Shown: positions 1 through 64,000 of the stretch, piece after piece
Layout of the letters: each line of letters begins with the position of its first letter
Position numbering within the stretch: position 1 is the first letter of the stretch
Source of the DNA: an uncultured delta proteobacterium
GTDB taxonomy: Bacteria; Desulfobacterota; Binatia; UBA9968
DNA length: 64,000 bases
Direction: 5' to 3'
Assembly (NCBI GenBank): GCA_963840855.1
Contig: CAWJBB010000041.1
Coordinates: forward strand, 32,001-96,000
Program-made: the position numbers and the translations under genes
The notes under the pieces: model-generated
Seen by the model: only the letters and a program-made list of their open reading frames with translations
Told to the model about the DNA's origin: nothing
Databases searched by the model: none

Positions 1-647
1 TTGATAACATGATCGACGGCCTAACCGGTCCGCTCAACGGCAAGCAAACCCGATATATGACAGGGATCAAAGATAGCACGGAGCGTTTGGCGCGGCTCAT
101 CCGAGATCTGCTGGATCTCTCGGTGATCGAGACCGGGAAGAGCGAATTGAAGCCCGCAAGGTTCTCTCTCACTAGTTTGATTCACGAAGTGGTGGAAACC
201 CTGAAGCCATTGGCAGTGGAAAAAGGTATCTCAGTGGAAATTGCCCGGACCCATGGCGACCCAACGGCCTGGGCGGACCGCGACAAAATTACGCAAGTCC
301 TGACCAACTTGATCGTCAATGCGGTGAAATTTTCGCCAGCTGGAGGTAGTTTGAAGCTGAGCATGGCGCCGGCAAACGACCGCGGGTTGCTGGAGGTTTC
401 GGTCTCGGATACGGGACCCGGAATTCCGCCGACCGAAGTCGAGCGGATCTTTCATGAATTCTATCAGATCAGCCAACCCGGCCGCGAGAAAACGATGGGC
501 GTCGGACTTGGGTTGGCGATTTCAAAAAAGCTCGTCGAGATGCATGGCGGCAAGATTCGCGTGGAAAGCGTCCCGGGTGAAGGCAGCACGTTCTTCTTTA
601 CCCTTCCGGTGTGGCAGCCGCGCACAAATTCGTCCTTGCCGAGTTGA
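1..647 (+). CDS. Sensor histidine kinase, C-terminal part (5' truncated by window)
   Basis: HATPase motifs QVLTNLIVNAVKF, DTGPGI, GVGLGL, GEGSTF; frame open upstream of ATG 9. Confidence 0.93.
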   Translation, partial: DNMIDGLTGPLNGKQTRYMTGIKDSTERLARLIRDLLDLSVIETGKSELKPARFSLTSLIHEVVETLKPLAVEKGISVEIARTHGDPTAWADRDKITQVLTNLIVNAVKFSPAGGSLKLSMAPANDRGLLEVSVSDTGPGIPPTEVERIFHEFYQISQPGREKTMGVGLGLAISKKLVEMHGGKIRVESVPGEGSTFFFTLPVWQPRTNSSLPS

Positions 648-658
648 GGAACAGATCA

Positions 659-2011
659 ATGAAGTTGTTTGGCGAAACCATTCTAGTTGCTGACGATGAC
701 CCGTACGTTCAAGAGGCTCTAAAGGACCGACTCGAATCCCTCGGTTGTCGCGTCTTGCAAGCGGCCGATGGCTTGCAAGCTGTGGAGATCATCGAGCGTC
801 AGACCCCGCACATGGCATTTCTGGACATCGAAATGCCGGGCATGAAGGGGCTGGATGTTCTAAGGGAGATACGCAAGCGCGATCACAATTTGCCGGTCGT
901 GATTATTACCGCCTATGGCACAATCGGTTTGGCCGTGGAAGCTATGAAGGAAGGCGCCTACGATTTTATTGCCAAGCCGTTTCAGGGTGGCCATATCGCA
1001 CTGGTGGTACAGAAGGCTTTGGAAAAAGAAAGACTGACGCGGGGAATCGAAGTCTTGTCGGAGGAGATCGATAAGCGTTACCAACTCACTATTGGCGCAA
1101 GTCTCGAGATGAATCGCGCCCTCGATTCGGCGCGCAAGGCGGCGATCAGCAGCTCCACCGTCTTGTTGCTTGGCGAAAGCGGCACCGGCAAGGAAGTCTT
1201 CGCCCACGCGATTCACAATTGGAGCGAGCGCAAAGACAAGCCATTCGTCGCCATCAACTGCGTCGGCCTTTCGCGCGAGCTTTTGGAGAGCGAGCTTTTC
1301 GGCCATGAAAAAGGCGCGTTTACCGGCGCCAGCGAACTGAAGAAAGGCAAGATCGAGCTCGCTCACGGCGGCACGGTTTTCCTCGACGAGGTCGGCGATA
1401 TATCCGCGGAATTGCAGACCAAGCTACTGCGTTTTTTGCAGGAACGAGAGTTCGAGAGGGTCGGCGGCATCAAGCCGATCAGTGTCGATGTCAGGATCAT
1501 CGCCGCCACCAATCGTGATCTGGAAAACGCTCTCCAAACGGGCCAGTTCCGCGCCGATCTGTTCTATCGACTCAACGTGGTGCCGATTGCGCTGCCGCCG
1601 CTGCGCCAGCGCAGAGAGGATATACCGGTTCTCGCCGCTTATTTTCTGCAGCGTTTCGCGGTTGAAACGAAGAAACGCTTTACGGATATCAGCCCTGACG
1701 CGGCGGAATCGCTGCTGACCTACGACTGGCCCGGCAACGTGCGCGAACTTGCCAACGTCATCGAGAGGGCCGTGGTGCTCGGCCAGGGACCGGAACTGAC
1801 GCTGCTCGACCTGCCGGGTAACGTTGTTTCGGCGGCTCCGGGTCCGGCGATCGAAAGCTCTAACTATCACGATGCCGTCGATGCCTACCGGCGCGAGTTG
1901 ATCGCAAAAACCCTCGAACAAGCCCAGGGTAGCCGGGCCGCCGCGGCGAAAATGCTGGGCCTGCAGAGAACCTATCTTTCGCGTCTAATCAAGTCTCTGG
2001 GGATCGAATGA
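659..2011 (+). CDS. Sigma-54-dependent response regulator (NtrC/AtoC family)
   Basis: Receiver domain (ADDD, LDIEMPG), Walker A GESGTGKE, GAFTGA, WPGNVREL, C-terminal Fis-type HTH; GAGG upstream of ATG 659. Confidence 0.95.
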   Translation: MKLFGETILVADDDPYVQEALKDRLESLGCRVLQAADGLQAVEIIERQTPHMAFLDIEMPGMKGLDVLREIRKRDHNLPVVIITAYGTIGLAVEAMKEGAYDFIAKPFQGGHIALVVQKALEKERLTRGIEVLSEEIDKRYQLTIGASLEMNRALDSARKAAISSSTVLLLGESGTGKEVFAHAIHNWSERKDKPFVAINCVGLSRELLESELFGHEKGAFTGASELKKGKIELAHGGTVFLDEVGDISAELQTKLLRFLQEREFERVGGIKPISVDVRIIAATNRDLENALQTGQFRADLFYRLNVVPIALPPLRQRREDIPVLAAYFLQRFAVETKKRFTDISPDAAESLLTYDWPGNVRELANVIERAVVLGQGPELTLLDLPGNVVSAAPGPAIESSNYHDAVDAYRRELIAKTLEQAQGSRAAAAKMLGLQRTYLSRLIKSLGIE

Positions 2012-2055
2012 AAGCGGTTTGCCAATCACGGCATGAATCCTTTCGGATAATGGGT

Positions 2056-2073
2056 TGTATCCGATGGTATACA
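2056..2073. promoter_or_regulatory. Candidate enhancer-binding-protein site (inverted repeat TGTAT-N8-ATACA)
   Basis: TGTATCCGATGGTATACA about 95 nt upstream of a sigma-54 promoter. Confidence 0.5.
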
Positions 2074-2167
2074 CTGAATTCGCATATTGCTGCTCTCCGC
2101 CAGTATTCAAAAGGTCTTTTATGAGCTAAGTCGCAGGGTTGTGGGCCGAATCCAGACCCGTATAGCT

Positions 2168-2183
2168 TGGCACGGCGGCTGCA
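2168..2183 (+). promoter_or_regulatory. Sigma-54 (-24/-12) promoter
   Basis: TGGCACGGCGGCTGCA: GG-N10-GC with TGGCACG consensus. Confidence 0.75.
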
Positions 2184-2244
2184 TAAATGGCCCCAGAGTT
2201 TCCGGTAATCATCAAAGTGGTTGGGTCGAAAAGATGAGGTGTCA

Positions 2245-2631
2245 ATGAATAGGTTTATACTTTTGCCCCCGCTCCCCAATGAAGGCGCAAAATCCTCCGA
2301 GGACGCGCATGAGACGGAAATAGCAGCCGTCGTGCATGAATTAAAGAATCAAGCCTGCACGATTGGCCTGGGAATCGCAGCGCTCAAGTATCCTGATGAA
2401 ACCGAGGATGAGAGACAGTGCCATCTCGCCGCGTTGGAGGCTGTGATCGGTGCCATGAGCCGGCAGTTCAATCGGTTGGATGATTGGCTCATAGACGCTG
2501 GCTACAAACGCAAACCAGGGGAACCGATCAGCCGGGCGCGGGACCGGCGAACCAAGGCGCGGCCGCACGCATCAGGGCGCCGCCGTCAGAGTGGTTTAGC
2601 GCCACCGGTGCCCGTTACCATTCGAAAATAA
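2245..2631 (+). CDS. Small protein with a HisKA H-box-like segment and no ATPase domain
   Basis: GAGG RBS before ATG 2245; AAVVHELKNQ...IGLGIAAL resembles an H-box helix; follows a sigma-54 promoter. Confidence 0.55.
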   Translation: MNRFILLPPLPNEGAKSSEDAHETEIAAVVHELKNQACTIGLGIAALKYPDETEDERQCHLAALEAVIGAMSRQFNRLDDWLIDAGYKRKPGEPISRARDRRTKARPHASGRRRQSGLAPPVPVTIRK

Positions 2632-2655
2632 TCGAGACGCATGAACTCGCCTTGT

Positions 2656-3654
2656 TTATCCGGCCGCGCTAAGTGTGGCGTAGTTTTGTATGTCGAGCGG
2701 CCGTTTTCCTGATTCCAGCTCGCGGATCATGTTCAGAACCTTTTGACAGAGCGGCGTCGGGATGTCGCGCTTTTTTCCCTCGGCCACGACATAAGCCAGA
2801 ATGAAATCCGCTTCCGTTTTGATACCCTTCTGAATCTGCCTGAGCGGCCCCTTGCGGTCATCTAAGTTCCACGATTTGGCGAACTCATTTACCGCCGAGA
2901 GCCGTTTGTCGAATGAATTGCTCGGATGGAAATCCGGCGGGTTGTATTCCGTCAGGCGAATCCAGCGCGCGCCCGCGGCTTGGCCGACGGCGACGACTTC
3001 ACCGAAAAAATTCGCAAGAGCCCGGCGGTCGGCGGCGGCGGCGCAACTCGTCGCCAACGAGGCGTCGGCCAGCGACCCATAGTAACCGAGACACGTGTAG
3101 GTCAGTTTGCTCCACAGCACGCCGAGGATGTTTTCGGAAATTTCCGTTTCCATCACCGTGTTGAGAAGTCCGCTGAGGCTTTCAAGCTGCGGCGTTGTCC
3201 TACCGTGGAGGTGGCCGATGTATAGATGGCCGCGATTGGCCGTGCGCAAGTGCCCCGGACCGACCTTGCGGCTGCCCATGCGGATCGCCATGCCGACGGT
3301 GCGGTCGGGACCGACTCGGTCTTGCAGCAACGGTGGATTGATGCCGTTCTGCATGGACACGAGCAAGCCGTCGTCGGCGAGGCGTGGCATGACCGTGCTC
3401 AGCGCATCCGGCGTGTAATTGGACCGTACCGCAATCATGCCGATGTCGTATTTGCCGTCGATCTCATTGGGGAAAACAACGTTGATTTTGACGTTAAAAG
3501 CACCGTCCGGCACTTCGACTTGCAGGCCCTTTTCACGAATGGCCGAGACATGCTCCTTGTCGATGTCGACGAAAGTGATGTCATTGCCCGCGCGGGCGAG
3601 TCTGCCGCCGATGATGCCGCCGATGGGTCCCACGCCGATGACGATTATGCGCAT
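2656..3654 (-). CDS. Ketopantoate reductase (PanE/ApbA) family oxidoreductase
   Basis: GVGPIGG Rossmann motif, MQNG, WSKL, KTEAD, IPTP; GGAGG RBS. Confidence 0.88.
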   Translation of the reverse strand: MRIIVIGVGPIGGIIGGRLARAGNDITFVDIDKEHVSAIREKGLQVEVPDGAFNVKINVVFPNEIDGKYDIGMIAVRSNYTPDALSTVMPRLADDGLLVSMQNGINPPLLQDRVGPDRTVGMAIRMGSRKVGPGHLRTANRGHLYIGHLHGRTTPQLESLSGLLNTVMETEISENILGVLWSKLTYTCLGYYGSLADASLATSCAAAADRRALANFFGEVVAVGQAAGARWIRLTEYNPPDFHPSNSFDKRLSAVNEFAKSWNLDDRKGPLRQIQKGIKTEADFILAYVVAEGKKRDIPTPLCQKVLNMIRELESGKRPLDIQNYATLSAAG

Positions 3655-3873
3655 GGCTGTGATTCCTCCAAGATGCATAGATAGTTGAAGCGCAAATTTT
3701 GGTCAAGTCGAAGGCCGACACCGAAATGTGAAGCGCGCCGTCGATAACCACCGAGGCTCGCTTCGCTTGACAGCGGAGGAAGCTCTCTGTAGAGCATCGT
3801 TAAACGAAGCCCCTTCAGCCGATTGCGGCCATTGTCAACCTCAGCTGAAATCTTCAAGGACTGGAGCAACGAA

Positions 3874-4974
3874 ATGCTGTTATTAAATAATGCCGACGTC
3901 GCCGGCGTGCTGACCATGGAAGTCACCATGCGAGCGCTGGAAGACGCCTACCGCGAATTGACCGATAGGCGGGCCGTGTGCCGGCCGCGCATCGATATTC
4001 AGATTCCAACCCAAGACCCCGCAAAAATTTTTCAATGGGGAACCATGGAAGGCGGTTCGACGTCCGGCTACTTCGCCATCCGCATGAAGTCCGACGTGAT
4101 CTACGAACAAGAGTACGAAGGCGCTCGCACGCAGGAAAAATATTGCGTCGAACCGGGAAAGTTCTGTGGCTTGATTCTTTTGATCGACATTCAAAACGCC
4201 GAGCCTGTGGCGCTGATGAATGACGGCTATCTCCAGCATATGCGCGTCGGCGCGGACTCCGGCATCGGCGCCAAGTATATCGCGCGCGAAGACGCCGAAG
4301 TGGTCGGCATGATCGGGTCGGGCGGCATGGCGCGCACCCATATCGAGTCTTTTCGGCTGGCCCGGAGTATCAAGAAAATTCAAGTCTACAGTCCGACGAA
4401 AGCGCATCGTGAAGAATACGCCAAAGAAATGGGCGAGCGCTTCGGCATTGAAACTATCCCGGTGGAAAATTTGCAGGACGTTTACAAAGGCGCGCATATC
4501 GTTGCCGGTTGCACGGATTCAGCAATACCGATCATCATCGGCAAATGGTTGGAAGAGGGCACTCATGTTACCTCTATCGGCGGCAAACCGGACGCAGACG
4601 CGCTTGAGCGCATCGATGTGTCGTTGCGTCTTGGCAATGCGCCGGCGCCGTGGGGCCTGCCGGAAATGGGTCTGCCGGATGAATATATCACCTATGCGGC
4701 GATGCCGAACGAGAACGCCGGTTTTCAAATGAAGCGGGCCGGCAAAAGAGCCCATGGCGCCATCGCCGAGGACCGCTGTGTTTTGTTGGAGGAACTATTG
4801 AGCGGCAAGAAAAAAGGGCGGACTTCAGATAAGCAGATCACTTACTCCGAGCGCGGCAATATCCAGGGCGCGCAGTTCTTTGCCGTTGCCGGCAAGGTCT
4901 ACGAGTTGGCCAAGGCGCAAAGGTTGGGGCGGGAAATTCCGACGGAATGGCTGCTGCAGGATATTCGGGATTAA
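3874..4974 (+). CDS. Ornithine cyclodeaminase / mu-crystallin family protein
   Basis: LMNDGYLQHMRVGA, IGSGGMA, GTHVTSIG; GGAG RBS. Confidence 0.88.
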   Translation: MLLLNNADVAGVLTMEVTMRALEDAYRELTDRRAVCRPRIDIQIPTQDPAKIFQWGTMEGGSTSGYFAIRMKSDVIYEQEYEGARTQEKYCVEPGKFCGLILLIDIQNAEPVALMNDGYLQHMRVGADSGIGAKYIAREDAEVVGMIGSGGMARTHIESFRLARSIKKIQVYSPTKAHREEYAKEMGERFGIETIPVENLQDVYKGAHIVAGCTDSAIPIIIGKWLEEGTHVTSIGGKPDADALERIDVSLRLGNAPAPWGLPEMGLPDEYITYAAMPNENAGFQMKRAGKRAHGAIAEDRCVLLEELLSGKKKGRTSDKQITYSERGNIQGAQFFAVAGKVYELAKAQRLGREIPTEWLLQDIRD

Positions 4975-5044
4975 GAAAACGTGCTCGTGATTCGTGATCG
5001 TAAATTCAGCAACATTAATCCCGAGCACGAACAACGAGGTTTCC

Positions 5045-6136
5045 ATGCCATTGTTTCTGAACAACGAAGATGTGGACCAGTTGCTCACCATGAAAGATAC
5101 GATGGCGGCGCTGGAAACTCTTTACCGGGAAATGGGCGACGGCGTCGCCGTCGCGGCACCGCGCTCTGATGTGCATTCGCCCACCGCTTCGGCGCAGAGC
5201 GCCGAAGGCCCCATGGCCCACTATCTCAAGAGCATGAGCGGCGCATCGCCGCACTTTGGCACCGCCGCTTTACGTTTCTCCTCCGACATCGTGGCATGGC
5301 GCGATACCGGCGGAGGGATGCGCCGGGAGAAGTTGCCGATGCTGCCGGGCAACCGCTGGATGGGCATCGTGCTGCTGTTCAGCACGGCTAATGGCGAGTT
5401 GTTGGCGATCATGAACGACGGCGTGCTGCAACGCTACCGCGTGGGTGGCGCCAACGGCGTAGCAACCCAATATATGGCGCGGCAAAACGCCGAGAGCGCG
5501 GGATTGATCGGTTCCGGCTGGCAGGCGGGAACTCAGGTGATGGCCGCGTGCGAAGCGCGCAAAATAAAAAGTATCAAGGTGTTCAGTCCGACCAAGGCCA
5601 ATCGCGAGAAGTTCGCCAAGGAAACCAGCCAGCAGGTCGGAGTGGAGATCGTTCCGGTGGCCTCGTACGAAGAGGCCGTGAAAGATGTGGACATCATCAT
5701 CACCTCGACGAACTCGCGCAAACCTTTTCTCGGCAAATGGGCGTTGAGAGAAGGTATTCATATCAGCAGCATGCAACGGGACGAGTTCGATGATGAAGCG
5801 TTAATGAGCTGCGCGCCCCTCGTGCTGCACAGCCATGCAACGGAAAACAACGTCACGTCATCGGCCCTGGCGCATTTCGAACGCGATGACTTCAAACTGC
5901 GCGATCACCCTACCGATCGCGGCATCGATTGGAAGTCGCTGCCGACGCTTGCCGATTTGCTCGCCGGCAAGATCAAAGGACGCGAAAGGGACGGCCAAAT
6001 TACCGGCTTCGTCAATAACATCGGCCTAGGCGCGCAGTTCGCCGCGGTGGGCAAGATAGTCTATGACGCCGCGAAAGCAAAAGGGGCAGGGCGCGAGGTG
6101 CCGCTGGATTGGTTTACCCAGGACGTTCATCCATAG
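5045..6136 (+). CDS. Ornithine cyclodeaminase / mu-crystallin family protein (second paralog)
   Basis: IMNDGVLQRYRVGG, IGSGWQA, GLGAQFAA; GAGG RBS. Confidence 0.88.
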   Translation: MPLFLNNEDVDQLLTMKDTMAALETLYREMGDGVAVAAPRSDVHSPTASAQSAEGPMAHYLKSMSGASPHFGTAALRFSSDIVAWRDTGGGMRREKLPMLPGNRWMGIVLLFSTANGELLAIMNDGVLQRYRVGGANGVATQYMARQNAESAGLIGSGWQAGTQVMAACEARKIKSIKVFSPTKANREKFAKETSQQVGVEIVPVASYEEAVKDVDIIITSTNSRKPFLGKWALREGIHISSMQRDEFDDEALMSCAPLVLHSHATENNVTSSALAHFERDDFKLRDHPTDRGIDWKSLPTLADLLAGKIKGRERDGQITGFVNNIGLGAQFAAVGKIVYDAAKAKGAGREVPLDWFTQDVHP

Positions 6137-6252
6137 GTTTGGTTTCTGAATTTCTGGTTTTGCAACGATGCCTGAAAATACCATGGAGGCGGGCACGAGT
6201 TGCTCCTGTTCACGACCCGCTGAACCCTATCCGGCCTAACTTTTTCTGATTC

Positions 6253-6289
6253 TGCTTACCTTTTGGGCATTATGCCTAAGTTCTAAGCA
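6253..6289. promoter_or_regulatory. Two tandem NtrC-type boxes (TGC-N11-GCA)
   Basis: TGCTTACCTTTTGGGCA (6253-6269) and TGCCTAAGTTCTAAGCA (6273-6289), 20 nt apart, upstream of a sigma-54 promoter. Confidence 0.7.
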
Positions 6290-6373
6290 ATAGTCTGTTT
6301 TTTTGCTCTCTTCAAATCTTCTAGTCTTGAACAAGTATTTGAATTTATTCAGCTCGTGCGCCCGCAAACGCCA

Positions 6374-6389
6374 TGGCACAGGCGTTGCT
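6374..6389 (+). promoter_or_regulatory. Sigma-54 promoter of the cyanate operon
   Basis: TGGCACAGGCGTTGCT, near-perfect -24/-12. Confidence 0.85.
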
Positions 6390-6519
6390 CCACCTCCACG
6401 TAAGTCCCGTCACAGAATCGTCGGGCGTGGGTAACCAGCTGCGTGTTGTCTGATTGTCGGTCCTGCAAAAAGCACTGGCTCTGGAAGAAGATCGGAGATT
6501 CCACCATGAGGAGGCCCGA

Positions 6520-7863
6520 ATGAGAGACGAGTTGTTTGGAAAAACAGCTCCCTTAGAACAAACCCGTGTCAACACTGTGGAACCGGTCAAGTCCGATGCC
6601 GCCGAGCAGCTGATAGATCAGGCCGTGGAGCGGGCCGTGACCGACGCCGTGTTCGGTCACCATGCCGAGCGGCGCGAGTTCCTGCACCATGTCGGAGTCG
6701 CTACCGCGGCGGCGATTCTCAGCTCGATTTTCCCGATGCACGCCGCGAAGACGTTGGCACAGGAAAAAACGGGCCCCATTGAAAAGAAGAGTCTCAAAGT
6801 CGGCTTCATCCCAATTACCTGCGCGACCCCCATCATCATGGCCGAACCGATGGGTTTTTATAAGAAGCATGGGCTCGATGTCCAGGTTCATAAAGCTTCC
6901 GGTTGGGCGATGATCCGCGATTTGTCGATCAACGGCGAGACCGACGCCACGCATATGCTGACGCCGATGCCGCTTGCGATCAGCATGGGCGCAGGCTCGC
7001 AAACTGTGCCTTTTGTCATGCCAGCCGTCGAAAACATCAATGGCCAGGCGATTACCCTGCACAACAAGCACAAAGGCGTGAAGGAAGCGAAGGACATGAA
7101 GGGCTTCAAGTTCTGCGTGCCCTTCGATTACTCGATGCATAATTTTCTGCTCCGTTACTATCTCGCGGAAGGCGGCGTCGACCCTGATAAAGACATACAG
7201 ATTCGTGTGGTTCCGCCACCGGAGATGGTGGCGAACCTCAGAGCGGGAAACGTCGACGGTTATCTCGCGCCCGATCCGTTCAACCAGCGCGCCGTATATG
7301 AAGGCGAAGGGTTCATTTTCATGCTCAGCAAAGACATCTGGCCGGGTCATCCCTGCTGCGCTTTTGCCGCGCGCAAAGACTTTGCCGAGAAGAATCCCAA
7401 TACCTTTCAAGCTTTGTTCAAAGCGATCGTCGATGCCACGAACTATGCCCACGATTCATCGCACCGAAAAGAAATCGCCAAAGCGATCGCGCCGCGCAAT
7501 TTTCTGAACCAGCCGGTAGAAGTATTGGAACAGGTCCTAACGGGAGTCTATCCCGACGGGCTGGGAAACACGAAAAACGTCCCGGACCGTATCGACTTTG
7601 ATCCGTTCCCGTATCATTCCATGGCGATCTGGATTCTTACGCAGATGAAGCGGTGGGGCTATATCAAGCAGGATGTCGACTACAAGAAGATCGCTCAAGA
7701 AGTCTATCTGGCGTCCGGTTGCCGCGAGGTCATGAAATCTCTCGGCTATAAGGTGCCGGCTCAGGACTCCATTAAACACCAGTTTGCCTTCGGTAAAAAC
7801 AAGACTTTCGATCCCAGCGCTCCCGCGGAATACATTCGTTCGTTTCCCATTCGTCGGGCGTGA
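6520..7863 (+). CDS. cynA: CmpA/NrtA/CynA-family ABC substrate-binding protein (probably cyanate)
   Basis: GFIPITCATP, PFDYSMHNFLLRYYLA, HPCC; Tat-like RREFL; operon ends in cyanase. Confidence 0.88.
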   Translation: MRDELFGKTAPLEQTRVNTVEPVKSDAAEQLIDQAVERAVTDAVFGHHAERREFLHHVGVATAAAILSSIFPMHAAKTLAQEKTGPIEKKSLKVGFIPITCATPIIMAEPMGFYKKHGLDVQVHKASGWAMIRDLSINGETDATHMLTPMPLAISMGAGSQTVPFVMPAVENINGQAITLHNKHKGVKEAKDMKGFKFCVPFDYSMHNFLLRYYLAEGGVDPDKDIQIRVVPPPEMVANLRAGNVDGYLAPDPFNQRAVYEGEGFIFMLSKDIWPGHPCCAFAARKDFAEKNPNTFQALFKAIVDATNYAHDSSHRKEIAKAIAPRNFLNQPVEVLEQVLTGVYPDGLGNTKNVPDRIDFDPFPYHSMAIWILTQMKRWGYIKQDVDYKKIAQEVYLASGCREVMKSLGYKVPAQDSIKHQFAFGKNKTFDPSAPAEYIRSFPIRRA

Positions 7864-7882
7864 AAGGGGAGGCGTCTCCGTT

Positions 7883-8686
7883 ATGGATCAAATCGGAGCC
7901 CTGTCTGAACGAAAGAAATCGATTTTATCCTCAGTCGTCCTGCTGACAGTTTTTCTTGCCATTTGGCAACTCTCGGTGCAAACCCCGATACCGGGAGGGA
8001 AAGCAGAGGGACTTCCCGGGCCTGTGGCCGTGGCCGCCCGCGCTTGGGAAATGATTTCGGATCCCTTCTACAACAATGGCCCCAACGACAAGGGAATCGG
8101 CATCCAACTCGGCTATAGCGTGGGGCGATTATTGATCGGCTACACTGCCGCAGCAGTGGTGGCGATTTGCCTGGGCGTCATGCTAGGTCTGTCGCCCGGA
8201 TTCTATCGCGCGCTCAATCCCTACATCCAGGTCTTGAAACCGATCTCACCCCTGGCGTGGATGCCGCTATTTCTTTACACGATCAAAGATTCGAGCCAGT
8301 CGGCGATCATGGTCATTTTCATGTCATCGCTATGGCCGATCCTTGCGAATACTGCATTCGGTGTTGCGGGTATCAAACGGGATTATTTGAACGTTTCGGC
8401 GCTACTTCAGCTCTCGTGGTTAAAGCGCCTGTGGAAAGTTATTTTGCCGGCGGCGGCGCCGGCGATTGTCGCGGGCCTGAGAATTTCCATCGGCAGCGCT
8501 TGGGTTGCCATCGTCGCGGCGGAGATGTTAATCGGCGGGACCGGGATCGGCTATTTTGTCTGGAACGAGTGGAACAATCTGCAATTGACCAGCGTGATCT
8601 TCGCGATCCTGATGACGGGGTTGGTGGGACTGCTCTTGGACATGGGCTTCGGCAGCATGGCGAAAACCTTGACGTACAGGGAGTAG
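7883..8686 (+). CDS. cynB: Nitrate/cyanate ABC transporter permease
   Basis: NGPNDKGIG, LKPISPLAWMP, IVAAEML. Confidence 0.88.
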   Translation: MDQIGALSERKKSILSSVVLLTVFLAIWQLSVQTPIPGGKAEGLPGPVAVAARAWEMISDPFYNNGPNDKGIGIQLGYSVGRLLIGYTAAAVVAICLGVMLGLSPGFYRALNPYIQVLKPISPLAWMPLFLYTIKDSSQSAIMVIFMSSLWPILANTAFGVAGIKRDYLNVSALLQLSWLKRLWKVILPAAAPAIVAGLRISIGSAWVAIVAAEMLIGGTGIGYFVWNEWNNLQLTSVIFAILMTGLVGLLLDMGFGSMAKTLTYRE

Positions 8687-8689
8687 ACC

Positions 8690-9532
8690 ATGTCATTTCT
8701 CGAAGTCGAGACCGTCAGCAAATATTTTTCCGAAGCGAGCGGAAGGCGGCTTTGTGTATTCGAAGACGTTCGCTTGCACATCCAAAAGAGTGAGTTCGTA
8801 ACCATGGTTGGACACTCGGGTTGCGGCAAGAGCACTCTTCTGAATATTATCGCCGGCCTGGAGAAACCGAGCAAGGGCGGAATCATCCTCGATGGGAAGG
8901 AGATCGATACTCCGGGGCTCGACCGCATGGTTGTTTTCCAGAATTTTTCGTTGCTGCCCTGGATGAGCGTTTACGAGAATATTCGCCTTGCAGTGAAAGC
9001 CGCCTTTGCTCCCTGGCAGGCGCAAAGGATCAACGACTACGTGCAGCGTTACATCAACATGGTTGGACTGGCCGGAGCCGAGCATAAGAAGCCGGCGGAA
9101 CTTTCCGGCGGTATGCGGCAACGCGTAGGGCTGGCGCGAGCCTTCGCCGTTCAGCCCAAGGTGCTTTTGCTCGACGAACCGTTTGCGCAGATCGACGCGT
9201 TGACCCGCGGCGCGATTCAAGACGAGCTCATGCGCATGTGGACGGCGACGAAGAATACCGTTTTTATGGTCACTCACGATGTCGAAGAGGCGATCTTGCT
9301 TTCGGATAAGATCGCGCTGATGACCAGCGGACCGTCGGCGCGATTGGCGGAAATCGTCGAGGTGAAATTTCCCCGTCCGCGGGTGCGGGAGGAGATTTTG
9401 GATCTGCCCGAGTTTATCCGGATCAAGAAGCAAATTATGCAGTTCCTCAAGAACTGCGCGTGCGAACAGCCGGCCACCGATGCGCCCTCGGCGGGCGTCG
9501 TAGTCAGCCGGCGGATCGCCGCTGAAGCGTAG
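8690..9532 (+). CDS. cynD: Nitrate/cyanate ABC transporter ATP-binding protein
   Basis: GHSGCGKST, LSGGMRQR, LLLDEPF. Confidence 0.88.
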   Translation: MSFLEVETVSKYFSEASGRRLCVFEDVRLHIQKSEFVTMVGHSGCGKSTLLNIIAGLEKPSKGGIILDGKEIDTPGLDRMVVFQNFSLLPWMSVYENIRLAVKAAFAPWQAQRINDYVQRYINMVGLAGAEHKKPAELSGGMRQRVGLARAFAVQPKVLLLDEPFAQIDALTRGAIQDELMRMWTATKNTVFMVTHDVEEAILLSDKIALMTSGPSARLAEIVEVKFPRPRVREEILDLPEFIRIKKQIMQFLKNCACEQPATDAPSAGVVVSRRIAAEA

Positions 9533-9595
9533 CGCATTGAGGTAAGAATCTTATTTGCCATTCGTGAAACTTGTAAAACAGGAAGGAGTTGAAAA

Positions 9596-10055
9596 ATGAT
9601 CACACGTCCAGAAGCTACCGCAAAGATTCTCGGAGCCAAGCAGAAGCTAAAACTTAGCTGGGAGCAGATTGCGAAAGGTGTGGGCCGCCACAAGATCTGG
9701 ACCACGGCGGCGTTACTCGGGCAACATCCGATGTCGGTCGAGGAAGCGGAGAGCGTCATAAAGATCCTCGGTTTTTCCGGTGAAGAAGCCCAAGCGGTTC
9801 TCCTCTGCACTTCAGGAGTTTCCGATGCGAGGATCGCTGGACGGCGCTGTTCCCGTCGATCCGACGATCTATCGCTTTTACGAACTCATCCAGGTTTACG
9901 GTCCAACTATCAAAGCGCTCATTCATGAAGAGTTTGGCGATGGGATCATGAGCGCCATTGATTTCGACATGGAGATCAAACGAAAAGAAGATCCCAAGGG
10001 CGACCGTGTGGTGGTTACATTAAACGGAAAGTTTCTGCCCTATAAAAAATTTTAG
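9596..10055 (+). CDS. cynS: Cyanase (cyanate hydratase), one frameshift near 9800
   Basis: N-half AALLGQHPM and C-half DPTIYRFYE...[14 protein letters not shown]...GKFLPY lie in different frames. Confidence 0.9.
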
Positions 10056-11561
10056 TCACGACTCTTCCCATGGCACTTCCCGAGCCGCGTTTTGTCCGGC
10101 GATTTTTCCGGCAACAAAGCACTCCGTTATATTGCCGGCTTCCAAATAGAGGTGTCCGTAGATCGAGCTGATCTCGCCGGCGACGTAGAGGCGCGGAATC
10201 GGCTTCTTCATGGGGTCTAAGACCCGCTGTTTTACGTCATGCTCGGGGCCGCCCTGGGTATTGTTAACGATGGGCCAGGCTTCCATGACATAATACGGCG
10301 GCGTGGTGATGGGCATCATAGTTTTCGGCGGGCGGCGTTGATCGTCGTCCTGGCCCTTTTGGCAAAGCTCGTTCCAGCGTTCCACCGTCGCTCTCAGCAC
10401 TTTCGGGTTCACGTCGATTTGCCCGGCAATATCGTCAATAGAGTTGCCTTTTTTGATCCAGCCTTTGTTTATTTCAGTGAAATTATCGTCGCTCCAGCTG
10501 GCGTTGTAACGCTCGTCGTTAACGATGGGAATGCCGATGGGGCCGAGCTTGCGGCCTTCTTCGTCGAAAATCAGATAGCACGGGATGCGCGGATAATCCT
10601 GAATATCGGCGTCGTAAAATTCCAGAGATCGGGTGCCGGTGTCCTGGGGCGCGGGTGGATACTCGTCCATGAAGCGTTTGCCAAAGCGGTCCACGGCGAT
10701 CCAGATCATCTTCCGATTCTCGTTTCGTGGCCCGGCCCAGACATGACGGATGGCGAACGGCAGTTCGGGATACTTGAATCCATAACCGCCGTGGAAGTGC
10801 CACATATGCCAGAGCCCGGCGCCGGCTTTTTGCGCCATCTTGATGCCGTCACCGGTATTACCCAAAAAAACCGGATATACCGGCTGGGCTTCGAAGTATT
10901 GCAGCTTCATGGCGTCGTCGTTCTCATAACCGCCGCAAGCCAAGATCACGCCCTTGCGCGCTTTGACGTTGATAGGTTTGCCGTTCTGCTCCGCCTTGAG
11001 TCCGATCACCGCGCCCTCGGCGTTCATCACCAATTCTTTCGCCGGCGCGGAGAGCATCACTTCGATCTCACGCCCGTGGACATTGTCGTAGACGACTTTG
11101 AAAAGCCGCGCGCCGCCGCGCAGTCCCTTGGCCCAGGGGAATTCCGAATAGGCGGCGAAGTCCTTCAACTTGATCGAGTCGATATCCCTGGTGCCCGGGA
11201 AAGGGTAGGTGCCGTGGCCGCGGGTCTCGGTTTTGGTCGGCTCGGTGCCGCTGACCTTGGCAAGCTCCGTGACCCAGTCGATCACGCCGACCATTTCCTC
11301 GGCCATTTTGCGCAGTATGTCGTCGGGAGTCGTGCCGTTGCAGGTGCGTTTGAGATACTGAAAAGCGCCTTCGGCGTTGTGAGCGAAGGCGATGCCGCCA
11401 CCGGAAAGAATGGAGATGCCGCCGGGGTGCGGCATTTTTTCGATTACCAACACCTTCGCTCCGGCGTCGTGCGCCGTGATCGCAGAAATCCCGCCGGCGG
11501 CGCCGAAACCGACGACGATGACGTCTACTTCTTTGTCCCAGGTGTTCGCGTTGGTTGCCAT
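10056..11561 (-). CDS. FAD-binding oxidoreductase (fumarate reductase / 3-ketosteroid dehydrogenase flavoprotein superfamily)
   Basis: VVGFGAAG, SGGG, ACGGY, NTGDG, NTQGG, LYVAGE. Confidence 0.88.
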   Translation of the reverse strand: MATNANTWDKEVDVIVVGFGAAGGISAITAHDAGAKVLVIEKMPHPGGISILSGGGIAFAHNAEGAFQYLKRTCNGTTPDDILRKMAEEMVGVIDWVTELAKVSGTEPTKTETRGHGTYPFPGTRDIDSIKLKDFAAYSEFPWAKGLRGGARLFKVVYDNVHGREIEVMLSAPAKELVMNAEGAVIGLKAEQNGKPINVKARKGVILACGGYENDDAMKLQYFEAQPVYPVFLGNTGDGIKMAQKAGAGLWHMWHFHGGYGFKYPELPFAIRHVWAGPRNENRKMIWIAVDRFGKRFMDEYPPAPQDTGTRSLEFYDADIQDYPRIPCYLIFDEEGRKLGPIGIPIVNDERYNASWSDDNFTEINKGWIKKGNSIDDIAGQIDVNPKVLRATVERWNELCQKGQDDDQRRPPKTMMPITTPPYYVMEAWPIVNNTQGGPEHDVKQRVLDPMKKPIPRLYVAGEISSIYGHLYLEAGNITECFVAGKIAGQNAAREVPWEES

Positions 11562-11600
11562 TCCAAGAACTCCTTTGCGATTGTGGGTTCAGCTGCCGGT

Positions 11601-11691
11601 TTCCTTCCCCTTGACGGGGAGGACTAAAGGGGTGATCTTGATCGCTCACCGGCACCCCTATCCTAACCTTCCCCCGTCGAGGGGGAAGGAA
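11601..11691. repeat. REP-like palindromic element (CCTTCCCC...GGGGAAGG family)
   Basis: Terminal inverted repeat with internal hairpins; related sequences at 35741-35785 and 42069-42115. Confidence 0.7.
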
Positions 11692-11739
11692 TCGGAATGG
11701 GAGATCCTACCTCTTTTTGATTGCTTTCTTTGGTAATTC

Positions 11740-11862
11740 GGACCGGTCAGAAAGGTGCAGTTACGAGGCGCGCGAGGAATCGACGCGCCGAGGCGTACTC
11801 TTCAGTACATTGAGGCGCGGCGATTGAGCGCAACGAAGTAAATGCGCCTTTATCACCGGTCC
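11740..11862. repeat. MITE/REP-like palindromic element
   Basis: GGACCGGT...ACCGGTCC ends; shares CGAGGCGCGCG and GCGCAACGAAG with the inverted copy at 49652-49829. Confidence 0.65.
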
Positions 11863-11863
11863 G

Positions 11864-12973
11864 TTATAGCCGCTCCTCCAACCAGTCCAGCATATACGGC
11901 ACATTATGCGCCCAGTAGTCGTGGCTGCAATGAATTCTGCCGCCGTCATTCGGATCGTCGTAGATTTTTAGGGTTTTGTCTTTGGCGGCGATCTCGTCGA
12001 ATAGCCGCTTGGCGCCATCAACCGACATCAGCGTGTCTTTGGCGCCGTGGGTAATGAGCGTCGGGCAAGTGATGTTCTTGGCGACTCCCGCCATGGTGAA
12101 ATCTTGCAAAAGCCTGCGCGCGTCCTGGTGGCTGACGCCGCCCAACAATCTTTGGCAAACCGGCTGCAAGTGCGCGCAAAAGTCGTAAAGGTCGTCGAGC
12201 ACGCTGTAACAACCGCTCCAGGCGATCAGCGCTTTGATGCGCGATTCGAACGCCGCCACGCGGGGCGCATAATAGCCCGCCATGCTGATGCCGAGCAGGG
12301 CGACGCGATTCGGGTCGACTTCGGGCCGCGCGACCAAATAGTCAATGCACGCTTTTCCCGGCACCTCGTAATCCGGTCTCGTCTTGATCCCCTTTAGGTA
12401 GATCGAAGAACCGCGGCCCGGCGTGTCGACGAGCAACATGGCCCAGCCGCGGTCGAGCATCTGTTTGCCGGCGAAGTAGATTTCTTCGGCATAAGCGTCG
12501 GCGCCCCCGAGAAATAAAACCGCCGGCCACTTGCCCGGTTGCGGATGCGCCGGATGACAGAAATAGCCGTCGTATTCTTCGTCGCCGCAGCGAATCGAGA
12601 CGACTTCGATATTCGGATCATGCAGCTTCGCCGCGGCACGGAAGTTCTCTTGTGCTTTGCGGAAGCGCTCGGCGCGCTTCGGTTCCTCGGCAATCGTGAG
12701 CAGCACGTCGGACATGCGGTAATAGTTACTGGCATGGAAAAAATTTTGCTTCGCAGTGCGCAGGTGTCCTGACGCTAAAGCTTCTTTGGCTCGCGCTTCC
12801 GTCCTGTGCGCGAGTTCCCACCACGCCTTTTCCCAAGCGTTTTTATCACCGGCGTCGACGCTCCGCATCGCCCTGGCAATGTCGAACACGTCAGCGCCGC
12901 CCTGTTGCGCCTGGGCAACCAGGCGCAGTGTGTGGCCGCCGAACGGATGAGCGGGAAAGAGAAAATCGAACAT
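11864..12973 (-). CDS. Alpha/beta hydrolase (dihydroxypseudooxynicotine hydrolase/FrsA-like)
   Basis: GGADAYAEE, DTPGRG, nucleophile GISMAG, C-terminal HC. Confidence 0.82.
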   Translation of the reverse strand: MFDFLFPAHPFGGHTLRLVAQAQQGGADVFDIARAMRSVDAGDKNAWEKAWWELAHRTEARAKEALASGHLRTAKQNFFHASNYYRMSDVLLTIAEEPKRAERFRKAQENFRAAAKLHDPNIEVVSIRCGDEEYDGYFCHPAHPQPGKWPAVLFLGGADAYAEEIYFAGKQMLDRGWAMLLVDTPGRGSSIYLKGIKTRPDYEVPGKACIDYLVARPEVDPNRVALLGISMAGYYAPRVAAFESRIKALIAWSGCYSVLDDLYDFCAHLQPVCQRLLGGVSHQDARRLLQDFTMAGVAKNITCPTLITHGAKDTLMSVDGAKRLFDEIAAKDKTLKIYDDPNDGGRIHCSHDYWAHNVPYMLDWLEERL

Positions 12974-13342
12974 AGAGCCTCCCCGGCGCGTTGATTGTCG
13001 GATTCAAACCGCCGGATTCGATAATTGGTCTTATGGGTAATCCAAAAGAACATACGAAACAAGCCGATGCCGCAGGAGTCGCCCCGCTAACCAGCTTGCA
13101 TCGCTTACAGATAGTCGACCGGTAAGAATCAGCTTGAGCTTGACAGTCTTGCACCGGGTTGGTAGCGTTTCGGCAGATGGCTCCGTCGTATTCGAGCTAG
13201 CACCGCAAGCCGGAGCTTTGTAGCGTAAAACACAGCGTGGTCTTCGAGAGGGATAGTCACGGCAGAAAGCCGGTTGCATTTGCGTCGCGGCGCAATGGGG
13301 TGACTGGCTTTTTTGATTTGACGGACCGCAGAGGAGGCTCAG

Positions 13343-13660
13343 ATGGCAACCTATATCGCTCTCGTGAACTTTACCGATCAGGGTATACGTTATATCAAGC
13401 AAACTACAGAAAGAGCTAAAGGGCTGGTGAACGCGGCTGCTAAAATGGGCGTCACCATTAAAGATATTTATTGGACGATGGGCCCCTTTGATGCTTTATT
13501 TACGGCCGACGCGCCGGATGATGAAACGATGACTATTTTAGCAATCAGCTTGGGGTCCTTGGGCAACGTGCGAACCCAGACGATGAGGGCGTTCTCCGCG
13601 GAGGAGATGAATAGCATCGTTGGTAAGCTTCCAAAGATGGAAATAATTTCCGCAAAGTGA
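13343..13660 (+). CDS. GYD-domain protein
   Basis: YIALVNFTDQG...YWTMGPFD...GNVRTQTMRAF; GGAGG RBS. Confidence 0.85.
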   Translation: MATYIALVNFTDQGIRYIKQTTERAKGLVNAAAKMGVTIKDIYWTMGPFDALFTADAPDDETMTILAISLGSLGNVRTQTMRAFSAEEMNSIVGKLPKMEIISAK

Positions 13661-13685
13661 AACCGCCAGCAGGGGAGGAATCGCC

Positions 13686-15477
13686 ATGGCGAAAGTCGAT
13701 CTCTCAATCGCAATTGGAGGCGCAGCCGGCCAGGGAATCGCCACACCCGGTGATATCCTGGCCAGAATCTTCGTTCGCCGCGGACTGCACTTGAACGCCT
13801 ATAATGCATACCAGTCGATCATTCGCGGCGGCCACATTTTCCTCACGCTTCGCACCAGCGATGCCCCGGTTCTCAGTTTCGGTGACAAGCTCGACATTTT
13901 GATTCCCCTCAATCAGGACACGATGAATCGCCATCTTCGGCTTAATGAAATCTGGTTCTCTTGTCCTTTACAACGGCGATAAGATCAAACCGGGCGAAGT
14001 TGAAGCCGGCGTCCAGCTTTGTCCCTTTTCGGTGAAGGAGTTGGCGCCGAACATCAGAGGAGATCTGGTTCAAAACACCATTGCTTTGGCGGCGGTGCTG
14101 CGCCTGATCGGCGTCGAGTTCAAGATCCTCGAAGACATCCTCACTCTACAGTTCAAAAGAAAAGGGGAGACCGTCATTGCCGAAAACGTCGGAGTGGCCC
14201 GCGCCGGTTACGACTACGCTGGTGCGCATTTCAAGCCGTTCGCATTCTCGCTGCCCGACACCGGAAAAAGACTGGCGTTCTTCGAAGGCAACCAGGCGCT
14301 GGCGATGGGAGGAGCGGCGGCGGGCGTGCGTTTTTACTGTGCCTATCCTATGAGCCCTGCATCCGGTGTGCTTCACTGGATGGCCCGACATGGGCGCCAG
14401 TTGGGCATCATGGTGCGTCAGATTGAAGACGAGATCGGAGTTATCAACGTAGCCATCGGCGCTGCCCATGCAGGATGCCGGGCGATGTGCGCGACTTCGG
14501 GGGGCGGCTTTGCGCTGATGAGTGAGGCTCTGGGATCGGCGGCCATGATGGAGATACCCGTCGTCTGTATCAACGTTCAGCGCGCAGGTCCTGCCACAGG
14601 CGTGCCGACCAAAACCGAGCAAGGTGATCTCTGGCAAGTGATGGGAGCAGGGCAGGGAGACTACCCGCGCATTATTGTCGCGCCAACCGACATACTGGAT
14701 TGCTTCAAAACAGTGCCCGAGCTTTTTAACCTGGTGGATAAATTTCAGTGTCCGGGCATCGTCATTTCAGATCTCTTGCTTTCCGAGGGTCGTTCCAGTG
14801 TGGACCCGGCGGAATTAGACTTCAACGTTCCCATCGACAGAGGTGAAGTCATCGGCCTCAACGGTAGCGTCCCGCCCGTCAATGGCGGCTATAATCGTTA
14901 TCAGCTCACGGATACCGGTATCTCTCCTAGGGCGCTGCCAGGGACGGCGGGATACACGCATGTGGTGGCGACCGATGAACATGACGAGGATGGCGTGCTG
15001 ATCAGCGATGAATTCACCAACCCGCATAAGCGCCAAGCCATGCATGAAAAACGCATGCGCAAGATGGAATCGATTCTGCCGCTCCTGGAGCCGCCTAGGC
15101 TGTTCGGACCGCAAGACGCGCAGGTGACCTTGGTGGGTTGGGGCTCAACGGAAGGGGTCATTCGCGAAGCCATGCAAAAGTTAGCAAACGAAGAAGGGGT
15201 TGCCGCCAATAACCTCCAGATTAAGTGGATGGTTCCTCTCCATTGCGAAGCAATCACGGCGATAGTTTCCAAGTGTAAGAAGCTCATCATCGTAGAGAAT
15301 AACTACAGCGGACAGTTCGCGCGCTACCTGCGCTCCGAAACCAGCATCGTCGCCGACGGTCACATTCGCAAGTACGATGGCGAGCCCTTTATGCCGCATC
15401 ACATGGTAGATGGCGTGAAAGCCATCTTGGCGGGCACAACGCAAAAATATGTCCCGGTGCACGAAATCATGGTCTAA
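13686..15477 (+). CDS. korA: 2-oxoacid:ferredoxin oxidoreductase alpha subunit, frameshift near 13945
   Basis: GGAAGQG and YQSIIRGG in the first frame; YPMSPAS, EDE, ATSGGG, QRAGPATGVPT in the second. Confidence 0.9.
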
Positions 15478-15484
15478 GCGATTG

Positions 15485-15548
15485 TTTCTAGTTTTCAGTT
15501 TCTCGTTTCGAGTTAACCCGAAACCAGGAACTAGGAACCAGAAACTTC
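15485..15548. repeat. Inverted 7-nt-period repeat array (GTTTCTA / GAAACCA type)
   Basis: GTTTCTAGTTTTCAGTTTCTCGTTTCG ... CGAAACCAGGAACTAGGAACCAGAAAC. Confidence 0.7.
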
Positions 15549-15581
15549 AAAGCGCGAAGGAGTGAATCATGAGTGTACCCA

Positions 15582-16499
15582 ATGCAAACAGAGACCATAA
15601 CCTCACGCGGGGAACAGACCCGCCAGGCGCCGTTGACCGTCAAGGATTTTAAGGGCAAGGCAGATCCTGACTGGTGCCCGGGCTGCGGCGACTTCGGTGT
15701 GCTTACAGCATTGAAACAGGCGCTAGTGGAGTTGAATCTGCACCCTCATCAGGTGATGACCATCAGCGGCATCGGCTGTTCTTCCAACCTGCCTGGGTAT
15801 GTTAGTACCTACGGTATGCACACGCTGCATGGACGCGCTTTGGCAGTGGCGACCGGCGCCCAGCTTGCCAATCACGATCTCAAGATCATCGTTACCGGGG
15901 GCGACGGCGACGGCTACGGCATCGGCGGCAATCATTTCGTGCACAGCATGCGACGCAACGTCGATCTAACCTACATTGTGATGAACAATCAGATTTATGG
16001 ACTTACAACCGGACAGATCTCTCCGACCAGCACTAAAGGGATGAAAACAAAGAGCACGCCTATCGGCAGCGTGGAGAATCCTATCTTTCCCGTTTCGCTC
16101 GCCATTGCTGCGGGGGCGACTTATGTGGCGCGGGGATATACCGGACAAGTAAAACATCTCGTCGAGCTCATTAAGGGCGGGATTCAACACAAGGGGTTTG
16201 CGCTCATCGATGCCTTCAGTCCGTGCGTGACATTCAATCTCGACAACACCCACGAGTTTTTCAAACACCGGACAAAAAAGTTAGAAGACATGGGGCATGA
16301 TCCGACCGACTTCGCCGCGGCTATACAGAAGAGTTACGAGTGGGGGGATGAGATTCCCATCGGGCTTTTCTGGAAGCGAGAAGATCTTCCCTCGCTGGAT
16401 CAACTAGAGCCGATTCTTGACGAAGGCGGCCCGCTTGCCCGCCGCCCGCTCGGTATTTCCCCGGATGTCGCGAAATCGTTGGTCCGCGAGCTAATGTAG
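15582..16499 (+). CDS. korB: 2-oxoacid:ferredoxin oxidoreductase beta subunit
   Basis: WCPGCG, SGIGCS, HGRA, TPP motif GDGD...NN, SPCVTFN; start codon uncertain. Confidence 0.92.
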   Translation: MQTETITSRGEQTRQAPLTVKDFKGKADPDWCPGCGDFGVLTALKQALVELNLHPHQVMTISGIGCSSNLPGYVSTYGMHTLHGRALAVATGAQLANHDLKIIVTGGDGDGYGIGGNHFVHSMRRNVDLTYIVMNNQIYGLTTGQISPTSTKGMKTKSTPIGSVENPIFPVSLAIAAGATYVARGYTGQVKHLVELIKGGIQHKGFALIDAFSPCVTFNLDNTHEFFKHRTKKLEDMGHDPTDFAAAIQKSYEWGDEIPIGLFWKREDLPSLDQLEPILDEGGPLARRPLGISPDVAKSLVRELM

Positions 16500-16603
16500 C
16501 GACGCGCCTATCTGACCACGACCGGATTCAGCGTTGTCGCAAACTACGTTCAGAATACTGTTCGCTCATTTGCCTTTCCTACGCACGGGTCTCGCCTCGC
16601 AGG

Positions 16604-16633
16604 GTAGAGGGCAGGTTTGAAACCTGCCCCTAC
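16604..16633. repeat. GTAG-type REP hairpin
   Basis: GTAGAGGGCAGGTTTGAAACCTGCCCCTAC. Confidence 0.7.
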
Positions 16634-16745
16634 GAAAACCGCCTACACTTGACTAGCACGTCTTTGCCTCTGCATATAGTTGACATCCCAATACGGGATC
16701 GTGATACTCGCTCAGCGAATCAGCAAAAACAGACGGAGATATGGC

Positions 16746-17856
16746 ATGAAATCCGGTTTCAAGATTCTGGATTCCGACATGCACCTGCGCGAGCCGGCGG
16801 ATCTGTGGGATAAATACATGGAACCGGAGTGGCGCGAGCGGGCGCCGAAAATTTTGAGTTCCACCGCCCGCAGCTCGGCAATGGTGATGATCGAGGGAAA
16901 AATTCTTCAAGGTTACAAACCGACTTACCGTGGCGGCATCTTCGATGCGACCCGCATCGATGAAGAAATCGCCGACTATCGCTCGCGGGGTTTCGATGCC
17001 AAGACCCAACTTCAAGCGATGGATCGAGAAGGGCTTGGACGTCGCCGCGCTCTATCCCTCCATCGGCCTCGGCATCATGATGCGCGAGGAAATGGATCCC
17101 AAGCTGGCCGCGGCGATCGCGCGAGCCTACAACAACTGGCTCTATGATTTTTGCCAGACCGATCCGAAACGGCTCAAAGGCGTCGGCGATGATCCCGCTG
17201 CACGATCCCAACGAGGCCGTAAAGGAAGCCCAGCGGGCCGTGGGTAAGCTTGGCTTCGTCGGCGTCTTCGCCAGGCCGGAACCGCTGCGCAACATGCCCT
17301 GGCATGCGCGCTATTTCGACACGGTTTGGTCGGCGCTCGAAGAACTCGGTGTGCCGCTGGGTTTTCATTCCGCTGCCGCTGCCGGCGAGGTGCCACAGAT
17401 CGGCGACCGTTTCGGCGACAATTTGTTGCTGCGCCACGTGGTTTCGCATTCGCTGGAAAACATGGTCGCCATGACCGACACCATCGGCGGCGGCGTCTGC
17501 GAGCGTCATCCGAAACTGAAACTGGCTTTTCTGGAATGCTATTGCGGCTGGGTTTCATTTCTCTCCACCGCATGGACAACGCCATGGAGAAAGGGCGCTT
17601 CCCGACGGCCGGTAAGTTAAAACCGAGCGAGTATTTCCAACGCCAGTGCTGGATTTCCACCGAACATGAAAAAGAGCTGCCGATGATCATCGATCTGATC
17701 GGCGACGACAATATCGTGTTCTCCACCGACTATCCGCATGGCGATTCGGATTTTCCCCATGCGGTGGAAGAGTTTTTGGAGATGGACGGCGTATCGAAAG
17801 AGAGCCGGAAGAAAATTCTCTGGGACAACTGCGCGCGGCTGTATGGGCTGGGCTAA
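16746..17856 (+). CDS. Amidohydrolase_2 family protein, several frameshifts
   Basis: DSDMH, LYPS, RAYNNWL, LECYCGW, FSTDYPHGD, ILWDN spread over successive frame segments. Confidence 0.85.
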
Positions 17857-17894
17857 CAAAATGCAGTATGGGTTGTTGGAGTGAACTAGATGAA

Positions 17895-17985
17895 TTCCGT
17901 CATTCCGGCGAAAGCCGGAATCCAGGTTCATTCCGTAAGCAAAGACGAAAAAGCCTGGATTCCCGCCTTCGCGGGAATGACGGAA
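17895..17985. repeat. CGTCATTCC...GGAATGACG palindromic element
   Basis: Paired hairpin arms with terminal inverted repeat; relatives at 20217-20331, 25672-25770, 38011-38064. Confidence 0.8.
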
Positions 17986-18033
17986 GGGAAGTTGCGCTGA
18001 CGCACATCGGCCGCCAAGGCGAGGGGAAAATCC

Positions 18034-19105
18034 ATGAGGCAAAAATCCTTCTTTCGATTCCTTGGTTTTCAATCCGACAATCTAAAATCCAAAACCTGTA
18101 CTGAGCTATGTCGAAGGATCCAAAATCGAAAATTGGCTTGGGGTTTTCGCCCTCGCTGTCGCATTCGCTCTGTGTGGGGCGGTGGCCGAGGCGCAGCAGA
18201 CAGGGAAAATCCTCCGCATCGGTTTCCTGGATGCAAGCACTGCTTCCGGTAGCGCGGTCCTCGTGGAAGCGTTCCGGCAGGAGCTGAGCAAGCTTGGATG
18301 GATCGAGGGAAAGAATATCACCATCGAGTATCGGTTTGCAGAGGGAAAAGCCTGAGCGCCTGCCTGAGCTTGCGGCGGACCTGGTTCGTCTTAAGGTTGA
18401 TCTGATCGTGGTCACAGGGACGCCACGGCGTTAGCGGCAAAGAAAGCGACTACTACCATCCCCATCGTGATGACGAACGCTGGGGACCCCGTGGGTGCAG
18501 GTCTGGTTGCCAGTCTGGCGCGGCCGGGAGGCAATGTCACCGGGTTCTCGAGTTTATCGACTGAACTAAACACGAAAAGGCTAGAGATACTCAAGGACGC
18601 GGTCCCCAAGCTCGCCCGAGTTGGACTTCTGCGGCCGCGGGAGCCGCAGGATCAGACCTCCAACTGAAAGAGCTCAGGCCTGCGGCTCTGGCACTGAAGC
18701 TAAAATTGGAGGAGATCGAGACTCAAGCCGACGCCAAAGGTTTAGAGAGCGCCTTTCAAACCGCAAAGCAGAAGCAGGTGGGCGCGATTATGACGACCGC
18801 CGGTCGCCGCTTTTTCGCCGAAAGAAAGCGGATCGTCGAGCTTGCCGTCAAATACCGGTTGCCGGCTATTTACTTCTCAGAAGGAGTTTGTCGATGAGGG
18901 CGGCCTCATGTCCTACGGGGCGGACTACGATGACCTCTATCGGCTCGCGGCTGTTTACGTGGACAAGATCTTGAAAGGTGCCAAACCGGCTGATTTGCCG
19001 GTGCAGCAGGCAACGAAGTTTGAATTCGTCATCAACCTGAAGGCGGCAAAACAGATTGGTCTGACAATTCCGCCGTGTGCTCGAGCGGGCGAATCAAGTG
19101 ATTAA
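18034..19105 (+). CDS. ABC substrate-binding protein (ABC_sub_bind type), several frameshifts
   Basis: RIGFL, GWIEGKN, LARPGGNVTG, GGLMSYG, YVDKILKGAKPADLPVQQ; near-identical to 22145-23125. Confidence 0.8.
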
Positions 19106-19129
19106 ATAGGCGAGAGGCAACAGGCAGTG

Positions 19130-19212
19130 GTAGGGGCGGACCGGCGCCTGCCCTGAGCGGAGTCGAAGGATGTCCGCCCGTTCGGAGGGCCGACACGCAG
19201 GTCGGCCCCTAC
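19130..19212. repeat. GTAG-type REP with a nested CCTGAGC-N3-GTCGAAGG element
   Basis: GTAGGGGCGGACC...GGTCGGCCCCTAC interrupted by CCTGAGCGGAGTCGAAGG. Confidence 0.7.
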
Positions 19213-19249
19213 ACGCGTCCGACAATCGGCAATCAAAAAGCGGCCCCGC

Positions 19250-19410
19250 AGACGAAAAAAATTGGTGGGGATTGTTGCTCTCCTTTTCACACTCGCGCTG
19301 TGTGGGGCTATGGCTCAGGCGCAGCAATCAGGAAAAATATTCCGCATAGGTGTCCTGGATGACGGCACTGCTTTTGGTAGCGCGGTCCTTGAGGCGTTCT
19401 GGCAGGAGAT
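19250..19410 (+). pseudogene. N-terminal remnant of another ABC_sub_bind paralog
   Basis: LALCGAMAQAQQSGKIFRIGVLDDGTAFGSAVLEAFWQE matches the neighbours' N-termini, then similarity ends. Confidence 0.7.
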
Positions 19411-19485
19411 GCCGCATGGCTCGTCAACTGCCAGCCGAATTCGAGGGAGCGCTCGACTCGAGCAATCATCCATCACTTCTTGAAT

Positions 19486-19514
19486 TTGACATCCCCATCG
19501 ACCGGCGCTAGTCT
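19486..19514 (+). promoter_or_regulatory. Sigma-70 promoter of the TA operon
   Basis: TTGACA-17 nt-TAGTCT; the -10 overlaps a CTAGTCTGAATT/CTAGTCCGATTT direct repeat (possible operator). Confidence 0.65.
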
Positions 19515-19544
19515 GAATTCTAGTCCGATTTTAAGGAGACCGTT

Positions 19545-19832
19545 ATGGTACGTGTTCTAAGCTTATCAGAAGCCAAGGCCCATCTAAGCCGGATAGTGGC
19601 TGACTGTGAAAAGGATGAGGAAGAGCTTGTCATTACCCGAAATGGGCGGCCCGCGGCTGTTCTCATAAGCGCAGACGAGTATGAAGGGTGGCGCGAGACA
19701 AGAGAGATCATGCGGAACCGCGCCCTGATGAAGGAAATTAGACAAGGTCTGCGGCAGCTCGAGAAAGGCCGGCGGTTTACTTTTGAGGAAGTTTTCGGGG
19801 AGCCCTTGAGACCGAGCAAACCTCCGAAATGA
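19545..19832 (+). CDS. Phd/YefM-family antitoxin
   Basis: LSEAKAHLSRIV...VITRNGRPAAVLIS; AAGGAG RBS. Confidence 0.92.
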   Translation: MVRVLSLSEAKAHLSRIVADCEKDEEELVITRNGRPAAVLISADEYEGWRETREIMRNRALMKEIRQGLRQLEKGRRFTFEEVFGEPLRPSKPPK

Positions 19833-20128
19833 TCCGTTATCGCATCGAGATGCCTCGGGTGCTGCGGGATCTCATCCGCCATCTCCCGCCGGAGTTAAAA
19901 GCAAAAGTCAAAGCTACACTGAGATCAATTTCTGATGACCCCTATCGCGCTAAGGAGTTGAGGGACGAATTGGCAGGCTTGAGAAGCTGCCGGGTAGCCA
20001 GGTCCCGAGTCATCTATCGCATCGTAGGTTCCATGGTCCAAATCGTTGCGCTTGGACCCCGTGCGGACATCTATGAGCGTGCGGCCGCCGAACTCAGCAA
20101 GACGCTGAGAAAAGGCAAAACCGATTGA
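19829..20128 (+). CDS. RelE/ParE-family toxin
   Basis: ATGA overlap with the antitoxin; LAGLRSCRV..RVIYRI...GPRADIYE. Confidence 0.88.
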   Translation: MIRYRIEMPRVLRDLIRHLPPELKAKVKATLRSISDDPYRAKELRDELAGLRSCRVARSRVIYRIVGSMVQIVALGPRADIYERAAAELSKTLRKGKTD

Positions 20129-20418
20129 CGAATACCAAGACCGCAACAGAATTCAGAGCGTTAATGTCTCTCTCGGGGATGGTTGAAATCTTTCGCCTTC
20201 AGGCGAAGTGAAAGTTCGTCATGCAGGCTAAGGCCGGCATCCAGGTGACGGACAGCGTCCCGTCATACCGTTGAAAAACGGTATCCAGGTTAAGGGGATG
20301 GGGATGGACCCCGGTTTTCACCGGGGTGACGATAAGGCCGGAATGACCGAGCGTTAATGGGACAGGCTACTTTTTCTGATTCTGTTGAAAAACCCACCGT
20401 TCGTCCTTCGAGGGCCTC

Positions 20419-21867
20419 TATTGATGTCAAGTCGCGAAAGGCACAAATGCTCTTATGAGTTTTCTTTTCCATGTTTGTTCTCCTATGAACTTAACAATCC
20501 TCGACCGAAGAGAGACTGCCTGCTATGCGTGGCACGGCACAAAGTCCGTCACACTGACTTGGGATGCGCCCCTCTCTAAGGCGTCTGGCCACGGGCTCTC
20601 TGTCTCAAAGATCGAACCGTTAGGAGTTGTCGTATCTCCTGGTTCTGGCTCTCGTCGAGTAGTTCCCTGGGGCACAGTCTCCTCCTGGGTCAAAGGAACC
20701 GATTTAACCTTTTTCCTGACTACATAGGGTCTTTGTTTCATCAACACGACAGAAATCCTGACACTGAGTTTTCGCGCCACTGCAACAATGGCGACTCGGG
20801 AAGCGATGTTTCGCGGATGCCTGCGGCAAACCGAGCGAAAGAATTCCCTCAGCTCAGCCGTCTTGGCGGATGGCCGAATAGGAACCTTGGATGAGCTTAC
20901 TTCTCAGCCGTGGGTCACCCGATATGGGTGATCGATCCCCGATCGATTCTCTCTCCGGTGGAGTTCTCCGTGGGCACCAAACCCAAAAAGACTGCCAGTT
21001 GGCGTATGTTGTTAAGCTCTCGACAGTCGCCGATGCGGGCCAGAAGTTGACTGGCCACAATCCAACCAATCACAGAAATCGTCATCAGGTATTTCATGCA
21101 GCGGGACAATTCCGGATCTGCTTACAGAAGCGGCGGATCTCTAGAGTCGTCTTAATAACGCGTTTCTCATAAAACTCCAAGCTGTCCAGCAACTCATAGA
21201 GCTTAAAGCGCACCGTCGAAGAACAGGGGAGCTTGCGCAGCTTCGCTTTCACAGTAAACGACCACTGACTGCCCCCAGGAGCCGGGGGAAACTCAATCCC
21301 TTCGAAAAGCAACAGCGATTTAATACGTTGCTTCATCCCGACCATGTCGCTGATAAAGGTGTCGCGCAATTGGGTGAGGTGGCGAAGCTCACGATACACC
21401 GCAGTGGGAACATGAATGCCTTTGAGTTGCCCCCCACGAAAGATTCTGCGCCAGCATCCGCTGTCCAGTAGATTGGTCTTCACTCTCTGTCCTGGTGCTT
21501 TGGGTATCATCGATGGAGAAGCGATCAAGCACCGATACGCTTGCGCCTCAAGCCCATCATACAAGCCGTACCCTGTCGGCCAGCCTCATAGGCGAAGGCT
21601 ACCTTCTGATCGGGAAAGTGCTTGCGCACATAATTCACAAGATGCTCCACGCTATACGGCATGCGCAGCGACTTAAGCAACCCTTGGTGATCGGCAAAGG
21701 TTACCGAGATGCTTTGCTTGTCCACGTCCAATCCGGCAAAGATATCGTAATCTCTGGGTATGAATGTTTCGCTTCTCATCGAAGTGCCTCCTCTGTACAA
21801 CCGGTTTGTGTGCCGCCATTGTACATGAGCACTCGTTTCGAAGCTCGACATCCATCATACAGGACTC
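20419..21867 (-). mobile_element. IS110-family insertion sequence inserted in a REP-like palindrome
   Basis: DEDD recombinase gene; subterminal inverted repeats 20423-20439 and 21836-21852; CTC at both junctions. Confidence 0.8.
20523..21779 (-). CDS. IS110-family transposase/recombinase, several frameshifts
   Basis: AGLDVDK, YEAG, KTN-D, FLGLVPTENSTG, AIVAVARKL. Confidence 0.88.
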
Positions 21868-22029
21868 AGGAACGAACGGTGGAGCCGTTGAAATCATTGG
21901 AGTTATTTCCGTTCTACTGAGCTTGCCGAAGTATGAGCCTGTCGAAGCATTCTTAGGGTTTTTCAACAGAGTCTTTTTCTTTGACGGGCGATCTCGTGGA
22001 AGAGTAATGTTAATCAAGAGAACAAAAGT

Positions 22030-22087
22030 TGGTGGAGTGACAATCCCACTGGAGGTGCTCGCCCGGGCGAATAGGCTGATCAAGTGA
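22030..22087 (+). pseudogene. C-terminal remnant of an ABC_sub_bind paralog
   Basis: GVTIPLEVLARANRLIK-stop matches the family C-terminus. Confidence 0.6.
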
Positions 22088-22144
22088 GAAGGGGCGAGGG
22101 GTCAAGTGTCGAGTGACACGTGGTTCCAGAAAAAGAAAATGACA

Positions 22145-23125
22145 TGAAGAAACAAATCACGGTCCTTACTCTTTGCGCTATGCTCTTTGCGCTTTGCTCG
22201 TTCGCCGAGCGCGCAGCAGCCAGGAAAAATCTTCCGCATAGGTTTCCTCGATCCAAGCACTGCTTCCGGTAGCGCGGTCCTCGTGGAAGCGTTCCGGCAG
22301 GAGCTGGGCAAGCTTGGATGGATCGAAGGAAAGAATATACACCATCGAGTACCGGTTTGCAGAAGCAAAAGACTGAGCGCCTACCTGAGCTTGCGGCGGA
22401 CCTGGTTCGTCTTAAGGTTGATCTGATCGTGGTCACAGGGACGCCATCGGCGTTAGCGGCGAAGAAAGCCACTACTACCATCCCCATCGTGATGACGAAC
22501 GCTGCGGACCCCGTGGGTGTAGGTTTGGTTGCCAGTCTGGCGCGGCCGGGAGGCAATGTCACCGGGTTTTCGAGTTTATCGTCCGAACTAAACACCAAAA
22601 GGCTAGAGATACTCAAGGACGCGGTCCCCAAGCTCGCCCGAGTTGGACTTCTGCGGCCGGCGGGAGGATCAAGACCTCCAACTGAAACAGCTCAGGCCTG
22701 CGGCTCTGGCACTAAAGCTAAAATTGGAAGAGATCGAGACTCAACTCGATGCCAAAGGTTTAGAGAGCGCATTTAAAACCGCAAAGCAGAAACAGGTGGG
22801 CGCGATTATGACGACCGCCGGTCGCCGCTTTTTCGCCGAAAGAAAGCGGATCGTCGAGCTTGCCGGCAAATACCGGTTGCCGGCTATTTACTTCCAGAAG
22901 GAGTTTGTCGATGAGGGCGGCCTCATGTCCTACGGGGTGGACTACGATGACCTCTATCGGCGCGCAGCTGTTTACGTGGACAAGATCTTGAAAGGTGCCA
23001 AACCGGCTGATTTGCCGGTGCAGCAGGCGACGAAGTTTGAATTTGTCATCAACTTAAGGCGGCGAAACAGATTGGTCTGACAATTCCAGGCCGAACGTGC
23101 TCGCGCGGGCGAACCAAGTCATTAA
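22145..23125 (+). CDS. ABC substrate-binding protein (ABC_sub_bind type), several frameshifts
   Basis: MKKQITVLTLCAMLFALC signal peptide; same motifs as the 18034 copy. Confidence 0.8.
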
Positions 23126-23291
23126 GTATGCAAGAGGCATGAGGCAACAGGCGATATAGGATATTGGACTTGCCTGAACAAGACAGCGATCAAAACTTGC
23201 TTCGAAGAAATTGCTTTCATGCGTCTTCTCCCTTAATCTAAAATCGAAAATCCAAAATCGTAAAATCGAAAATGGAAATGGGAGGTGAACC

Positions 23292-25536
23292 TTGGCATTT
23301 CGTACCATAGGAAAGGCGCTGCCCCGCGTCGAGGGCGAGGGGAAAGTTACCGGTCAAACTAAATACGCGGCGGACTTGCCGTTCAAAGATCTACTGTGGG
23401 CTAAGGTGCTGCGCGCGTCGGTGCCGCATGCACGCATTGTTAAAATCGACACTTCGAAAGCCAAGGCGCTTCCCGGCGTTCATGCTGTGCTCACCGGGCG
23501 CCGACGTGAAAGATATTTACGTCGGCACGCGGGTTAAAGACCAGCCTGTCTTGGCCTATGACAAAGTCCGCACTTGCGGCGATGCGATCGCGGCTGTCGC
23601 TGCCGAGAGCGAAGCGATTGCCGACGAGGCGATCGGATTGATCGATGTCGAATATGAGGAACTACCCTATGTCGACGATCCGGTCGAAGCGTTGAAGCCA
23701 ACGTCGCCGCTGATTCACGAAGATCGAAACAAATATAAGAACGCGCCCAAGTTGCCGGAAGGCATGTCGGGCCACAATCTTCAGTCTCACGTCGTATGGA
23801 AGAACGGCGATATCGAAGCCGGATTCCAAAAGGCCGCGCGGATCTTCGAGCACACGTTTCGCACGCCACTTTCGCATCACGGCTATATCGAGCCTTGTGC
23901 GTGTACGGTTCACGTGCACGACGACGGGAGCGTCGAAGTGTGGCCGTCAAACAAAGGTCCTTGGGGTTTGCGCGACCAGATGGCCGAAGACTTCGGCGTG
24001 CCGAAAGAAAAGATCAAAATTTACATCGTGAATGTCGGCGGCGATTTCGGCGCGAAGGCGTCGCTGATCGACGTGCCGATCGCTTATTATTTATCCAAGG
24101 CGACGAAGCGGCCGGTGAAACTGGTATTCGACTACACCGATGAGCTCCTCGCCGGCGGACACAGACATCCGGCCGTCCTTTCGCTCCGTACCGGCGTCGA
24201 TCAAGATGGAAACTTCACGGCGATCAAGGGGACGATCCATTTCAGCGGCGGCGCCTATGGCTCGCAAAAAGCCAACCCCCAGGTCACTGTGCTCGGCGGG
24301 CGGCGCCTGGCGAGCATGTACCGCTGCCCGGCGATCCACGTGGAAACCTTTTGCGCCTACACCAATCAGGTGCCCTGCACGCAGACGAGGACACCGGGGA
24401 GCCCGCAAGTCGCTTTCGCGTTCGAATCCCAAGTCGACATCATCGCCAAAGAAATGGGCATCGATGCTCTCGAATTGAGGCGAAGAAACATTCTACACGA
24501 CGGCGATGCCAATCCCATGGGTGAAAAATGGAGCGATATTCTCATGGGCGAAGTGCTAGAACGCGTCGTCAAAACTTCCGGCTGGAAGAAGGGTGGAGCG
24601 AAGAAAAACCGCGGCTGGGGCATGGCGCTTTATGATCGCGGCACTCCGGAAGGCAAGGCTAGCTCCGCGCTCACGCTTGAAGCCGATGGCAGGGTTAATA
24701 TTCTTACCGGCGTACCCGATGTTGGCCCCGGATACTATACCGTCAGCCAGCAAATGGTCTGTGAAACGCTCGGCCTGCCGCCGGAGAAAGTTGGCGTGGT
24801 TTTCAAAGACACCGATAGCTTGCCTTTCGATCCCGGCACGGGCGGCAGCAAACAGACGAATACTTCCGGTCACGCGGTCAACCAGTCGGCCCATGAGGTG
24901 CGCGAGAAGCTGATCAATTTGGCGGCGCGGGAGTTAGGCTGTCAGCCGGACGAGATTCGGCAGGAGGGCGGCAAGCTCACGGCGCCCAACAAAAAGTCGA
25001 CGACGACGCAAAAGATGATCGAGCTGGCTGTGAAAGAAAACGGTGGACCCGTTTTTCACCTGACCAATTATGTCCCCAAGGACATGCCGAAGGTCACCGG
25101 CTTCGCCGCGCAAGTGGCTGAGGTCGAAGTTGATCCAACTACCGGCGGCGTGAAGGTTTTAAATTTGACCACGGCGCACGATACTGGCACGGTGCTCAAT
25201 CATCTCACCTTGACTGGCCAGATCGAAGGGGGAGTCGTAACTGGGTTTGGTTTCGCTTTAATGGAAGAAAATCCAATGATTGACGGTAAAATCGCAACTT
25301 TAACTTTAGGTGAGTCAAAGTTCCCGTGCATCGCCGACATTCCGCCGTTAAAAACTGTCCTGGTGGAAAGTCCAACCGGGCCAACACCCTTCGGCGGTAA
25401 AGCCATCGCCGAGAATCCGAACGTCCCGACGGCGGCGGCGATCGCCAACGCGATTGCCGATGCTTGCGGTGTGAGGCTGTTCGATCTGCCGCTCAACGCC
25501 GAAAAAATATATTGGGCATTGAATGGAAAGAAGTAG
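23292..25536 (+). CDS. Xanthine dehydrogenase-family molybdopterin-binding large subunit, frameshift near 23500
   Basis: KVTGQTKYAAD, HGYIEP, GGDFGAK, GQIEGG, AIANAI; GGAGG RBS before TTG. Confidence 0.9.
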
Positions 25537-25671
25537 TGGCAAAGAACGCAAGACTAATATGCGGAGAACTTAACCACAAAGAGCTTGCGCTCGCTCACAG
25601 AGCATAAAAAAGAGGTACATCCCTCCAAGCCACTACCAATGTTCAACGGGTTTTTTGGCCATCGGCAGCTT

Positions 25672-25770
25672 CCGTCATGCCGGCATGGATTGCCGGCATC
25701 CAGGCCCGCAGGATGCGTCCGGATACATCCATGTGAACCTGGGTTCCGGCAGTCCATGCCGGAACGACGG
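25672..25770. repeat. CGTCAT-family palindromic element
   Basis: CCGTCATGCCGGCATGGA...TCCATGCCGGAACGACGG. Confidence 0.7.
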
Positions 25771-25868
25771 GCTCGTACTGTAATGTTACGCAAATAAACA
25801 AGGCGTAAATGAATTTGCCGTTGTCCTGCCGCAAGAGGTCGAAGAAGATGAAGTATAAGAGAACAGCG

Positions 25869-26972
25869 ATGGAGTTTGCTCTCTTTTTTGTCTTTGGGCT
25901 TTTCGCTACCAGTAGCCGCGCCGACTGGAAAAGCGACTGGGACCAGACCGTCAAAGCGGCTGAGCAGGAAGGCCAGCTCATGGTCTCCATCGGCGGTTAC
26001 GGAGCTATCATCGATTCCGGGGCATTTCAAAAGACTTATCCCAAGATCAAGATAACTCACATTACCGGTGCCGGAACCGACCTCACGCAGCGCATTTCGG
26101 CGGAGCGGCGGGCCGGCAAATATCTTGTCGACGTTTACAACGGCGGTGGAAATTCCTTGTTTCAGGTTCTCTATCAGGGAAAAATGCTCGACCCGATCAA
26201 GTCCGTGTTGATTCTGCCCGAGGTTTTGGACGCCACGAAATGGTGGGAGGGCAAACAGAAGTACTTGGACAAAGAAGGTCAATATATTTTCGTCTACGAG
26301 GGCAACGTGTCGGCCGGCGCGGGCGCGGCTTACAACAGCCAATTGCTTGATCCGCGCGAGTACAAGAGCTATTGGGATTTCCTCAATCCCAAACTCAAGG
26401 GAAAGATTCTTTCCACCGATATTCGCAAAGTTCGCGGCGCAGGTATTCCCTGGCAGTTTCTTTATTACTCCTCCGACCTGGGTCCTAAATATCTCCGCCG
26501 CCTGTTCGGCGAGATGGACGTCACTTTAACCGCCGATCTTCGTCAAGCCGTTGACTGGCTTGGCACGGGGAAATTCGCCGTGGGTATGCCGATACAAGGT
26601 GGAACGGTCTATAAAGCAAAACGCCAGGGTTTGCCGGTGGATGAGTTCAGTCCGTACCACTTCAAGGAAGGCGTCAATTTGTCGTCGGCATTCGGTTCTC
26701 TTGCGGTGATGAATCGCGCGCCTCATCCCAACGCGGCTAAGGTCTTTGTCAACTGGTTGTTATCGCGCGAAGGACAGACGCTATTTCAAAAAGTGATATC
26801 CATGCCGGAGAATGCGCGAAATTCGCGCAGAGTGGACGTGCCCAAGGATCACATCCCGGCCGACGAGCAGCGCCGCGACAAGATGAGCTATTTCGACACC
26901 GACGATTCGGATACCAAAGATCTCAATCCGGCTATGAAGCTGCTGGATGAAATATTGGGCGGGAAGAAGTAA
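25869..26972 (+). CDS. Extracellular solute-binding protein (Fe3+/thiamine SBP-like)
   Basis: Signal peptide, WDQTVKAAEQEG, APHPNAAKVFVNWLLSREGQ; start uncertain. Confidence 0.85.
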   Translation: MEFALFFVFGLFATSSRADWKSDWDQTVKAAEQEGQLMVSIGGYGAIIDSGAFQKTYPKIKITHITGAGTDLTQRISAERRAGKYLVDVYNGGGNSLFQVLYQGKMLDPIKSVLILPEVLDATKWWEGKQKYLDKEGQYIFVYEGNVSAGAGAAYNSQLLDPREYKSYWDFLNPKLKGKILSTDIRKVRGAGIPWQFLYYSSDLGPKYLRRLFGEMDVTLTADLRQAVDWLGTGKFAVGMPIQGGTVYKAKRQGLPVDEFSPYHFKEGVNLSSAFGSLAVMNRAPHPNAAKVFVNWLLSREGQTLFQKVISMPENARNSRRVDVPKDHIPADEQRRDKMSYFDTDDSDTKDLNPAMKLLDEILGGKK

Positions 26973-27035
26973 TGGTGTCCAGAAGCAAAAGTTATTGGTG
27001 GGAATGGAACCCTTCTCGAATCAGGGATAAACAAG

Positions 27036-28165
27036 ATGAAATCTAAAGCTATCCTTTCACTATTTTTCTCCTCTTGGTCTCGTCGAGTGCCACATTGTTT
27101 GCCGCGGATGCTAAGCCCCCTTGGCAAGTAACTTGGGAGAATACGGTTGCGGCCGCGAAGAAGGAGGGGCGGTTGAATTTCTACGTCGGCCGCTACGGCA
27201 CGGAGCCGCTGCTCAATGAATTCCGCAAAGAATTTCCCGAGATCAGGCTTGTCACGGTCAACGGGACGGGAAACTCGCTTGGTACGAGGATTGTTGCCGA
27301 GCTTCGCGCCGGCAATGTTGTCGCAGATCTTTTCAGCGGCGGGGCGAATACCAATTACGAAGTGCTCTACGAAGGCAAGGCCCTCGATTCCATCAAGTCC
27401 ACACTGATTCTCCCCGAAGTTCTCGATGAGAGTAAATGGTACGAGGGACGGCACCGTTACACCGACCCGGAGCAAAGGCATATTTTTGTCTACATCGCCA
27501 ACCCGTCGTCTTCCGGCTTTTATTACAACACTACCCTCGTGAATCCGAAGGAATTCAAATCCTACTGGGACCTGGTTGCGCCCAAGTGGAAAGGGAAATA
27601 CGTTTCCCAGGAGCCGACGAGCACAGGGCTAGGGGGAGGACTTCAGTTCATGTATTATCATCCCGAGCTTGGGGCGGAGTTCATCAAGCGGCTCTTCGGT
27701 GATATGCAGCCGACCTTGGGGCGTGACAGGCGGCAGATTACGGACTGGTTGGCCCAAGGGAGATATGCGCTTTGCGTTGGCTGCCGCGAGACGAACCGGG
27801 CGAAGAGCCAGGGACTGCCGGTCGATGAATTCGACAACGTCGACTGGAAAGAAGGAATTCAGCTGACCACCGGCGGTGGCTCCATGAGCTTGATCAAGGG
27901 CGGACCGAACCCAAACGCGGCGAAAGTTTTCGTTAACTGGTTTCTCTCGCGCCGGGGGCAAGTTGCGTTGCAAAAATATAACGACCTGTACGGCGAAGAT
28001 CCGCCCAACTCCCGGCGCATCGATATCCCCAAGGACATTCTCGTGCCGGTCAACCGCATGATCCCAGGAAAAAAATACTTCGACGTCTCCGATCCCAAAT
28101 ACGCCGACATGACGCCGATGTTCAACATAATTAAAGAGATCATGAAGCGGCGGGACGTGAAATAA
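27036..28165 (+). CDS. Extracellular solute-binding protein paralog, frameshift in the signal region near 27070
   Basis: WENTVAAAKKEG, PNPNAAKVFVNWFLSRRGQ; ATG 27036 is out of frame with the body. Confidence 0.82.
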
Positions 28166-28209
28166 AATTGTGCCGAATTTCCTTTATTCTCTCCATAAAA
28201 CTGATTTAT

Positions 28210-30438
28210 CTACCCCCTATTCAGTGCCGCGTAAACTTTTTCAGACGTGAGCGGCAGGTCCATGATGCGCACGCCGACGGCGTCTTGGATGGCGTTGGCA
28301 ATGGCCGCGGCCGTAGGCACGTTGGGGATCTCGGCGATCGCCTTGCCCTGATACGGACTTGGCCCAGTCGGGCTTTCCATTAAAACCGTCGTTAGCTTTG
28401 GCACATCCGCGGCCGTCGCCATCTTGAACTCGCCCAGGTTAGCCGTCGCCATCTTTCCATCGACCAACGAGCTGTCTTCCATCATGGCGAACCCCAAACC
28501 GGTAATGACGCCGCCGTCGACCTGCCCCTGATAACTCAAGTGGTTCAAGACCGTGCCGGAATCATGCACCGTCGTTAGCTTTTTGACTTTGACCTGTCCG
28601 GTTACCGGGTCGACCTCGACTTCGGCGACCTGGGCCGCGAACGACGTGATCGGCGCGCGCGCTGGTTCATAGATGCTAAGATGGGTGATGGGCGCGCCGT
28701 TTTGCTCGACGGCCAAACGCATGATCTCGGTGAACGACATGGGCTTACTGCCGGGGGCGACGTAGCGGCCATTTTGCGCCGTGATATTTTCCGGCTTGCA
28801 GCCGATCCGTTCCGCGGCCAGGGCCAATAATTTTTCTTTGACCTCGGTGACGGCTTGATAAGCGGCGGTGCCGACGCTGTTGGTCGACTTGCTGCCGCCG
28901 GTGCCCGAGTCGTAGGGCGACTTGTCGGTGTCTTCGACGCGAATATTCACGCGCTCCCGTGGCAGGTCGAGCACCTCGCCGACGATCTGCTGCACGACCG
29001 TATGGATGCCCGGGCCGACATCGGGCACGCCTAGATCCACGGTGACACTGCCGTTAGCTTCAACCGTGATCGCGGCGCCGGATTTACCCGCGCCGGAGGG
29101 CCGTTCATAGACTGCCAAGCCACGGCCGATGTTTTTGCCTTTCGGCTTCTTGAAACCGGAAACATCGATAGCTTTGTTCACAGTCTCCTGTACCACTATG
29201 CCTTGCAGTTTCTGACCGAAAGGGGTGGGATCACCGGCCCGGAGCAAATTCTTTTTGCGAAACTCGACCGGGTCCATGCCCAGCTCGCGCGCGATGATGT
29301 CGATTTGCGACTCCATGGCAAAGGTCGTTTGCGGGCTGCCCGGCGTGCGTGTCTGCGTGCAGGGGACCTGGTTGGTATAGGCGCAAAACGTTTCGACTTG
29401 AATCGCGGGAATGCGGTAGTAGCTGGCCACGCGCCGCGGCCCTTGGACGGTGACTTCGGCATTGGCCTTGAGCGCCGCATAACCGCCGCCGCTGAAAACC
29501 GCTCGCGCGTGCAGCGCGCAGAGCTGGCCTTCGCTGTCGACACCCGTTCGGAGCGTGATCACGGCAGGGTGGCGATGCGAGCAAGCGGCTAGCTCCTCGC
29601 TGTAATCGAGAATCATTTTGACGGGCTTGCCCGTTCGTTCAGCCAAGAAATAGCAAACTGGCACTTCGACGACGGAAGTTTTGCCGCCGAAATCGCCCCC
29701 TACGGGAAGTATATGCACTTTGATTCTCGCTGGATCGAGACCCAAATCCCGCGCGAAGCGGTCACGGAGCGTAAACGGCGCCTTGTTCGAAGCCCAGATT
29801 TCGACTTGACCGCCTTCATTAATTCGCACGGTGCAAGCATGGGGCTCGATGTAGGCGTGAAAGCCGAGCGGAGTGCGAAAAGTGTGCTCGAAGACGCGAG
29901 TCGCTTTGCTAAACCCCGCCTCGACGTCGCCGTTGCTCCATTGGCCGTAGGATTGAATGTTGGGAAGTTCCGTGGAGCGTTCTGGGGCGTTTTTGTATTG
30001 CGCTGGGTTGTCGTGCAGTACGGGAGCACCAGGTCGTATCGCCTCCACGGGGTCGGTGACATACGGTAGTTCTTCGTATTGAACGTCGATCAAGCCAAGC
30101 GCCTCTTCGGCAATCTCCACGCTATCCGCGGCCACAGCGGCCACCGGCTCGCCGACGTAGCGGACTCGGTCACGGGCGAGGAGCGGCATGTCTTTCATTC
30201 TCAGGCCTACCATAACCGGCGGAATGTCGGCCGCCGTGATTATGCAACGCACGCCCGGGAAATTTGCGGCTTTGGAAGTGTCGACTTTGACTATGCGCGC
30301 GTGGGGCAGGGGGGAGCGCAAAATCTTTGCCGACAGGGCGCCCGGAATTTCAATGTCGGCGGCGTAACGCAGCTTGCCGGAGACTTTTTCCCCTCCCTCG
30401 AGCCGGGGAACCGGCTTCCCAACAAATCTATAGGCCAT
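28210..30438 (-). CDS. Xanthine dehydrogenase-family molybdopterin-binding large subunit
   Basis: KVSGKLRYAAD, HAYIEPH, GGDFGGK, GQVDGG, AIANAI. Confidence 0.92.
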   Translation of the reverse strand: MAYRFVGKPVPRLEGGEKVSGKLRYAADIEIPGALSAKILRSPLPHARIVKVDTSKAANFPGVRCIITAADIPPVMVGLRMKDMPLLARDRVRYVGEPVAAVAADSVEIAEEALGLIDVQYEELPYVTDPVEAIRPGAPVLHDNPAQYKNAPERSTELPNIQSYGQWSNGDVEAGFSKATRVFEHTFRTPLGFHAYIEPHACTVRINEGGQVEIWASNKAPFTLRDRFARDLGLDPARIKVHILPVGGDFGGKTSVVEVPVCYFLAERTGKPVKMILDYSEELAACSHRHPAVITLRTGVDSEGQLCALHARAVFSGGGYAALKANAEVTVQGPRRVASYYRIPAIQVETFCAYTNQVPCTQTRTPGSPQTTFAMESQIDIIARELGMDPVEFRKKNLLRAGDPTPFGQKLQGIVVQETVNKAIDVSGFKKPKGKNIGRGLAVYERPSGAGKSGAAITVEANGSVTVDLGVPDVGPGIHTVVQQIVGEVLDLPRERVNIRVEDTDKSPYDSGTGGSKSTNSVGTAAYQAVTEVKEKLLALAAERIGCKPENITAQNGRYVAPGSKPMSFTEIMRLAVEQNGAPITHLSIYEPARAPITSFAAQVAEVEVDPVTGQVKVKKLTTVHDSGTVLNHLSYQGQVDGGVITGLGFAMMEDSSLVDGKMATANLGEFKMATAADVPKLTTVLMESPTGPSPYQGKAIAEIPNVPTAAAIANAIQDAVGVRIMDLPLTSEKVYAALNRG

Positions 30439-30470
30439 CTTCTATCCTCCATCCTCGATCGTCAGAGATT

Positions 30471-31451
30471 CTAGATTTTCACTTTCGTAAAGACCTTCAG
30501 CGGGTTCTTCTGAAAAATCTTTAGTTTGTCTTCGGCGCTCAAGAAACCAAGAGCGTCGATCACGGGGATCATATCATCCGACGGTTTGCCGGTGTCGGGG
30601 CGCACGGCGCCGCCGGAACCCGGGGATTCGGTGCCGAACAGCATTTGATCCACGCCGCGTTGTTTGATGGCGGCGGCGAGAAAGTTCTCGTCGTAGGCGC
30701 AGCAATCGAAATATAGATTATCGCGCAGATCTTGCCGCCCGACGTGATGGTCGGTTGGAATGAACCGGTTGAGACCGCCGCCGCAGTGGCAGACCACGAT
30801 CTTCAGTTTCGGGAAGGTCTCGAAGACTTTACTATGTGAATAGAGCTGCATGGCGACGAATTCTTCCAAATAGTTATTCATCTGGTAATTCGCCGGGATG
30901 ACCTCTAACCGGCGGTCGTAAGTAATCGAAGGGTGTACCATCAAGGGAACATCCAAGCTTATGGCTTTTTCATAGAGCGGATACCAGTATTCCTCGTGCA
31001 CTCCGGGGGTTTGCTTGTCGCCCGCCGGGTCGGGATTCAAATAAGCGCCGACGAAGCCCAATTCTTTCACGCAGCGTTCAAGCTCCGCGACGCAGTTGCG
31101 CGTGTCCTTTTCCTTCGATTGCGGGAGCTGCGCCATGCCGCGAAAGCGGTCGGGGTGCAGTTTGACGATGCGCGCGATGACATTGTTGACGGTGGTGGCC
31201 CAGAAGTCTTGAAGGAATGGCCTCATCCAGTGCCACATGGCGATGGGCCGCGGGCCGATGAACTGGACGTCGATATTGCGGTCGTTCATGAATTTCAAAT
31301 GGCGTTGCTGGGCGTTCTCCAACTGCTCGTCCGTCATTTCGAGCTTTCGGCCCGGTGTGTTTTGCGCCACGGTTTCAGCGAGAAACTGGCGAAAGGGCGC
31401 GGGTGTGGTCATATGACCGTGGACATCGACGACTGTTTGACCGTTGTACAT
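30471..31451 (-). CDS. Amidohydrolase_2 family protein (LigJ/4-oxalomesaconate hydratase-like)
   Basis: DVHGHMT, AQLPQS, LNPDPAG, YWYPLYE, HCGG, FGTE. Confidence 0.8.
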   Translation of the reverse strand: MYNGQTVVDVHGHMTTPAPFRQFLAETVAQNTPGRKLEMTDEQLENAQQRHLKFMNDRNIDVQFIGPRPIAMWHWMRPFLQDFWATTVNNVIARIVKLHPDRFRGMAQLPQSKEKDTRNCVAELERCVKELGFVGAYLNPDPAGDKQTPGVHEEYWYPLYEKAISLDVPLMVHPSITYDRRLEVIPANYQMNNYLEEFVAMQLYSHSKVFETFPKLKIVVCHCGGGLNRFIPTDHHVGRQDLRDNLYFDCCAYDENFLAAAIKQRGVDQMLFGTESPGSGGAVRPDTGKPSDDMIPVIDALGFLSAEDKLKIFQKNPLKVFTKVKI

Positions 31452-31470
31452 GGGACCCTAACCTGGAAAT

Positions 31471-31640
31471 GTTTCTAGTTTCAAGTTTCTGGTTTCATTG
31501 TTAGCCGGAAACCCGTTCGTATTTCTCGGCGTCATATTGTGTGGCGAGTTTCTTCGAAGCCGCATAGCTAATCCCGCGGCGCCTAATTTCTGGTGCTGGT
31601 TTCTCTTCAACTATGAAACCAGAAACTAAAAACCAGAAAC
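31471..31640. repeat. Inverted 7-nt-period repeat arrays
   Basis: GTTTCTAGTTTCAAGTTTCTGGTTTC ... GAAACCAGAAACTAAAAACCAGAAAC. Confidence 0.7.
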
Positions 31641-31644
31641 TTAG

Positions 31645-32871
31645 TTAATCATCCGGCGCCGGAACCTGGTGCGACAACATAATTTCTTTTCTTTCCTTGG
31701 CCGATTGCATAATCGCCAAACAAACTTCCAACGTGGCCATGCCCCACGGACCGGTGTGACGGATCGGTTGATCGAGCACGACCGCGTTATAGAGTTCCAT
31801 CAATTCGCCGCGGCGCGACGGGCCGCCACCGCCGATGAGTGGAACATCCCTTGTCCCTTCGTCGCTGTGAACGTAGAGACCATGCTGCGATTGGCGGATA
31901 TCGGCGCGCTCGCAGCTAGCGACCAAGATGCCCAGGTCATTGGGCAGCCAAACCCTCCCAGGGATTCCACGACTGAGAACCTCTTGCTCATTGGCGCCGC
32001 CGATGCGCATATCGTCTTTATCGGCGTTTTCATCGCGTGTGCCATCCAATAACGATTTTCTGATCGAAGCGCGTTCCGATTCGCTATAACGGCTGTTCTG
32101 CTTGCCCCAAGGCACCAACTCCGAGGCCAGAAAGTAGCCGTAGCCGTTGTGCATGAGGGTCGCCGGCGTGCCGTCTTCGAATTCCATGAAAGCTGAATAG
32201 TAACCCGGAATCGGCCGTCCTTTAAACCATTGCCCGGTTGTACCGCGGACGCTTCTGACCATGCCGCCGCCGAGCAAGCGCAAGGTGTCGATCTGGTGCG
32301 GTCCCTGGCGGTAGGGAACCCCGCCGCCCTGGTTGATATCCAGTTCTTCGGCCGTGCGCGGACGGAGCATCCAATCCGTATACGCCCAAACATGCAACGC
32401 GCACAGTTTGCCAACTTCACCGGAGCGAATGATTTTTCGCATGGTGCGAATATGCGGCCCAAAGCTCTGGGTATGGCCGCACAGCAGCTTGATCTTGTTT
32501 TTGATCGACGCCTCGATCATCTGCTCGGCTTCCTGCAACGAAATCGCCATTGGTTTTTCCACCACCACATGTTTGCCATGATTGGCGGCGAAGATCGTGT
32601 GCGGCGCGTGAAATCGATTGGGCGTCGAAACCCAGACGGCTTCGACGTCCGGATCGGCGCAGAGTTTTTCGATGCTGTCATAGGTTCGCGAACCATAGCG
32701 TTGCTTGAATGTCTCGAGTACCCGCGGATTAACGTCTGCGGCGGCCACGAGGTCGAACTCCGGGATCTGCTCCATTTGGGGCAAAATTTCCGACGCACCG
32801 ACGCCAATGCCGACGATACCAAGCTTCAGCTTTCTGCCGTTCGATTGCTTGTCGATTTGGGATTGGGCCAT
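31645..32871 (-). CDS. Gfo/Idh/MocA oxidoreductase (phthalate cis-dihydrodiol dehydrogenase-like)
   Basis: GIVGIG, EKPMA, YTDWMLRPR..EELD...GGG...HQIDTLRLLGGG. Confidence 0.82.
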   Translation of the reverse strand: MAQSQIDKQSNGRKLKLGIVGIGVGASEILPQMEQIPEFDLVAAADVNPRVLETFKQRYGSRTYDSIEKLCADPDVEAVWVSTPNRFHAPHTIFAANHGKHVVVEKPMAISLQEAEQMIEASIKNKIKLLCGHTQSFGPHIRTMRKIIRSGEVGKLCALHVWAYTDWMLRPRTAEELDINQGGGVPYRQGPHQIDTLRLLGGGMVRSVRGTTGQWFKGRPIPGYYSAFMEFEDGTPATLMHNGYGYFLASELVPWGKQNSRYSESERASIRKSLLDGTRDENADKDDMRIGGANEQEVLSRGIPGRVWLPNDLGILVASCERADIRQSQHGLYVHSDEGTRDVPLIGGGGPSRRGELMELYNAVVLDQPIRHTGPWGMATLEVCLAIMQSAKERKEIMLSHQVPAPDD

Positions 32872-33090
32872 TCGCCAATTCCTTTCCCGCGGGAGTCCCA
32901 AAGTAGCAGATGATAGGCATCCTTTGTCAAGGAGAGTCCGGGATTTTCTCTTTTATCACGGGGGTGTATCTGTTACCGTACGGCAGATGATCTCATCTGG
33001 CGGGGGTTCCATTAGGATGCGAAGGTGGGTTGCATTCAGGTTCGCACTGGTGGCGATCCTTGGAGTGTTGGAGTGATAGGGAAAAATGCC

Positions 33091-34095
33091 ATGAGGCAAT
33101 TTCAAGGATTATCACGTCTAGCGGTTTGTCTCATATTTATGGCATTGACCGCGGGACAATCGTTCGCCCAGGAAAAGAAAAACATTCGAATGGTGTTCGT
33201 AAGCCTGGCTTGGAACAGTGAGATTCCCTTTCGGGCGGCGCTGGCGCGAGGTTTTTTCAAGCAACAAGGGTTGAGTATCGAACCGATCCTGATTCGCGGC
33301 GGTCCGGCGGCCATAGCCGCGCTGGTCTCCGGTGAAGTTGACTTTGCCGCCATTGGCGGCGCGCAGGCGGTTTTTCGCAGCCGCGCCCGCGGATTGGATC
33401 TTTCCATCATTGGATGCACCTCCGGCACGACCAATTACATCTTGCTTGGCAACAAGCAGACTCGGACGGTAGAGGATCTCAAGGGCAAAATGATCGGCAT
33501 AACCGGAGCCGGCACATATTCGGAATTTGCCATGAAGGCGTTTCTCAGAAAATATAACATCAACCCGGACAAGGATGTTACCTTGCGGGCGATCGGCGGA
33601 ACCGTGTTGCGCGCGGCGGCCATCGAAAAGGGAATCATTGCCGCTGCGCCATTTTCGCCTGAAGACGGGGTGCGGCTCCTGAAGAGCGGTTATTCTTTGA
33701 TCAGCAACTTGAGCGAGTCTTTGGGCATACCGCAAAACATCATCGTCAGTCGCAACGAGGTCCTGGAAAAATATCCCGAGACGAGTAAACGGATGCTAAA
33801 AGCTTATATTCAAGGAATCCAGCTCGCCAAGTACAACAAGAAAGAGGCGCTCAAGGCCGGCTTCGATTCCGGCCTGACAGGGGATCCCGAAATCATCGGC
33901 GCCGCCTGGGACCTTTTCGCGCCGGGCCTTACCGCTGATTTATCGATAGTCACCTCTGGACTTCAACAAATGCTCGACGAGGACATCCGTGCCGGTCTTG
34001 TCGATAGCAAGTTCACTCTCGAAAGAGTGGTCAACGATCGTGTTCTCAAGCTCGCCCAGCAGGAGCTGCGGGTCGAAGGGCGGCTCAAACCGTAA
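33091..34095 (+). CDS. NitT/TauT-family ABC substrate-binding protein
   Basis: Signal peptide, GFFKQQGL, AALVSGEVDF, DLKGKMIGI. Confidence 0.85.
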   Translation: MRQFQGLSRLAVCLIFMALTAGQSFAQEKKNIRMVFVSLAWNSEIPFRAALARGFFKQQGLSIEPILIRGGPAAIAALVSGEVDFAAIGGAQAVFRSRARGLDLSIIGCTSGTTNYILLGNKQTRTVEDLKGKMIGITGAGTYSEFAMKAFLRKYNINPDKDVTLRAIGGTVLRAAAIEKGIIAAAPFSPEDGVRLLKSGYSLISNLSESLGIPQNIIVSRNEVLEKYPETSKRMLKAYIQGIQLAKYNKKEALKAGFDSGLTGDPEIIGAAWDLFAPGLTADLSIVTSGLQQMLDEDIRAGLVDSKFTLERVVNDRVLKLAQQELRVEGRLKP

Positions 34096-34103
34096 ACGGC
34101 GCG

Positions 34104-34523
34104 GTGGCTTCAGTGAAAGATGCAGAGCCGCAAATTTCGCTTGTCCAGAGTTCGGTCGAACGAAATGACACGCTGGCGCGTTGGAGCATTGGATGGAGCG
34201 TTCAAAACCTCGGCGCGGACCCGATTCGCATCCTAGCCGTGCGCTTGCCGCATGGGCAATTTAAGTCGGAGGAGCTTGGATTCGATCCGCCGGTCGATCT
34301 GGCGCCCGGTGCAACGAGGCAGTTTTCGACTTTGGTCCGCTGCGATGAACCGTCGGGGTTGGTTACCGAAAACGCTTTCGTGATTTTCCAGGCAAACTGG
34401 CGAGGCGAGCCGTGGCGTATATTTGTCCGGCTACGAATAGTCGTCAATGAGAAGGGCGAACCGAACGCAACAACCGAGTTGATAACGACGCAAGAGGTCG
34501 GCTTCACCGGCGTAAAATTCTAG
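34104..34523 (+). CDS. Hypothetical protein (beta-rich, possibly Ig-like fold)
   Basis: 139-aa ORF starting 8 nt after the SBP stop; no motif recognised. Confidence 0.6.
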   Translation: MASVKDAEPQISLVQSSVERNDTLARWSIGWSVQNLGADPIRILAVRLPHGQFKSEELGFDPPVDLAPGATRQFSTLVRCDEPSGLVTENAFVIFQANWRGEPWRIFVRLRIVVNEKGEPNATTELITTQEVGFTGVKF

Positions 34524-34559
34524 CGGGCGTGAGCGATCCCGAACTCAGTGGAGAAAACC

Positions 34560-34781
34560 GTGGCGGATAAAGAAAAAGACCTGTACATCCTCAGACGCAT
34601 GCGCGGCTGACGGAGCAATTGAGGCGTCGGCTTCGAAGAGACCACGGGTATGGTCTCCAATTCTTTGAAGATGGATCAGAAAAAGCTGATCAAAGAGCTC
34701 GAGCGGATCCGGAAGGCCTATGCCGAAGACGCAGATTATCAGAAACTGCGAAAAGATCTGCCGAAAGATTGGCCGCTCTGA
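34560..34781 (+). CDS. Candidate selenoprotein with two Sec residues (U-x-x-x-U), 73 aa
   Basis: GGAG RBS, GTG start, TGA at 34608 and 34620 in frame, then 52 sense codons; SECIS-like hairpin at 34631-34670. Confidence 0.72.
34631..34670 (+). promoter_or_regulatory. Candidate bacterial SECIS element
   Basis: GAGACCA-CGGGTA-TGGTCTC upper stem-loop with lower arms CTTCGAAG / CTTTGAAG. Confidence 0.68.
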
Positions 34782-34924
34782 ATCGGTTGTCCAGAGTTTA
34801 AAGTCTCGCGTCTCGTTGGATTCGCTATCAACTCTAGCCCGAGACGATCTAACGCAGTTTCTCCGAATGACGACTGAGTTCTCCTATCCCAAGCCAGCTC
34901 AAAACGCTAGACCCTAGACTTTCG

Positions 34925-35677
34925 TTATCGCAATCTAACCGTTGGTTGCCGCAGATTGAGATCCGCCACTCCACCCCAGAACTCCCGCTTGCCCGTCATT
35001 GCCTGGACATGGCCGTCCCATTCCAAGGTGAATGCAGTCAGGCCAAGTTTGACCGCGGCACGAATCTTTTTCTGGGTTTCGTCGTCCTTCGCTAGCAGGC
35101 GAATTGCGTCAATCTGACGGCTGCCGTGGCCTTCGTCCTGGGCCGCGTGGAGATCGTAGGTTTGCGCCGCGCGCGGTGAAAACCCATAGTAACCGGTTAG
35201 CTCCCGATAGACCTTCTCGGAAATTTTACCAGCGCCGCCAAGTTGGCTTTCGACGAAGGCGAGCATGGCGACGCCTTCCAACGCCGAGCGGCGCTGGCAG
35301 CACCCGATGATCATCTCGATTGCCGCTAACGTCCCGGGCGCGGGCTCGGCGTTATCAGCTTCTTCACGCGAGATGCCGCCTTCTTGGAGGAATTGCAGCA
35401 TGATATCGACGTGAGTGTGTTTGCCGCCCAGCTCTTCCATGAAATTTTCCAGGACGGTGTCCATTACCGCGTATTCCTTGGCGGATACGGCATTGATGGC
35501 CATGTAACCGAAGAAGATCGGATTCGTGCGCACCCGCAGATAATGCTGCACTTCACCCAGGATGATCTGCTCTTTGCTCCAACGGTGCTTGATGATGCCG
35601 TCGAACCACGGGTGTTGTTCCATCGGGACTTCGGCGGCGTAGCTCCACAGTTCGGCGATGAACTCGTCAGCGGTCAT
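34925..35677 (-). CDS. Heme-oxygenase-like iron-containing redox enzyme (PqqC/TenA/CADD-like)
   Basis: ENFMEELG..THVD, FVESQ, YDLHAAQDEGH metal-ligand pattern; likely start MTADEF. Confidence 0.8.
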   Translation of the reverse strand: MTADEFIAELWSYAAEVPMEQHPWFDGIIKHRWSKEQIILGEVQHYLRVRTNPIFFGYMAINAVSAKEYAVMDTVLENFMEELGGKHTHVDIMLQFLQEGGISREEADNAEPAPGTLAAIEMIIGCCQRRSALEGVAMLAFVESQLGGAGKISEKVYRELTGYYGFSPRAAQTYDLHAAQDEGHGSRQIDAIRLLAKDDETQKKIRAAVKLGLTAFTLEWDGHVQAMTGKREFWGGVADLNLRQPTVRLR

Positions 35678-35814
35678 GAATAAGGTGTAGCGCAATTGCA
35701 GCGTTATTGTCCATAGCAAGTAGAACGGGCTTAGTCTAATTCCTTCTCCCTCTGGGAGAAGGTTAGGATGAAGGCGGGAGAGGGTCGGACGCGCGATAGA
35801 GCGCTTGATTGTAT

Positions 35815-36915
35815 TTACGCGTTGGCGGCTTTTCTCGTCTGCTCCTTTTCGACTCGCGTCTTGAGCCTGGGATAGAATCTCAGCGGGTTGTCCCAGAAAA
35901 TCTTGCGCTTCAGCTCGTCGCTCACGTCTTTGCGATTGATCAAATTCGGGATGTCCTGGCTGAAGTCGCGCTGGTCGCGTTCGTGGGGATAGTCCGATGC
36001 CCAGATGAGCGCGTTGTCGTTCGCTACCTTGGCGGCGAGGGGCAGCGCCGATTCTTCGACTTCCACGGCGAAGTAGATATTGCCCTTTTTGACGTATTCG
36101 CTCGGCTTGAGCTTGCAGCGCGGCGAGTAGTGGCCTTTGCGCTCTTGTTCCTCGTCCATGCGGTCCATCATGTACGGCACCCAACCGACGCCGCATTCGA
36201 TGCAGCCGAATTTGAAATTGGGAAAAAGCTCGAACACGCCTTCGAACATCATGGCGACGAATTGGCGAATCTGCGCGAAGGGATGTTCTAAAGTATGTCC
36301 GATGGTAAAGTTGTTGACCATGTCCAACCCGAGGGACGGCATGCTGAGCCCGCCGTGCGTAGAAACCGGCACGTCGAGTTTCTGCGCTTCTTCCCAGAGC
36401 GGATAGAACTCAGGCCCGCTGTAAAGCCTTCCCGCCGGCGCCACCGCCGGAAGGACGGCTCCGACCATACCTAATTCACTAACAGCGCGGCGCAGTTCTT
36501 TCACGGCTTCGGCAATGTCTTGAATCGGCAGGAGCGCGACCCCCACCAGTCGCGGGCTGACTTTCATGAACTTGTTATAAAGCCAGTCGTTATAGGCCCG
36601 CGCCATGCAGATCGCCCAGTCTTTGTCTTGAATGGCGCCGTGGGTGAGACCCTGCGTCGGGTAAAGAACGGTCAACTCGATTTTGTTTTTGTCGAGAAAA
36701 TCTAGCCAATGATTGGCCTTGGGTCCGTCGCCGCCGCCGGCCCAGCCGCCCTTCTGGCGCAGCGAACGGAGATAGCCGTCCATCGTGAGACCCGGCCAGA
36801 AGGAATAGCTCTGGTGCCATTCCAAATCCTTATAGGGCGGGCCGATGAATTCGCGAAGTTCGCTGTCCAGTTCCATGACATGCCCATCGGCGTCGATGAT
36901 GCGGTAATCTGACAT
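35815..36915 (-). CDS. Amidohydrolase_2 family protein
   Basis: DADGH, LYPT, RAYNDW, ECGVGW, WASDYPH. Confidence 0.88.
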   Translation of the reverse strand: MSDYRIIDADGHVMELDSELREFIGPPYKDLEWHQSYSFWPGLTMDGYLRSLRQKGGWAGGGDGPKANHWLDFLDKNKIELTVLYPTQGLTHGAIQDKDWAICMARAYNDWLYNKFMKVSPRLVGVALLPIQDIAEAVKELRRAVSELGMVGAVLPAVAPAGRLYSGPEFYPLWEEAQKLDVPVSTHGGLSMPSLGLDMVNNFTIGHTLEHPFAQIRQFVAMMFEGVFELFPNFKFGCIECGVGWVPYMMDRMDEEQERKGHYSPRCKLKPSEYVKKGNIYFAVEVEESALPLAAKVANDNALIWASDYPHERDQRDFSQDIPNLINRKDVSDELKRKIFWDNPLRFYPRLKTRVEKEQTRKAANA

Positions 36916-37233
36916 TGGCAGAACCTCCTGTGTTACTTTCGATAACTTAAACCATCAGATCAAGTGTAGTCTGGTAGTTTGAATTCACGTATTTCTGGCT
37001 TGAACTCTTCCCTCCCGCAGCGGCTGCAAATAATCATACTTGTCACAGGCGATGGTAAGTTTTAGTTTAGCCATTGCATCACTTCCCGCGTCGTTTGGTT
37101 TGTTTCAAGTCCCCGAACAGATCATTACTAAAATCTCCCGTGGATTCAACCAGAACTCTTGTTTGGAATTGACAGGTCCGCGTGGGCGGTGCTAAGGGCT
37201 GAACTACGATTCCTATATTTTAAGGAGGCTCTT

Positions 37234-37980
37234 ATGCGCTTCACGGACAAATCAGTCATCATTACCGGCGGCGGCGGCAAGATCGGCAAAGCTTACGCCA
37301 TTGGCTTCGCTAAAGAAGGCGCAAAAGTCGCCTTGCCCGACATTGCCAGCGCCGATCACGTGGTGAAAGCGATCCGGGACATGGGCGGCACGGCCATCAG
37401 CATGGCGTGCGATGTCTCGGATGAAAAGAGCGTCAAGGCGATGGTCGACGAAGTGGCGAAGCAGTTCGGCGGCGTCGATGTGCTGGTCAACAATGCCGCT
37501 TACTTCATGAGCGTCAAGAAAAGCGTGTTTTGGGAAATGGCAGTCGATGAATTCGACAAAGCGATGGCGGTCAACGTGCGCGGGTCGTGGCTCTGCGCCA
37601 AAGCGGCATTTCCGTACATGAAGCAGCAGGGAAAGGGAAAGATCATCAATATTTCTTCCGGCACGGCGCTCAACGGCGGCCAGAATTATATTCATTACGT
37701 GACATCGAAAGGCGCGCTCATTGCGATGACTCGGGCGATGGCAAAAGAGCTCGGTGATTATAATATTTGCGTCAACACGGTAAGCCCAGGCTTCGTCGTC
37801 ACCGAAGGGCGGCAAGTGGATCCAGCCTTCAATGCCAGCCGCGTCGCTGGTCGCGCGCTCAAACGCACGCAGGTGGAAAATGATCTGGTCGGCACCGTGA
37901 TGTTCTTGGCGTCACCCGAGAGTGATTTTATGACTGGCCAGTTGCTCAATGTCGACGGCGGCGCGCATTTTGTGGGGTAG
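37234..37980 (+). CDS. Short-chain dehydrogenase/reductase
   Basis: TGGGGKIG, NNAA, YVTSK; AAGGAGG RBS. Confidence 0.92.
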   Translation: MRFTDKSVIITGGGGKIGKAYAIGFAKEGAKVALPDIASADHVVKAIRDMGGTAISMACDVSDEKSVKAMVDEVAKQFGGVDVLVNNAAYFMSVKKSVFWEMAVDEFDKAMAVNVRGSWLCAKAAFPYMKQQGKGKIINISSGTALNGGQNYIHYVTSKGALIAMTRAMAKELGDYNICVNTVSPGFVVTEGRQVDPAFNASRVAGRALKRTQVENDLVGTVMFLASPESDFMTGQLLNVDGGAHFVG

Positions 37981-38172
37981 GTGAGACGAGGGGGAAGGCG
38001 TTTCCTCAATCGTCATGCCCGCCCTTCGGCTGGACTCAGGACAAGCTCCAGCGGGCATCCAGGTTGCGGCGGGGGGAGATGCACAGCAGGCGGACTGGAT
38101 TTGGGGCGTAGAAATCAGCGCATTCTACGGGCTTGAAGGCCGCCGACGTTGTCCTATAATGGCCCTGAAATC

Positions 38173-38991
38173 ATGGATATCATCCTGCTCAAGGCCACCG
38201 CGGTATTGTATCTTCTGGCGACCGCGAGTTTTGTCTTCTATGTACTCGTTCGCAATACCGCGTCGCGGCTGCCGACACTAGTCTTGCTCGCTGGATTCTT
38301 GCTCCACACCTCGGCGCTGAGCGTCCATTTTCTCCAGGAAGGATATCCCGCTGTAACACAGTTTCACGAGGCGCTGACTTTCAAGAGCTGGCTCATTGTC
38401 GCGCTTTATTTAGTCATTCAAATCAAATACCGGCTCACGGTTCTCGGCGCCATTGTGACGCCGGTGGCATTCCTCATGACTCTTGCCGCCTTCGCGTTCG
38501 GCGCCGCCAGCGGTGAGCTGCCGCCGGGACTGAGGACTTATTGGCTGCCGGTTCATTTCACGCTCGCGTTCCTCGGCAACGCGGTCTTCGCTTTAGCCTT
38601 CGCGGTGAGCCTGATTTATCTGCTTCAAGAACGCGGCCTCAAGCATAAAAAGATGACCGCTCTCCTCAAGCGAATCCCGTCGTTGGAGGCGCTGGACCGG
38701 TTGAACTATCAGTTGCTCGTATGGGGTTTCCCGCTGATGACCCTCGGCATCTTGACCGGGAGCCTCTTGGCGCGCATTTACTGGGGGGATTATTGGACTT
38801 GGGACCCGCGGCAGATTTCATCGGGAATCGCCTGGCTTTTTTATGGTGCTTTGTTGCACGGGCGTATCACCGCGGGTTTGCGTGGCAAGAAGGCCGCGAT
38901 TCTTACCATGTTCGGATTCTGCGTTGTGCTTGGTTACTTTATCTGGGGCGAAACCCTGTTCCCCAGCCGGCATGGGGGCCGGTTCGAATAA
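38173..38991 (+). CDS. ccsA: Cytochrome c biogenesis protein CcsA/HemX-like
   Basis: Multiple TM helices, WGDYWTWDPR (WWD motif), first gene of the hem operon. Confidence 0.85.
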   Translation: MDIILLKATAVLYLLATASFVFYVLVRNTASRLPTLVLLAGFLLHTSALSVHFLQEGYPAVTQFHEALTFKSWLIVALYLVIQIKYRLTVLGAIVTPVAFLMTLAAFAFGAASGELPPGLRTYWLPVHFTLAFLGNAVFALAFAVSLIYLLQERGLKHKKMTALLKRIPSLEALDRLNYQLLVWGFPLMTLGILTGSLLARIYWGDYWTWDPRQISSGIAWLFYGALLHGRITAGLRGKKAAILTMFGFCVVLGYFIWGETLFPSRHGGRFE

Positions 38992-38994
38992 GCC

Positions 38995-40281
38995 GTGCAA
39001 AAAGAGATCGTCATCGTCGGTTTGAATCACCGTAGCGCGCCCATCGAAGTGCGCGAAAGCGTCGCTTTCGAAAACGGCTATGTGCGCGACGCGTTGGTGC
39101 GGTTGCGCGGCTATCCGGCCGTCCAAGAAAGCGTGATTCTCTCGACTTGCAACCGCGTCGAAGTGGTCGCGGCGGTCGCCGATGCGCAGACCGCCTGTCA
39201 TGACATGAAAGTATTTCTCGACGAGCAGCGCGCTGAGCATGCTGGGAGCAGTCTGGAGGATCATCTTTACACTTATCGGGGCGCCGATGCGGTGCGCCAT
39301 TTATTTCGCGTGGCGGCAAGCCTCGACTCCATGGTAGTGGGCGAGCCGCAGATATTGGGCCAGCTTAAAGAGTTTTACGATGCTGCGCGGCAAGCCGGTA
39401 CTGTGGGAACGGTCTTGCATCGGCTATTCCACCGGTCCTTTTTCGTGGCCAAGCGGGTGCGCACCGAGACCGGCATCGCCAGCCGCGCCGTTTCCGTGAG
39501 TTCGGTGGCGGTAGATCTCGCGAAGCGGATCTTCGATAGCTTCGATGACAAGACCGTCATGCTGATCGGCGCGGGCAAGATGGGCGATCTGATGGCGCGC
39601 CAGCTCCAGCGCAGCGGCGTGAAGAGTCTGATGGTGACCAATCGTACTTTTGAACGGGCGGTAGCGGTGGCCGAGCGGATACATGGAAGTCCGATCCTAT
39701 TCGAAGATTTTCCGCGCTATCTTAAGATGGCCGACCTGGTGATTGGCTGCACCGGCTCGCCGGAAATCCTGGTGGATGCACCGGCGGTGGAAAAAGTGCT
39801 GCGCGAGCGCAAGCAGCAGCCGATGTTTTTTATCGACATCGGCGATCGGCGAAATTTCGACTCTGCCATTAACGATATTGACAACGCCTATCTCTACAAC
39901 ATCGATGACTTGAAGGAAGTCGCCGAAGAAAATCTCCAGGAGCGATCCAACGAGGCGCAAAAAGCGGAAGAGATCGTGGTCCAGGAAGTCGAGAGTTTCG
40001 GGCGTTGGATCGGATCGCTGGAGCGCGCGCCAACCATCGCTGCGCTGCGCGCGCACTTTGACGAGATTCGCCGGCGCGAATTGGCGAGGTCCTTGAGCGG
40101 CAATCTGAAAGATTTGTCCTCGGAACAACGGCAAGCCCTCGACGACATGACCGCAGCGATGATCAACAAAATGCTGCACGGCCCGATCTCACATTTGAAG
40201 AAAGACGCGCCGGAAGAAGACGAAGAGGACATGCGGTCTATAGCCGCCTTGAAAAAGCTCTTTGACCTGGAGGGCAAATGA
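38995..40281 (+). CDS. hemA: Glutamyl-tRNA reductase
   Basis: GLNHRSAP, LSTCNRVE, SLDSMVVGEPQILGQ, GAGKMG. Confidence 0.97.
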   Translation: MQKEIVIVGLNHRSAPIEVRESVAFENGYVRDALVRLRGYPAVQESVILSTCNRVEVVAAVADAQTACHDMKVFLDEQRAEHAGSSLEDHLYTYRGADAVRHLFRVAASLDSMVVGEPQILGQLKEFYDAARQAGTVGTVLHRLFHRSFFVAKRVRTETGIASRAVSVSSVAVDLAKRIFDSFDDKTVMLIGAGKMGDLMARQLQRSGVKSLMVTNRTFERAVAVAERIHGSPILFEDFPRYLKMADLVIGCTGSPEILVDAPAVEKVLRERKQQPMFFIDIGDRRNFDSAINDIDNAYLYNIDDLKEVAEENLQERSNEAQKAEEIVVQEVESFGRWIGSLERAPTIAALRAHFDEIRRRELARSLSGNLKDLSSEQRQALDDMTAAMINKMLHGPISHLKKDAPEEDEEDMRSIAALKKLFDLEGK

Positions 40282-40327
40282 TCAGATGCCGCCGCGTAGG
40301 AGCGGATAAACTCGCGAGGTTAGTGTC

Positions 40328-41248
40328 GTGAAAACCGTCCGCATCGGCACCCGCGGGAGCGCCCTCGCGTTGGCGCAGGCCAATTGGCTGAAGGGAGAGA
40401 TCGAGCGGCAGTGGCCGGCGGCGGAGGTGAACCTTCGAATCATCAAGACCAGTGGCGACCGCTTCGTCGAAGCTTCCCTCCAGGCCATTGGCGGCAAAGG
40501 CGTCTTCACCAAAGAGATCGAAGAGGCTTTGCTCAGCGGCGAAATCGATCTCGCCGTGCATTCGATGAAGGACCTGCCGACGGAATTGGCGCCGGGCCTG
40601 GCCATCATCGCCGTGCCGGAGCGGGAAGATCCGCGCGATGTGTTGGTGGCGCGAAGCGGCGCGCGGTTGAGCGAATTGCCTGCCGGCGCGCGGATCGGCA
40701 CCGGCAGCTTGAGGCGCAAAGCCCAGCTTTTACATTACCGCGCCGATTTATCCGTGGCGCCGATTCGCGGCAACATCGATACCCGTCTCAAAAAACTCGA
40801 CGCCGGCGAGGTCGATGCCCTGGTCATGGCCGCGGCGGGACTCAAGCGCATCGGCAGGGAAGACCGCATTAGCGAATTTCTTCCTGGAGATATCTGCGTG
40901 GGCGCCGCGGCTCAAGGCGCGCTGGCCGTCGAGGCGCGCGACGATGATTCCTTGCGCGAAGAATACGAGTTCCTCGATGATATGCCGACGCATTTCGAGG
41001 TGCAGGGCGAGCGCGGTCTGCTCAAACGCCTCGGTGGCGGTTGCCATTTGCCCGTAGGGGCACGGGCTCAGGTTTATGGTGAATTGATCGAGATCATCGG
41101 CGTTGTCGCGGACCCGGGTGGCCATGAGCTTTTCAAGGCCGAACTGGCTGGACTGGCCATGAAAGCCGAAGAGTTGGGAAAAGAGTTGGCTGATCGGCTG
41201 CTCAGCCAGGGGGCGCAAAAGCTGCTGGCGCGGTTGCAGCCGGAGTAA
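40328..41248 (+). CDS. hemC: Hydroxymethylbilane synthase
   Basis: GTRGSALA, GGKGVFTKE, HSMKD, GSLRR, RGN, LGGGC. Confidence 0.97.
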   Translation: MKTVRIGTRGSALALAQANWLKGEIERQWPAAEVNLRIIKTSGDRFVEASLQAIGGKGVFTKEIEEALLSGEIDLAVHSMKDLPTELAPGLAIIAVPEREDPRDVLVARSGARLSELPAGARIGTGSLRRKAQLLHYRADLSVAPIRGNIDTRLKKLDAGEVDALVMAAAGLKRIGREDRISEFLPGDICVGAAAQGALAVEARDDDSLREEYEFLDDMPTHFEVQGERGLLKRLGGGCHLPVGARAQVYGELIEIIGVVADPGGHELFKAELAGLAMKAEELGKELADRLLSQGAQKLLARLQPE

Positions 41249-41262
41249 GCGAGTCGTAGGAC

Positions 41263-42081
41263 ATGAACGGTAACCACCCGGCGCCGGCATCGCAGATTCT
41301 GTTGGGGAAGCGCATCGTGATTACGCGGGCCCGGGCCCAAGCGGATAGCTTGGCGCGCAGAATTGAAGAGCAGGGTGGCGAGGTGATCGAATTCCCGACG
41401 ATTGAGATACATCCTCCTAGGGATCCACGGCCGCTCGAGGAAGCCATCAAAAAATTAAATTGCTACGACTGGCTGATGTTCACCAGCACCAACGGCGTCG
41501 AGAGATTTTTTGAATGCATGGCTCAACATAAAAGAAGCGTGGCCGAACTGGAGGACGTTCAAATCGCCGCTATCGGGCCTGAAACGGCGAAACGCTTGGA
41601 AACGGCCGGCGTGAAGAACTGCTTGGTGCCCGCGACTTACCAGGCCGAGGGCATTCTTGACGTCCTGAATACGGCGGCCATGCGCGGCAAGCGCGTCCTG
41701 ATCCCACGCGCGGCAAAAGCGCGAGAAATTTTACCCGAAACGCTAAGGCAGTGGGGCGCCGAGGTCGATGTCGTCGAAACCTATCGCACGGTCATTCCGC
41801 AAGCCGACACAGGCAAGCTGAAAGAAACGCTCCGGCGGCGGGCCATCGACATGGTTACGTTCACTAGTCCCAGCACAGTATCGAATTTCGCGCGGCTGTT
41901 CGACGGGCAACGGTTGGCGGATATCTTGGCCGAAACGCCGATTGCCTGCATCGGACCGATCACAAAAAAAACCATCGAAGAGCTAGGCGGTATCGCTGCA
42001 GTATCGGCGCGGGAGTTTACGATTCCCGGATTGGTATACGCTATGGTCGAATATTTCCAAGGCAATTTGCCCCCACCCTAA
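41263..42081 (+). CDS. hemD: Uroporphyrinogen-III synthase
   Basis: ITRA, FTSTNGV, AIGPET, YRT, FTSPS, CIGPIT. Confidence 0.93.
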
Positions 42082-42127
42082 CCTGCGCAAGCGGGGGAGG
42101 AAATGGGAGGGGAGGTCGGAGAAACAA

Positions 42128-43105
42128 ATGGACTTTCCGCGTTACCGGCCAAGACGACTGAGACGCAATGAAAGAATCAGGACGATGGTGCGTGAAACGA
42201 GCCTCAGCCCGAAGAATCTCATCTATCCGCTATTCATCGGTCCGGGAAAGGACAAGGTTCAGCCGGTTTCGTCCATGCCCGGCGTGGCGCAATTGTCCGT
42301 AGACCGCGCGGCGCGCGAGTGCGAGGAGGCCAGCGCGTTAGGAATACCGGCGGTAATTCTCTTCGGTATTCCGGAACACAAAGATGGCGTGGGCAGCGAA
42401 GCCTACGCTGACGACGGTGTGGTGCAGCGGGCGATTCGGCTCATGAAAGAGAAAACTCCCGAGATGCTGGTGATCACCGATGTCTGTTTGTGCGAATACA
42501 CCGACCATGGCCACTGTGGGGTGATCAAAAATGGCGACGTTGACAACGACAGCACCCTGGAGTTGCTCGCGAAAGAAGCGCTGTCTCACGCCCGCGCCGG
42601 CGCCGATATTGTCGGGCCATCGGATATGATGGATGGGCGGGTCGGCGCGATTCGCAAGTCGCTCGACGAAAACGGTTTTGCGCACACCGCGATCATGGCT
42701 TACGCGGCTAAATACGCGTCGGGATTTTACGGGCCGTTTCGCGAAGCGGCGGAGTCGACACCGCAGTTCGGCGACCGCCGCTCGTACCAGATGGACCCGG
42801 CAAACGCAGATGAGGCGTTGCGGGAAGTCGAAATGGACATCCGCGAGGGCGCGGACATCGTCATGGTAAAACCGGCGATGGCCTACCTCGACGTCGTTTA
42901 CCGCGTCAAGCAGAAGTTCGGCTATCCGGTGGCTGCCTATAACGTCAGCGGCGAGTACTCGATGATCAAAGCGGCGGGGGCCAACGGCTGGATCGACGAA
43001 CAGCGCATCATGATGGAGGTTCTACTTTCGATCCGCCGCGCCGGCGCGGACATGATTCTTACCTATTTCGCCAAAGATGCGGCGCGGCTGCTGCACCGAG
43101 AATAA
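42128..43105 (+). CDS. hemB: Porphobilinogen synthase
   Basis: [35 protein letters not shown]. Confidence 0.98.
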
Positions 43106-43106
43106 C

Positions 43107-43180
43107 AGTTCAAAACGTTCGATTCGCGAGTGCCCTGAGACGATTTGAATGACTCGAACGTTCGAAATGGTTTGAACGGA
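43107..43180. repeat. Inverted 9-nt-period GTTCAA/TTGAAC array
   Basis: Degenerate copy of the family at 43459, 50773, 56526, 58315, 62705. Confidence 0.6.
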
Positions 43181-43184
43181 AATT

Positions 43185-43448
43185 CTAAATCAAATTCCAC
43201 AGGTCTTTGATTTTACGCCTGAGGGTGCGTTCGCATTCGGCTTCCCGCCCGTCGCCGTGCGCCTGGCCATAGGATAAGCGGAAGAGCAGGACACGGGCGC
43301 CTTTGCCAAGTCGGATCAAGTAAGTGTTCGAGTCAGGGTGGTCGTCGTGGACATCTACGGTGAGCTCCTTGTCAACGGTAGACGAAATACGATTCGCCCA
43401 GGCAGCGATTTCCCGCGCGGCCTCCTCGCCCTTCTTGTCGGTGAGCAT
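43185..43448 (-). CDS. Hypothetical protein
   Basis: 87-aa ORF with protein-like composition, flanked by repeat arrays. Confidence 0.55.
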   Translation of the reverse strand: MLTDKKGEEAAREIAAWANRISSTVDKELTVDVHDDHPDSNTYLIRLGKGARVLLFRLSYGQAHGDGREAECERTLRRKIKDLWNLI

Positions 43449-43458
43449 CTAAAACGTA

Positions 43459-43558
43459 TCGTTCAAGCGGTTCAAAACGTTGAAACAGTTCAAGCCGTTT
43501 TGGATTGGATGAATCGAGACGATTTGAATCGCTTGAACGGCTTGAACGATTTGAACGG
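43459..43558. repeat. Inverted 9-nt-period GTTCAA/TTGAAC array
   Basis: CGTTCAAGCGGTTCAAAACGTTGAAACAGTTCAAG ... TTGAATCGCTTGAACGGCTTGAACGATTTGAACGG. Confidence 0.8.
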
Positions 43559-43560
43559 AG

Positions 43561-44558
43561 TCATTTTTTCTTATAGAGGCTGTCGATATAGCCGCTCTGG
43601 TCAAGTTCCCTGATAAAACTTGAATCGGCGAATTGTTCGGGTTTGGCGCTCTTCGCCCGCGGGTCCCGCTCCGCAATCTCGTTGAGAACCGTCTTCAAGC
43701 CCTCTAGGCTCGGGTACTGCTTTTTCGAAAATAGCGTTTCGCTCATGACGTTTTCGTAGCTCTTCTCCAGAAACTCTCGTTCTACGCCCGGCATGTGTTT
43801 ACCGATGGCACGGATGGTGGCTTCCTTGTCCGTCCACATTTTGTGCACTGCTTCAACGTGAGCCTTGACGTAGCGGCGGACTGTGTCCTGGTGCTCGCGG
43901 ATATATTTTTTGGTGGTTGCCGCGCCGGTGTGCTGAAACACCAACCCCATCTTCGCCACATCCGCGAGCACCGCGAGGCCGCGCTTTTCGGCCATGAAGC
44001 TGGAAGGAGGGTTGATGACCGCCGCGGTTACTTTGCCGGTCACCAACGCGTTGAGGCGCTCAGGTCCGCTGCCTACCTGCACGAGCGTTACATCTTTGCC
44101 CGGCGTGAGCCCCACGTTCCGCAGCGCAAAACGGGCGATGGAGTCGGTGGCCGAACCGAACCGGCTAATCGCCAGGGTTCCGCCTTTAAGTTGTTCCGTG
44201 GTTTTGACTCCTTGCCTGCCCATCAGTACGTAGTTGAGGGAAGTAATGCCAGAAGCGACGAACACCGAGTCGGAACCCGCCAGAGAACTGCTTACCAGGC
44301 CGGGTCCGGACACCTGGGTGATCGGCACATCACCGGAGACCAGCGCGAGAATGGCCGTCGTGCCGCCGGTGAAAAAAATCAACTGCACTTCCAGGCCGTT
44401 CTTGGTGAAGATGCCGCTGTCCTTGGCAACCCAGGCCGGCAACTGGTCGGCGCTGACAGCGCTATAGCCGACGTTGAGGCGGGTCATCTGTGCCGACGCC
44501 GAAAACGCGCAGCTAGAATAAACGCGAGGTAGATGGCGAAGGCGAGAAGCTTATTCAT
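43561..44558 (-). CDS. NitT/TauT-family ABC substrate-binding protein, frameshift in the signal peptide near 44505
   Basis: ATG 44558 MNKLLAFAIYLAFIL then shifted to AFSASAQMTRLNVGY; AISRFGS. Confidence 0.85.
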
Positions 44559-44626
44559 TTTTACTACGGAACCCTCCGGAAGACATATTTTGAAGAATAG
44601 TACCGAACGGGGCGGCTAGAAACAAG

Positions 44627-44653
44627 AAAGCCCCTGGCGGGGCAGGGGCTTTC
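44627..44653 (-). terminator. Rho-independent terminator after cytochrome c'
   Basis: AAAGCCCCTG-loop-CAGGGGCTTT hairpin followed by a U-rich tract on the minus strand. Confidence 0.7.
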
Positions 44654-44696
44654 CTGGGAGTGAATGTTTTGCCGTTGCGACTGGACGAATGACAAC

Positions 44697-45143
44697 CTAT
44701 TCGGAGTATTTGTCGGCCCGGAAGGGTTTGTGGCAATTACCGCAAGCTCCGCTCACAGCTTTTACCTTCGCATCTACGGCTCCGGCGTCACCACTCTTGG
44801 CCGCGGCTGCGAGCTCACCAGCCGCTTTGCTCAAGTTCTTGGCGTTGGCGCCGAAATCATCCGATTTTTCCCAAATCGCCGCCGTTGCCTTGGTTTTGCC
44901 TTTGGTGCTTCCCTTTGGGAAGTGTTCGACGATTTTGTCGGCGCTGCCCATGAGATCCTTCGCTTTGGCTTCCACCGTCGCGTAGTCTTTCGACTCGACG
45001 GCGCCCTTTATCGCCTTGGCAGCGGCGCTCTGGCCTTTCATCAGTTGCTGGCGCTTCTCAATGACATCGGCCTGCGCGAACGCCTGCGAAGAGAATACCA
45101 AAGTCGTGAAGATCGCCGCCGCGATCAAAAAGTATTTGCCCAT
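44697..45143 (-). CDS. Cytochrome c' / c556 (class II cytochrome c)
   Basis: Signal peptide, RQQLMK, FPKGS..AAIW, C-terminal CGNCH. Confidence 0.9.
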   Translation of the reverse strand: MGKYFLIAAAIFTTLVFSSQAFAQADVIEKRQQLMKGQSAAAKAIKGAVESKDYATVEAKAKDLMGSADKIVEHFPKGSTKGKTKATAAIWEKSDDFGANAKNLSKAAGELAAAAKSGDAGAVDAKVKAVSGACGNCHKPFRADKYSE

Positions 45144-45185
45144 AAAGATTGATATCTCCTTTCCTTTTGTGGAATTCGTTAACGT

Positions 45186-45732
45186 CTATTTTTTGTTGAC
45201 TTTCTTCACTTCATTTAAAAGCTGTTCGGTCGAGAGCAAATCTTTCTCCGTGTTCGTCGGCCGAATGTTGAGATACTGGATCACCCCCTCTTTATCGATA
45301 ATGATGTAAGATCGTTTGGCGAGTTTTCTCGGCTCGTCATAGACGCCATACGACTGCATCACTTTACCGTCTCTATCGCTCAGTAATGGGTAGTTGATTT
45401 TGGCGAAGTCTACGAACGCCTTCTGGGAAAACGTGAGCGTTGGCGCTAATCCCTAAGACTTCAGTGTTCTCGGCCTTAAACATCGCAAGATTGTCCGAAC
45501 CGGACGCCTGCAGGTCCTTGATTCAGGTTGGACTAAAATCGAGCACGTAGAAATTGATGAGTACGTTCTTACCTTTCAGGCTACTCAATTTGAGCTTGCC
45601 ACCCGAGGTGCTGTCAAGTTCAAAATCGGGAGCGGGTTGCCCCACTTCGACGGCCGCAATAGAAGAGACCGAAAACAGTGTCATGAGGGCACCGAGCATC
45701 CCGGCCAACATCGCATTTCTAACGCGTGCCAT
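45186..45732 (-). CDS. Exported AhpC/TSA peroxiredoxin with selenocysteine at the peroxidatic site (UGA 45523-45525); one indel near 45435
   Basis: VGQPAPDF...FYVLDFSPT-UGA-IKDLQ...VLGISAN...YPLLSD...YGV...KRSYIIIDKEGVI; SECIS-like hairpin; AGGAG RBS. Confidence 0.85.
45484..45512 (-). promoter_or_regulatory. Candidate bacterial SECIS element
   Basis: Minus strand TGCAGG-C-GTCC-GGTTC-GGAC-AAT-CTTGCG; G-starting loop 21 nt after the UGA. Confidence 0.7.
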
Positions 45733-45783
45733 ATGAAATCTCCTTGCCAAACGTTTGTTAACGAGCGGCCCTTTATGCCGTAC

Positions 45784-45802
45784 ATTTGACAAATTGTCAA
45801 AT
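45784..45802. promoter_or_regulatory. Perfect inverted repeat, candidate operator
   Basis: ATTTGACA-AAT-TGTCAAAT upstream of the peroxiredoxin. Confidence 0.55.
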
Positions 45803-45855
45803 TAAACTACGGGCGCTTTTGCCCTCTGCGGCCAGCTTTGCCATTATGGCTCAAA

Positions 45856-46617
45856 CTAGGGATTAAGCCTCTGGTATATCGCGTTGGCGACCTTTAAAAG
45901 CTCGTCTTTCGGCATCTCTCCGGACAGCGCATAGCTTAGACGACGGTCGAGCCAATAAAATACAGCGACCTTTCCTTGTTGGGAATATCGGAAAGCAGTT
46001 TCACGCTCTGAGCTGGGATCGGTCTTTACGTACAGGGTCAAGCGCTTGCCGCTTGGGTCCTGGTACATGAACTGCGCCACTGGTCCCTGATCGCCCGGAA
46101 GCAAGCGTCCGCCCACTAGTTCGAAGCCGAGATCGACCAGGTGCGGGACTCTGAGCTTACCGCCCAACCGCTTTGAGAGCCAGTTTACCAGGTGTTCTTC
46201 CTGCTCCGCGGTTACTTCCACGGGGTGGCGCACTTCTGGGGTGTAAACCGTATGGGCGAGGGCCGCCTGCCGGGCAAAATCAACGTCCTTTGCTGACCTG
46301 CTGGTTGTTTCTCCGCGCAGAAACCAACCCAATATTCCCCCGACAACGATCCAAGCCAGGGCCGCGGCAACGGCTTTTGCCGGGAAGGGCCAGCGGCGCG
46401 CCAAAGTTTGCCACTTCGCTGGGACAGGTTCAGCTAGCACTGGGTCGAAGAAAGCATGCAGTATCCGATTTTGCTCCTGGTAAGCTTGCACCCGCGCCTG
46501 TTCCTGTGGATTGCCGGAGAGAAAAGTTTCCACTTCGCCCCGGCGTTCCTGCGCCAGCCCGCCGTCAACATAAGCGTGTAAGTCAGTTTCTGATACGGCT
46601 GCGCTTTGGGTGGTCAT
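45856..46617 (-). CDS. Transmembrane anti-sigma factor (PrtR/RsiW-like)
   Basis: LHAYVDG, one TM helix, HPVEV...HLVNWLSKRL, LVGGRLLP. Confidence 0.88.
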   Translation of the reverse strand: MTTQSAAVSETDLHAYVDGGLAQERRGEVETFLSGNPQEQARVQAYQEQNRILHAFFDPVLAEPVPAKWQTLARRWPFPAKAVAAALAWIVVGGILGWFLRGETTSRSAKDVDFARQAALAHTVYTPEVRHPVEVTAEQEEHLVNWLSKRLGGKLRVPHLVDLGFELVGGRLLPGDQGPVAQFMYQDPSGKRLTLYVKTDPSSERETAFRYSQQGKVAVFYWLDRRLSYALSGEMPKDELLKVANAIYQRLNP

Positions 46618-47183
46618 TTGATCACCTTGAGTTGCGCCGCAGAACTGCCTCTGTTCATCATCGAGCGCAGTTGTTCGCGGCCGCGGGACAAACGGGACAT
46701 GACGGTGCCGATAGGCACGCCGAGGACCTTTGCTGCTTCGTCATAGGACAGCTGTTCTAACCCAATCAATAATACGACTTCCCTTTGTTCATGGGGCAAT
46801 CGCTGCAGGAATTTGTTCAGGTCGATTAACTCGAGCTGATTGTCGTGTGTCGGCGAAACTTGCAAATCAACTTCGTTATGCCCGATGCCCTGACTCGTGC
46901 GCCGTCGTCCGGCCTTGAGTTGGTTGACATAAAGATTGTGCATAATTGTGAAGAGCCAAGCGCGCAGGTCGCTGCCCGGACGCCAAAGTGCCATGCGCTT
47001 CCAACCCCTCTCGATGGTATCCTGCACTAGGTCTTCCGCCGAGGTGAAATCACCGGTCAACGCTCTTGCGTAGCGGCGTAGTTGCGGAATGTAGTTGATT
47101 ATGCCGTCAGCATCCGCCACGGTCGTCTCGACTCCTCGCTCATTATGACGCTGGCCGCGCGATCTCGCGAGAAACCTTTTCAT
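46614..47183 (-). CDS. ECF RNA polymerase sigma factor
   Basis: LRRYARAL..AEDLVQD, AWLFTIMHN, GTVMSRLSRGR; start uncertain. Confidence 0.92.
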   Translation of the reverse strand: MKRFLARSRGQRHNERGVETTVADADGIINYIPQLRRYARALTGDFTSAEDLVQDTIERGWKRMALWRPGSDLRAWLFTIMHNLYVNQLKAGRRRTSQGIGHNEVDLQVSPTHDNQLELIDLNKFLQRLPHEQREVVLLIGLEQLSYDEAAKVLGVPIGTVMSRLSRGREQLRSMMNRGSSAAQLKVIK

Positions 47184-47253
47184 GAGCAAACAACCCGCCA
47201 ACGGAATTTATTCCCCAAACCGGCAATTTTAGTCGCGCCGTCGGCCGCTGTTT

Positions 47254-49674
47254 CTAGCTCGCTGGTTTTAGTAAGAGCAGTGGCCAATGGCGAATTTGTT
47301 CTTCGTTGCCACTGAGTTCGATGTAGTCCTGCCTTTGCCATCGCGCCGTTTGGTCACGGAAGTGTTGAGAGAAGGGATGACCGGATTGGCCTGACGGGAG
47401 GATGAACTTTGACCGAATACTTGGCCCGGTCTCGACGATCATTCTCATGGAGGGACCGACGGTATGTTGATAAGGGTTTGAATGACGGTAAAAGCCAAGA
47501 TTGATCGTAAAGTTGTCGCCGCCAGAGGGGAAGGGCCCTACCGAGAAAACTGGACGTAAGAAGCCGATCCGGCTGAAAGCGTGATTCAAAGTCAAGGTAT
47601 GGAGCTTGCCCCACTGCCAGTGAACTTGCTCCGGACCGAGAGATTCCGTGAGTTTGGCGCAGGCCTCGGCCAGGGCCGAGCGCACCAGTTCTCCGCGTGG
47701 CCGCTCGGTAAACCAGGGTGAGGCCGGGTTACCCAGAATCTTATCGATAGGTACAATGCTCTGATTGATAATTTCGACGTAGGTAACGAAGAACTCTTCG
47801 CTCAAAGCTGGAACCAGGAGGCTCTTGATAAGCTGGTGATGAAACACATGGAAGATTGTCGCTGCGACGCTATCCGTACCGCAGTGACCGTCCCAACGAA
47901 GCAGGTAATCGGCGGCGGCCATGAGATCGCTTCCATCGGCGCGTATTGCCGCTAGCTCGGCGCTGAGGGTCGCAATTAGTTCCCTGGCGTGAAGTGAAAC
48001 AAGATCACCCTGCGTGGCTGACATGTTCTTGATTGAGTGGGTCTCGCTTGCCGCGAGCAGTTGGCGGATGCGCCGTGCACGATATGGGGGCTCGAAGAAT
48101 CCCGAAAGATAATGTTCGAAAGCGTCATCCACAATCTGATTATTGGCGTTGGCGATGGCGCCCTCAGAGGGATTGAACAGGCGCGGCAAATCGCGAAAGG
48201 GCACAAAACCTCGCCATTCATTTTCGCCGCGCCAACCCTCGCGCGGCAATACCGATGGCGCGCCGGTCCGTAGTGGAACCTTGCCGGCGAGGCTGTAGCC
48301 GATGTTTCCCAGACGGTCGGCATAGACGAAGTTTAAGCTCGGGGCGGATTGATAGGATAGCGCCTCGAGAAATTCATCCCAGTTGCGCGCGCGATTAAGA
48401 CGATAGAGACCGCTAAAATCCTGGCTCGCCTCATGGGCGGTCCAGCGCAGGCTCAAGGCTTCCGGCCCTGATAATCGCCCAGCAAAATCGCTGATCACCG
48501 GGCCGTGGCGAGTCCAGCGTACGGTTTTCTCGACCAAACCTTTCCGCCTGACGCGGATGCTTTCGCCATGGCGGTCCATCAAAAACCAGCGGCCGTCTAT
48601 TTGGTAGCGGTCAGGCTCCAACGGATGGATTTTCTCGCAATAAACGTCGACATCGTCGCACAGCGCCGCGGTAATGCCCCAGGTGATCCATCTGTTGTGC
48701 CCGACCTGGATGCCCGGACAGCCGGGTAAAGAGGCGCCCCAGACCTCGTAGCTATCATTTTGAGGTGGCTCGGCGTCGGCTTTCAAATGCATCAAGTACC
48801 AAACCGATGGCACCATCATGCGCAGGTGTGGATCGTTGCACAGAATCGCGCAGCCAGCATCGGAACGGCTCGGGCCAATCACCCAAGCGTTGCTGCCGTG
48901 CCCCGCGGGGTAACAATCGTTTGCGGCGAGCATGCCCGCGGTAAAACGCCAGAGGTGCCGCGTCGAATCCCACATAGCGTGAGTAATCGTAAAGTTGCCG
49001 TCGTAACCCAACGGATAAAGGTCGTGCAGCTTTTCCGGCTCGCCGGCGAGCTTGGCCGCGACCGCAATGGCGTTCAGGCGCGTGAACAGCGGCAGTGACA
49101 GAAGAAACGCAAAGCCTTTGCCGATTGTGAGAGTGTCCTCGGGCCGCCACGGATCGGGTGTATAATGCAGCAAGCGAAACTCCAACGGCAAACGTTTACC
49201 GCATTGCTCGATGAATCTATTAACGCCGTCGCTATAGGCTTCAAGCCGCCGCCGATCCTCCTCGCTAAGCATGCCGGCGGACGCGAGCGCGGCGCGGCGG
49301 ATGCCGATTAGGCGCATGAAATAATCGGCGTCGACGCTGTCGCAGCCGCGAAATTGGCTGGTGAGCTCTTGCCACGGAACGACAACCTGCCCGAGGATCT
49401 CGGCCAGGCGTCCCGAGAGAAAGCGCCGGTTGAAATCCATCTGCCAGAGCCTCTCCTGGGCATGCAGGTAGCCTTGCGCGAAAAATAAATCATGTTCATT
49501 CGCCGCGAAAACATGGGGAATGCCTTCGCTCTGCCAGAAGACACTCACTTGTTTTTCTAGGCCGCGAAGAGCGAGTTCGCCGCGGTAGCGCGGCAGCGAA
49601 GGTTTGGCGAGATGGCGAAGATACGGGCGGAGCAGGGCCGAAAAGACTCTAGCAGGTTGCTGAAAAAGACTCAT
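47254..49674 (-). CDS. Penicillin acylase family Ntn-hydrolase
   Basis: GIPH, AQERLWQMD, catalytic GSNAW, NDPHL, GQSGHP; start lies inside a repeat. Confidence 0.9.
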   Translation of the reverse strand: MSLFQQPARVFSALLRPYLRHLAKPSLPRYRGELALRGLEKQVSVFWQSEGIPHVFAANEHDLFFAQGYLHAQERLWQMDFNRRFLSGRLAEILGQVVVPWQELTSQFRGCDSVDADYFMRLIGIRRAALASAGMLSEEDRRRLEAYSDGVNRFIEQCGKRLPLEFRLLHYTPDPWRPEDTLTIGKGFAFLLSLPLFTRLNAIAVAAKLAGEPEKLHDLYPLGYDGNFTITHAMWDSTRHLWRFTAGMLAANDCYPAGHGSNAWVIGPSRSDAGCAILCNDPHLRMMVPSVWYLMHLKADAEPPQNDSYEVWGASLPGCPGIQVGHNRWITWGITAALCDDVDVYCEKIHPLEPDRYQIDGRWFLMDRHGESIRVRRKGLVEKTVRWTRHGPVISDFAGRLSGPEALSLRWTAHEASQDFSGLYRLNRARNWDEFLEALSYQSAPSLNFVYADRLGNIGYSLAGKVPLRTGAPSVLPREGWRGENEWRGFVPFRDLPRLFNPSEGAIANANNQIVDDAFEHYLSGFFEPPYRARRIRQLLAASETHSIKNMSATQGDLVSLHARELIATLSAELAAIRADGSDLMAAADYLLRWDGHCGTDSVAATIFHVFHHQLIKSLLVPALSEEFFVTYVEIINQSIVPIDKILGNPASPWFTERPRGELVRSALAEACAKLTESLGPEQVHWQWGKLHTLTLNHAFSRIGFLRPVFSVGPFPSGGDNFTINLGFYRHSNPYQHTVGPSMRMIVETGPSIRSKFILPSGQSGHPFSQHFRDQTARWQRQDYIELSGNEEQIRHWPLLLLKPAS

Positions 49675-49829
49675 ATGCTTCGTTGCGCGCGATCACCTCA
49701 TAGTGACTGGAGTGCTGGAGTACTGGAGTGGCGGAATGATGGGCTCGAGCCCCAATCCTCCAATACTCCGTTACTCCAACGCTCCATTTCATTCGCGCGC
49801 CTCGCCTCTGAGATCTTTGAGCAGCCTGC
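49652..49829. repeat. MITE-like palindrome with a nested inverted 8-nt-period array
   Basis: GCAGGTTGCTGAAA...TTTGAGCAGCCTGC ends; internal GGAGTGCTGGAGTACTGGAGTG / TACTCCGTTACTCCAACGCTCC. Confidence 0.75.
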
Positions 49830-49852
49830 AATCAGAGTTATTCAGCGGGCCG

Positions 49853-50455
49853 CTAAAGAATCGTTTTAACCGATGGGCGGTCTTTCATTCTCTGCAGATA
49901 TTTGCCCAGGCGGGGCAGTGAGGGATCCGGTAACACGCCAAAACCTTCAAGCCGCGTAAAGCGCGGGATCAAGTCAGCGTCAACCAGGGAAAAATTACCC
50001 ATCAGATACTCTTTATCACCGAGTTCTTGTTCCAGACGCTGGAGCCGTTTCTTGATGTCCTCTTTTGCCGCATTGAGGGTCTCCTGGTTGCGCTCCTTTT
50101 CGTCCTTTGTCATTTCCATGCGCAACTTCGTATACGCCGAGTCCATTTGCGTCAGGCCGAAATCGACCAGGATGCGGGCTTTCGCCCGCGCCCCAGGGTC
50201 AGTGGGCATGAGCCGCGTCGCCGGATACTTTTCATCTAGATATTCATTGATGATGCAGCTTTCGTACAGAACGTTGTCGCCATCGGCGATGGCCGGCACC
50301 TTGCCGTACGGATTGATCTTAAGATAATCGGGGGTTTTTTGTTCCCCGGCGCGTAGGTCGACGTTTACGGTCTCGTAGGGGATCTTCTTTTCCTCCAGGA
50401 CGACCTTTACGCGCTGGCAGTTGGGCGACGATTTGAAATCATAAAGCTTTAACAT
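49853..50455 (-). CDS. Glutathione S-transferase family protein
   Basis: SPNCQRV, NPYGKVP, YESCIINEYLDE, FSLVD. Confidence 0.92.
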   Translation of the reverse strand: MLKLYDFKSSPNCQRVKVVLEEKKIPYETVNVDLRAGEQKTPDYLKINPYGKVPAIADGDNVLYESCIINEYLDEKYPATRLMPTDPGARAKARILVDFGLTQMDSAYTKLRMEMTKDEKERNQETLNAAKEDIKKRLQRLEQELGDKEYLMGNFSLVDADLIPRFTRLEGFGVLPDPSLPRLGKYLQRMKDRPSVKTIL

Positions 50456-50548
50456 CTCTGTTCTCCCTTCATAGTGACTTTTTTTTGGGTGCCTATGATT
50501 TTTACACTAAGTAGCGAGAAAAAGGCAAAGGAAAGAGGGGTGCGAAAA

Positions 50549-50767
50549 ATGGCTTGATCTGACACTGGATTGGTGCTAAGCGCATTACTCAAATTGACGA
50601 AGGGGCGCGATCTTCATTTTATCGGCGCTAAAGTCACTACGGAACGCACCGAAGTGCGACCGTATCCGGTGGACGAGGTGGAGAACAAATACCACTTTAT
50701 TCGGCATGTGGAAATGACCGAGAAGATCGAGATTCTAAGGATGAATCTGCCGGCGAGCTACAGCTAA
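50549..50767 (+). CDS. Small hypothetical protein, possibly a selenoprotein (M-A-U-S...)
   Basis: GAGGGG RBS, ATG 50549, TGA as codon 3, then in frame with the 50570-50767 ORF. Confidence 0.45.
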
Positions 50768-50772
50768 ATTAG

Positions 50773-50888
50773 TCGTTCAAACGGTTTCCAGTCGTTCAAG
50801 TCGTTCAAACCGTGCGACAAGAGAATAGGTTCAAAGTGTTCAAGCACAGCGATCATTGACCGTTTGAACTGATTGAACGGTTTGAACC
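50773..50888. repeat. Inverted 9-nt-period GTTCAA/TTGAAC array
   Basis: TCGTTCAAACGGTTTCCAGTCGTTCAAGTCGTTCAAACCG ... CGTTTGAACTGATTGAACGGTTTGAACC. Confidence 0.75.
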
Positions 50889-50904
50889 TGAAAGATCATA
50901 AGAA

Positions 50905-51922
50905 ATGCAAATCGATATCGAGTTTAACTCCGGCGCGCAATTGCCAATGGATGCGATTCCCGAATTGGCCCGTTTGGCGGAGGATCATGGATTTGGCTGC
51001 GCCTGGGGTGGAGAAGCCAACAATAAAGATCCGACGGTGATGTTGAGCGCGGTGGCGGCGGTAACCAGCCGAATGAAAATCGGCTCGGCGGTTTATCACA
51101 TTCTGGGCCGGACGCCGGTTACTCTCGCGCTGCAGGCGGCGGGGCTCGATGAGCTGTCGCAGGGGCGTTTTTTGCTCGGTTTGGGGTCGTCAAACCCGAC
51201 CATCGCGCGCTGGCATGGCGTGACTATGGACCATCCCCTCGGTCGAGTTGAAGAGTATCTTGATATCGTTCAGCGCGCCATGCGCGGAGATAAGCTCGAC
51301 TTCAGCGGCAAGTATTTTACGGCCCATGCTTTCAAGATGGCGTTCAAAACGGGTGAGAATCGGATCCCTGTTTATTTGGCTGCTTTTGGCCCGAAGATGA
51401 CGCGGCTTGCCGGGCGGATTGCCGACGGCGTCTTGATCAACATGGCAAATCCCAATGAAATTCGCCGCATCGCCGGTGAGGTGAGAGCGGGCGCCAGTGG
51501 ACGCGGGAAAATTGCCGGAAGCAATCGAGATCATCTGCAAAATCCGCTGCTCCATTGCCGACCGCCACGAGGTTGCCCGCGAAGCGCTGAGCCACGCGCT
51601 GACCTACTACGCGCTGGCGGATTACTACCGCGATCTCTTCGGCCGCATGGGATTCGCCCCGGAAGTCGAGGCCATGCGCTCGGCTTGGAAATCGGGAGGG
51701 TTTCATGCGGCGCGCCAGCTTATCACGGATCGTCTTTTTGAAGGGTTGCCGTTGGTGGCAGCGACTTCGGCTCGCGAGGTCGTCGAGCAGATCAAGCCCT
51801 ACGCCGATGCGGGGGCGACGCGCATCATTTTGCCCTACGTCGCGGCATCGGATGACGTGGTCGGCGAACTCAAGAGTTTTATCAACTACTGGACTCCGGC
51901 CACTACCGGATTGGTTCAATGA
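50905..51922 (+). CDS. LLM-class flavin-dependent oxidoreductase, frameshift near 51495
   Basis: TSRMKIGSAV, SQGRFLLGLG, AAFGPKM..LAGRIADG. Confidence 0.87.
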
Positions 51923-51949
51923 TGTTCCAATGACGAGGAGTTGCGCGTT

Positions 51950-52351
51950 ATGCCTTTTGAGCTAATCAACCCCGCTGGACTGGAACCTCCAGTCGGCTAT
52001 GCCCATGTTGCCAAACTCACGGGTGGAACGATCGTTCATGTCGCTGGGCAAGCGCCGTTTAACGAGAAAGGTGAAGTCGTGGGTAAAGGCGATTTTGTCG
52101 CGCAGTTCGGGCAGGTGATGAAAAACCTAAACACTGCCGTACAGGCCGTGGGTGGTAAGCCGAACCAGTACGCGGTGTTGACGATATACGTTACCGATGT
52201 ACAGGCTTATCACGAAAATACCAAGCCCCTCGGCAACCTCTACCGGGCGATTTTCGGAAAATATTTTCCGGCCATAACGCTGGTAGAAGTGAAAAGCCTG
52301 TATAACCCCGATTGTATGATTGAAGTGTCTGGGATGGCAGTTATCGGCTAG
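51950..52351 (+). CDS. RidA/YjgF family protein
   Basis: GYAH, VAGQ, FPAITLVEV, MIEV. Confidence 0.88.
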   Translation: MPFELINPAGLEPPVGYAHVAKLTGGTIVHVAGQAPFNEKGEVVGKGDFVAQFGQVMKNLNTAVQAVGGKPNQYAVLTIYVTDVQAYHENTKPLGNLYRAIFGKYFPAITLVEVKSLYNPDCMIEVSGMAVIG

Positions 52352-52463
52352 ATCTCGGCGACCGGAGTCATTGCGACTCGTTTCAGAGGCAAGTCCTGCC
52401 CGTGGCAAAGGATCATACGAGTGCCGCTGAAACAGTAGTAATCCGCGACGGTGCTGTTGGAGG

Positions 52464-52521
52464 CTGCCAAATTATGGTCATGGCTGCCAAAATATGGTCA
52501 TACCTGCCAAACGATATTCAT
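52464..52521. promoter_or_regulatory. Three 20-nt tandem repeats, candidate enhancer sites
   Basis: CTGCCAAATTATGGTCAT / CTGCCAAAATATGGTCAT / CTGCCAAACGATATTCAT. Confidence 0.7.
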
Positions 52522-52571
52522 TTAAAGTATCGAAGATCGGCCAAAAATCGATGGTTTCGCACCCGATTGAT

Positions 52572-52587
52572 TGGCACTCTGATTGCG
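52572..52587 (+). promoter_or_regulatory. Sigma-54 promoter
   Basis: TGGCACTCTGATTGCG, GG-N10-GC. Confidence 0.82.
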
Positions 52588-52642
52588 TAATTAAGCCAGT
52601 GACATCGCTGCCGATTCAAGATTTAAGGAGCGAAAAACTCTT

Positions 52643-52849
52643 ATGAGAAACAGCCCAATCAGACACTGGACGAATGATCCTGAACAAGATTTCTTTGAAA
52701 CCGTATCAGAAGAAGAAGTCATCGGTCTTTGGCGATCGATAAAAGGCAAGGGATTATCCGAGGACGACGCCTGGCATGCCATCGTGACTGGCATCGCCTT
52801 GGATATGGCCTTTGCCAAGACCAAAGCTAGCTTCGAAATCGAGCACTGA
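52643..52849 (+). CDS. Small hypothetical protein under sigma-54 control
   Basis: 68-aa ORF with AAGGAG upstream, directly after the promoter. Confidence 0.6.
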   Translation: MRNSPIRHWTNDPEQDFFETVSEEEVIGLWRSIKGKGLSEDDAWHAIVTGIALDMAFAKTKASFEIEH

Positions 52850-53117
52850 ACCCATATTTATTGCCTGCTGTGCCCCGGGCAGCGCGTCTAGGTGGTGTCA
52901 TTGCGCGTTGCCTGCTTCCAATAACGCCTTCCCGATCTACCCCGGATTCAGCGTTCGTCCACTTGGCCAGTTTTCCCGAACTGGTTTGGCCAAATAATCT
53001 CTTAGCTCTCCTCTTCGAAATAAATTTTCAGCGCTACCAATAATATCCGGTAATTCTCAGATTGACTGCTTAGGGGAAATCTGCTTGAATGTTGGCACAC
53101 TTCGGAAGGAGATTTTA

Positions 53118-53312
53118 ATGTCTCGCATTACGGTCGAAGATTGCCTGCAAAAAGTTAATAGCCGGTTTGAATTGGTGATGCTTGCGTCCAAGCGCGCGCG
53201 ACAACTGTTCAAGGGAGCCAAGCCGCTTATTGACTCGGATAACCGAGAAGTCGTCGTCGCTTTGCGCGAAATTGCCGCCGGAAAGGTGCGAAAAACCGCC
53301 GGCCAATCCTGA
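53118..53312 (+). CDS. rpoZ: RNA polymerase omega subunit
   Basis: [34 protein letters not shown]. Confidence 0.95.
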
Positions 53313-53451
53313 TGGTTGGTTGTCGACGGTTTTTTATTCTCCCTCCTTTAGCCAGCCTGTTCGGAGTTCGACCGCGTTAGTTCCATAGCAGTGACCCTCG
53401 CGCCGGTAATCACCGAATGCTTGCCGGCTGGCGAGGAATTTGGACCGGTTC

Positions 53452-54411
53452 ATGCCTACGGACGAAAAAGATACTTCTATAGAGCGGGAATTTCCCGAAA
53501 TCGAACTTCCCAAGATTCTTGAGGTTGAGGAGCGGGATGAGGGTGCGGGCAAAGCGCTTGTTCCCTTTGACCCGCTCCGGCGCTACCTCGCCGAGATCCG
53601 GCGTTTCTCGGTATTGAGCCGCGAGGAAGAGCACAAGCTCGCAGTCGATTATAAGGAGTACGGCAACCTGGAGGCCGCCTATAAGCTCGTGATGGGAAAT
53701 CTCCGGCTAGTAGTGATGATCGCGCGGGAATATCAAAAGGCCTTTAAAAATCTTCTCGATTTGATCCAGGAAGGCAATATGGGGTTGATGGAAGCGGTTA
53801 AGAACTTTGACCCTTACCGGGGGGTCCGCTTCCCGTCCTACGCGGTTTGGTGGATTCGCGCCTATATCATCCGCTACATCATGAGCGACTGGCGCATGGT
53901 TAAGATTGGCACAACGCAAGCTCAGCGCAAGCTGTTTTTCAATCTGCAAAAGGAAAAGGAAAAGCTCGAAGCGCAAGGAATCACGCCCGGGCCAAAATTA
54001 CTGGCGCAGCGGCTCAACGTCAAGGAAGACGAAGTCATCGAGATGGAGCAACGGCTGGGTAGCCGGGATCTCTCGGTGGATGTTCCGATCGGTGAGGGGG
54101 ATGAGGCGACGCTGCTCAATTTTCTCCCTGACCATAAGCAAAACCCGGAGGAAGAGATCGCCGACACGCAGTACCGCCAAGTGCTGCGCGAAAAGATGGC
54201 TCATTTCGCCAAGAGTCTCAAGGACAAAGAACTGGTTATTTACCGCGAGAGATTGCTCAACGAAGAGCCGCGGACGCTCAGAGAGATCGGCGAGAAATAC
54301 GGTATTAGCCGCGAGCGCGTGCGCCAGATCGAAGAACGGGTGAAGAAGAAACTCAAAGCTTATTTGCGTAAAGAACTAAAAGATTTCGCGGAAGCGACGG
54401 GGTCGGAATAA
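53452..54411 (+). CDS. rpoH: RpoH/sigma-32-family sigma factor
   Basis: DLIQEGNMGL, YAVWWIRA, RpoH box QRKLFFNL, ISRERVRQIE. Confidence 0.9.
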   Translation: MPTDEKDTSIEREFPEIELPKILEVEERDEGAGKALVPFDPLRRYLAEIRRFSVLSREEEHKLAVDYKEYGNLEAAYKLVMGNLRLVVMIAREYQKAFKNLLDLIQEGNMGLMEAVKNFDPYRGVRFPSYAVWWIRAYIIRYIMSDWRMVKIGTTQAQRKLFFNLQKEKEKLEAQGITPGPKLLAQRLNVKEDEVIEMEQRLGSRDLSVDVPIGEGDEATLLNFLPDHKQNPEEEIADTQYRQVLREKMAHFAKSLKDKELVIYRERLLNEEPRTLREIGEKYGISRERVRQIEERVKKKLKAYLRKELKDFAEATGSE

Positions 54412-54538
54412 GCGTTTTTTACATCCGTTGGGGTGTTTGTTTTTTATGATTGGCGGCCCGGCCCCGGAGAGCGACATTTAACCTGCCATTTTCGCTTGCC
54501 ACGCGCACGCGCTTCTGATAGCAAAAATTGCATACTGT

Positions 54539-55015
54539 GTGGGAGGAATTTTCTTGCAATTTCAAAAAGAAATCGAGATCGCGGTGCCTGTGGAAAAAGT
54601 TTGGAACTTCATTTGGGACGTGGACCGTTTCATCGCCTGCGTGCCGGGTTGTCGGGAGGCGAAAACCCTCGAAGCCGGCAAGCGTTACTCCGCCACCATG
54701 ATCGAAAAGGTCGGGCCGTTCAAAGTCGAGTTTCCAACAATCATCGAGGTGCTGGAGCGCGACGAACTTCGTCGTATCAAGGCCCGGGCGTCCGGCGCGG
54801 ACAATAAAATCGGCAGCCGAATGAAGATCGACCTGGACGTAAATTTGCGCGAAGAGGGCGACAAGACGGTGTTAGGATTTATCGCGGGGGTGGATATTTT
54901 GGGAAAATTGGCGGCGCTGGGTCACGGCATTATCAAACGCAAGGCCGATCAGGTTTTGGATGAATTCGCCCAGGCAGTGAAGAAGCGATTGGAAGGAGAT
55001 TCGCAAGATGCTTAG
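54539..55015 (+). CDS. CoxG-like SRPBCC protein
   Basis: VWNFIWD...ACVPG, KVGP, GKLAALG; start uncertain. Confidence 0.82.
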   Translation: MGGIFLQFQKEIEIAVPVEKVWNFIWDVDRFIACVPGCREAKTLEAGKRYSATMIEKVGPFKVEFPTIIEVLERDELRRIKARASGADNKIGSRMKIDLDVNLREEGDKTVLGFIAGVDILGKLAALGHGIIKRKADQVLDEFAQAVKKRLEGDSQDA

Positions 55016-55856
55016 ACGGTTCCGCTTGGAAGAGCCGGAAAGCGTGCAGGAAGCAGCGGATTTACTCAACCGATACGGTGACAGCGCTAAAGTTTACGCC
55101 GGCGGCACGGAACTCCTGCTGGCGATGAAGGAAGGCTTGGTTCACTACGAGCGTCTGATCAACGTTAAACAGCTCAAAGGCTTGAACGAGGTTAGACTCG
55201 ACAATGGGACAGTTTCCGTCGGCGCTCTTTGTACGCACCATCAGCTGGAAACCGCGCCGCTGCTCAAAGAGCATCTTCCCGCGCTGGTTGAGTTGGAGAA
55301 AAACGTCGCCAACGTGAGGGTGCGCCAGGCAGGCACCATCGGCGGCAATCTATGCTTCGCCGAACCTCATGCGGATCCGGGAACTTTGCTCTTGGCTTTG
55401 GGAGCGACGCTGGTGGCGCAGAGATCGTCGTCGCGGCGCGAGATTGCGGCGGCGGATTTTTTCATCGATGCCTACGAAACCTCTTTGGCAGCGGATGAAG
55501 TGCTGAGCGAAATTCGCATACCGGCGCCGGCGGCTAGATCAGGCATCGCCTACCTAAAGTTCGGCTATCTCGAAAGGCCCAGCGTCGGCGTGGCCATCGC
55601 ATTGACTTTGAACGGCGGTATCAGTGACGCGAAGATCGCCGTGGGCTGTGCCGGTCCGGCGCCAAAGCGCGTGGCCGAAGCGGAAGCGATGCTCAAAGGA
55701 AAGAGCATTGAAGAGGCGACCCGTAATTTGGCGAGCGCGGGTCAAGTGGCGGGGCGCGCCGCGCAAGCGATCAGTGATTTGCACGGAGCGCAAGACTACA
55801 AGGAACATATCGTCGGCGTGTTGCTGAAGCGCGCTTTTCAGCGGGCGGTGGGCTAG
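55008..55856 (+). CDS. Xanthine dehydrogenase-family FAD-binding (CoxM-like) subunit
   Basis: AGGTELL, TIGGNL..AEP.AD. Confidence 0.9.
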   Translation: MLRRFRLEEPESVQEAADLLNRYGDSAKVYAGGTELLLAMKEGLVHYERLINVKQLKGLNEVRLDNGTVSVGALCTHHQLETAPLLKEHLPALVELEKNVANVRVRQAGTIGGNLCFAEPHADPGTLLLALGATLVAQRSSSRREIAAADFFIDAYETSLAADEVLSEIRIPAPAARSGIAYLKFGYLERPSVGVAIALTLNGGISDAKIAVGCAGPAPKRVAEAEAMLKGKSIEEATRNLASAGQVAGRAAQAISDLHGAQDYKEHIVGVLLKRAFQRAVG

Positions 55857-55861
55857 CAGGT

Positions 55862-55970
55862 TTCTGAAAAACCTCCGTTCGCCCTTCGACCAGGCTCAGA
55901 GCCAACGGAGGTTTTACTGATTTCATTAGTAAATCCTGAGCCCGTCGAAGCATGGAGTCCCTTTCTAGCA
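55862..55970. repeat. REP-like element (CCTTCGAC..GCTCAG / CTGAGC..GTCGAAG family), uninterrupted copy
   Basis: CCTCCGTTCGCCCTTCGACCAGGCTCAGAGCCAACGGAGG...CCTGAGCCCGTCGAAGC; same architecture as the IS110 target. Confidence 0.72.
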
Positions 55971-56012
55971 AGGTACTAGGGCTTGGGCATATTACCGATT
56001 GGGGAGAAGTTG

Positions 56013-56525
56013 ATGGCGAAAGCAATGACCAGACCTTCAAAGGCGCAAACGATAGAGGTTTCCTTCACGCTCAACGGCAGGTTGCAGGAAATCGAAGTGG
56101 AACCGCATGAATTGCTCCTCGATGTCATACGCGAAAGATTGGGCCTTACTGGAGTCAAGCTATCCTGCGACGTTCAAGTTTGCGGCGCTTGTACGTTGCT
56201 CGTTGACGGCCGGCCGGTTAGCGCTTGCACAACGCTGGCGTTCGAGGTTCGCGGCCGCTCGGTGCTGACCATCGAAGGTTTGGCTGAAGATGGCAAACTT
56301 CACCCCTTACAAGACGCCTTCATCGAACATGGCGGCTTCCAATGCGGCTTTTGCACGCCGGGGATGATTTTGGCCGCCAAGGCGCTGCTCGACGAAAACC
56401 CGAATCCCACCGAAGATGAATTGAAACATTTCATGCACGGCAATATCTGTCGGTGTACCGGCTATAAGAAAATCATCGAGTCGATCATGGCCGCGGCGAA
56501 AACAATGCGCGCAGGGCGCGCGTAA
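56013..56525 (+). CDS. (2Fe-2S)-binding small subunit (CoxS-like)
   Basis: CDVQVCGACT, QCGFCTPG, CRCTGY. Confidence 0.93.
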   Translation: MAKAMTRPSKAQTIEVSFTLNGRLQEIEVEPHELLLDVIRERLGLTGVKLSCDVQVCGACTLLVDGRPVSACTTLAFEVRGRSVLTIEGLAEDGKLHPLQDAFIEHGGFQCGFCTPGMILAAKALLDENPNPTEDELKHFMHGNICRCTGYKKIIESIMAAAKTMRAGRA

Positions 56526-56612
56526 TCGTTCAAGTAGTTCCAATCGTTCAAGCCGTTCAAACCGTTTTCGGAGTTATGAACTGGAACTAACGGCTTGAAC
56601 GACGAACGTTTT
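56526..56612. repeat. Inverted 9-nt-period GTTCAA/TTGAAC array between convergent genes
   Basis: TCGTTCAAGTAGTTCCAATCGTTCAAGCCGTTCAAACCG ... CGGCTTGAACGACGAACG. Confidence 0.72.
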
Positions 56613-58032
56613 AATCTTCTATTCCGTATTCTTTCCATCTGCTAGCAACTATATCGAGATGCTCTTTCGGCGGCAGTGAAATTGCCGGATATTGATGCTT
56701 TCTGGTGGCGTCGATTCCAATACGGGAGCCGACATTCCGGCTCGGATCATGTTGAAGCACACCAGCCGGGGCCTGGGACGGATCAAGGCCGACGGCTTGG
56801 ACGTCCGTTTCGATATAGATATCCTTGTCGGGCCGAACATGCCAGCTTAGCGCCCAATCGACGGCGAAGTCATCCCAGACATCGATATCGTCATCGACCA
56901 CCACGGTGATCTTGCCAAAACCAGTTCGTAACGACCAGGCGCCGTACATGAGCTGACGTACTTGCCCAACGAACTGTTTTTTTAGCGAGATGACTAAGAA
57001 GGCGCCACTGCCGCCGGCTTCTTTGAGCCGCAGTTCTTTGATCGGAATATGCAGCGTGTCTTTCAAATGTTTGAAAAGCGGCCACTCACGGCCGATGCCG
57101 CGAATGCAACTGGACTCCGACGGCGGCATCTGGCTGATGAACGCTTGATAGAGCGGCTTGTTGCGATAGGTCATGCACTTGATGTTAAAGAACGGTTCGT
57201 TGCCTGCCGGACCCATATAGCCGGTGTACTCGCCGAAAGGACCTTCGGGTTCGACGGCATTGGGCGGAATCTCGCCTTCGAGAACGATTTCCGCGGTTGC
57301 TGGTACTTCCAACGGGACGGTTTCGCACGGCACCAGATCGACCGGCTCGCCGCGCAGCGCGCCGGCTACGGCGAATTCGTCCAGCGCCTCCGACATCTTC
57401 GATACGGACACGTAGCCGATCGACGGATCGGCGCCGATAACCACGGCCACCGGCGTGGGTTTATTCTGGGCGTTGTTCTTGAGAATATGCAGCGCCATAT
57501 CTTGGCGCCTGCCGATCAAAAGACCGGTCTTGTTCGGGCCTTTGACCTGCATACGATAGGTGCCGACGTTGCGCACGCCGGTTTCGGGGTCTTTGGTGAT
57601 CAGATAGGGCGATGTAAAGAACGGTGCGGGATCTTCACCTACCGTCCATGTCGGGACCGGTAGTTTGGTGATGTCGACATCCTTGCCGTGGAGAATGTTT
57701 TCCTTGCAGGGGGCCTCTCTGACCATCCGGGGCGGGATCGGATTGCCCAATGCATGGTCCCACTTACGGTTGATACCTTCGACCGTTTCCGTTTGCAGGC
57801 CGAGGGCGTATATTTCTCGCGACGCGCCGAGTACGCCGGCGACCACTGGGATCTTGAAACCTTTAACGTTTTCGAACACCACCGCGGGTCGTTTTGACGG
57901 CGGGATTTTCTTGAACAGCTGGCGGCAAACTGCGGCGATTTCCCAATCCTTCTCGACTTCTTTGGTCACCCGCTTGAGTTTTCCGTGCTTCTCCAGGGTA
58001 GCGACGTATTCCCGTAGATCGCGATAAGCCAT
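56611..58032 (-). CDS. UbiD-family (prFMN-dependent) decarboxylase
   Basis: DLREY, RNVGTYR, VPATAEIVLEG, EGPFGEYTGY, VDDDID, IDATRK. Confidence 0.93.
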   Translation of the reverse strand: MAYRDLREYVATLEKHGKLKRVTKEVEKDWEIAAVCRQLFKKIPPSKRPAVVFENVKGFKIPVVAGVLGASREIYALGLQTETVEGINRKWDHALGNPIPPRMVREAPCKENILHGKDVDITKLPVPTWTVGEDPAPFFTSPYLITKDPETGVRNVGTYRMQVKGPNKTGLLIGRRQDMALHILKNNAQNKPTPVAVVIGADPSIGYVSVSKMSEALDEFAVAGALRGEPVDLVPCETVPLEVPATAEIVLEGEIPPNAVEPEGPFGEYTGYMGPAGNEPFFNIKCMTYRNKPLYQAFISQMPPSESSCIRGIGREWPLFKHLKDTLHIPIKELRLKEAGGSGAFLVISLKKQFVGQVRQLMYGAWSLRTGFGKITVVVDDDIDVWDDFAVDWALSWHVRPDKDIYIETDVQAVGLDPSQAPAGVLQHDPSRNVGSRIGIDATRKHQYPAISLPPKEHLDIVASRWKEYGIED

Positions 58033-58314
58033 GAATCCTCCAGAGTTACTGAAACCGAACGAGAAATTTGCCGTATAATAGTCACAAATCGTTTATATAT
58101 CAATAATCGTCGTAGAAAATATCTCGCTAATTGGGGTTCATGGTTCATGCCCGTCCGAACACAAGCACGAGTCGCGTGAGGTGATTGAACGCGTTCTGGC
58201 GGCTGCGCGGGCGAGGTTATGCGTATGCGTAAGCGTGAAAAGGAGTGTTGGGTCGTAGATGCTTAACTCGAGTTTCCAGCACTCAAGTTTTGACTAGGTG
58301 AGGCGTGACTCGTA

Positions 58315-58362
58315 TTCTTCAACGGCTTGAACTGTTTGAACGTTTTGAACGGCTTGAACCGT
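58315..58362. repeat. 9-nt-period TTGAAC array
   Basis: CGGCTTGAACTGTTTGAACGTTTTGAACGGCTTGAACCG. Confidence 0.7.
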
Positions 58363-58446
58363 TCCTTGGAGCGGGGCGATTGCACGCGACGTAAGATACA
58401 CGCTTGTGACGCAGCAATTGGCCTATGAGGCTTTTTCGTCTGCCTG

Positions 58447-59373
58447 CTAGGCGCGAATTTCCGCGCGCATGAAGATGATATAGGATATGCCGAAACAGAC
58501 CGCCACGAGGCCAAACAGGGTCGTGATATGAGGCCAGATCAAAGCCATGCTCTGTTCGAGCGCCAACGGCGTCGCCAGGATTCCTTCGGCTTGGCCCGGG
58601 AGAACTCCGCCAAATGTCCGACCGGTGGTAGGGTTAAGGAGAATTTGAACGCTTTCGTTGAAAAGCGTGCTCGGAGAAATTCGCCCCACGAGATTGGCGA
58701 TGTCCATTTGGCGCGAGACGGCTTCCGGGGTCGTCGCGTCAGGGACAGCGACGTTCGCGATGGCTAAAGTCAATACTGGAATGAAGAGGAGCATGAAAAG
58801 CCAAACGGCCATGGAGGCGAGGGCCGCTGTGACGGTTTTTTGAAAAAGCAGCGAAAAAAGCATGGCGAGCGCCAGCCAAAATCCAACGTAAAAAACCCCC
58901 ACCGTGGTGAAGATCAACATGCGCCAAAGCTCTTCAGTGTTAGGCGGAAAGCCTAGCAGTATGATCCCCAAGCCGATAACCAGCAAGAGGATCGAGCTCC
59001 ACAGCACCGAGACAGTAGCGAGGCCGGCGAAAAATTTGCCGTTGATCAAGCTGTCGCGGTAAATCGGCTGCGAGAGCACGCGACTCAGCGTGCCGCGGGC
59101 GTATTCACCGCTGATGGAATCAAAGCCCAGGGTGATGCCCACCAGCGGGCCGAAAAACCCCAGTAGAGTGGCAAGGGAAAAAATGCTTTCACCGCTCGAT
59201 GTGACCAATAGCAAAAAAACAAACTGCGGGGGCACGATCTCTGAGTTCTGGCGTATCGCCTGGCCGGTTGAATAACTCGCCCACAGACCAAATAGCAGAA
59301 CGATTACCAAAAGGATCATGAAACGGCGGCTACTGAAGTGATCCGCTAATTCTTTCCAAAAAACCACGCTCAT
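58447..59373 (-). CDS. ABC-2 type transporter permease
   Basis: LGFDSISGEYARGTLSRVLSQP..R..GKF; multiple TM helices. Confidence 0.9.
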   Translation of the reverse strand: MSVVFWKELADHFSSRRFMILLVIVLLFGLWASYSTGQAIRQNSEIVPPQFVFLLLVTSSGESIFSLATLLGFFGPLVGITLGFDSISGEYARGTLSRVLSQPIYRDSLINGKFFAGLATVSVLWSSILLLVIGLGIILLGFPPNTEELWRMLIFTTVGVFYVGFWLALAMLFSLLFQKTVTAALASMAVWLFMLLFIPVLTLAIANVAVPDATTPEAVSRQMDIANLVGRISPSTLFNESVQILLNPTTGRTFGGVLPGQAEGILATPLALEQSMALIWPHITTLFGLVAVCFGISYIIFMRAEIRA

Positions 59374-59377
59374 TGGC

Positions 59378-60310
59378 TTACGCCTCGCGAAAATATTTGA
59401 GATAGATTTCTTCTAGGGTCGGGTCTTCGGAGCGCAACTGAAGCAGCTTGAGCCCATTACGCCCGACCAGGGAAACGATTTCGCCGCGAACATCCTGCGT
59501 GCAGCGCAAAAACCAGCCGTGGCTTCGCTTTTCGACTTCATCGACTCCCTGAATGGCTTGCAACTCCCGCTGCAGGCCGCCGCCATCCCCGCTGACTTCA
59601 ACGAGGAAATTCCACTGCCGCCCTTTGAGGATCGATTTGCCCAACTGGTCCATTTCCCCCTGGACGATGAGGCGGCCTTTGACGATGATGCCCACGCGAC
59701 TGCAAATTTGTTGGACTTGCTGCAGCTGATGCGACGACAGCATGACCGTCAAGTTGTGCTCACGATTGAGGTCCTTGATCAGTTCAAGAATGCGGATGGC
59801 GCCGTCAGGATCAATGCCCAAAGTCGGTTCGTCCAGGAAAACCGCCTGCGGTTTTTTTACCAGAACTTCAGCGATGCCGAGCCGCTGCTTCATACCGCGG
59901 GAAAATTCGCGGACGAGCCGTCGGCCGTCATCCGGAAGCCCTACCTGATCGAGCACGTCAGCGGTGCGCCGGCGCGCTTCGTTTTCTGGAATGCGGTTCA
60001 AGCGCGCCATGTAAAGGAGATTGTCACGCGCGCTGATGTCATCGTAGAAGCCAGGGCTTTCGGGTAAGTAGCCAACCCGCCGCTTGACCTCAAGCGACTC
60101 ACGGGTGGGGTTGAAGCCGCACACCGAAACATCGCCAGAAGTCGGCTCGGTGAGCCCCAGAAGCATGAGAATCGTCGTCGTCTTGCCCGCGCCGTTGGGT
60201 CCGAGAAAACCGAAGACCTCTCCTTCCTGGACGGTCAGGTTGAGCGCGTTGACCGCGAGAATTTCGTGGTAACGCTTGGTTAAGTCTTTGGTTTCGACGA
60301 CGGCGCTCAT
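59378..60310 (-). CDS. ABC transporter ATP-binding protein
   Basis: GPNGAGKTT, FSRGMKQR, LDEPT. Confidence 0.93.
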   Translation of the reverse strand: MSAVVETKDLTKRYHEILAVNALNLTVQEGEVFGFLGPNGAGKTTTILMLLGLTEPTSGDVSVCGFNPTRESLEVKRRVGYLPESPGFYDDISARDNLLYMARLNRIPENEARRRTADVLDQVGLPDDGRRLVREFSRGMKQRLGIAEVLVKKPQAVFLDEPTLGIDPDGAIRILELIKDLNREHNLTVMLSSHQLQQVQQICSRVGIIVKGRLIVQGEMDQLGKSILKGRQWNFLVEVSGDGGGLQRELQAIQGVDEVEKRSHGWFLRCTQDVRGEIVSLVGRNGLKLLQLRSEDPTLEEIYLKYFREA

Positions 60311-61566
60311 CTGCGTCCTAAGCGGAAGAAGACGATTGCCAGTCCCAGCACCACTACGGCGACGATGGCGAAGCCGATCCAGCCCCAGATCGTCGGCGTG
60401 GAAACCGTGACGCGAAAATCCACCGATTTGTTCGTTTCCGGTGAATTGGCCGTCACGCTCAGCAGATAGTCGCCCGCGATCGTACGGTCGGGGGCGAGAA
60501 TCTCCATTTTGATTTCCCGCACCTCGCCGGGGTTGAGCGCGTCAAGCTTGTCGGGCTTGAAATCAACGGTCCATTTGTCACCGGGCTTCTTGGTAATGAA
60601 AGACAGATTGCGGATCGGCGCTGTGCCGGCGTTGCCGACAACGAAGTCCACCGGGGCTTTTTTGCCGGCGGTCACCGAAGCATTGAGGGTACCAGCCAAA
60701 GAAGCCATCTTGAGGTCCTGCGTGCCCTTGAGGGTGACGTTAACCTTGGTGCTGGCTTCAAAGGCGCCCGAGCGCGCGGTAATGGCGACAGGATGTTCCT
60801 TGGCATCGGCGCGCGACGGTGTGTCGATTTCCACGCTCAAGGTTTCCGAGCCGCTTTCCTTGATTTGAATCGAGGCGATCTGTTGGTCACCGAATTGCGG
60901 CTTGAAGCGGACCGTCCAGCCCGGCGGCGCTTGCGCCGCTAACGACGTTGTCAACGGCTTGTTGGTTTCGTTCTTGAGATCGACGGTAAACTTGAGGGTC
61001 TGGCCGGTACCGGTGGTCAATACCGGATACTGGCTGGTCAGCTTTAGGCCGCCCGTTTCGACTTTCTTCGAGGTAACGCGGAAGTTTATCGTTTCGACGT
61101 ATTGCGTTGGGCCATTGATATCCTTGGCGGTGACTTTGATTTGATAATTTCCGGGCGGGGTCTTTTCCGGAACTTTTGCTTTGAATTCGACCGTCGTGGA
61201 TTTATTAGTGGATTGATCGCCTCCCGCAACCATGACCGAACGAATCGGGTAGCTAGGGTATCGCGAGTTGAGGTTGATGTCCCAACCCTTAGGCACGCCG
61301 TCGAGGGCCAAGCTCACCTCGACTGGAAATCTTCGACGATTGACGACCTCCGTGTCCATGGTGACTTCTTGCCCTTGGCCGACGGTGAGGTCTTTGAAGG
61401 GCAGGATGAGATTGAAGGACTCCTTGGATTCAGGAACGCTTTGCTCGGCTTTTTCGGCTTTTTCCGCGGCTGTTCCTGGCGACGAGACTCCCGCCGCGCA
61501 TAGCAGAGACAACGCGAAGACTAATCCAGACAACCGCGAGCGGAGTTTTGCTGCTCCGAACCTCAT
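60307..61566 (-). CDS. Membrane-anchored protein with repeated NEW3/Ig-like domains
   Basis: Signal peptide, three beta-sandwich repeats (PKGW, PPGW, DKW), C-terminal TM helix. Confidence 0.8.
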   Translation of the reverse strand: MRFGAAKLRSRLSGLVFALSLLCAAGVSSPGTAAEKAEKAEQSVPESKESFNLILPFKDLTVGQGQEVTMDTEVVNRRRFPVEVSLALDGVPKGWDINLNSRYPSYPIRSVMVAGGDQSTNKSTTVEFKAKVPEKTPPGNYQIKVTAKDINGPTQYVETINFRVTSKKVETGGLKLTSQYPVLTTGTGQTLKFTVDLKNETNKPLTTSLAAQAPPGWTVRFKPQFGDQQIASIQIKESGSETLSVEIDTPSRADAKEHPVAITARSGAFEASTKVNVTLKGTQDLKMASLAGTLNASVTAGKKAPVDFVVGNAGTAPIRNLSFITKKPGDKWTVDFKPDKLDALNPGEVREIKMEILAPDRTIAGDYLLSVTANSPETNKSVDFRVTVSTPTIWGWIGFAIVAVVVLGLAIVFFRLGRR

Positions 61567-61650
61567 AATAGCAACCCCCTCAGAGAAAAAATTTTACGAG
61601 ATAACTAACCATATTTGGCCCTGGCGTCAAGAGCTAACATTAGTGATCTC

Positions 61651-62103
61651 TCATGTCTTGCCCAACTGCCGCAGGCCCTCGTAGAGAACAATGGCAACCG
61701 CGTTGGATAAATTCAAGCTGCGCACGCCGCTACCCATCATGGGGATGCGTAAGGCGCGCTCCGGATTGAGCGCGATCCACTCCTCCGGTAAGCCCCGGGT
61801 CTCGGGACCGAACACCAGGCAATCATCCTGCGCAAAGCTCACCTGAGTGTATGAGCGCACGGCCTTTTTCGAAAAATAGAGGAGCCGTTTGCCGGTGCGC
61901 TTTTCGAGAAATTGCTGCCACGAACTGTGCACATGAAGATCGACGAACTCCCAATAGTCCAACCCCGCGCGCTTGAGGTGTTTATCGTCGATCTTGAAGC
62001 CCAGCGGTTCGATTAAATGCAGCGGCGTCAGTGTCGCTGCGCACAGCCGGGCGACGCTCCCGGTATTGGGCGGAATTTCGGGCTGGTAGAGGACCACGTG
62101 CAT
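61651..62103 (-). CDS. trmL: tRNA (cytidine/uridine-34 2'-O)-methyltransferase
   Basis: PEIPPNTG, KRAGLDYW, FGPETRGL, RSLNLSN. Confidence 0.95.
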   Translation of the reverse strand: MHVVLYQPEIPPNTGSVARLCAATLTPLHLIEPLGFKIDDKHLKRAGLDYWEFVDLHVHSSWQQFLEKRTGKRLLYFSKKAVRSYTQVSFAQDDCLVFGPETRGLPEEWIALNPERALRIPMMGSGVRSLNLSNAVAIVLYEGLRQLGKT

Positions 62104-62109
62104 GTTCGT

Positions 62110-62556
62110 TCAGCTTTCGAGAATCAGGGTCACGGGTCCGTCGTTGACGAGAGCCACGCTCATGGCTGCTTGAAACCGCCCCGTGGCGACGGCGAGGCCG
62201 GCGGCGCGCAACTGAGCGACGAAGAATTCATATAGTCTTTGAGCGTCGGCGGGCGCCGCCGCTTCGCCAAAAGAGGGGCGGTTGCCTTTGCGGCAATCGC
62301 CGTACAAGGTGAACTGAGACACCACCAGAACTTCTCCATGGGTTTCACAGACCGAACGGTTGAGCTTGCCTTGATCGTCGTTAAAAATTCGCAGGCTGCC
62401 GACCTTCCTGGCCAGACTTTCGGCGTTGCGTTCGCCGTCGCCTTTGCCGATCCCTAATAGGATGCAAAGGCCTGGGCCGATCTTGCTGACGACGTCTTCG
62501 CCGCCTTCGCCCACCGTAACTTGAGCTTGAGTAACCCTTTGAATGACCGCGCGCAT
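62110..62556 (-). CDS. dtd: D-aminoacyl-tRNA deacylase
   Basis: [26 protein letters not shown]. Confidence 0.96.
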
Positions 62557-62704
62557 GGTTCGGCTATTCAAGTTGGAGGATAAGTGAGATTATGAAGAAT
62601 CATTGCTTCGGACTGGATCCAAATTCCTACGAAGTGCTAATGCAGTTCTTGTTAACAGAGAAATCCCGCCGCGACAATAAGCATAGAACCGCCTAGGATC
62701 CGCA

Positions 62705-62785
62705 AGTTCAAGCAGTTCCAGACGTTCAAATCGTTCAAGCCGTTGAACGACCTGAAGGATCGATCCGGTTGAACCGTTCGAACGA
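62705..62785. repeat. Inverted 9-nt-period GTTCAA/TTGAAC array
   Basis: AGTTCAAGCAGTTCCAGACGTTCAAATCGTTCAAGCCG. Confidence 0.7.
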
Positions 62786-62833
62786 GTTGTACTATGAAGG
62801 GGGCGACTTCGCGCTCTGCGAGATCTCAGGCAG

Positions 62834-63592
62834 ATGAAGACTAGCCGTTGTTTAGAGTTTGCGATTTTTGCGTTGGCGATCCTGGTCTCTGGGCTGGCAG
62901 CGCAGGGCTGGGCGCTAGCGGCGCAATTCGGCGAGGCGTCGACGTCCGGGCCGGGCGGTAAATTGCTGGGCAGAGTCCTGGTCACAGGCGGCTATGAAAG
63001 GCCTCGCCGGCTCAAAGTGTTTAAGAGCCGGAAATTTTGCGGTGCGACGGTGCCCAATGAGACCTTGTTGATTAGCGCTGACGGCGGCTTGCGCAACGCG
63101 ATAATAACCCTCCAGCCTCTTGACCGGATCGTAACCGCGCTGCCCGGGCGGGTGGTCTTGGATAACCAACAGTGCGCCTTTGTGCCCCATGTTCAAGTCG
63201 CTACGGTGGGGAGCGAGCTAACGTTGAAGAACAGCGATCCGATTTTGCACACGGTTCATGCGCGCATGGGCAAAGAGACGCTGTTTAATATCGGGCTGCC
63301 GACCTGGCGACAGGTGACCAAGCGGCTCGAACGGGCCGGCGTTGTCAGGATTGACTGCGACGTGTTGCACACCTGGATGAGCGCGACGATCATGGTTGTG
63401 GTGACGCCGTATTTTTCCGTGACCGACGCTAGCGGCGCTATTTCGTTTGAAGGATTGCCCGCAGGCATCTATGAAATGGAAGTTTGGCATGAGCGGTTTG
63501 GCGTGAAAAAAACCAGGGTAAATTTGCCGGAAAACAGCGCGGTTGCCGTCGATGTGGTGTTTGGTTCGGGCGCCGGGCGCCCCAATGAATGA
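62834..63592 (+). CDS. Exported cupredoxin-like / carboxypeptidase-regulatory-like domain protein
   Basis: Signal peptide, CAFVPHV, NSDPILHTVH, CDVLHTWM, WHE. Confidence 0.7.
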   Translation: MKTSRCLEFAIFALAILVSGLAAQGWALAAQFGEASTSGPGGKLLGRVLVTGGYERPRRLKVFKSRKFCGATVPNETLLISADGGLRNAIITLQPLDRIVTALPGRVVLDNQQCAFVPHVQVATVGSELTLKNSDPILHTVHARMGKETLFNIGLPTWRQVTKRLERAGVVRIDCDVLHTWMSATIMVVVTPYFSVTDASGAISFEGLPAGIYEMEVWHERFGVKKTRVNLPENSAVAVDVVFGSGAGRPNE

Positions 63593-63713
63593 CGAATGAT
63601 GAATTCGACCGGCTTTTTGTTAGCTTAGTGTTTTATGGCTTCTGGGTCACGCCTTCACAGTAAACCCCGAACACGCCCTTTTGTAACTGCATCGAAAATG
63701 CCACTATCATGCG

Positions 63714-64000
63714 ATGATTCCGATCCTATTCCATATCGGCCCGATTCCTGTATACAGCTTCGGTGCCTTCATGGCGCTTGCCGCCATCGCCGCAGCGTTG
63801 ATTGTTCAGTTCGAGCTCAAACGAACCGGTTACAATCCTGAGATCGCCTCGACAATGGTGCTTGCGGCGGCGATCGGAGGACTCGTTGGCGCGCGCCTAT
63901 TGTTCATCGTCGAAAATTGGCACGACTTTCTCCGCTCGCCGATGAATTACATTGCCACCGGCGCCGGTTTTACCTGGTACGGCGGATTTATCGGCGGTGC
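63714..64000 (+). CDS. lgt: Prolipoprotein diacylglyceryl transferase (3' truncated)
   Basis: MIPILFHIGPIPVYSFG...GGLVGARLLF...GFTWYGGFIGG read from the sequence. Confidence 0.88.
   Translation, partial: MIPILFHIGPIPVYSFGAFMALAAIAAALIVQFELKRTGYNPEIASTMVLAAAIGGLVGARLLFIVENWHDFLRSPMNYIATGAGFTWYGGFIGG

What the first reader, a model, noticed from the sequence alone, without database searches (positions are those of the whole stretch)
34560..34781. Hidden small gene with two in-frame UGA codons (U-x-x-x-U) and a SECIS-like hairpin: candidate novel di-selenoprotein
Seen: GGAG at 34550-34553 precedes GTG 34560. The frame reads MADKEKDLYILRRMRG-UGA-RSN-UGA-GVGFEETTGMVSNSLKMDQKKLIKELERIRKAYAEDADYQKLRKDLPKDWPL-stop. 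Both interruptions are TGA (34608, 34620) and the rest looks like a helical protein. A perfect 7-bp stem GAGACCA/TGGTCTC with loop CGGGTA, extended by CTTCGAAG/CTTTGAAG, follows. The loop starts 22 nt after the second UGA and 34 nt after the first. Known: bacterial SECIS loops lie roughly 16-37 nt after UGA and carry a G near the loop start. Inference: a 73-aa protein with two selenocysteines four residues apart (diselenide or metal site), possibly with both UGAs served by one SECIS. I recognise no family and no thioredoxin fold. The ORF track misses it entirely.
Basis: partly seen in the sequence, partly recalled or inferred. Interest (0 to 1): 0.93.

Follow-up and report, generated by a model that had tools for sequence, protein, structure and literature searches.

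The report
New small double-selenocysteine protein family
A 73-residue gene missed by gene finders almost certainly makes a small helical protein with two selenocysteines four residues apart; it is conserved in many uncultured soil bacteria and matches no described selenoprotein family.

Summary

**Conservation.** The frame 34560-34781 recurs in 48 of 60 related genomes (class Candidatus Binatia). It also recurs in Chloroflexota (Ca. Limnocylindria) assemblies.
- Both internal codons are TGA in 48 of 48 and 79 of 80 fetched loci. The true stop varies (30 TGA, 29 TAG, 21 TAA).
- The exception has TGT+TGT.
- 22 more distant full-length homologues carry Cys-x-x-x-Cys at exactly these two columns.

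**Coding signal.** Codons upstream of the first TGA show the same position-3 > 1 > 2 variability as the C-terminal part.

**RNA signal.** The 13 codons after the second TGA are almost frozen, wobble positions included. They form two hairpins that the Cys-type genes lack.

**Sec machinery.** selA, selB and selD (itself UGA-containing) are present, as is a UGA-containing fdhA. tRNA-Sec is missing from this incomplete assembly but present in 5 of 5 complete relatives.

**Family.** No Pfam or NCBIfam model matches. A 2026 table of 119 prokaryotic selenoprotein families has no U-x-x-x-U small protein.

**Function (unproven).**
- The model is a four-helix domain with both Sec residues on one face of helix 1.
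- The gene always follows an unknown 139-aa β-sandwich gene.
- It sits beside a haem-oxygenase-like diiron gene, a pairing the Cys-type relatives share.

The parts
34550..34553 (+). Shine-Dalgarno-like GGAG, 6 nt before the start codon
   Evidence: Read directly. GGAG/GGAGG-like motifs precede the aligned start codon in most homologues.
34560..34781 (+). Coding sequence of the 73-residue double-selenocysteine protein (GTG start, TGA stop)
   Evidence: Translation. Homologues in 48 of 60 relatives, and 214 of the 231 pattern-matched stretches in the species-representative genome collection confirmed as relatives. Coding periodicity on both sides of the TGAs. AlphaFold2 model with pLDDT 87.4 and four helices.
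34608..34610 (+). First in-frame UGA, read as Sec17
   Evidence: TGA in 48 of 48 and 79 of 80 loci, TGT in the other one. Aligns with an invariant Cys in Cys-type homologues.
34620..34622 (+). Second in-frame UGA, read as Sec21
   Evidence: Same counts as the first UGA. Aligns with the second invariant Cys. The Asn codon just before it varies only AAT/AAC.
34619..34636 (+). Hairpin A: UUGAGGC / 4-nt loop / GCUUCGA. The second UGA lies in its 5' arm and it begins 8 nt after the first UGA.
   Evidence: 95.1% of cells paired over 93 distinct sequences. Changes GU to AU (18 sequences) and GC to GU (2) keep pairing; there is no compensatory change. Mean register probability is 0.74 in Sec-type and 0.00 in Cys-type genes; it is lost in the TGT+TGT locus L141.
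34638..34657 (+). Hairpin B: GAGACCA / CGGGUA / UGGUCUC, the candidate SECIS element
   Evidence: 99.8% of cells paired, and 5 of 7 pairs never vary. Wobble positions of GAG, ACC, ACG and GTC are frozen. Register probability is 0.90 in Sec-type against 0.19 in Cys-type. The loop contains GGU, as does the fdhA hairpin loop GGUCU of the same genome.
34104..34523 (+). Upstream partner gene: 139-aa protein of unknown family, ending 36 nt before the selenoprotein start
   Evidence: A homologue lies directly upstream on the same strand in 47 of 48 and 78 of 80 loci. No Pfam or NCBIfam match. AlphaFold2 pLDDT 93.4, eight-strand β-sandwich. 540 homologues found; those of the 120 listed that carry a name are all called hypothetical.
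34925..35665 (-). Convergent neighbour: haem-oxygenase-like iron-containing redox enzyme (start codon uncertain)
   Evidence: Pfam Haem_oxygenas_2 E 1.7e-17 and TENA_THI-4 E 1.1e-08. Weak match to the CADD family, below cut-off. Present beside the gene in 43 of 48 and 71 of 80 loci.
33025..34095 (+). Upstream NMT1/THI5-like substrate-binding protein gene (variable context, not part of the core)
   Evidence: Pfam NMT1 E 5.3e-22. A homologue is present in only 28 of 80 loci.

Best explanation
The interval 34560-34781 is a real gene for a 73-residue cytoplasmic protein. Both internal UGA codons are decoded as selenocysteine by the bacterial SelB / Sec-tRNA(Sec) pathway.

**Recoding (inferred).** Translation starts at GTG 34560. 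At UGA 34608, and again four codons later at UGA 34620, SelB with GTP and Sec-tRNA(Sec) is recruited by conserved mRNA structure just downstream.
- Hairpin B (34638-34657, invariant loop CGGGYA) is the SelB-binding SECIS.
- Its loop lies 34 and 22 nt after the two UGAs.
- This genome's own selD (33 nt) and fdhA (18 nt) bracket that range. One hairpin can therefore plausibly serve both codons.
- Hairpin A holds the second UGA in its stem and is melted once the ribosome advances. It most likely spaces or times the two events.

**Product.** The product is a four-helix domain. Sec17 and Sec21 lie one helical turn apart at the end of helix 1. They are next to the other invariant residues: Phe25, Thr28, Met31, Arg64, Pro68 and Pro72.

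**Function (inferred).** This selenol pair most likely cycles between selenolate and diselenide, or binds a soft metal. It probably works with the co-transcribed 139-aa β-sandwich protein and the neighbouring haem-oxygenase-like diiron enzyme, for example as its reductant or metal donor.

**What is shown and what is inferred.** Shown by comparison: coding across both UGAs, Sec/Cys equivalence, the conserved hairpins, the gene partnership, and Sec machinery in the clade. Inferred: selenium insertion itself, which hairpin binds SelB, and the biochemical role.
For: 1. **UGA-specific conservation.**
   - Both codons are TGA in 48 of 48 loci fetched from the 51 places found in relatives.
   - They are TGA in 79 of the 80 best loci from the genome collection.
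   - The real stop codon of those 80 is TGA 30, TAG 29, TAA 21.
2. **Sec/Cys pairs.**
   - Locus L141 has TGT+TGT.
   - A profile search of 1.84 billion representatives gave 124 hits. Of the 28 I fetched, 22 are full-length proteins (some N-truncated) with Cys at both columns.
   - The two Cys columns are invariant in mixed alignments.
3. **Translation upstream and between the UGAs**.
   - Entropy by codon position is 0.93/0.54/1.46 for the 12 codons before UGA1 and 1.04/0.59/1.47 for the C-terminal part.
   - Leu, Arg and Gly codons there vary synonymously.
   - Asn20 varies only AAT/AAC.
   - An ATG with a Shine-Dalgarno-like motif sits 14-16 codons before UGA1.
   - Met31, the only alternative start, is also invariant in Cys-type proteins, which need no internal start.
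4. **RNA constraint.**
   - Entropy is 0.24/0.09/0.31 over the nine codons after UGA2.
   - 97.5% of hairpin cells pair, against 27-56% in slid registers.
   - Both hairpins are specific to Sec-type genes: register probability 0.90 and 0.74, against 0.19 and 0.00 in Cys-type.
5. **Machinery.**
   - selA scores 616 bits. selB is present. selD carries one in-frame TGA.
   - fdhA carries one in-frame TGA followed by a GGUCU-loop hairpin.
   - selA is over cut-off in 57 of 61 genomes of the order.
   - tRNA-Sec is found in 5 of 5 complete relatives.
6. **Partnership.**
   - The 139-aa gene is upstream in 47 of 48 and 78 of 80 loci.
   - The haem-oxygenase-like gene is adjacent in 43 of 48 and 71 of 80 loci.
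   - In the distant Cys-type clade, 56 of 56 loci with enough downstream sequence carry a TenA/PqqC/Haem_oxygenas_2 gene directly downstream on the same strand.
7. **Fold.** pLDDT is 87.4, with helices 2-21, 25-35, 40-54 and 58-66.
Against: - No experiment shows selenium in this protein.
- tRNA-Sec was not found in this genome: the best Rfam score is 43 bits against a 47-bit cut-off, ARAGORN finds none among 40 tRNAs, and blastn with relatives' genes finds nothing. The assembly is 94% complete.
- selB reads in two frames near C1:39976-39989. This is either an assembly error or a broken gene.
- Three carrier assemblies (G003 60%, G025 96% and G029 86% complete) show neither selA nor selD over cut-off.
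- The hairpins have no compensatory covariation: 0 of 14 pairs change on both sides. Their support is conservation only, and part of that conservation could be protein-level (the FEET.GMVS motif).
- On the single window sequence the fold is unremarkable (z = -1.44).
- Hairpin A's loop is mostly CUCG, without the 5' G that I recall being expected of SelB-binding loops.
- The haem-oxygenase-like gene is convergent, not co-transcribed, in Sec-type loci.
- The functional role has no direct support. Fold searches gave only sub-threshold helix-turn-helix look-alikes.
Confidence: 0.88

Rival explanations
1. The TGAs are ordinary stops. A 16-residue leader peptide ends at 34608, hairpin B is an attenuator or terminator, and the real product is the 43-residue ORF from ATG 34650.
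For: - Gene callers report only the 43-aa ORF. 96 of 124 profile hits begin at that Met.
- The consensus scan flags hairpin B plus CAATTCTTTG as terminator-like.
- The ATG sits at the loop-stem junction, so the hairpin could gate initiation.
Against: - The T tract is not conserved. The following codons are AAY, then variable Ser/Thr/Ala/Val and Leu codons.
- The two 'stops' are never TAA or TAG in 127 of 128 loci, while true stops use all three.
- Continuous Cys-containing homologues span both sites.
- Asn20 and the codons between UGA2 and the ATG change mainly at synonymous positions in this frame.
- Met31 is invariant in Cys-type proteins that start upstream.
- No indel ever shifts the two parts out of frame in 93 distinct sequences.
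Confidence: 0.04
2. The frame is read through, but not with selenocysteine. Near-cognate or suppressor decoding, or a local code change, would insert Trp, Cys or Gly at UGA.
For: - tRNA-Sec is not in this assembly, and selB looks frameshifted.
- Three carrier assemblies lack detectable selA and selD.
- Four metagenome gene calls read W at both sites.
Against: - TGA is used as the real stop of this same gene in 30 of 80 loci, so the code is standard.
- The W-containing calls also read W at the terminal stop. That points to a code-4 artefact (inference, DNA not seen).
- Replacements are Cys only, as expected for Sec.
- The hairpins are conserved only where UGA is present.
- The clade is Sec-using: 57 of 61 genomes have selA and 5 of 5 complete relatives have tRNA-Sec.
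- The one fully complete relative without selA or selD (G012) also lacks the gene.
Confidence: 0.05
3. The conserved block is a non-coding RNA element or a decaying pseudogene, and the protein-like reading is accidental.
For: Nucleotide conservation of 34620-34660 is extreme and exceeds what a protein needs.
Against: - No Rfam family matches at E <= 1.
- The flanks on both sides show coding periodicity and 50-70% amino-acid identity across an order and a second phylum.
- A confident fold is predicted.
- No frameshifts or extra stops occur in 128 loci.
Confidence: 0.01

Closest known systems
[quoted passage not shown]
   Same: Two UGA-encoded Sec residues lie within a few residues of each other in one short stretch. 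They are presumed to form a metal or redox site, and both codons must be decoded with downstream mRNA structure close by.
   Different: - The spacing is U-x-x-x-U on an α-helix.
- No NCBIfam model, including those named, matches at E <= 10.
- The fold is a four-helix domain with no significant PDB neighbour.
- I did not compare sequences or SECIS elements of those families directly.
Canonical bacterial SECIS elements: fdhF of E. coli (recalled), and this genome's own fdhA and selD elements
   Same: A GC-containing hairpin follows the UGA, with GGU/GU in the apical loop. The loop distances of 22 and 34 nt fall between those of fdhA (18 nt) and selD (33 nt) in the same genome.
   Different: - Two UGAs 12 nt apart precede it.
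- A second conserved hairpin contains the second UGA.
- The stem and loop are invariant across two phyla rather than covarying.
- SelB binding was not tested.
Cys-type relatives of the same family: about 71-aa proteins with G-N-C-[YF]-x-x-C (P0084, P0077, P0061 and others)
   Same: They are homologous over the whole length, with invariant Cys/Sec17, Cys/Sec21, Phe25, Thr28, Met31, Arg64, Pro68 and Pro72. They are also paired with a haem-oxygenase-like/TenA/PqqC gene.
   Different: - They have Cys instead of Sec and lack both hairpins.
- The partner enzyme is co-directional and carries an N-terminal zf-C2H2_9 domain.
- There is no 139-aa β-sandwich gene.
- The host organisms are not identified.
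- This family is also undescribed: no Pfam or NCBIfam match.
Tetra-helical helix-turn-helix domains (GerE/LuxR type, sigma-70 region 4)
   Same: Similar size and four-helix topology. Structural look-alikes reach TM 0.55-0.65 in the ESM Atlas and TM up to 0.55 in the PDB.
   Different: - All matches are below the tools' own bars; the best Foldseek E-value is 2.3.
- The would-be recognition helix (40-54) is the least conserved part.
- The conserved residues cluster around the Sec pair and the C-terminal tail.
- No HTH Pfam model matches.

Membership tests
Bacterial selenoprotein (SelB/SECIS-dependent UGA recoding) | In-frame UGA conserved as UGA among orthologues, while true stops vary | tested here: met
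   TGA+TGA in 48 of 48 and 79 of 80 loci. True stops are 30 TGA, 29 TAG, 21 TAA.
Bacterial selenoprotein (SelB/SECIS-dependent UGA recoding) | Homologues with Cys aligned to the UGA position | tested here: met
   L141 has TGT+TGT. 22 of 28 fetched profile hits have Cys at both columns. Both columns are invariant in alignments A3 and A4.
Bacterial selenoprotein (SelB/SECIS-dependent UGA recoding) | Coding conservation on both sides of the UGA in the same frame | tested here: met
   Codon-position entropies are 0.93/0.54/1.46 upstream and 1.04/0.59/1.47 downstream.
Bacterial selenoprotein (SelB/SECIS-dependent UGA recoding) | Stem-loop just downstream of the UGA, with the apical loop about 16-37 nt away and a G near the loop start (rule recalled from the bSECISearch description, not run here) | tested here: met
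   Hairpin B's loop CGGGYA lies 22 and 34 nt after the UGAs. 99.8% of cells pair. It is present in Sec-type but not Cys-type genes. bSECISearch itself was not available.
Bacterial selenoprotein (SelB/SECIS-dependent UGA recoding) | selA, selB and selD in the genome | tested here: met
   selA scores 616 bits. selB is found as two adjoining pieces in different frames. selD scores 383 bits with one TGA. All lie on contig C1, whereas the window is on C41 of a bin with 8% contamination.
Bacterial selenoprotein (SelB/SECIS-dependent UGA recoding) | tRNA-Sec (selC) in the genome | tested here: inconclusive
   Not found in G000, which is 94% complete with only 40 tRNAs detected. Found in 5 of 5 complete relatives at 73-77 bits with anticodon TCA.
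Bacterial selenoprotein (SelB/SECIS-dependent UGA recoding) | Selenium demonstrated in the polypeptide | not testable with these tools
   Needs 75Se labelling or mass spectrometry.
Any described selenoprotein or protein family (NCBIfam 20.0, Pfam-A) | Match to a family model at or above its cut-off | tested here: not met
   NCBIfam gives 0 families at E <= 10. The Pfam best is PF22227 at E 0.063 and 14.3 bits, against a cut-off of 26. Nine Cys-type relatives also give nothing over cut-off.
Leader peptide with intrinsic terminator (attenuator) | GC-rich hairpin followed by a conserved U tract | tested here: not met
   The window's CAATTCTTTG is flagged. The tract is replaced by AAC-ACG-CTT, AAC-GTG-CTC and similar in homologues.
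Helix-turn-helix DNA-binding domain (GerE / sigma-70 region 4 type) | Significant sequence or structure match to an HTH family | tested here: inconclusive
   Only sub-threshold look-alikes: Foldseek E >= 2.3, and Atlas TM 0.55-0.65, all 'under the bar'. No HTH Pfam hit.

The most novel reading that the evidence does not exclude
This is a Sec-obligate small-protein family of abundant, largely aerobic soil lineages (Binatia, Limnocylindria).

- A single invariant SECIS hairpin is used twice in succession for two UGAs 12 nt apart.
- A second hairpin sequesters the downstream UGA. It acts as a built-in spacer or timer for reloading SelB.
- The resulting helical Sec-x-x-x-Sec pair forms a diselenide or metal centre.
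- That centre, together with an unknown β-sandwich protein, activates (reduces or metallates) a haem-oxygenase-like diiron oxidase.

If so, this would be a new type of selenium-dependent accessory factor for that enzyme superfamily.
Probability: 0.25. Interest if true: 0.8.

Novelty: new member of a known kind. Interest (0 to 1): 0.66.

Why it matters
- **A new family, seemingly undescribed.** It appears to add an undescribed family to the prokaryotic selenoproteome. It is also invisible to standard annotation: every public gene call I saw is either the 43-aa tail or a code-4 misreading.
- **Unusual hosts.** It is widespread in Binatia and Limnocylindria, major uncultured soil and groundwater lineages that are not usually thought of as selenoprotein-rich.
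- **Mostly Sec within its subfamily.** 79 of 80 loci have Sec and one has Cys. That suggests selenium is needed for the function.
- **A model for successive recoding.** Two UGAs 12 nt apart, with two frozen hairpins, make a compact natural system for asking how bacterial SelB handles successive recoding events.
- **A lead on diiron enzymes.** Both Sec- and Cys-type members keep a partnership with haem-oxygenase-like diiron enzymes. This points to an unrecognised accessory factor for a superfamily whose physiological reductants and metal donors are mostly unknown (my own background knowledge, not from a call).

Tried and rejected
**Searches and predictions that led nowhere**
- Single-sequence folding is not significant on its own.
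- Rfam finds nothing at E <= 1.
- Pfam and NCBIfam find nothing for the small protein, its Cys relatives or the 139-aa protein.
- The PDB sequence profile search finds nothing below E 0.3.
- Foldseek against the PDB: for the small protein the best E is 2.3. For the 139-aa protein there are only generic β-sandwich hits with TM <= 0.41.
- The ESM Atlas gave no usable lead beyond sub-threshold HTH-like models.
- Complex prediction was run on the Cys-type small protein with its adjacent haem-oxygenase-like enzyme (alignments A8 and A9). It gave no verdict (score 0.00, mark 0.32). This is neither support nor evidence against binding.
- The terminator reading of hairpin B was rejected because the T tract is not conserved.
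- A true second paralogue in the genome was rejected. Contig C56 is 98% identical to C41:65171-82606 over its whole 17.5 kb, so it is a strain or redundant contig.

**Literature**
- Searches found no paper on this family.
- No paper held both 'Binatia' and 'selenocysteine'.
- I read section 7, parts 1-2, of PMC13188914, including its Table 1, and passages of it.
- I read passages of PMC12013277 and of PMC13326102.
- The groundwater-MAG study cited there as reference 66 and PMC12013261 (Haft and Tolstoy 2025) are not held.
- Supplements were not opened.
- The family could therefore still be listed in material I could not see.

- Alignment A1 had minus-strand references shifted by one codon. It was replaced by A2.
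- Alignment A5 held two wrong-frame rows. It was replaced by A6.
- The neighbour 'families' F2-F6 and others are mostly shadow ORFs of GC-rich genes. I did not use them.
Full report
**1. Observation**

The sequence is as described.
- GGAG is at 34550-34553 and GTG at 34560.
- In-frame TGAs are at 34608 and 34620, and the stop TGA at 34779.
- A perfect 7-bp hairpin spans 34638-34657. Its loop begins 22 and 34 nt after the two TGAs.

The mechanical ORF list shows only the 43-aa piece from ATG 34650. On its own the region does not fold better than shuffles (z = -1.44). The case therefore rests on comparison.

**2. Conservation of the frame and of the two TGAs**

I searched the read-through protein (U shown to programs as C) in 60 relatives of the window's genome.
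- It matched 51 places in 48 relatives plus the genome itself.
- Every match had exactly two internal TGAs, with E-values from 1e-17 to 1e-43.
- Twelve relatives had no real match.

I fetched 48 of the 51 places.
- All 48 have TGA at both aligned codons.
- An ATG (GTG in the closest relatives) sits 14-16 codons upstream, usually behind a GGAG-like motif.
- The terminal stop varies.

A pattern scan of one genome per species (185,579 species) matched 231 stretches, of which 214 were confirmed as relatives. Of the best 80, 79 have TGA+TGA and one (L141, a Chloroflexota assembly) has TGT+TGT. The true stops of those 80 are 30 TGA, 29 TAG and 21 TAA.

Record titles place the carriers mainly in Candidatus Binatia. 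These are often labelled delta proteobacterium or Syntrophobacteraceae. A second group lies in Chloroflexota / Ca. Limnocylindria, with a few under other labels that may be binning noise.

**3. Cys homologues**

A word-index protein search found only two kinds of hit:
- 43-aa and 51-aa tails;
- four full-length metagenome calls with W at both sites.

Two of those four also read W where the stop should be. I read all four as translation-table-4 calls of TGA. This is an inference, because their DNA could not be fetched.

An exhaustive profile search of 1.84 billion representatives gave 124 hits.
- 96 begin at the Met after the second TGA.
- I fetched 28 others. Of these, 22 are full-length (some N-truncated) proteins with Cys-x-x-x-Cys at exactly the two columns.

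In mixed alignments the invariant columns are the two Cys/Sec, Phe25, Thr28, Met31, Arg64, Pro68 and Pro72. This is the classical Sec/Cys signature.

**4. Coding and RNA constraints**

I analysed 103 distinct sequences.
- The twelve codons before UGA1 have position entropies 0.93/0.54/1.46. The C-terminal part has almost the same values, 1.04/0.59/1.47. The N-terminal 16 residues are therefore translated in this frame.
- Between the UGAs, Asn20 is invariant with AAT/AAC alternation.
- From UGA2 to the Met codon the entropies collapse to 0.24/0.09/0.31. Wobble bases of GGC, GGC, TTC, GAG, ACC, ACG and GTC are frozen. That is more than a protein requires.

The frozen block forms two hairpins.
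- Hairpin B is GAGACC[A/G] / CGGGYA / UGGUCUC.
- Hairpin A is (U/C)UGA[G/A]GC / four-nt loop / GCUUCGA, and its 5' arm contains UGA2.

Pair counts over 93 distinct sequences:
- 97.5% of cells pair, against 27-56% when the 3' arm is slid.
- There are three one-sided, pair-preserving changes and no compensatory change.
- The structures are therefore supported by conservation, not by covariation.

Register probabilities from partition functions:

| Group | Hairpin B | Hairpin A |
|---|---|---|
| Sec-type (92 distinct sequences) | 0.90 | 0.74 |
| Cys-type (66 distinct sequences, more GC-rich) | 0.19 | 0.00 |
| L141 (natural TGT+TGT locus) | 0.78 | lost |

**5. Sec machinery**

The genome carries a selA-selB-selD cluster on contig C1.
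- selA scores 616 bits.
- selB appears as two adjoining pieces in different frames.
- selD has the usual in-frame TGA at ...AAG-U-AAKLGP.

It also carries an fdhA with one in-frame TGA.

The known SECIS elements of this genome have loops at different distances from their UGA: 18 nt for fdhA (GUCCCC-GGUCU-GGGGAC) and 33 nt for selD. This range brackets the 22 and 34 nt needed here.

tRNA-Sec is not in this 94%-complete bin. It is present in 5 of 5 complete relatives. selA is over cut-off in 57 of 61 genomes of the order.

Exceptions:
- Three carriers (G003, G025, G029) show neither selA nor selD.
- The one 100%-complete relative without selA or selD (G012) also lacks the gene.

**6. Product and partners**

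AlphaFold2 on a 46-row alignment gives pLDDT 87.4, with four helices at 2-21, 25-35, 40-54 and 58-66. Sec17 and Sec21 are one turn apart at the end of helix 1.

No solved structure matches significantly. Look-alikes in the PDB and the ESM Atlas are helix-turn-helix domains below the tools' bars.

The gene is preceded, at typically 10-40 nt, by a 139-aa gene of unknown family.
- It is present in 47 of 48 and 78 of 80 loci.
- Its model has pLDDT 93.4 and is a β-sandwich with only generic structural neighbours.

The gene is followed, convergently, by a haem-oxygenase-like iron-containing redox enzyme (PF14518 / PF03070). This is present in 43 of 48 and 71 of 80 loci.

In the distant Cys-type clade (80 metagenome loci):
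- The 139-aa gene is absent.
- All 56 loci with more than 1100 nt of downstream sequence have a TenA/PqqC/Haem_oxygenas_2 gene directly downstream on the same strand. The one scanned against Pfam (L196) carries an N-terminal zf-C2H2_9 domain.

The partnership with this enzyme superfamily is thus the feature shared by the Sec and Cys branches. A complex prediction for the Cys-type pair gave no verdict and is not used as evidence.

**7. Mechanism**

Shown:
- The frame is coding across both UGAs.
- UGA is equivalent to Cys.
- The hairpins are Sec-linked.
- The clade uses Sec.

Inferred:
- SelB binds hairpin B, whose invariant loop contains GGU, for both codons.
- Hairpin A, which must melt before UGA2 reaches the A site, adjusts spacing or timing. 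Alternatively it is a second, non-canonical SECIS for UGA1.
- The Sec pair is a redox or metal centre serving the neighbouring diiron enzyme.

**8. Rivals**

- The leader-peptide/attenuator reading fails on four counts: the non-conserved T tract, the UGA-only stops, the continuous Cys homologues, and the invariant Met31 in Cys forms.
- Read-through with another residue is unlikely. TGA is the genuine stop of the same gene in 30 of 80 loci, and only Cys replaces it.
- The non-coding reading fails on coding periodicity and the absence of an Rfam match.

**9. Novelty**

- No Pfam or NCBIfam model matches.
- Table 1 of the 2026 review PMC13188914 (119 families, read) has no U-x-x-x-U small protein.
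- No paper in the searched library links Binatia with selenocysteine or haem-oxygenase-like diiron enzymes with selenocysteine.
- I could not see the supplements, the groundwater survey the review cites as reference 66, or PMC12013261.

I file this as a new member (a new family) of a known kind, bacterial selenoproteins. Its unusual recoding layout is worth experimental study.

**10. Caveats**

- The bin has 8% contamination, and the Sec genes lie on another contig.
- Counts across relatives are not independent.
- Two unpublished genomes (G015, G009) are among the 48 loci.
- No RNA or read-level data could be obtained.

Noticed in passing
G000 contig C1:38613-40500 (outside the window; loci L013, L014): selB matches as two adjoining pieces in different frames, with the switch near C1:39976-39989 at a TTATTTT run. 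This is either an assembly error or a genuine frameshift in the Sec elongation factor gene.
   Followed up: partly
G000 whole assembly: No tRNA-Sec gene was found by Rfam, by ARAGORN (40 tRNAs in all), or by blastn with the tRNA-Sec genes of five relatives. Yet selA, selB, selD and two other UGA-containing genes are present.
   Followed up: yes
G000 contig C56 (17,513 bases) versus C41:65171-82606, which includes window 33171-50606: C56 is 98% identical to this stretch over its whole length. The 'second copy' of the gene is therefore a strain variant or redundant contig in the bin, not a paralogue.
   Followed up: yes
window 34104-34523 (+): This is a 139-aa protein of an undescribed family, with 540 homologues in the protein collection; those of the 120 listed that carry a name are called hypothetical. 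It is a confident eight-strand β-sandwich. Invariant residues include Trp27, Trp31, Asn35, Pro49-His50, Asn90, Phe92, Trp104 and Arg109, and the tail is ...TELITTQ.VGFSG.
   Followed up: partly
L131, L137, L147, L157, L159, L160 (Limnocylindria loci), about 400 nt upstream of the small gene: Two tandem copies of the 139-aa gene precede the selenoprotein gene in these Chloroflexota loci. A luciferase-like monooxygenase fragment (PF00296) lies further upstream in L160.
   Followed up: no
L196:5232-7626 and the other Cys-type metagenome loci L165-L244: The Cys-type small gene heads an apparent operon. It is followed by a zf-C2H2_9 + TenA/PqqC/haem-oxygenase-like protein. In L196 that is followed by a Ta0938-domain + Abhydrolase_3 protein, and a 1449-aa PKD-domain surface protein lies upstream. 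The host lineage is unknown, and the Ta0938 domain hints at archaea.
   Followed up: partly
proteins P0002-P0005 (public metagenome gene calls): These full-length calls of this gene have Trp at both UGA positions. In P0003 and P0005, Trp also replaces the terminal stop with run-on residues. This suggests short contigs were called with translation table 4.
   Followed up: partly
window 34925-36196 (-) and 35815-36915 (-): The 423-aa ORF on the minus strand overlaps the amidohydrolase gene by about 380 nt. The real haem-oxygenase-like gene probably starts near 35665, because the Pfam match covers residues 39-210 of that shorter reading.
   Followed up: partly
alignment A10 columns 36 and 57 (window 34637 and 34658): The wobble base of the Glu codon before hairpin B (A or G) and the wobble base of the Ser codon after it (mostly C with A, mostly G with G) change together across clades, although they cannot form a standard pair. 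This may be shared ancestry or a non-canonical contact.
   Followed up: no
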